Shown one piece after another: positions 1 through 21,395 of a stretch of 21,395 bases of DNA. A model generated the notes under the pieces. The model made no database searches and was not told the origin of the DNA. It saw only the letters and a list, made by a program, of their open reading frames with translations. Positions within the stretch are counted from its first letter, which is position 1; every line of letters starts with the position of its first letter. The position numbers and the translations under genes were made by a program. The stretch spans positions 1 to 21,395 of the forward strand of contig DATGZA010000034.1 in NCBI GenBank assembly GCA_035297365.1, in the 5' to 3' direction. The DNA comes from Nitrososphaeraceae archaeon. Lineage in GTDB: Archaea > Thermoproteota > Nitrososphaeria > Nitrososphaerales > Nitrososphaeraceae.

Positions 1-2
1 TT

Positions 3-311
3 CCAAATATAGAATTCAAAGAATTTGATTCAATTGAAGAGATACAAAATGAAGGGGATACTCTTTACATTTTGGATTCGGTAGAAAAAATAAAAAAAGT
101 GATGGTAATAACCGATTTAGATCAGTTGGCTACAGACAAAATATATTCGGTACATGATTTTGATTTAGCTACCAACCTCAAGATCCTAAAGAAAGTAGGT
201 GTGATAAAAAACATAATTATTCTTGGCGTGCCCATGAATATTACACATAGTCAGGCATTACAAGAGATTAGAGAAAAAATTATATCCATTTCAATCTCAA
301 AAAATGACTAG
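3..311 (+). CDS. Hydrogenase maturation endopeptidase-like protein (HycI/HybD fold), 5'-truncated by the window edge
   Basis: Frame is open from base 3 (PNIEFKEFDSIEEIQNEGDTLYILDSVEKI...YSVHDFDL...IIILGVP), so the track's start at 72 is internal. ILDSV and SVHD match the Asp and S-x-H metal-ligand motifs of HybD/HycI proteases. Adjacent to a [NiFe] large subunit. Confidence 0.7.
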   Translation, partial: PNIEFKEFDSIEEIQNEGDTLYILDSVEKIKKVMVITDLDQLATDKIYSVHDFDLATNLKILKKVGVIKNIIILGVPMNITHSQALQEIREKIISISISKND

Positions 312-1557
312 CACAACTCATACACGGATCATATGCCCTTATTATTTTTTCAAGCTCATGATAAATAAAGTGTTTATCTTTGTCTAAAATGTTAGGTAAA
401 AGATTTTTTATATCGTTTTCCATCTTAATTTGATTTTGTGCTGTTGGTATTACAAAGTTAGCAAATTGTACTTTTCCTTCTCTGTTAAGTTCAACCATAT
501 GATACAATGTACCCCGAGGAGCCTCTATTACTCCAACTCCTTTACCTTCTCTTGTTTTAATTTCTGGTGCTTGCTCCGGGTTAAATTCATTTTCTTCAAG
601 AATTTGAATTGTATGATCTATACAATGTAAAATTTCAATAGATTGTGCAAGGTTATTATGATAAATATTGTTTGATGGAAAGACTTTAAGGATTTCAGAT
701 AAATCTTTTTTTGAATCCTTATGAATAGATTCTCTATTCAAGTTCAACCTAGCCAAAGCTCCTACCATGTATTCTTTGTCCCTGAATCTAAATCCAGTAG
801 CCTGAGAATATGGAATAATAATTCTTTCTAGGTGATTCCAATATTCATCTTCTTTTATTTTCATTCCATCTGAAGAAGCGATTTCACCCTCCAAAAAACT
901 AAAATCCTCTGTAACTAAAGATACGAAAATGGACTCTCTACTAAGGTCAAAATTGCATTCATAAAATATTTTTATGAGTTCAAGAACCGTATCCCTAGTT
1001 TCTTTAAATTGTGACAACAATTCTTTCAAATTTTCTTTTGAAGGTAGATGAGAAAACTGTCCAACCTTTTCAAATGTGGGGTGAACAGCCCTTCCAGCAA
1101 CTATTTTCGAAAGATTATTTCCAAGACTTTTTACACTGAAACCTTGTTTGATTAGATAATTTTTTGAATCGTCAAAATCAAATACGGAATCGGTGTTAAA
1201 GACATCAGGAAGACAGAAGAAGTACAAATGTAAAGCGTGATCCCTTATCATCATCCCATATACAGATAACTTTCTTAATAATTCAGTTTGTTTTGTTGTT
1301 GTGATTTGGAGACATTTTTCAATTGATTCAATGCTACAAGTTAAGTGTGCTATGCTACATGTACCACATATCCTAGAAACAAATTGTGGAACACTAGAAT
1401 AATGTCTATTTCGTACTGCTTGTGTATAAAATCTTTTATTTTCATTTATCTTTAATTTGACATCTTCTACTTTACCGTTCCTAATTTTTACTTCAATGTC
1501 TGCATGACCTTCTGTTTTGCTTATTTGTTCTATATTGATATCGAAACTATCATGCAT
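280..1557 (-). CDS. [NiFe]-hydrogenase large subunit, group 3 (3b-like)
   Basis: L1 RICGTCSIAH, L2 YDPCMSCASH plus a 7-aa tail (FLRLKWI); also KTEGH (proton-transfer Glu), GRAVHP, EAPRGTLYH and PTAQN. 425 aa, typical of cytosolic group 3b/HydA. Confidence 0.95.
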   Translation of the reverse strand: MHDSFDINIEQISKTEGHADIEVKIRNGKVEDVKLKINENKRFYTQAVRNRHYSSVPQFVSRICGTCSIAHLTCSIESIEKCLQITTTKQTELLRKLSVYGMMIRDHALHLYFFCLPDVFNTDSVFDFDDSKNYLIKQGFSVKSLGNNLSKIVAGRAVHPTFEKVGQFSHLPSKENLKELLSQFKETRDTVLELIKIFYECNFDLSRESIFVSLVTEDFSFLEGEIASSDGMKIKEDEYWNHLERIIIPYSQATGFRFRDKEYMVGALARLNLNRESIHKDSKKDLSEILKVFPSNNIYHNNLAQSIEILHCIDHTIQILEENEFNPEQAPEIKTREGKGVGVIEAPRGTLYHMVELNREGKVQFANFVIPTAQNQIKMENDIKNLLPNILDKDKHFIYHELEKIIRAYDPCMSCASHFLRLKWI

Positions 1558-2029
1558 TTACAAGACCAAATTCCTTTAGATAACTATCTAATTTTGATAA
1601 AAATAATCTTTCATCCATTGGACATCCTGAAATGAAATCGTCAACATTTACAAATTCTGAAATCGGTGATACTTTGCTTCTATGTCCAAATTGGACTAAA
1701 ATAGGGAAAATCTCATTTTTTGTTGAATCATCAAAGAAATTTCTTTGATTAGCTGGACTTCCTGTACATGCACAACTTCCTATTGCAATTAATTTTTTTG
1801 AATTCTTCCTTATCTCTTTAAGAAATTCAAGCTCTTTGTCATTTGAAATTGCTCCTTCTACAAAAGCCAAATCTAAATTAGTAAAATCGTTTTTCCCTTT
1901 TAAAGTTCTAAAATATTTAAATTCCAATAGATCTTTCCACTTGAAAAAATTATCATTCATTAATTCTATGAATACTATCGTACTGTCTTCGCAACATGTA
2001 AAGGAAAACCAGCCAGTTTTAAGTTTCAT
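1550..2029 (-). CDS. [NiFe]-hydrogenase small subunit, minimal (proximal Fe-S domain only, NuoB/HoxY-like)
   Basis: Motifs TCCEDS, FVEGAI, IAIGSCACTG and ISGCP. ATG at 2029 (159 aa) is preferred over TTG at 2086 because TTTAAATA lies 26-33 nt upstream. Overlaps the large-subunit start by 8 bp. Confidence 0.9.
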   Translation of the reverse strand: MKLKTGWFSFTCCEDSTIVFIELMNDNFFKWKDLLEFKYFRTLKGKNDFTNLDLAFVEGAISNDKELEFLKEIRKNSKKLIAIGSCACTGSPANQRNFFDDSTKNEIFPILVQFGHRSKVSPISEFVNVDDFISGCPMDERLFLSKLDSYLKEFGLVNA

Positions 2030-2054
2030 TGACACATTAGCAATAATGCTATCG

Positions 2055-2062
2055 TATTTAAA
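2055..2062 (-). promoter_or_regulatory. Archaeal TATA box (TTTAAATA) for the hydrogenase small/large operon
   Basis: TTTAAATA at -33..-26 from ATG 2029. The same octamer sits at similar spacing before the 14998 and 18111 starts. Confidence 0.55.
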
Positions 2063-2256
2063 ATAGTTCACCTTTTTGATTCCCAATTTTCATTTTAAAA
2101 TACTGGTTTTGAAAATTATATTAGAGCATTTTATTATTTGGATTACGTTTGTTATTTTATTAATTTCTAAAAATCGAATAACAGCATAAAGGTCACCAAC
2201 AAGAAAATTATCTTTTTCCAAAGAAATTTGAAACAGTTCTACATACCATAACAACA

Positions 2257-3312
2257 ATGGAAGAAAAGAGAATAAGTCTTGCACACGGAGCAGGAGGTGT
2301 GATTATGAATAACATGATTAAAAAGCAAATCTTGAAATACTTTAGTTTAAACCATCATGAGGTTTCATTAAATTGTCTAGACGATGCCGGTATAACTGAA
2401 GGTATCGTTTTTACTACAGATTCTTATACAGTAAAACCAATTTTTTTTCGTGGAGGCAATATTGGGGTAATGTCAGTTGCGGGAACCGTAAACGATATTG
2501 CAGTAATGGGTGGAGAACCATTAGTACTATCATGCAGTATGATAATTGAAGAAGGCTTCTCAATTGAGGAGTTAGATGTAATTATGAAGAGCATTCAAGA
2601 AACATGCATTAAAGCTGATGTGGATATCATTACAGGAGACACCAAAGTTCTAGAAAGAAATGCTTTGGATAAGCTAATTATTAATACTTCTGGTGTTGGT
2701 AAAAAAAGTCAATATTTAGAAAAAAATCTAAAAATTGTAAAAAGATACAGGCCCAACTTTAATTCTGATTGGTTACTTGATTCAAATATTCAGAAGGGCT
2801 ACAAAATAATAATTTCAGGAACACTAGGTGATCATGGGGTTGCTATAATGTCTGCAAGAAATGAATATGGTTTAGAGAGTCAAGTTGAATCAGATGTTGC
2901 ACCATTAAATAATTTGATTAAAAAAGGGCTTGATGTAGGAGGTATAGTAAGCATAAAGGATCCTACGCGTGGAGGACTTGCAAATCTTTTAAATGAATGG
3001 TCAGAGAAATCAAAAACTGGTTTTATAATTCTTGAAAAAGATATTCCCGTTAAAGAAAGCGTAAGAAGTGCATTGGGATTTCTTGGACTTGATGTGTTAG
3101 AAATAGGAAATGAAGGAAAAATTTGTCTAGCGGTAATACCGGAAAAAGCAGAAGAAATACTAGGTATCTTGAGGGAAACACCAGAAGGTAAGGATGCGAT
3201 GATAATTGGAGAGGCAACAGATGAATTTGATTTACCGATCTTGGAAACTCAGATAGGCGGTAGAAGAATCCTTGCAAAACCTGCAGGAGATCCTATTCCC
3301 AGAATATGCTAG
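2257..3312 (+). CDS. hypE: Hydrogenase maturation protein HypE (carbamoyl dehydratase)
   Basis: LAHGAGG, FTTDSYTVKPIFF, GTVNDIAVMG, TGDTKV, DPTRGGL and C-terminal PRIC. Confidence 0.97.
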   Translation: MEEKRISLAHGAGGVIMNNMIKKQILKYFSLNHHEVSLNCLDDAGITEGIVFTTDSYTVKPIFFRGGNIGVMSVAGTVNDIAVMGGEPLVLSCSMIIEEGFSIEELDVIMKSIQETCIKADVDIITGDTKVLERNALDKLIINTSGVGKKSQYLEKNLKIVKRYRPNFNSDWLLDSNIQKGYKIIISGTLGDHGVAIMSARNEYGLESQVESDVAPLNNLIKKGLDVGGIVSIKDPTRGGLANLLNEWSEKSKTGFIILEKDIPVKESVRSALGFLGLDVLEIGNEGKICLAVIPEKAEEILGILRETPEGKDAMIIGEATDEFDLPILETQIGGRRILAKPAGDPIPRIC

Positions 3313-3322
3313 GTGATATCGT

Positions 3323-3592
3323 ATGTTTAGAGGAGTTGAAGATCGTGTCAACAAAAAATTAATATGTAAAGTTTGTGGATATATCGAATATAATTTTCCA
3401 AAACATCACGAAATCGCTATGAGATGGATTACAACTGGTAGTTTTAATAAAGAAGAACTTTTGAAATGTCAAAAATGTGAGTATTCAATACCAATCTTAA
3501 TACATTGTAACGTGTCAATGTTTTATTCTGAAGGTGATTATCTTGATTTACCTGAGTTTACAAAAAAAGATTATCAAGATATAGACAAATAA
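3323..3592 (+). CDS. Small metal-binding protein with two tandem CxxC...H(H/C)xxxM fingers
   Basis: CKVC...PKHHEIAM and CQKC...IHCNVSM. AGGTGA Shine-Dalgarno overlaps the hypE stop; 10-bp gap. Confidence 0.75.
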   Translation: MFRGVEDRVNKKLICKVCGYIEYNFPKHHEIAMRWITTGSFNKEELLKCQKCEYSIPILIHCNVSMFYSEGDYLDLPEFTKKDYQDIDK

Positions 3593-3599
3593 AGAGATT

Positions 3600-3965
3600 A
3601 TGTTGTCATTTTTCTGGCATTTAAAATTTGCTGTTCATATGTTTGAGATTGCTAAATCTGAATTGAATAAAAATAATTATGTAATAGCTAATGCAGTCAT
3701 TAAAACTTTTACAGAGATAATAGATGCCTATCTATCGAAGGCGAATATTATTATTGATGAAGCAAGTCTAGATGGTTGGAAAGAAAGAATCCATTGGATG
3801 AAAGAAAATAATCATGAATTATTAAATGAATGGAAAATGGTGAATTCTCTTTGTTTTAAGATACAGAGAGAAAAATATGACAACAACGTTGCAATAAAAT
3901 TAATAGAAATAGTTCAAAATAGACTAAATAAGATTAGATCAGATGACTATCGTGATTACTTTTAA
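3600..3965 (+). CDS. Hypothetical all-helical protein, HEPN/PaREP1-like
   Basis: 7 bp after the previous gene. Pattern A-x2-EL-x3-NY-x2-A...EIIDAYL resembles the first two HEPN helices. No clear Rx4-6H RNase motif. Confidence 0.55.
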   Translation: MLSFFWHLKFAVHMFEIAKSELNKNNYVIANAVIKTFTEIIDAYLSKANIIIDEASLDGWKERIHWMKENNHELLNEWKMVNSLCFKIQREKYDNNVAIKLIEIVQNRLNKIRSDDYRDYF

Positions 3966-3975
3966 ATTGATTGAT

Positions 3976-4629
3976 TTATTTGGTCAACTTTTTAACTACA
4001 AGGCATTTTGCCCATTCCTCGCATAAATCAACTGCAAATCTTGCTTCATGAATGCATCTGCCAACACCTATAACTCCATGGTTCAATAATATTATTACTC
4101 CAAATGGAACTACACAATCAAATTTACTTGCCTTACCCACCAAATTTCCTAATCCCTTAGACCCGAGTTGTTTGTACTCTACTATCAAGGGATTATCATG
4201 TAATACTTTTGGAAAAGCGATGGATGGTTTTTCCGCTAATTTCCATATACCTTCATGATCTATATTCAATAGTTTGGAAGACAGAAAATATCCTGATGTA
4301 TAGGGATTATGAACGTGACATACTGCATTAATATCCGATCTGTTTTTATATATTTCAGTGTGAAAAGGAACTTCGATAGTTGGTTTAAGGTTTCCCTTCA
4401 AAACGTTTCCATCTAAGTCGATTAATAATAGATCGTCTGAAGTTATATGTGATCTTGGATATCCTGATGGGGTGATCCAAATTTGATTATCTAACTTTGA
4501 ACGAAAACTATGGTTTCCACCACCAACCGAAACCAACCCATTGGAAAAAAAATACTTTATAGTAGAGATTAATTCATTTTTAAAGATATCTTCGTCATAT
4601 ACTTTACAAATATCACAAAACATCTTCAT
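3976..4629 (-). CDS. Class II aldolase/adducin family protein (FucA/AraD/MtnB-like)
   Basis: GGNHS, ITPSG, KPTIEVPFH, HVHNPY and LLNHG Zn/phosphate motifs. Confidence 0.9.
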   Translation of the reverse strand: MKMFCDICKVYDEDIFKNELISTIKYFFSNGLVSVGGGNHSFRSKLDNQIWITPSGYPRSHITSDDLLLIDLDGNVLKGNLKPTIEVPFHTEIYKNRSDINAVCHVHNPYTSGYFLSSKLLNIDHEGIWKLAEKPSIAFPKVLHDNPLIVEYKQLGSKGLGNLVGKASKFDCVVPFGVIILLNHGVIGVGRCIHEARFAVDLCEEWAKCLVVKKLTK

Positions 4630-4925
4630 TCGTAATACATCATTCTTTTAATTTTAACTTAAATGTTAGGAAAGATAGGTATTTCCTAAAATTAAATAAT
4701 GATATATTTGAAATACCATTTTATTATAAAAACTAGGATAGTATATATAAAAATGGGCTGTATTCTTACTCACTAGTGGATAGATAGATTGACCTGTTCG
4801 GTTTCTGCACTCATAGATTTCATATTGTACCTAAAGATCGTTTCTTACTAATTGTGTTACTATAGTAGATTCAAAATGTTGAAGAATGAAGAGAGATGAG
4901 ATGCGAATAACCCGAAAGAGAATTA

Positions 4926-5321
4926 TTAATTTATAAAATTCTCTTTTTCTTTTTGAATTAAAGGAATAATTTTTTTCATTATTATTTCATCAAAATTACT
5001 TTCCTCAAAATTTATAGTTAAAAATAGATAATAATTTTCATTGATTGGGATTATAGATCTGCCTAACTTTTCATATTTTCCAAATGCATATGTTAATTTT
5101 CCTATTTTTGGTTCAAATTTTAATCTTGATTTATGTCTAATTATGGCATTAACTGCAGATTCATGCATCTCTTCTTTAGAGAGGAATGGTTTTAATCCTT
5201 CTCTATATCGTTCATTTATAATATCACCGTTTTGATTGATTATGCTAACCCATCTTATAGACTGGTCACAACTGATTATATTTTCAATAAAAATAGAATG
5301 AAATTCATTATTTAATACCAT
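4926..5321 (-). CDS. DUF6659-type (roadblock/longin-like) protein typical of Thaumarchaeota
   Basis: IRWVSIINQNG...REGLKPFLSKEE...IGKLTYAFGKYEKL pattern recognised from this expanded family. Confidence 0.75.
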   Translation of the reverse strand: MVLNNEFHSIFIENIISCDQSIRWVSIINQNGDIINERYREGLKPFLSKEEMHESAVNAIIRHKSRLKFEPKIGKLTYAFGKYEKLGRSIIPINENYYLFLTINFEESNFDEIIMKKIIPLIQKEKENFIN

Positions 5322-6517
5322 TTCTTAGTTAGGTAATTTTTTTAATCGTAATAAAAAAGTTATGAATGAGTATTATCATGAATAATAAATTCTTTCACGA
5401 CCCATTAATCTATTACTCTAGCAACATTATTACTACCAGCAATAATATGAGTCGCAGAAGATTTTTTTGTCTTGCTTGATTGGTTAGTGTATCGTATTTG
5501 CTTCTTTTTATAGATATGCAAGAACAAGGATTATTCTGCGGTAAATAAATAAATGAATTACAGCAAACATTCTGGGTATTTTTTCCTTTCTTCGTCTATC
5601 TTTTTATTTATTTACTACCGTTAAAATACTTATTATTATTTTGTTCTTGAAAGTAATCCACCAAATGGGCTTGAAGATTCTCCATAGGTTATGTTATATA
5701 CTTCTTTTTTTCTCTCTGCATTAGATTTATTAAGGTTAGTGCCGCAAAAATACATTATAGAGATTTTAGTGGTAATTATAATATACCATTACAGGCATTT
5801 AAGTGTTTGTATTTAAGTGTTCAACAATAGAGAACTTTTTTGTGTTGTATTCAAATTTTGACTATAAAATAATTAAAAAATACCTATACTATAAAACGGG
5901 AATTGCAACTATTATACTTATATTGTTTAATTTCTTTTATTCAGTTAATTAATTATTTTATTAATTATTAGTATGTTATTTTTCCTTCATTATTTTGTTC
6001 ATAGAGATCTACATCTGATTATAATCTTATGATAAGTACTGGTATAATTTCTATGTATCTACAAGTACAACTTTTACTAATCATCTTATCGATTTTATTC
6101 ATGAAAAATTACCAATCACAAGAGTAGCTTTAATATATAGCAAATAATGAATAGTTCTTTAAGTATATAGAAATTCTTATATAAGAATGAACTACAAAAA
6201 CAGTACACCAGGTTAGGATTAAAAACTTGTATACGACTGTTAGATATTTTTAAACAATTTTGAAAAAAATGGTTTCCAAGAATTAACATAGTCTAAAGTC
6301 TTGTGTGTGCTCCACGTATGAATGATAAAAATATTTAACATAAATTTATGTCAGCAATTTTATTGATTCTTTCTCTGTTTTAACTTACTGTACCTCTGAT
6401 TAAGGACCCGATTGCTCTTTATCCTTCAAGTTGCCATGTATAAATATTTGAGAATTATATCCATGTTACACTCTGGAAAATAATCCGATTAAATAATAAA
6501 GAGGCCTTTCTTTCTAT

Positions 6518-7693
6518 TTGGTTATATCAAAAATGGACTTCATGAGTAATTTAAAGAATACAGCTGTAAATGAATTGTTAGAAAAGCCGATTCTTGCAGA
6601 TGAAAAAGATTCTATTTCCACGATAATAAACACACTTATCGAAAATAATGCCTACGATGTATTTGTAGATCTGTCTGGAAAGGTAGTCGGATACAATGTT
6701 CGTGATATCTTGGGAGTTAGGGATATCGCTTCTTCAAAACTTTCTGCCATTGGAAAGATGATCCCTACTTTATCTCCAACTAGTAAAATTTCTGAAGCAG
6801 CTAGAATATTGAGTTTGTATAGACGCAGGGCACTCCCAATAGTAGATAAAGAACATATCGTCGGTCAAATATCTGCAAAGAAAATTGTGCAGAAGATAGA
6901 CGAATATATGAAAAATGAGAAAAGTATGGAATTTCCTGCGTCAGAGCTAATGTCAGGAAATCCGATTGTAATATCCAGTAAGGATACAGTATCTTCTGCA
7001 AGGACAATTATGAGAAGGAGACGGATAGATCATTTGCCAGTAATTAGTAGTGAAAAGCTCTCTGGGATTATAACTTCAACGGATATTATGGTAACAATGT
7101 TACCTTCAGAAAGGATAGGTAGAAGAACCCTAGGAGTAGATGCAGGTAAGTCAAGATTTGATATGTCGGTATCTGGAATAACTAATAAAGATGTTATAAC
7201 GGCAGATATCACTGATAAAATTAAAACTGTGATCTATTTAATGACCAAAACTGATTCTACTTATTGTATTATGAAAGTCTCTGATGAAGTTCAAGGCATA
7301 ATTACTTATAGTGACGTTATTTCCTTACTTCAGGAAGAAGAAAAGTTTGAAAGTATTCCTATTTTTCTTATGGGGCTGCCAGATGATCCTTTTGAAGCGG
7401 AGCTAGCCAAATCCAAATTCAAAAATATAGTTCAATACATGAAAAAGGTTTATCCGGATATAGAACAAGCAAAATGTCGTATCAAAATGAGAGAGACTCC
7501 TTCTCCGAGAAAACGATATGAAGTTACGATAAACATTATGTCAACACATTCTAGTTACCACTACTCTGACATAGGCTGGGATCTTAAAAATATTTTTGAT
7601 CAAATAAGTAATGCTATGAAGAAAAAAGTTGCGCAGAGAAGTAAACGGACACAAAGGAATACTATGAGAAGAGTGGAGATTCCACAAGAGTAG
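6518..7693 (+). CDS. Four-CBS-domain protein fused to a C-terminal HPF/RaiA-like domain (candidate ribosome hibernation factor)
   Basis: CBS motifs (RALPIVD...GQISAK; DHLPVI...GIITSTD; VQGIITYSD). From about 7355, a beta-alpha-beta-beta-beta-alpha pattern with RYEVTINI and GWDLKNIFDQI, then a basic tail. The start could be ATG 6533 or 6542. Confidence 0.8.
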   Translation: MVISKMDFMSNLKNTAVNELLEKPILADEKDSISTIINTLIENNAYDVFVDLSGKVVGYNVRDILGVRDIASSKLSAIGKMIPTLSPTSKISEAARILSLYRRRALPIVDKEHIVGQISAKKIVQKIDEYMKNEKSMEFPASELMSGNPIVISSKDTVSSARTIMRRRRIDHLPVISSEKLSGIITSTDIMVTMLPSERIGRRTLGVDAGKSRFDMSVSGITNKDVITADITDKIKTVIYLMTKTDSTYCIMKVSDEVQGIITYSDVISLLQEEEKFESIPIFLMGLPDDPFEAELAKSKFKNIVQYMKKVYPDIEQAKCRIKMRETPSPRKRYEVTINIMSTHSSYHYSDIGWDLKNIFDQISNAMKKKVAQRSKRTQRNTMRRVEIPQE

Positions 7694-9118
7694 GTACACG
7701 CAGGCTACCAAGTTCTACATGAAAATTATAGAATGAGATTGATAGCAGAAAGAACACAGATTTGTACATGATGAAGCGTAATATTATAAAATCGTCGTGG
7801 ACATTATTTTACTGACTACATGAGGATAGAAATTGGGATTTTAAGAGCCTAAAACATATCATTCCCTTGATAGTAAACGCATCAGTATGCAGGCTGTTTT
7901 GAGTGTACTAATACATCTTCCTAGGTATTTTCGAAATTCTTGGTCAAGTAGAGGATTGAGATTCCCATCTGATTAATTAACGAAAATTTTCAAGATAAAT
8001 ATATTATACAAATGACTATCGATGGCATATTTGATCATTCTTATCAATTTCATGTGTAATCCCTGAATTTCTGTTTTGTTAAATTGTTATGGGTATCTCC
8101 ATGCATTCGTTTATCAATATTCTTGACGCAATACATTTCTAAATCAAGTCGGAAGAATGTTGAATTTTTCGTCAACTGTTTGCATAAATGCCTTGACATT
8201 TCAAGTACCTAACACAATTCCCATGCCTGTTGCAAATCCGGTGCTAACCGTTGTTAGAAAGAACTTTTCAAACGTATTAGCTTTTGCAGGTGAAGATGAA
8301 CTTTTATCTCTCCTTATCCTTATGATAGTTTATCTTTTTCTTTTTTTCACTACACTTTTTATATGGTTTTTCAAGCTTTTAAAAATTGCACGGATCTGTT
8401 TATTGATAGGAAAATATTATTATTAATTAAATCTGATAACACATAAAAATGTAAATATTAATTAGTTTCGTCAATTATTTACAGGTTTAAATAGAAAATA
8501 CTGTAAAAATTTAATAAACAGTAATATATAAAATTATTGTTGTCCTAAAATATTAAGACATTAGGTTTAAGATTACCTGAAGGTGAGAATAACTATCCTG
8601 TGCAAATTTCAAATTATTTACACAAGTAGTTAACGTACGATGTGATCTCAAAAAAGAACGAACAAATGAACCCGCCGAACACGTCTAGTTAACTATATGA
8701 CATCTGAAAATTTTCCTGTAAGACATAGATTATAATCAGGGAATAAAACAAATACAATATTAACATAAAAAGAAAAAAAGAATAACAAAAATAACCAGGT
8801 CCGATATGAACTAATAATGCAACAAAACATCCGCTGGATAAAAAAATTTTGCATATTGCCTATTAAACACAGAAATAACTAAAAGCGTGTATCAGAATAT
8901 CCCACATTCTAGCATTCCTTGTGAATTAAGGCATGACAAGCAGATACAGCTGTAACATTTAATAAAGAATGAGGGTCGATCAGATCGAATTTTACAAAAT
9001 ATCTATTAAATTGAAAATATGGTTTATTCTTTTATTTTTGTTTAGGCGTTAGAAATGAAAAAGATCTACATTATTAACCTGATTGTCAGATAGAATCTGA
9101 ACAAGTAGAGAAGAGTAG

Positions 9119-10657
9119 ATGAAATTTAAGACTAAAATACTCGGTATAGAATCTGGGGGAAGACCTGTGATCACTTTGAGTAAGGATGATGCCTATGAGC
9201 TCGGAATAAGGAGCGGAGAACGGGTTAAACTTTTGTATGAAAATAAAGAAATGATTGTAATAGTAAATATTGTTACTAAATCTGTTCCAAAAGGAATTGC
9301 CGGCATTTATGATGAGTTGAGAACAATCGGAAACATTAAGGAAAGTAGTGTTATAGAGATAGAGGTAATTGATTTTCCTCAGTCCATTTATTTTATACAG
9401 AACAAATTGAAAAAAGGTAAGTTAAATTTCAAAGAGATCTTTGAAATAATAAAAGATGTTGCAAATGGAAATCTAAGTGAATCTGAAATTGCTGCTTTCT
9501 TAACTGCCCTTGACCATCAGGGCTTAGATATCGATGAAGCAACTAGTCTTACGCTGGCAATGGTTGAGACAGGCAAGAAGTTACAAATAGCAAATAAACC
9601 AATATGTGACAAGCATTCTATTGGCGGAGTTCCTGGAGATAAAATCACACTTCTTGTAGTTCCTATAATTGCTGCAGCAGGATTAACTATTCCAAAAACT
9701 TCTTCTCGTGCCATAACTTCTGCTAGCGGAACAGCAGATAGGGCTGAAATCCTCATGTCCGTTAATCTTACAATAGAACAGATGAAGATGGTTGTAGAAA
9801 AAACTAATGGTTGTATTGTATGGGGAGGGTCTCTGGAATTAGCACCTGCGGATGATAGGTTCATACAAGTTGAATATCCTCTTTCAATTGATCCTCTCTT
9901 ACTCCCCTCAATCATGGCAAAGAAAAAGGCTGTCGGAGCAAATTATTTGGTATTAGATATTCCATCAGGACGGGGCACAAAAGTAAAAACAACCGGTGAC
10001 GCAGATCAGTTAGCGAAAGAGTTCATGGAGCTTGGAAAAAGATTGGAAATAAAAACTCAATCAATAGTATCATTTGGCGAACAACCGATAGGTAATACTA
10101 TAGGACCAGCTTTAGAGGTCCGGGAAGCCCTAGAAGTACTCCAAGGAAATCAAGTTCCCGATCTTATAGAAAAAGCAATAAACATTTGTGGTTTAATATT
10201 CGGTATGACCGGAATAGGGGGAAAGGAGCTTGCTCTAGATATTTTGAAAAGTAGAAAGGCAGAGAAAAAAATGAAGGAAATAATATACAGGCAAGGTGGT
10301 AATTCAGAGATTCAAATAGAAGATATAAAAATTGGAGACCAAAAGCTAGAAATTCATGCGGAAAATTCGGGAAATGTTCTGTGGTTGGATAACAATATTA
10401 TTGTTACGATTGCGCGTTTGGCTGGTGCTCCCAAAGATAAGGGAGCTGGAATAATTATTCATAAAAAAATAGGACAAAAGGTGAAGAAAGATGATAAATT
10501 ACTTACAATTTTTGCGGAAAAGACAAATAAGATTCACAGCGTAGAAAAGATGGTGACAGAAATAAAACCGTTTCATATTGGTGATAGACAAGAAATGATA
10601 ATTCATACGTTTCTAGATATTCCTGAACCTAAAAAAACGTTCATCTTGGAACGTTAG
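9119..10657 (+). CDS. AMP phosphorylase (archaeal NMP phosphorylase, thymidine phosphorylase family)
   Basis: Extra N-terminal barrel domain, DKHSIGGVPG, PKTSSRAITSASGTAD, LAPADD and ARLAGAPKDKGAG; 512 aa. Confidence 0.93.
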   Translation: MKFKTKILGIESGGRPVITLSKDDAYELGIRSGERVKLLYENKEMIVIVNIVTKSVPKGIAGIYDELRTIGNIKESSVIEIEVIDFPQSIYFIQNKLKKGKLNFKEIFEIIKDVANGNLSESEIAAFLTALDHQGLDIDEATSLTLAMVETGKKLQIANKPICDKHSIGGVPGDKITLLVVPIIAAAGLTIPKTSSRAITSASGTADRAEILMSVNLTIEQMKMVVEKTNGCIVWGGSLELAPADDRFIQVEYPLSIDPLLLPSIMAKKKAVGANYLVLDIPSGRGTKVKTTGDADQLAKEFMELGKRLEIKTQSIVSFGEQPIGNTIGPALEVREALEVLQGNQVPDLIEKAINICGLIFGMTGIGGKELALDILKSRKAEKKMKEIIYRQGGNSEIQIEDIKIGDQKLEIHAENSGNVLWLDNNIIVTIARLAGAPKDKGAGIIIHKKIGQKVKKDDKLLTIFAEKTNKIHSVEKMVTEIKPFHIGDRQEMIIHTFLDIPEPKKTFILER

Positions 10658-11191
10658 AAATCACTTTGCTAAGTATAATGGTATTGAATCTTAAAATCAG
10701 ATTGAATATTTTCCAGATTTCTTTTTTCCGACTTATGTTAATTATTCGATAAAATATTTAATATTATCAATATAATCAATGACCAGACATATAATTTGAG
10801 TGTGCAAAATTCCGAGAAAAATTAGTCTATTTCTAAATATCAGGAGTTCAAAACTAGACCATTATTGGTGAAAACCGACATATTATAAGAAATGACAGAG
10901 CGACAGAATCGATTCGATGTATAAAAATAATTCATAAATTATTCCTGCTACAAAACCTATTAGATTTGATATCATAAGGTGATTCAGTATAGGTTTATGA
11001 TCAAGAATTAGATTTCAAGTTCATCTGATCCCCCGAATCTTTAAACAGATATTTTTTTAACTTAATATACAATATGAAAAGCATATTTGTCCGTCCTTAG
11101 GCCACTCAATTACCCTGTATCTTTCCTTTCTTAGCTAAATTTATTATTGTCTAACATGTATGACCATTATGTTAAAGTGATGTCAGCATAA

Positions 11192-11372
11192 TTATATTAA
11201 TTGGTATATTAATAGTATAATACCCAGACATAGTACTCAGTGCAAAATGATTATAATCTTTTTCTTCCATACCCTGTTGTCTATCTTTTTGATCTTGACG
11301 AATTGATTTTGGAAGGTGAGCAGAATTAGTCACTCTTAAATACTTGTCAATTTTACGTTCCTTATCTTGCAA
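11192..11372 (-). pseudogene. Possible decayed small tail-anchored membrane protein
   Basis: Removing one G from CAGGGTA (about 11272) joins ...IRQDQKDRQQ to VWKKKIIIILH*VLCLGIILLIYQLI*, a basic cluster plus TM helix with one internal stop. Confidence 0.3.
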
Positions 11373-11673
11373 ACTAAATCATTTTTTATATTCTTTTTGT
11401 TCAAATGTTCAATGTATAAAGGATTTACATCAACAAACGCTACGTTTAAAAAAAATCAAAAAAGAATAAAAAAAATATAATGGAATAGCATATCGAAAAT
11501 AATCTTTTTTTCTGCGTTGTAATTAAAAGAGACACTTGGAACCGCCATTCAAGCACATTTAAGAACAATTGTGATTTTGCAATGCATAGCAAGCTATTAG
11601 GAAATTAAGATATAATCTCAAGCTATCAAAGTAATATAGATGTAAATAATTATAATATGATTATTTTTTATAG

Positions 11674-12360
11674 CTATAGATATATACCTAAAATATATCC
11701 AACTGTATATGCAACCACAGCAGCCATTCCTCCTATTAACAATGTATAAAACCCCGAACTAATAACTGATTTATTCACGATTTTTCCCTTAATTGATCCT
11801 ATTATAAAAAAAGATATTCCAGTAAAAATAATAGAATAAATCAGCGCGGAATTTGTTGATAAGATGGCCACGTTCAGAATATATGATATAACGAAAGGAA
11901 CTAAAGGAACCAAGCCAAGTAAATTAAATGCAACAAAAGTTGTAATGGCAGCATCGAGAGGTTTCTTTGTATCATCTATCAATTCCAGTTCCTCTTTCAT
12001 CATTGTATCTAGCCAAATTTTCCTTCTTGAGGTAATTATTTTGACAATGTCATCTAATAGTGCATCCTTGAAACCTTTCTTTTCATAAATTTCTCTTATC
12101 TCTTGTTTTTCCTGTTCTGCTAAATTATCTATTTCCCATTCTTCTTTTTTTCTTTCTTTTTCAATGTACTCTCTACGTGTTTTTACAGACAAATAATTAC
12201 CGATAGACATAGAAAATCCATCAGCAAACAAATTTGCAAATCCTAAAATAATAATAACAGAAACTGGCAAAGATGCTCCGAAAGCTCCTGTAACTACAGC
12301 AAAAGTAGTAACGGCTCCATCAGTAGCACCATAAACAAAGTTCTCTATAGACCACTTCAC
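11674..12360 (-). CDS. VIT1/CCC1 family Fe2+/Mn2+ transporter
   Basis: [25 protein letters not shown], an acidic cytosolic metal-binding domain (EEWEI...MMKEEL) and five TM segments; GTG start. Confidence 0.93.
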
Positions 12361-12484
12361 ATCTAATAATATATGGAGAGATTTAAAAATATATTATATT
12401 TACTATCTTTTAAAAATAATGTCTAAATGAACTGTATTACATTTTTACTAAACATACAAATACCTTTTTCAATAAAATAGAAGA

Positions 12485-13966
12485 ATGGTTACCATGTCAA
12501 CTAAAAGTGATCAAGGTCTTAATGTAACATCAGAACAATTAAAGAAAAAAATGGAAACAGAAGAACCATTAATAATTTTTGATATAGGAGATTTTCAAAG
12601 ATATCAGTCAAAACATATCCCTGGATCTAGTTTTGCTTCCTGTGATGAAGAGTCTAAGAGAAATATAATGCCACGATTGCCGAAGGATATCGAGATCGTT
12701 TTGGTAGGTGACACGGATGAATATCCAAAAGAAATGGCCAAAGCCATGAATTTGATGGGATTAAAAGCAAAATATCTTGAAGGAGGTTTGCAGTCATGGA
12801 AATGGGAAATGTCAAAATCGGAAGAAAAGAACTTGACACCTCAAGACCTAAAAAAAATCCTCGATGAGAATATTACTGCTACGACAAGAGGTAATGAAAT
12901 AATACTTTTAGATGTAAGGCAACCCGATGAATTTGAAAGTTGGCATATTGAAAACAGTCATAATATACCACTAGAGAAAATTACATCATCTCTAAATTCT
13001 TTTGATAAAAAAAGGGAAATAGTTACAATTTGTCCAAGGGGAAATAAAGCGATGATAGCAAAAGCGATGCTACAAAGATATGGATTTACAGCTATGGCAT
13101 TGTCTGGCGGTTTAAGTGCATGGACTACTGCGATTGAAAACCCCTCTACCGAATTTGAAATTATAGATAAAAATGGAAACAAAAAAATAGTAAAAGTTGT
13201 GCAAATAAGAAGAATAGGAAAGGGATGTTTATCTTATTTTTTATCATTTAAAGGCGAGTCCATTGTTATAGATCCTGCATTCCCAGTAGAAAATTATACA
13301 GACCTTGCAAAAATAATTGATTCGAAAATTATCAAGATTTTTGATACCCATCAACACGCAGACCACATATCTGCCGGAAAATCATTGGCTGATATAACAG
13401 GAGCAGATTATTATGTCAGCGATCTAGAGGAATATTCTGAAGAATACATGGGATCAAATATCAAGAAGATAAAGGAAGGTGATATTGAAAAGATAGACGA
13501 GATAGAAATTAAAATATTAAACACCCCAGGACACACAAATGGTAGTCTCTGTTTTCTAATAGGTTCAAAACTTTTGTTTACAGGAGACACTCTTTTTGTT
13601 GATGGGATAGGTAGACCTGATTTGAGAGATAAAGCAGTAGAATATTCAAAATTGCTTTATGATACTATACATGACAAGGTCTTGACTTTGGACGAAAATA
13701 CTGTTGTACTTCCTGCTCATACACAAAAAGGTATTAATTCAAAAATTTTATTATCAGGATTTTTGAAAGAGATAAAAAATAATAATAAAGATTTATTTTT
13801 GTTAAGTGAAAAAGAATTTGTAGATACTATTGCGTCACTAACAATGCCTACTCCTCCCTCCTACAAAGATATAATATCTATAAATAAATATTTCAAAGCA
13901 AAAGATATAGATATGAACAAGATTAATGAATTGGAATTTGGTCCTAACAGATGCATTATTAAATGA
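12485..13966 (+). CDS. Rhodanese-rhodanese-metallo-beta-lactamase fusion (persulfide dioxygenase/sulfurtransferase-like)
   Basis: Rhod1 (HIPGS...YLEGG, no catalytic Cys), Rhod2 (LDVRQPDEF...ICPRGNKA...LSGG), MBL THQHADH, TPGHT, GDTLF, LPAH and C-terminal GPNRC. Confidence 0.9.
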   Translation: MVTMSTKSDQGLNVTSEQLKKKMETEEPLIIFDIGDFQRYQSKHIPGSSFASCDEESKRNIMPRLPKDIEIVLVGDTDEYPKEMAKAMNLMGLKAKYLEGGLQSWKWEMSKSEEKNLTPQDLKKILDENITATTRGNEIILLDVRQPDEFESWHIENSHNIPLEKITSSLNSFDKKREIVTICPRGNKAMIAKAMLQRYGFTAMALSGGLSAWTTAIENPSTEFEIIDKNGNKKIVKVVQIRRIGKGCLSYFLSFKGESIVIDPAFPVENYTDLAKIIDSKIIKIFDTHQHADHISAGKSLADITGADYYVSDLEEYSEEYMGSNIKKIKEGDIEKIDEIEIKILNTPGHTNGSLCFLIGSKLLFTGDTLFVDGIGRPDLRDKAVEYSKLLYDTIHDKVLTLDENTVVLPAHTQKGINSKILLSGFLKEIKNNNKDLFLLSEKEFVDTIASLTMPTPPSYKDIISINKYFKAKDIDMNKINELEFGPNRCIIK

Positions 13967-13984
13967 GGATGTGATAATATAGGT

Positions 13985-14383
13985 ATGAAAAAATTTGTTG
14001 CTATGTTTCTCTGTATGATATTCCTATCGTCAACATTAACATCATTATCATTGACAAATGCAAGTGCTCAGACAGAACCTAAAGTAAATGTTATGTACGA
14101 ATGCGGAACATTAGACGTAAACACTCAGTTAAATGTGAACGGGTTTGAACCGAATAGCAGTGTATCTTGGAAAGTTATTACTCCTACCGATGAAACAGGT
14201 TCTATATTTGGATACTTTGATACCAATAGCACCGGAGGATTTAAAGAATTTACTCATTTGTCCGAATTAAAGCACGCAGATTATTCAGTTCAATTCTTTG
14301 ATGATGCTGATAAGAATGGTCTTCCAGATAAAGGAAAGAAAATATTTACTGCTAAAATGTCTCCGCCAGTTCCATGTAAATAA
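13985..14383 (+). CDS. Secreted beta-rich hypothetical protein
   Basis: Sec signal peptide MKKFVAMFLCMIFLSS...ASA|Q, DADKNGLPD (DxDxNG calcium-loop-like) and two Cys in the mature part; 18-bp gap from the upstream gene. Confidence 0.8.
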   Translation: MKKFVAMFLCMIFLSSTLTSLSLTNASAQTEPKVNVMYECGTLDVNTQLNVNGFEPNSSVSWKVITPTDETGSIFGYFDTNSTGGFKEFTHLSELKHADYSVQFFDDADKNGLPDKGKKIFTAKMSPPVPCK

Positions 14384-14836
14384 TCTAGATTAAATGATTA
14401 GAAATTTTTTAATTCATCTAGATTTTGTCGAAATTTGTTTTTTAAAAAAGATATCAATTATTTTTATGTATATAGAATAAATCAACATAAAAAATTGCTC
14501 AATCTTCATCATAAAATAAATAGATTATAACAATTGAGAGCATCTGAACTGTTGAAGCTCCAATAAATAAGAAGATACTGGTGCCGGAAAGTAACAGCGT
14601 AGATTCGATTCATAGCCAAAGATATAAAACAAATTTGAAGAATTATCAAAAGAAACTCATAGACACGATACATCGCAATTCAATTGATATAGAAGATACA
14701 AAGAAACTACTGACCTGAACAGCTTCAATACCCTACATCAGTAGCACTTGATTTTTTTTCTCCTACATATTGAAGCCTAGGAGAGATGAGAAAAAGACAT
14801 TTTATCTAATACAATTTAATTTTTCAGATTAGTTTC

Positions 14837-14998
14837 CTACAAGTGATTTAAATGAGCATTAATATGCTCATCACAATAATAATTATTACATTCAGGACAT
14901 TGTGATGAAGGTACTTTAGTACAGCCCCTTATTGCACATTTCAATCCATGTAGTGGTCGTCCTCTAGTCTCATCCCATAAATCAGCTATGGCGCCCAT
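14837..14998 (-). CDS. 53-aa Cys/His zinc-finger microprotein (AN1/B-box-like), not in the ORF track
   Basis: MGAIADLWDETRGRPLHGLKCAIRGCTKVPSSQCPECNNYYCDEHINAHLNHL*: C-x4-C-x7-C-x2-C-x4-C-x2-H-x3-H-x2-H. GC is higher than the flanks and TTTAAATA lies at -29..-22. Confidence 0.8.
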   Translation of the reverse strand: MGAIADLWDETRGRPLHGLKCAIRGCTKVPSSQCPECNNYYCDEHINAHLNHL

Positions 14999-15019
14999 AT
15001 AATTAATTAGATATTATGC

Positions 15020-15027
15020 TATTTAAA
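15020..15027 (-). promoter_or_regulatory. TATA box for the zinc-finger microprotein
   Basis: TTTAAATA 22-29 nt upstream of ATG 14998 (leaderless spacing). Confidence 0.5.
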
Positions 15028-15117
15028 CGAATTTGAAGAATAAAATTAAACCAATTTACGGATCGCATATTTTAAAATTTATTAAAATAATTATTTTTTA
15101 GGTAAACAATTCTCTTT

Positions 15118-15552
15118 CTATGTAGACATTTCATTGTTTGAATTTATTTCGACATTTATTGTCCAGATCATGTATGGATGGATAGCACAAATATAACTAT
15201 AAACTCCTTCTCTCTCGAAGGTATAATCAAATTTGTCTCCCGGAAATAAAATGTTTGAGTCAAACAGCGATGAAGGTACTGAAATATTTTTCGAGTAATT
15301 TGAATTTATATTAGGATCGTTATCTAAAACCTCGACACTGTTAACAGTATGAATTGTGCTATCCTCATTTATCCATTCAACAGTGTCACTAACATGAACA
15401 TTCGTTGGATTTGGCATAAAATGTGGAACAGTAACGGTGCCTGCACCTTGAGGAATAGTTATAATAAATTTTTGATTCATTGCATAAGAGCCAGAATACG
15501 AGCTGCAAAAAAAGTATAATAATAGTAATAAAAGAATAATATTATATCTCAT
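15118..15552 (-). CDS. Secreted plastocyanin/azurin-family cupredoxin (type-1 Cu)
   Basis: Signal peptide from ATG 15552 (MRYNIILLLLLLYFF...), VEWINED-x2-IHTV, FDS-x-IL-x-PG and YICAIHPYM (His/Cys/His/Met ligands). The track's start at 15606 is an alternative. Confidence 0.9.
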   Translation of the reverse strand: MRYNIILLLLLLYFFCSSYSGSYAMNQKFIITIPQGAGTVTVPHFMPNPTNVHVSDTVEWINEDSTIHTVNSVEVLDNDPNINSNYSKNISVPSSLFDSNILFPGDKFDYTFEREGVYSYICAIHPYMIWTINVEINSNNEMST

Positions 15553-15903
15553 AAGGAAGCAATGATTATTCACTGTATTATTAATATTTTTCCTAATAAT
15601 GGCCATCAGTAATGATACACCTCATTAATAACATCAATTAAAATGATAACAACAATATTTTTTTATTTTATTTTGTAATTTCATTTGACAAATTTTAACT
15701 TAATATAGATAGAATATTCATAATATCACGTAAGAATTAATCAATTAATTATTTATTACTCTAGCGATATTTGCGGTGAACCCCTGAGATTCGGGTGAGT
15801 TCAAATTCCACAACATCAGTACCTTTTTTTCTATTCTAAAGCAATTTCGGTTGCAAAATTGATAATAAAATAGTTATTACAGTTAACCGAAACTAATACC
15901 ATA

Positions 15904-16365
15904 ATGGAAGATAGCAAACATATCCCTGCGGTAGAAGATATAATGACTCCAATGCCACTAGAAGTAATTAACCTTTCTGACGACGTATATACCGCGTCAA
16001 AATTAATGAAAGAAAAGGAAATCAGTTCAATTATTGTTCTAGACGAAGAAAAGCATCCAATTGGCATAATAACTGAACGGGACATAGTAAGACGGGTTGT
16101 TTGCGATAAGAAAAATGCATCAAATACACCGGTAGAATCAATTATGTCAAAACCATTGGTAACCGTTGAATATAAAGCTAATATTGACGAAGCCGTAGCT
16201 ATTATGACAAAAAACAAAATTAGGAGGCTGCCTATTGTTAAGGATGGTCATTTATATGGTCTTATTACCACAACCGATTTGATTAAATATATGTTTCAGA
16301 AATATGTTACTGATAAGGAAATTTTGAAATCCCTATTAAGATACAAGAAATATTGGGAAGAATAA
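15904..16365 (+). CDS. Stand-alone CBS-pair (Bateman) protein
   Basis: VEDIMT, IGIITERDIV, IRRLPIV and GLITTTDL. Confidence 0.93.
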   Translation: MEDSKHIPAVEDIMTPMPLEVINLSDDVYTASKLMKEKEISSIIVLDEEKHPIGIITERDIVRRVVCDKKNASNTPVESIMSKPLVTVEYKANIDEAVAIMTKNKIRRLPIVKDGHLYGLITTTDLIKYMFQKYVTDKEILKSLLRYKKYWEE

Positions 16366-16810
16366 TGAGAATTTATTAAATTTTAAAACTTTTTAGGATG
16401 GTATGGATAACGCAATTACCATGAATTTCTGCATTATCATAATTAGTTGGCTAATTCTCAAATATGATCCATCAAATTGAGAATTTTCTGCAAAATCATA
16501 AATTAATAAATAAAGCAATAAAATGAATCTCATAATATTTCATAATAACTAACATATAGTATAGTTGTTTTTATGCAGATATTTTAGTGGATCTTTTGTA
16601 ATATCTTAATTCTTTATATTTATTAAAATAAGCGCTTTGACCATGATTCCCAATTGAGAAAGTGATAGTATTTAATATGTAGACAAACTTTAAATTTAAA
16701 TTTTTCATAATCATAATTTTCTAAAATAAAGAAAATCTATTAGAATAAAATTAAATATTGGAGATATTTAATGAAGTTTTTATTTATCTAATAAAAAATC
16801 CTAAAATAGA

Positions 16811-17857
16811 ATGAAGATCAATACTTGTTTAATGCACGATGGATCTTTTTTGATAAAACATTGCAGAATACTTTCAGTTTTTCTTATATTATTTTCTATG
16901 CTTTTGACTCAGATAATAATTGAAGACTCATCGGCTATTTCAAACCAGGCAGCAATTAAACAAATAACTTTAATTGCATATGAAAAGGTTCTACAAATAG
17001 CTCCAGATAATCAATTACATCCCGGTGGTATACTTTATGAGGCGATGACATACAATGGTACTATTCCAGGTCCGACAATTGAATTAAACCAAGGCGACAT
17101 TTTAAATCTAACTCTAAAGAATGCAGCTGATATAGTTCACAGCATCGATTTACACGGTATAAGCGGACCGAGCCAAGCAATATCCGGATCCTTAAAACCG
17201 GGTGAGAGTAAAACTTGGCAAATTACAGCTGAAAACCCAGGAGTTTTTGTTTACCACTGTGATGGTGACAATCTAAATGGTATTTGGGAACATATGTCAG
17301 GAGGTATGTATGGTGGTTTGGTAATTCATCCTCCACAAGAAAAACCAGCAAAAGAATTTTTTATCGCATTTAACGAAGTCTACAATAATAAAGACCAAGG
17401 TTTGTTTGTTGGAAATAATAAAACAGTCGGATCATTTGACATGACTAAATTCCTAAATAATCAGCCTGATTTGATCCTAACTAACGGTATGGCATTTAAA
17501 TATTTTCCACGAATAGGAACAATTGTTAAAATTCAGCTCAATGAAAATGCAGACATGTTTAAAGTAAAAACAGGAGAATTAACTAGATGGCATATTATTA
17601 ACGCAGGCCCCAGAAATGAAATTACTTTTAATTTTGCAGGCGGAATGATAGATAAAATTAATAATAATTTTAACGGATCAGTTATTAAAAATACTGTTCC
17701 TCGAATTTATGAGGTCTCTGTTCCACCCGGAGGAGGAAAAATCATAGAGACAACCTTTCCAGAAGATGGCATCTATTTTGGAAACGATCATGACATTGGA
17801 AATCTGTTAAAAGGTGCAGGGTTTATAGTTTATGCAGAAAAAAATGAGATAAAGTAA
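16811..17857 (+). CDS. NirK-like two-domain multicopper protein, secreted or membrane-anchored
   Basis: YNGTIPGP, HSIDLHG, YHCDG...EHMSGGMYG and GIYFGNDHD give complete T1 and T2 Cu ligand sets; N-terminal hydrophobic segment. The catalytic His position reads TFNFAGG. Confidence 0.85.
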   Translation: MKINTCLMHDGSFLIKHCRILSVFLILFSMLLTQIIIEDSSAISNQAAIKQITLIAYEKVLQIAPDNQLHPGGILYEAMTYNGTIPGPTIELNQGDILNLTLKNAADIVHSIDLHGISGPSQAISGSLKPGESKTWQITAENPGVFVYHCDGDNLNGIWEHMSGGMYGGLVIHPPQEKPAKEFFIAFNEVYNNKDQGLFVGNNKTVGSFDMTKFLNNQPDLILTNGMAFKYFPRIGTIVKIQLNENADMFKVKTGELTRWHIINAGPRNEITFNFAGGMIDKINNNFNGSVIKNTVPRIYEVSVPPGGGKIIETTFPEDGIYFGNDHDIGNLLKGAGFIVYAEKNEIK

Positions 17858-18080
17858 ATGCTGAAAATTACTACAATTTGTTTAAATATAGAAAAAGACA
17901 TGTTGATTATATAGTTCTCTTGTGCGATTAGATCGATTTTCAATGATGTATTCTAAAACTATCATAAAAAAAGTTTTTAGAAAATTTTTCTGTTACTAGA
18001 TTTCACAACATAAATAAATCCAATATTAAAATTTGAGAATAAAAATCGATTAACTTTTATCATAAATTAGTAAACAATAA

Positions 18081-18088
18081 TTTAAATA
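18081..18088 (+). promoter_or_regulatory. TATA box for the DPSL gene
   Basis: TTTAAATA at -30..-23 from ATG 18111. Confidence 0.55.
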
Positions 18089-18110
18089 TCTATTCATAAG
18101 ATCCTTATAA

Positions 18111-18713
18111 ATGCAAAATGAAAATAATAAAATTGAAAAGATAAACGTTGTAGGAATAAAGGTTTTGGAACAAAATGGAATTAATATAGATGAAATAACA
18201 AAATTATTGGTATATAACGCATCAGTAGAATTTGCGGCTTATTACTATTTTACTAATTTGAGAATGCATTGTACAGGACAAGACGGAGAGAGTATTAAAG
18301 GAGTTATAGAGGATGCAAGATTAGAAGATTTAAGTCATTTTGAATCATCCTTGTCGAGAATATATGAATTGGGGGCAATACTACCTATTGATGCCCAAGA
18401 TTTCATAAGGATGTCGGGTTGTGAATTCCTTCAACTCCCTTCGCCTAACAAAACAGATTTAAAAGAAATACTACTAAAATGTTTAAAAGCTGAGCAGGGA
18501 GCTATAGTAAATTGGAATAAGTTATGTAACCTAACTAATGGTAAAGATCCTGCAACTTATGACATAGCCAAGGATATTCTACGAGAAGAGATTGAACATG
18601 AATCTTGGTTTTTAGAGTTGCTATATGGAAGACCATCAGGACATATGAGAAGGAAGTTTCCTGGAGAACGTCCTCACACGCATAAACATTCTAGATCATT
18701 AAATTTATCATAA
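18111..18713 (+). CDS. DPS-like (DPSL) ferritin-superfamily protein
   Basis: EFAAYYYF, EDARLEDLSHFE, SGC, KAEQGA, GKDPATY, EEIEHESWF and PSGH. Confidence 0.93.
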   Translation: MQNENNKIEKINVVGIKVLEQNGINIDEITKLLVYNASVEFAAYYYFTNLRMHCTGQDGESIKGVIEDARLEDLSHFESSLSRIYELGAILPIDAQDFIRMSGCEFLQLPSPNKTDLKEILLKCLKAEQGAIVNWNKLCNLTNGKDPATYDIAKDILREEIEHESWFLELLYGRPSGHMRRKFPGERPHTHKHSRSLNLS

Positions 18714-19101
18714 TCAGATAGCCGTAAGACATGATAGATAGTTATTACTATTTTATTAATTATTATTTTATCTAATTTGTATGAGAAAATAACTATTAAC
18801 TTTTTATTTTAAAGACATATATATTGAAATGAGTTCGAGGAAATTAAAAAAATAGTTTAATACACATAATATGGATATATGTTACGACAGTTTCAGGTTC
18901 AAGCTAATAGAAAACCTCATATGGATATGGATAATTCTACAGATAAATTACTAATATTAGAATTCTTACTGATCGATCAACACGTATTAAATACAATAAA
19001 CATGAAGATATCACACAAATTAACAATTACAATTATACTTTAATTTAATTGTCCATATTTTCAATATTTCAATTTTTATACTAAATAGGCATAAGTTTAT
19101 A

Positions 19102-19260
19102 TCAACATTCCTCACTATTTAATGATAACTTCTTTGTATCAATAGAAAGAAAAGTTTCTAATGCTTGTTCAATTACTTCATCGGTAGATATTTCACGTTT
19201 TTTTGCTTCAACCAAGGCCTTTTCCCAAATATCTTCATGAATATTTATTGTTTGTTTCAT
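19102..19260 (-). CDS. 52-aa ribbon-helix-helix (CopG/Arc-like) DNA-binding microprotein, not in the ORF track
   Basis: MKQTINIHEDIWEKALVEAKKREISTDEVIEQALETFLSIDTKKLSLNSEEC*: alternating beta strand KQTINI, helix A, the S-x2-E-x-I-x2-AL helix B signature. It lies antisense to the implausible 19165 + ORF. Confidence 0.75.
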   Translation of the reverse strand: MKQTINIHEDIWEKALVEAKKREISTDEVIEQALETFLSIDTKKLSLNSEEC

Positions 19261-19994
19261 ATTGATATAATTAGTATCTCCTTCTTTGAATTAATTTCTT
19301 TCGTTAAGATTATGTATTATAATGTAATAGCTATTTGTAAATTGGTAGGAATTATTTTAGAAGGGATAATCTTGAGCGTCATTAAGCCCCATTACTATCA
19401 TCATAATTTCTCTAATTTACGATTCATCATTGATGTTATCATATAAATTAGTTCTCCAATAATAACTCGACGAATTATACAGCTTTTTGACTCTAAATAA
19501 GAATACTGCTTAGTATCGCTTTGAATTCTAATGCGTAAAAGTTTCAGAGCGAGGCGGATTACTGAAATAAATTCTTAGAGTACTAGTTTTACTCCTCATC
19601 GCTTTTAGTTTTCAATGTTTGGCTTTAATTCTGCTTTAGAATGAAGATGATTATATGTAAATTTTGAATTTCTTCAATAAAATCAGGTAAAATGAGTTGC
19701 TTTTCTGAAGTATTTCATAACGGGATAGAAATTGAAGATTATCTCCTAGTTATGAACCTGTTATTATTGCTTTGATATTAAAATGATTTTAACATTTCCA
19801 ATAGCCAACATGCATTCCTTGATGGTTGCCTGAGTTCTAATGAATACTGATATCATGAAGACAGACTATCCAAGAATTTCATAGTATTTTAAAATCAATA
19901 TTAGTGAAACTATGTGGTAATTGTATAGATATAGCACCTAGTATAATTGCTAAAACCTGTATATAGATATATGATCTTGTGTATCTAAATTTTA

Positions 19995-21179
19995 CTAAAA
20001 AAAAGGACTTATAAAATAAATTGCAAATATTGCAAATACGGTAAAAGCGCCTATACTTGAAATAAGCCTTGTTTTATAATCATCAAAGAATATTCTGTAT
20101 GCAGAAATACAAATAAAAAAGTAGGGTAATAATATCATAATAACTGAAATACTTGCTAATTCTCCAAATTTATTTGAGATGAATAAAAGTAGGATGGAAA
20201 TTATCGCGACTATCGTTGTAGCCACTAAAGGCGTTCCACTAGAAGTTAAATCTTTTAGTATTGGCAATCCCAATTGGTAAGAGATATTTTGGAGTACTCT
20301 GGTTGTCCCAGCTATGTAAGCATTGATTGCAGAGAGCATCGCAATAATGCCAATTATTCCAACCACGATGTTGGAGTTCTTTATGATTAATCCATATGCA
20401 CTAGCAAGCGGGGCAGAAGAATTAGCAAGAACATAACTTCCTACCGAACCAATTAGAGAAATATTTAAAAAAATATACACAAATATGGTAATTGCTATAA
20501 CTATTTTGAGTGATCTATATACTATTTTTTGTCCACCTTTTGTCTCATAAGAAAATAATGCTGCTATTTCAAATCCTGTAAAACACCAATAAACTATTAC
20601 GATTGCCTTTAAAAAATCAAAACTTGAAGAAGGATAAAAAGGATGGAAATTACTTTCATTTAAAAATGGAAGTAAAAGAATAGATAATATAATTATAGGT
20701 GAAATTTTTGCGATTGTTAGTATAATTTCTGTCTTTCCAGACAAATATAATCCTTTTACATTTATTAGACAAAATACCGCAATTATACAAATTTCAACAA
20801 TCATGATAAGGTCGATATCATGAATTCCAAAAGAGAAAATATATTGTCCAATTCCAGATGCTATTGTTGAAATTCCAAATACCGATGATACAATATATAA
20901 AATAACGAGTGAAATAGATATCCTTTTACCAAATACTTTTGAAAATAAATGATAAAAAGCTCCTGTAGCGGGATATTTGGATGAAGACTTTGCAAGAGAA
21001 TACATAACGCATGATGCAGATAGTGAAGCAAATAACCAAGCAATTATAGAACTTGAACCAGCAATTCCTGCAGCTATCCCTGGAACAATAAATATTCCAG
21101 AGCCTATTGTTCCTCCAAGACCAAGACTAACTAGATCAAATAGACCTATAGATTTTCTGTATCCTTTTCTTGTCACCAT
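19995..21179 (-). CDS. APC-superfamily amino acid permease
   Basis: GLGGTIGSGIF (TM1), YPATGAFY, WCFTGFE (TM6) and 11-12 hydrophobic segments. Confidence 0.93.
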   Translation of the reverse strand: MVTRKGYRKSIGLFDLVSLGLGGTIGSGIFIVPGIAAGIAGSSSIIAWLFASLSASCVMYSLAKSSSKYPATGAFYHLFSKVFGKRISISLVILYIVSSVFGISTIASGIGQYIFSFGIHDIDLIMIVEICIIAVFCLINVKGLYLSGKTEIILTIAKISPIIILSILLLPFLNESNFHPFYPSSSFDFLKAIVIVYWCFTGFEIAALFSYETKGGQKIVYRSLKIVIAITIFVYIFLNISLIGSVGSYVLANSSAPLASAYGLIIKNSNIVVGIIGIIAMLSAINAYIAGTTRVLQNISYQLGLPILKDLTSSGTPLVATTIVAIISILLLFISNKFGELASISVIMILLPYFFICISAYRIFFDDYKTRLISSIGAFTVFAIFAIYFISPFF

Positions 21180-21395
21180 TCATTAATCGCTATTATCTTA
21201 ATGATTAATTTTACTGGAATTATTGTAGATTAAGCTAATAGACATAACATGAAGATGATAAATGCAACACTTCAGAATATAGTAGGATACAGACCATCAT
21301 TATTATAATTATCAAGTTACAACAGCATATGAATCTCAGCTAGGATTATTCATGAATGAATAGATGCAGAAGATTATTAATACGATTGGAAAAGA

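Follow-up and report, generated by a model that had tools for sequence, protein, structure and literature searches.

Ammonia-oxidising archaea are mostly regarded as ammonia-only specialists. Where a 2023 review treats hydrogenase-like genes in these organisms, it names only the group 3b hydrogenase of the thermophilic 'Ca. Nitrosocaldus', which has four subunits, and non-catalytic Ehr complexes (PMC10432482). A related type of [NiFe]-hydrogenase, hyd2, is already in print from CPR bacteria (Jaffe et al. 2020, BMC Biol, PMC7304191). As described there, hyd2 enzymes are related to group 3b, their small subunits are truncated (mean 164 aa), no beta or gamma subunits adjoin them, and their function is called uncertain.

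We analysed a stretch of 21,395 nucleotides (the window, which is the entire contig C34) from a mesophilic soil Nitrososphaeraceae. The window encodes an intact cytosolic two-subunit hydrogenase of the 3b-related hyd2 type that is probably active. It lies in the chromosome of an ammonia oxidiser, on an island whose structural genes have very likely been exchanged horizontally; taken as a whole, we hold this account to be likely. What appears to be new, judged from sequence comparison, is a hyd2-type enzyme in ammonia oxidisers; the enzyme type itself was already known from CPR bacteria. A catalytic-type hydrogenase island in these globally important nitrifiers would represent a testable alternative electron source or redox valve, and it hints that some nitrifying archaea may also handle hydrogen gas. 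It would also place hyd2 in a free-living, oxygen-respiring host, where its partner and direction can be studied outside a symbiont-host system.

The hydrogenase locus and its host

The source genome (completeness 97.1%, contamination 0.46%) belongs to the Nitrososphaeraceae and contains amoA (392 bits), in agreement with the initial annotation, which had called the organism a probable ammonia-oxidising archaeon. Its outline of the locus also stands when checked against ORFs and profiles: a minus-strand unit of small and large subunit is flanked by a divergent hypE and a convergent protease. Every reading frame of the window is open. The features are as follows.

3..311, plus strand: protease fragment, convergent with the large subunit; the 5' part is missing at the contig start
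280..1557, minus strand: [NiFe]-hydrogenase large subunit, 425 aa, hyd2-type (3b-related), PF00374
1550..2029, minus strand: small subunit, 159 aa, proximal-cluster domain only, PF01058
2054..2066 (approximately), minus strand: TATA-like element, from direct reading of the sequence
2257..3312, plus strand: hypE, TIGR02124
3323..3592, plus strand: c12, 89-aa Cys/His-rich protein, a hydrogenase-linked family
3600..3965, plus strand: c11, 121-aa helical protein, hydrogenase-linked
3976..4629, minus strand: aldolase-like A, class II aldolase/adducin family, 217 aa, PF00596

The two subunit genes overlap by 8 nt (small-subunit stop at 1550-1552, large-subunit ATG at 1555-1557), and the protease overlaps the 3' end of the large subunit by 32 nt. 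Small subunit and hypE diverge from an intergenic region of 227 nt (2030-2256). The assignment of hypE comes from the TIGR02124 equivalog profile (355.2 bits vs a cut-off of 251.6). Scans of the window for tRNAs and Rfam families found nothing, and a scan for bacterial-type promoters (21 sites vs 24.6 expected) and terminators carries no information for an archaeal host.

The small-subunit ORF spans 1550-2086(-) and reaches a TTG at 2086 that is probably unused. Because the NCBIfam alignments start at ORF residue 21-22 and the lengths of homologues agree (159-161 aa in 13/16 Nitrososphaeraceae), the ATG at 2029 is the likely start. The initial annotation had extended the unit to 2062, a position that has no start codon and lies inside the TATA-like TTTTAAATA. 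The TATA box that it assigned to the unit can be recognised as the TATA-like cTATTTTAAATAc, which occupies roughly 2054-2066 and precedes the ATG by about 31 nt. The same sequence is present in L005 and L006, two 96%-identical relatives on contigs of 1.8 Mb and 104 kb, and an A/T-rich TATA-like element lies at a comparable distance in 16/16 Nitrososphaeraceae loci inspected. Since the DNA has 30% GC, these observations are weak evidence for a promoter.

Large and small subunits

The large subunit matches PF00374 with 98.9 bits (cut-off 25.8) and is the only PF00374 locus in the host genome. Together with this match, both Ni-Fe-binding cysteine pairs identify it as a [NiFe] large subunit, and C64, C67, C412, C415 and H418 are invariant in alignment A1. 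The N-terminal motif MHDSFDINIEQISKTEGH, the L1 variant RICGTCSIAH and the protease motif SVHDFDL, all quoted in the initial annotation, are present in the translations; RICGTCSIAH occupies residues 62-71, and a tail of 7 residues comes after DPCMSCASH.

By score, the large subunit comes closest to canonical group 3b (Pyrococcus furiosus SHI, Thermococcus kodakarensis Hyh; PDB 9nez, 9e15, 5yxy). The two have in common the cysteine motifs of L1 and L2 and a tail at the C-terminus on which the endopeptidase would act. The top PDB match is the sulfhydrogenase 1 alpha subunit (9nez, 261 bits). The top NCBIfam match, ShyA, scores 270 bits, under its 700-bit equivalog cut-off, and the HydA profile scores 210 bits vs an equivalog cut-off of 880. 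Unlike canonical 3b enzymes, the window enzyme has no HydB or HydG and a small subunit about 100 residues shorter, and its large subunit is only 29-35% identical to those of Nitrososphaeria 3b enzymes.

The small subunit (PF01058, 62.5 bits) covers positions 5-154 of the 261-position HydD profile. Its metal ligands are all kept, and the conserved cysteines are C12, C13, C86, C88 and C136 in the numbering from ATG 2029. The roughly 100 absent residues, HydD profile positions 155-261, are presumably the site of the medial and distal clusters. In 16/16 Nitrososphaeraceae loci inspected, a stop codon ends the small subunit after about 159 aa. For contrast, we verified HydB-HydG-HydD-HydA-protease operons in two other Nitrososphaeria loci, L108 and L112, where the canonical HydD proteins (270 and 254 aa) cover profile positions 4-259. 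The window enzyme thus combines intact active-site and processing motifs with a single-cluster small subunit, and it lacks HydB and HydG.

Relationship to hyd2 and horizontal exchange

The large subunit is 63-65% identical to sequences from Aenigmarchaeota and 45-58% identical to those from Micrarchaeota and CPR. We built large-subunit trees with FastTree on 133 rows and with IQ-TREE (LG+C20 PMSF) on 49 rows that were hand-picked to span the groups, 84 of the 133 being omitted. For rooting, the trees had only three to seven group-3-like sequences outside 3b, all of the same class. With FastTree, the Nitrososphaeraceae form one clade (100) that is sister to an Aenigmarchaeota clade (96) within the hyd2 clade (96-98). 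The PMSF tree gives 100 for the Nitrososphaeraceae, 98 for the sister relationship to Aenigmarchaeota, and a hyd2 stem of length 0.79 with support 99.

The large subunit does not nest within the canonical four-subunit 3b enzymes of Nitrososphaeria; DPANN and CPR sequences are its companions in a clade on a long branch. The likeness to CPR and DPANN enzymes that the initial annotation had proposed is real, both by identity values and by tree placement. The suggestion of horizontal acquisition is supported as an exchange with DPANN by the trees and by the patchy distribution of the gene, which was found in 17/238 species genomes of Nitrososphaeraceae. The best reading of these sequence data would be a horizontal exchange of the structural genes with DPANN archaea, among which Aenigmarchaeota are closest. 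We regard the identity of the hydrogenase and its horizontal origin as very likely. The apparent transfer between DPANN and Nitrososphaeraceae bears on which organisms neighbour each other in soil.

The large subunit groups with the CPR sequences on a long branch, away from other 3b enzymes, the small subunit has 159 aa, and the neighbourhood survey described below contains no beta- or gamma-like clusters. From this we infer that the enzyme belongs to the hyd2 clade, equating our CPR loci with the hyd2 of Jaffe et al. through their matching description. As far as that description goes, the two share the large-subunit clade, the truncated small subunit and the lack of beta and gamma subunits. 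A further common trait is that some of the loci have genes for HypC-like proteins, PF07992 flavoproteins and small Fe-S proteins close by. In contrast to CPR hyd2, the host here is an aerobic autotrophic ammonia-oxidising archaeon, and the small subunit has both CC and C-x-C cysteine pairs. The island also differs in carrying hypE, hypD, hypC and hypF together with three lineage-specific genes (c11, c12 and the aldolase-like gene) that none of the DPANN and CPR loci has. As outlined in the review cited above, the 'Ca. Nitrosocaldus' 3b hydrogenase is likewise a cytosolic [NiFe] enzyme of an ammonia-oxidising archaeon from the same class, but it belongs to another clade, is encoded by a four-subunit operon and occurs in thermophilic hosts.

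Direction of catalysis and electron acceptor

In the mechanism that we propose, the Ni-Fe site would split (or make) H2, and electrons would cross the single [4Fe-4S] cluster of the small subunit and go directly to an acceptor that has a gene of its own and docks on this subunit. When the cell starves or oxygen fluctuates, H2 uptake would then supply low-potential reductant in the form of thiols, ferredoxin or NAD(P)H. The aerobic autotrophic host makes uptake the more likely direction, and we give this assignment about an even chance.

The same enzyme could instead run in reverse. When oxygen runs short it would release H2, with reduced ferredoxin or flavoprotein as the donor, and so act as a fermentative redox valve, a role put forward for group 3b enzymes of other aerobes. 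Accounts of group 3b describe its members as bidirectional, O2-tolerant redox valves (PMC10432482, PMC11094006), the DPANN and CPR carriers are presented as fermenters (PMC7304191, PMC8561730), and a [NiFe] site with one low-potential cluster would have no inherent direction. However, the island is without a fermentative donor such as PFOR, and the thioredoxin-reductase-like fusions found in relatives would match H2 as a donor to thiols better than H2 release. We consider operation as a valve unlikely and favour H2 uptake.

These fusions were found in a search for longer proteins containing the small subunit. Among its 38 matches, 26 are fused to thioredoxin-reductase-like domains (PF07992) and 8 to FNR-like domains (PF00175/PF00970); 2 of the others contain inteins and 2 have PF01058 only. 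The small-subunit part of the thioredoxin-reductase-like fusions from Aenigmarchaeota and other archaea is 49-62% identical to that of the window over 97% of its length. Unlike in these fusions, the small subunit of the window stands alone and has no dedicated flavoprotein gene linked to it. Three of the fused thioredoxin-reductase-like sequences have the CxxC motif and lack HRRxxR, and the fused domain may resemble ferredoxin-dependent, NADPH-independent thioredoxin reductases. The CPR loci L064 and L065 have genes for ferredoxins and for a Pyr_redox_2/Rubredoxin_C reductase immediately upstream, in the same orientation.

No acceptor gene was found within the island. By analogy with the small-subunit fusions of relatives, the acceptor may be either a small ferredoxin or an FAD protein of thioredoxin-reductase-like or FNR-like type, a tentative assignment that we hold at a little under even odds. 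We rejected one candidate for a dedicated partner, the second thioredoxin-reductase-like gene of the host genome at C40:5070-6040 (CxxC, no HRRxxR), the only one there without an NADPH site. It is frameshifted in the host assembly, its orthologues (at least 79% identity) occur in 24 of the 34 genomes of genus g11, none of them with a hydrogenase, and it is missing from the four carriers of g13. In these orthologue counts, the unpublished genomes G090 and G216 appear only in low-identity paralogue rows.

Maturation and hydrogenase-linked genes

The protease fragment comprises the C-terminal 102 of about 135 residues, contains SVHDFDL, and aligns with residues 34-135 of its L005 counterpart at 97% identity. 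D19, D58, H84, D85 and D87 are invariant in the family alignment (A2). Sequence profiles detect the family poorly: Pfam HycI scores 18.3 bits, under its 23-bit cut-off, TIGR00072 does not match, and an HMM search of the PDB with the protease profile returned no hydrogenase protease. An hhalign comparison with canonical 3b proteases gave a probability of 77.6%. The five best Foldseek matches of the AF2 model (pLDDT 82) are all HybD/HycI (5ija, 1cfz, 2kml, 2e85, 5zby; E 1.5e-5 to 7e-4, TM 0.54-0.67). By modelled fold and conserved metal ligands, the protein is predicted to be a hydrogenase maturation endopeptidase of the HybD/HycI type.

The complete island would comprise about 11 genes: aldolase-like A, c11, c12 and hypE, then the small and large subunits, then the protease, aldolase-like B, hypD, hypC and hypF. 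Only a minority of Nitrososphaeraceae have it. IS fragments lie within the island of the nearest relative, L005. Searches of the host assembly that used proteins from the 96%-identical relative as queries found no hypC, hypD or hypF, so maturation in the host strain would depend on genes presumed to lie in the assembly gap. HypA was found neither in the host genome nor in 5 further carriers, and UreG is the sole HypB-like match of the host.

The genes c11, c12 and aldolase-like A are co-inherited with the hydrogenase. Across the 238 family genomes, c12 is present in 16 and c11 in 15, every one of them a hydrogenase carrier. Orthologues of aldolase-like A (PF00596, 118.9 bits; at least 63% identity) occur in 15 genomes, again all carriers, and genomes without an orthologue hold only paralogues at no more than 42% identity. 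None of the three was found in a non-carrier.

The c12 protein has eight invariant residues (C15, C18, H28, H29, C49, C52, H61, C62), and its homologues are named solely from Nitrososphaer(ac)eae. It matches no Pfam or NCBIfam family; at Pfam E ≤0.01 there are weak zinc ribbons only, and a Foldseek search of the PDB with the AF2 model (pLDDT 70) likewise gave weak zinc ribbons and nothing at E ≤0.001. A rubredoxin- or desulforedoxin-type Fe(Cys)4 protein was considered for c12; its Atlas leads score 0.79-0.83, under Atlas's own mark of 0.9. The Atlas leads for c11 are HEPN/PaREP1-like only (0.89-0.93). HypA carries an MHE nickel site at its N-terminus and a CxxC...CxxC zinc site. Although c12 has two CxxC pairs, we did not assign it to HypA because its N-terminus is MFRG and it matches neither TIGR00100 nor a Pfam family.

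In four soil RNA libraries from 4 studies, short Logan contigs were 92-100% identical to both hydrogenase subunits, to hypE and to the protease, possibly from carried-over DNA. None of the 4 RNA runs covered the intergenic stretch 2041-2280, but uncovered parts are uninformative.

Conceivably, the gene transfer is old and its product has since decayed, with no active enzyme left in the host strain. The missing hypC, hypD and hypF, the IS fragments in the L005 island and the 221/238 family genomes without the gene would fit such decay. Set against this, the frames of the window are open and the metal ligands are all kept, and the large subunits of carriers are 68-96% identical over four genera without internal stops, except in the fragmentary G228. 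The entire accessory set has been retained together, and the contig breaks exactly where the further hyp genes are expected to start. We consider a relic highly improbable and an intact enzyme the better account of the locus.

In a more far-reaching scenario, some soil ammonia-oxidising archaea would be facultative H2 users with a DPANN-derived island refitted for air. Extra cysteines would serve the proximal cluster, c12 would be a chaperone replacing the missing HypA, and the aldolase-family enzymes would supply cofactor or ligand. Trace H2 would enter thiol, ferredoxin or NAD(P)H pools under ammonia scarcity. We regard this combination as distinctly doubtful.

Absence of HydB and HydG and origin of the contig

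In line with the initial annotation, which had noted no HydB/HydG or HoxFU in the unit, profile searches found none within the window. HydB was not found in the host genome or in any of 5 further carrier genomes. Two HydG-like matches in the host were rejected: the one on C82 is PyrK (258 bits, above its cut-off) and adjoins PyrD, and that on C75 is a generic FNR-like protein. Since the window is the entire contig, no sequence left of base 1 can be read in the present assembly. The relatives supply this part of the locus: beyond the large subunit, L005 and L006 have the protease, an aldolase-like gene, hypD, hypC and hypF, and neither hydBG nor a full-length hydD, which by the initial annotation would have told against its reading, lies in their flanks. 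We also surveyed the neighbourhoods of 81 sources (80 loci and the window). A short small subunit is present in 69/81 (median 161 aa) and a convergent protease in 62/81. Of the 41 recurrent neighbour clusters that were annotated, none is a HydB/HydG-type family.

A standard group 3b heterotetramer, with hydB, hydG and a long hydD just beyond the contig, would be compatible with a contig that stops within the protease gene and leaves part of the locus out of the assembly. It is contradicted by the flanks of L005 and L006, by the missing HydB in the host and the 5 other carriers, by the identification of the HydG-like match as PyrK, and by the early stop in the small subunit at 16/16 loci, and we judge it extremely improbable. 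The two-subunit enzyme is thus retained.

That the contig might be a mis-binned DPANN fragment, foreign to the ammonia oxidiser, is suggested by its nearest relatives outside the Nitrososphaeraceae, which are DPANN, but this has next to no probability given the plastocyanin-like, NirK-like multicopper oxidase, DPS and AMP phosphorylase genes on the same contig, a bin contamination of just 0.46%, a contig GC of 30-31% vs 30.5% genome-wide, and the 96%-identical locus embedded in a 1.8-Mb Nitrososphaerales contig.

Gene organization of the hydrogenase locus

The window spans the entire contig C34 (21,395 bp), part of an assembly of 2.52 Mb (110 contigs, 30.5% GC). The hydrogenase locus comprises the following features:

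3–311, convergent with the large subunit: protease fragment, truncated by the contig end (Pfam, 18.3 bits against a cut-off of 23)
280–1557, minus strand: large subunit, 425 aa (PF00374, 98.9 bits)
1550–2086, minus strand: small-subunit ORF (PF01058, 62.5 bits)
~2054–2066: TATA-like element TTTTAAATA, ~31 nt upstream of the small-subunit ATG at 2029
2257–3312, divergent from the hydrogenase genes: hypE (TIGR02124, 355 bits)

The large-subunit ATG and the small-subunit stop share an 8-nt overlap. The small subunit almost certainly starts at ATG 2029, yielding a 159-aa protein, because alignments of the family profiles begin at ORF residue 21–22 and 13 of the 16 Nitrososphaeraceae homologues are 159–161 aa long. 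Each of the 16 related loci examined has an A/T-rich TATA-like element at a comparable distance. In DNA of 30% GC, the position of TTTTAAATA is weak evidence for, and compatible with, an archaeal promoter giving a short leader or none.

The genome containing the locus (97.1% complete, 0.46% contamination) encodes an archaeal AmoA on contig C5 (392 bits). The nearest public loci, 96% identical, are Nitrososphaerales or Nitrososphaeraceae by name, one of them inside a 1.8-Mb contig, and locus and genome have equal GC content. These observations rule out a mis-binned DPANN fragment and agree with the initial annotation, which had placed the hydrogenase in a probable ammonia-oxidising archaeon.

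The enzyme lacks HydB and HydG

The initial annotation proposed a stand-alone two-gene hydrogenase, and the genome bears this out. It has a single large-subunit locus and no match to HydB anywhere; HydB was likewise not found in five of five further carrier genomes (93–99% complete). The gene most like HydG encodes PyrK, which scores 258 bits (over its cut-off) and adjoins PyrD; the second candidate is a generic FNR-like protein. The flanks of L005 and L006, two relatives with 96% identity that extend beyond base 1 of the window, also lack hydB and hydG.

The large subunit scored highest against the 3b families ShyA (270 bits) and HydA (210 bits), both far below the equivalog cut-offs; VhuA (142 bits) and FrhA (135 bits) scored lower. 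The best solved structures were sulfhydrogenase 1 alpha (9nez, 261 bits) and 5yxy (252 bits), with lower scores for Mvh (182), the NAD-reducing enzyme (156) and Frh (150 bits). Named relatives at 57–78% identity in a database search were Nitrososphaeraceae, Aenigmarchaeota and Micrarchaeota, and a genome scan recovered 80 loci from Nitrososphaer(ac)eae, Aenigmarchaeota, Micrarchaeota, Woesearchaeota, Nanoarchaeia and many CPR groups. When all ORFs of these loci and the window were clustered (81 sources), the large subunit was present in 80, a short small subunit (152–217 aa, median 161) in 69 and a ~132-aa convergent protein in 62; several of the sources without a hit are loci truncated at the large subunit. 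The annotation covered 41 recurrent neighbour clusters, as distinct from singleton ORFs, and no cluster among them was HydB- or HydG-like.

The small subunit aligns to positions 5–154 of the 261-position HydD profile and therefore lacks the C-terminal part of HydD, the binding region for the medial and distal clusters. Cysteine conservation over 69 small subunits was as follows (numbering of the TTG ORF; subtract 19 for the 159-aa protein):

C31: 96%
C32: 68%
C105: 100%
C107: 42%
C155: 100%

The N-terminal motif is of two types, FTCCEDS and FTCDEGC. Both the CC and the C-A-C pairs occur in all Nitrososphaeraceae small subunits and in most Aenigmarchaeota rows; a role of the extra cysteines in oxygen tolerance would be speculation. 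Some CPR and Micrarchaeota small subunits (loci L064, L065, L061 and L069) have three cysteines only, or an N-terminal C-S replacing C-C, so the family as a whole does not conserve a fourth ligand for its single cluster. L064 and L065 are among the few with three cysteines in total. Two hyd2-type small subunits, P0271 and P0299, contain inteins (PF14528/PF14890); in P0271, 70% identical to that of the window, the intein directly follows the cluster-binding motif FTCCEDS.

The available text of Jaffe et al. 2020 (PMC7304191) describes hyd2 as a 3b-related clade with a small subunit of mean 164 aa and no beta or gamma subunits. It also reports PF07992 and Fe-S proteins in the vicinity of some loci and calls the function 'uncertain'. 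The family of the window agrees with this description.

Phylogeny and distribution

As a contrast set we used 18 3b-type large subunits from other families of the class Nitrososphaeria. The canonical operon, confirmed in two of the 18, encodes HydB/AsrA-like, HydG/AsrB-like, HydD and HydA proteins and a TIGR00072 protease; its HydD (254–270 aa) covers the whole profile. The 18 large subunits are 29–35% identical to that of the window. Trees were built with FastTree (133 rows) and with IQ-TREE (LG+C20+F+G4 PMSF) on a subset of 49 rows that we chose, and were rooted with 3–7 more distant sequences, group-3-like and likewise from Nitrososphaeria.

Support for clades in the large-subunit trees
Nitrososphaeraceae as one clade: FastTree 100; IQ-TREE 100
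Nitrososphaeraceae sister to an Aenigmarchaeota clade: FastTree 96; IQ-TREE 98
hyd2 clade: FastTree 96–98; IQ-TREE 99 (stem length 0.79)

The Nitrososphaeraceae–Aenigmarchaeota pair falls within DPANN-labelled rows in both trees, apart from the canonical Nitrososphaeria enzymes, in keeping with the suggested likeness to divergent group-3 hydrogenases of CPR bacteria and DPANN archaea. The hydrogenase occurs in 17/238 species genomes of the GTDB family (12/116 high-quality genomes): 10/25 in the genus of the window, including its own genome, and 4/72, 2/2 and 1/14 in genera g13, g15 and g18. In the bin of one relative, G203, the whole island (large subunit and the accessory families c12 and c11) occurs twice, on contigs C83 and C115 (L011 and L012), each copy ~71–72% identical to the window's large subunit. 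Either the island has been duplicated or the bin (73% complete, 4% contamination) mixes two strains.

Maturation and accessory genes

Inspection of L005 and L006 in place of the sequence left of base 1, where the initial annotation had advised a search for further genes, revealed the full 135-aa protease, a 260-aa aldolase-like gene, hypD, hypC and hypF. With these proteins as queries, hypC, hypD and hypF had no match in the window's assembly. An assembly gap accounts for this most simply, since the window contig begins at protease residue 34. HypA was not found in this genome or in five other carriers, and the HypB-like match is UreG. The L005 flank additionally holds a Usp gene and IS fragments. 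The latter are IS5-, IS630- and IS1182-family transposase fragments at 7009–7407, 13062–13304 and 14138–14860, inside the hydrogenase island, in the interval from hypE to the small subunit and in that from hypC to hypF; such elements may have caused the break in the window's assembly.

The protease profile had no match in an HMM search of the PDB. Residues D19, D58 and H84 are invariant in the family alignment, hhalign against canonical 3b proteases gave 77.6%, and the five best Foldseek matches of an AF2 model (pLDDT 82) are all HybD/HycI structures. Sequence and model thus support the convergent gene as a probable hydrogenase protease, though below sequence thresholds.

Three further genes accompany the hydrogenase within the family:

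Distribution of accessory genes among carrier and non-carrier genomes
c12, 89 aa, 3' of hypE (C15, C18, C49, C52, H28, H29, H61 and C62 invariant): carriers 16/17, non-carriers 0/221
c11, 121 aa, 3' of hypE: carriers 15/17, non-carriers 0/221
aldolase-like gene A, 3976–4629 (orthologues at ≥63% identity): carriers 15/17, non-carriers 0/221

The exceptions are G190, which lacks all three, and G228, which lacks c11 and aldolase A. These are the two carriers with a partial large subunit (residues 102–425 at a contig end, and 1–409 with two internal stops). Within the family the three genes track the hydrogenase exactly, a pattern of co-inheritance that we do not treat as a statistical test because kin are not independent. 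A large protein database contains 29 homologues of c12, and all named ones are Nitrososphaer(ac)eae.

When the large and small subunits were run together with c12 as the scored partner, the complex score was 0.48 (runs 0.48, 0.00 and 0.48; best control 0.19), graded 'weak support' by the tool, with contact agreement of at least 54% and partner pLDDT of at least 62. The score fell to 0.00 once the large subunit was replaced. The mark is reached by 116/157 solved complexes and 2/215 mismatched pairs; at scores ≤0.60 it is reached by 18/157 solved complexes and both mismatches, and a pass in that range is wrong more often than right unless the pairing was already likely. The prediction is a faint hint that c12 may contact the large subunit in the way expected of a maturation factor, which is attractive given the missing HypA.

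Two class II aldolase-family genes flank the island in Nitrososphaeraceae (217 aa, window 3976–4629, minus strand; ~260 aa, L005 9651–10433, minus strand). We know of no recognised role for them in hydrogenase clusters, and connecting them with the supply of a ligand or cofactor would be purely speculative.

Candidate electron partners

A search for longer proteins containing the small subunit gave 38 matches. Twenty-six are fused to thioredoxin-reductase-like PF07992 domains (several named Aenigmarchaeota) and eight to FNR-like PF00175/PF00970 domains; two have inteins and two are the small-subunit domain alone. The flavoprotein is N-terminal in five of five non-intein fusions inspected, and the three thioredoxin-reductase-like ones among them have a CxxC and lack the HRRxxR motif. 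In the CPR loci L064 and L065, the genes immediately upstream, in the same orientation, encode two small ferredoxins and a Pyr_redox_2/Rubredoxin_C reductase. These fusions and upstream genes suggest that electrons may pass from the single small-subunit cluster to a flavoprotein or ferredoxin.

The canonical thioredoxin reductase of the window's genome (contig C15) has normal NADPH motifs. A second thioredoxin-reductase-like gene, at C40:5070–6040, was rejected as the partner: it is frameshifted in this genome and its distribution does not track the hydrogenase. It has a CxxC and no HRRxxR, and is an intact 324–330-aa ORF in relatives; the split may mark a pseudogene or come from faulty assembly.

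Occurrence in soil RNA libraries and in the literature

Four soil libraries recorded as RNA (four studies) yielded 16 short contigs (151–320 nt, ~92–100% identity) that match the large subunit, small subunit, hypE and protease, one of 170 nt without mismatch. They are only a hint that the locus is expressed in soil, because DNA carry-over is possible.

A literature search returned no paper whose available text treats a two-subunit or hyd2-type hydrogenase in Nitrososphaeraceae; supplementary MAG tables may list such genes as '3b'. As far as their accessible text goes, PMC10432482 covers only the Nitrosocaldus 3b enzyme and Ehr, PMC11094006 reports 3b/3d enzymes in hot-spring 'Nitrososphaerales' and gives no architecture, PMC8407114 and PMC8561730 label Aenigmarchaeota and Micrarchaeota enzymes '3b', and PMC10811913 describes four-subunit CPR enzymes; the corresponding portions of PMC8627038 and bioRxiv 2020.08.06.239558 contain nothing relevant to this hydrogenase. 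Both the observation and the interpretation of the initial annotation hold up. The hyd2 enzyme type is already known, though uncharacterised. What appears to be new is that mesophilic ammonia oxidisers carry it, in a co-inherited island that includes accessory genes specific to their lineage.

Other features of the window

A ~1.2-kb stretch at 5322–6517 has no ORF of at least 60 aa on either strand, gave no match in tRNA and Rfam scans, and has the highest AT content in the window (GC 0.25 at 5001–6000). An AMP phosphorylase is encoded at 9119–10657 on the plus strand (TIGR03327, 561 bits, above cut-off) in this ammonia oxidiser. A metal/redox gene cluster at 11674–18713 encodes a VIT1 iron transporter, a rhodanese–metallo-beta-lactamase fusion, a plastocyanin-like protein, a NirK-like multicopper oxidase and a DPS-type ferritin.

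Follow-up and report, generated by a model that had tools for sequence, protein, structure and literature searches.

Fusions of a CBS module to a ribosome hibernation domain have been described from two archaea. HibA of the hyperthermophilic euryarchaeon P. abyssi (Q9UYR4; PDB 9SR9-9SRF and 9T7H) carries four CBS domains in residues 1-269 and an HPF/RaiA-like domain in residues 270-392 (Madru et al., Nat Commun 2026, PMC13324472). According to the cryo-EM work reported there, the C-terminal domain of HibA occupies the 30S subunit's mRNA/tRNA channel, the CBS module is placed at three positions on the 50S subunit across three conformations, and a loop formed by residues 190-207 extends to the peptidyl transferase centre (PMC13324472). 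Translation is inhibited by full-length HibA and not by its N-terminal module alone, the C-terminal domain being required, and deletion of the gene is reported to result in a smaller 70S pool and delayed regrowth (PMC13324472). AMP binds to the isolated CBS module (Kd 12 uM) more tightly than ADP (65 uM) and ATP (113 uM) do, and AMP and ATP are described as having no clear effect on the ribosome binding or conformation distribution of the P. abyssi protein (PMC13324472). The same paper places the HibA family in 47% of archaeal genomes, and stand-alone HPF/RaiA-like proteins mostly in DPANN and Nitrososphaerales (PMC13324472).

The second member, AHA of Haloferax volcanii (HVO_2384), has the same 4xCBS-HPF architecture and holds two AMP molecules between CBS3 and CBS4 (Souza et al., EMBO J 2026, PMC13728122). 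Its authors, whose search seeds included a protein of Nitrososphaera viennensis, count 3160 homologues across 2723 species and also report paralogues (PMC13728122). Together, the two papers provide cryo-EM structures, knock-out phenotypes and AMP binding, with translation inhibition reported for HibA; as far as these descriptions go, the only homologues with demonstrated ribosome binding are those of P. abyssi and H. volcanii (PMC13324472, PMC13728122).

Here, we analysed a stretch of 21,395 nucleotides from a Nitrososphaeraceae archaeon (contig DATGZA010000034.1 of assembly GCA_035297365.1), referred to below as the window. A key finding from this analysis is that the gene at 6518..7693 on the forward strand (stop codon included), delimited from the ORF list, the sequence, its homologues and a family profile, very probably encodes a member of the HibA/AHA family of archaeal ribosome hibernation factors in a Nitrososphaerales (Thaumarchaeota) genome. 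The protein shares its domain architecture and fold with this family and is homologous to HibA as well as to bacterial HPF. The ORF yields 391 aa when read from the TTG at 6518, and 386 aa if the in-frame ATG at 6533 is taken instead. The two nearest database homologues (P0001 and P0002, 96% and 94% identical) each have 386 aa; the start nevertheless stays ambiguous between TTG 6518 and ATG 6533, because more distant homologues in an alignment of 24 Nitrososphaeria sequences (A1) reach about to the TTG. On the forward strand, some 40 nt upstream of the ATG, the sequence TTAAATA (6489..6495) might serve as an archaeal TATA box, a weak reading because the surrounding region is AT-rich.

The N-terminal part of the protein (6560..7333 on the forward strand, approximately residues 15-272) is a module of four CBS domains, or two Bateman pairs, as judged from Pfam, AlphaFold2 (AF2) and Foldseek. 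The initial annotation had read four CBS domains from the letters, and the Pfam CBS model (PF00571) indeed matches in four stretches with an E-value of 6.2e-28. CBS was the only Pfam family detected in the whole protein at E<=10, and NCBIfam returned sub-threshold CBS-type matches alone. A full-length AF2 model, built from the 24-sequence alignment with a mean pLDDT of 78.4, matched CBS tetrads of the PDB in Foldseek, including SSO3205, AMPK gamma, SriD, MJ1225 and Dri, with E-values from 1e-17 to 1e-12 and target TM-scores of 0.7-0.8.

The CBS3 domain is followed by a long loop (7097..7186, forward strand; approximately residues 194-223) which, by alignment, is the counterpart of the 'PTC loop' of HibA and of 'loop 3' of AHA. 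It is collinear with the HibA region containing residues 190-207 both in the single-sequence alignment and in the alignment of profile A3, described below. As expected of a flexible loop, the confidence of the full-length AF2 model is low at residues 202-209, and E198, R199, I200 and G206 are invariant among the 24 Nitrososphaeria sequences. The third and fourth CBS domains each carry a GIIT-x-x-D motif, GIITSTD in CBS3 (residues 183-189) and GIITYSD in CBS4 (260-266), which we take to be the ribose-binding motif; among the 59 sequences of A3, conservation reaches at least 90% at G183, G260, I261, T263 and D266. Conservation of these motifs alone suggests that the CBS3/CBS4 interface could be an adenine-nucleotide site, and the same motifs alone point to counterparts of the two AMP sites that AHA is described as having (PMC13728122).

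The C-terminal part of the protein (7355..7642, forward strand) is the HPF/RaiA-like domain, and here AF2 models, Foldseek matches in the PDB, a profile of the domain and PF02482 matches of its relatives all bear on the assignment. In the full-length model the secondary structure runs E282-285, H291-311, E315-325, E333-342, E346-353 and H356-386; a separate model of residues 276-391, built from a 39-sequence alignment (pLDDT 89.1, pTM 0.74), has the identical order of elements. Thus, the order of elements proposed in the initial annotation (strand, helix, three strands and a second helix) is recovered by both models on the same residues. When the C-terminal model was compared with the PDB, 22 matches were obtained at E<=1e-3, the best being 5mmj_y (4.4e-6), and ranks 1 to 25 were all bacterial or chloroplast entries of HPF, RaiA, pY, RafH or MPY with TM-scores of 0.5-0.78, among them the HPFs of V. 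cholerae (4hei_A, with a target TM of 0.78) and of E. coli (2rql). The first unrelated match stood at rank 27 with a TM-score of 0.32. These comparisons support an HPF/RaiA fold for the modelled domain, in agreement with the fold first read from the sequence and contrary to the outcome, a domain folded otherwise, that the initial annotation had named as refuting its reading.

The last helix is extended and passes into a Lys/Arg-rich tail (7613..7690, forward strand; approximately residues 366-391), visible in the sequence and in the AF2 model. Nine of the final 24 residues of the translation are K or R, bearing out the Arg/Lys tail noted at the outset, and pLDDT falls below 50 from residue 376 onward in the full-length model. 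By analogy with HibA, the last helix and tail would take the same place on the ribosome.

Sequence comparisons lead to the same assignment by way of the domain's relatives. A search of a library of 1.84 billion proteins with the C-terminal 116 aa returned 136 relatives at E<=1e-3, 90 of them at E<=1e-10; with so many relatives, and with many residues of the domain invariant among the 24 Nitrososphaeria homologues, the domain is not a chance reading. K298, S299, K300, F301 and N303 in HPF helix 1 are invariant in A1, and K300 is invariant in A3 as well. The 136 relatives fall into 59 full-length proteins (at least 340 aa, with a C-terminal match), 59 short ones (up to 200 aa) and 18 between. 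A profile made from the window's domain and 38 of the short relatives (A2, 39 sequences) matched S. aureus HPF in the PDB (6qbz_A, 6.3e-6), together with 6s0x_v (1.8e-5) and 5nd8_v (1.9e-5) and, more weakly, Listeria HPF (8uu4_w, 8.4e-4), Thermus 4v8h_AX (4e-3) and E. coli HPF (0.02). In the A2 alignment the W-D-L...F-D helix start that had been singled out from the letters is placed against D-D-L...I-D of S. aureus HPF. The top match of A2, a Q-beta A1 capsid fusion (1.9e-6), was judged spurious, as it consists of two 28-residue stretches with an i-Evalue of 0.16 each.

The initial annotation had proposed a comparison with PF02482 (Ribosomal_S30AE), and this comparison held for the family rather than for the window's own sequence. 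The model was matched neither by the whole protein at E<=10 nor by its C-terminal 116 aa at E<=1, but 13 of the 39 members of A2 matched it individually at E<=1, the best at 8.3e-7, and A2 as a profile reaches bacterial HPFs. A phmmer search of the PDB with the C-terminal 116 aa likewise gave nothing significant (best E 0.2, Cmr2). Taken as a profile, then, the sequences support homology of the C-terminal domain to HPF/RaiA. An hmmsearch of A2 against the 152 six-frame ORFs detected no second HPF domain in the window; the sole other match was a CBS-pair ORF, recovered through CBS residues contained in A2.

Homology to HibA extends over the whole protein. The profile A3, composed of the window's protein and 58 full-length representatives from the C-terminal search (59 sequences), had as its top PDB match 9sr9_H, at an E-value of 7.2e-48 and in one stretch running from profile position 11 to 368 against chain residues 6-376 of 392. 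The second was 9l96_a (406 aa), at 5.1e-44 over chain residues 4-392, and both alignments cover the C-terminal domain. The window's single sequence also had 9sr9_H as its best match (8.2e-11) over the CBS region only. The link to the C-terminal domain of HibA rests on A3 and on the fold, because A1 aligned in the PDB to the CBS part of HibA only and HibA was not among the A2 matches at E<=10. The Foldseek PDB library, which ends at 2026-04-08, lacks coordinates of both HibA and AHA, and the structural comparison with these two proteins is therefore not a direct superposition. The entries 9l96, 9l98, 9l9c and 9l9v label the chain 9l96_a as 'CBS domain-containing protein' only; the A3 alignment makes it evident that this is a further structure of the HibA/AHA type. 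Searching the full-text literature for '9L96' returned unrelated papers only.

Set beside these systems, the window's protein resembles HibA in its build. The two belong to the same length class (391 vs 392 aa) and their parts come in the same order, a CBS tetrad with a long loop behind CBS3, then a short linker and an HPF/RaiA-like domain, although their pairwise similarity is low and the window's single sequence aligns over the CBS part alone. They also differ in their hosts: that of HibA is a hyperthermophilic euryarchaeon, whereas that of the window is a mesophilic, AT-rich member of Nitrososphaerales, known here from sequence and models. With AHA, compared here by its published description, the protein has in common the 4xCBS-HPF architecture and an extended terminal HPF helix (PMC13728122). 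Bacterial and plastid HPF, RaiA (YfiA) and pY proteins share the fold of its C-terminal domain (TM 0.5-0.78) and the bacterial ones a profile-level similarity that includes the D-L...I/F-D start of the last helix, but it is the bacterial-type HPF/RaiA domain, not the window's, that the PF02482 model matches. The window's HPF domain, moreover, stands behind a CBS tetrad, whereas these proteins stand alone or with a long-HPF dimerisation domain, and it has a longer last helix and a basic tail compared with bacterial and plastid HPF. Among CBS-only factors, which comprise the Dri, Sri/ARC and CM families, SriD (9zng_7, 3.9e-17) and Dri (9e7f_3, 7.8e-15) of the Dri and SriA-D/ARC group have a similar CBS-tetrad fold; unlike the window's protein, Dri and Sri are described without an HPF domain (PMC13324472, PMC13728122), and ARC too is reported to lack one. 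The AMPK gamma subunit is likewise a four-CBS disc that resembles the window's model (E ~3e-17, target TM ~0.7), but it belongs to a kinase complex, whereas the window's protein lies outside such a complex and has a predicted ribosome-binding domain instead.

A genome scan placed homologues at 40 loci, all of them in Nitrososphaerales, Nitrososphaeraceae or Nitrosocaldus. The nearest are L001 (92% identical) and L002 (91%), both in Nitrososphaerales MAGs whose DNA runs collinear with that of the window and is about 90% identical to it; at none of the other loci does identity exceed about 53%. Nitrososphaeraceae genomes commonly carry two or three HibA/AHA paralogues from two well-separated clades, as in bin_OS2.4 (L014, L026 and L036) and SMAG_U16437 (L015 and L032). 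A maximum-likelihood tree of 34 rows shows two main clades within Nitrososphaeraceae, one with 9 rows and the other with 21; left out of it were L009 (contig end), L034 (partial copy) and, for internal stops in a simple frame extension, L035, L036, L038, L039 and L040. The window falls together with L001 and L002 on a long separate branch (0.78, support 100/100). The source data of the AHA paper label Nitrososphaeraceae sequences as AHA, and the contigs of L001 and L002 were not found in the samples of those data or in the text of the HibA supplement (PMC13728122, PMC13324472).

This long branch, joined only weakly (91/77) to the 21-row clade, would fit a diverged HibA paralogue that has another job in place of classical 70S hibernation, such as binding of free 30S subunits only, sequestration of a partner, or CBS-type regulation. 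Two or three copies do occur in Nitrososphaeraceae genomes, with more than one locus in seven genomes among the 40 loci, and the name 'predicted transcriptional regulator' is attached to three of the 120 homologues listed; CBS-tetrad proteins such as HhpR are described as transcription factors (PMC13324472). We nevertheless consider such a change of role unlikely. Every hallmark of the family is kept and strongly conserved, from the CBS tetrad and its CBS3 loop to the HPF domain with its basic tail, and a pattern scan of the closest genome recovered L001 and the partial copy L034 only, with no second full-length copy. The L001-type gene is therefore probably the main copy of its genus.

Less probable still, and in our judgement barely credible, is that the protein is a generic CBS metabolite sensor that does not act on ribosomes and whose likeness to HPF arose because a simple alpha/beta fold converged. 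That the window's own C-terminal domain has no direct Pfam or PDB sequence match would fit such a sensor, but convergence does not account well for profile matches of A2 to bacterial HPFs (6e-6 to 8e-4), for PF02482 matches in a third of the aligned relatives (13 of 39), for an end-to-end alignment of HibA with A3 at 7.2e-48, or for Foldseek matches that are exclusively hibernation factors through rank 25. The HibA/AHA assignment is thus the reading we retain: the finding is real and was correctly interpreted at the outset, and it is already known, the protein being an ordinary member of the family. The initial annotation had itself allowed that the family might not be new, and HibA and AHA, as described, have the same architecture and a CBS module that binds AMP, ADP and ATP (PMC13324472, PMC13728122).

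The surroundings of the gene are sparse. It lies between gene-poor, AT-rich flanks of 1.2-1.4 kb on either side (5322-6517 and 7694-9118), with a GC content of 25% in window positions 5001-6000 compared with about 30% in the window overall, and L001 carries about 1.1 kb of inserted DNA near window position 8540. None of the small ORFs in these flanks has protein conservation above DNA conservation in comparison with L001, L002 and L034, and no Rfam families or tRNA genes were found in the window.

An AMP phosphorylase gene (9119..10657, forward strand), which scores 561 bits with TIGR03327 where the cut-off is 535, begins 1.4 kb downstream. A homologue of it lies within 6 kb of a HibA homologue at only two of the 40 loci, L001 and L002 of the same genus; a functional link with the hibA/AHA-type gene was rejected as conserved synteny, given two loci of one genus and a distance of 1.4 kb. 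A CBS-pair protein of 153 aa is encoded 8 kb away (15904..16365, forward strand), overlapped by an antisense ORF at 15831..16217. CBS-pair homologues lie within 6 kb of a HibA homologue at 14 of the 40 loci; CBS-pair genes are common in general, and their proximity possibly mirrors just this abundance. Except for these CBS-pair genes, no conserved neighbours were found beside homologues outside the genus among the 40 loci.

Further from the gene, the window encodes the large and small subunits of a NiFe hydrogenase (280..1557 and 1550..2086, both on the reverse strand) and HypE (2257..3312, forward strand), assigned from profile models. The hydrogenase subunits are closest to sulfhydrogenase-type (group 3b-like) models and score well below the cut-offs, HypE scores above its cut-off, and a hydrogenase in a Nitrososphaerales genome may merit a look. 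The window also contains a plastocyanin-like cupredoxin (15118..15606, reverse strand), a NirK-like two-domain multicopper oxidase (16811..17857, forward strand), which does not reach its cut-off, and, at or above its cut-offs, an archaeal DPS starvation protein (18111..18713, forward strand). The copper proteins presumably fit an ammonia-oxidising member of Thaumarchaeota. Other neighbours are a class II aldolase, VIT1, a rhodanese-MBL protein and a permease.

The partial copy L034 (6004..6456, forward strand) lies in the same genome as L001 and is a 150-aa ORF consisting of the end of CBS4 and the whole HPF-like domain. It is 93% identical to the C-terminus of the window's protein and corresponds to window positions 7236-8469. 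The duplicated DNA continues for about 780 nt beyond the stop codon at 83% identity; after the duplication comes an AMP phosphorylase gene fragment of 48 aa. To judge from the sequence, L034 looks like a recent partial duplication that yields a stand-alone HPF-like gene, in line with the published proposal that loss of the CBS module gives rise to the stand-alone HPFs of archaea. It is tempting to speculate that the hibernation factor of this genus may be splitting from HibA towards a stand-alone HPF within a two-tier hibernation system, a thought to which we give little chance of being right. If the L034-type copy were expressed and the neighbourhood functional, soil ammonia oxidisers might run such a system, in which a constitutive HPF-only blocker would act beside an AMP-tuned full-length factor and AMP salvage would control the ligand.

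By analogy with its characterised homologues, the window's protein would bind ribosomes, inhibit translation and bind nucleotides. As in HibA and AHA, its HPF domain would block the decoding channel of the 30S subunit, and the four-CBS disc would dock on the 50S subunit and cover the tRNA sites. The long CBS3 loop could enter the peptidyl transferase centre, as it can in one HibA conformation, and the CBS3/CBS4 interface would probably prefer AMP over ADP and ATP. In this way, idle 70S ribosomes might be silenced and protected in starvation or stationary phase. The initial annotation had gone on to infer that energy charge is coupled to ribosome silencing, which goes beyond the evidence; nucleotide binding as a switch of ribosome engagement is unproven for the whole family, its characterised homologues included.

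The architecture, ribosome structure, phenotype and phylogenetic spread of the family were published in 2025-2026 with Nitrososphaeraceae included, and the gene described here is nothing new in kind. Its value lies in annotation. The expectation that pipelines would label the protein only by its CBS domains is correct for Pfam, for NCBIfam and for most source names, the usual one among homologues being 'CBS domain-containing protein', but not for 10 of the 120 homologues listed, which JGI calls 'CBS domain-containing protein/ribosome-associated translation inhibitor RaiA'. Since Pfam and NCBIfam see CBS alone, the name that the gene should receive is HibA/AHA-type ribosome hibernation factor, in a lineage of soil Nitrososphaerales, slow-growing ammonia oxidisers or their relatives, in which dormancy physiology matters.
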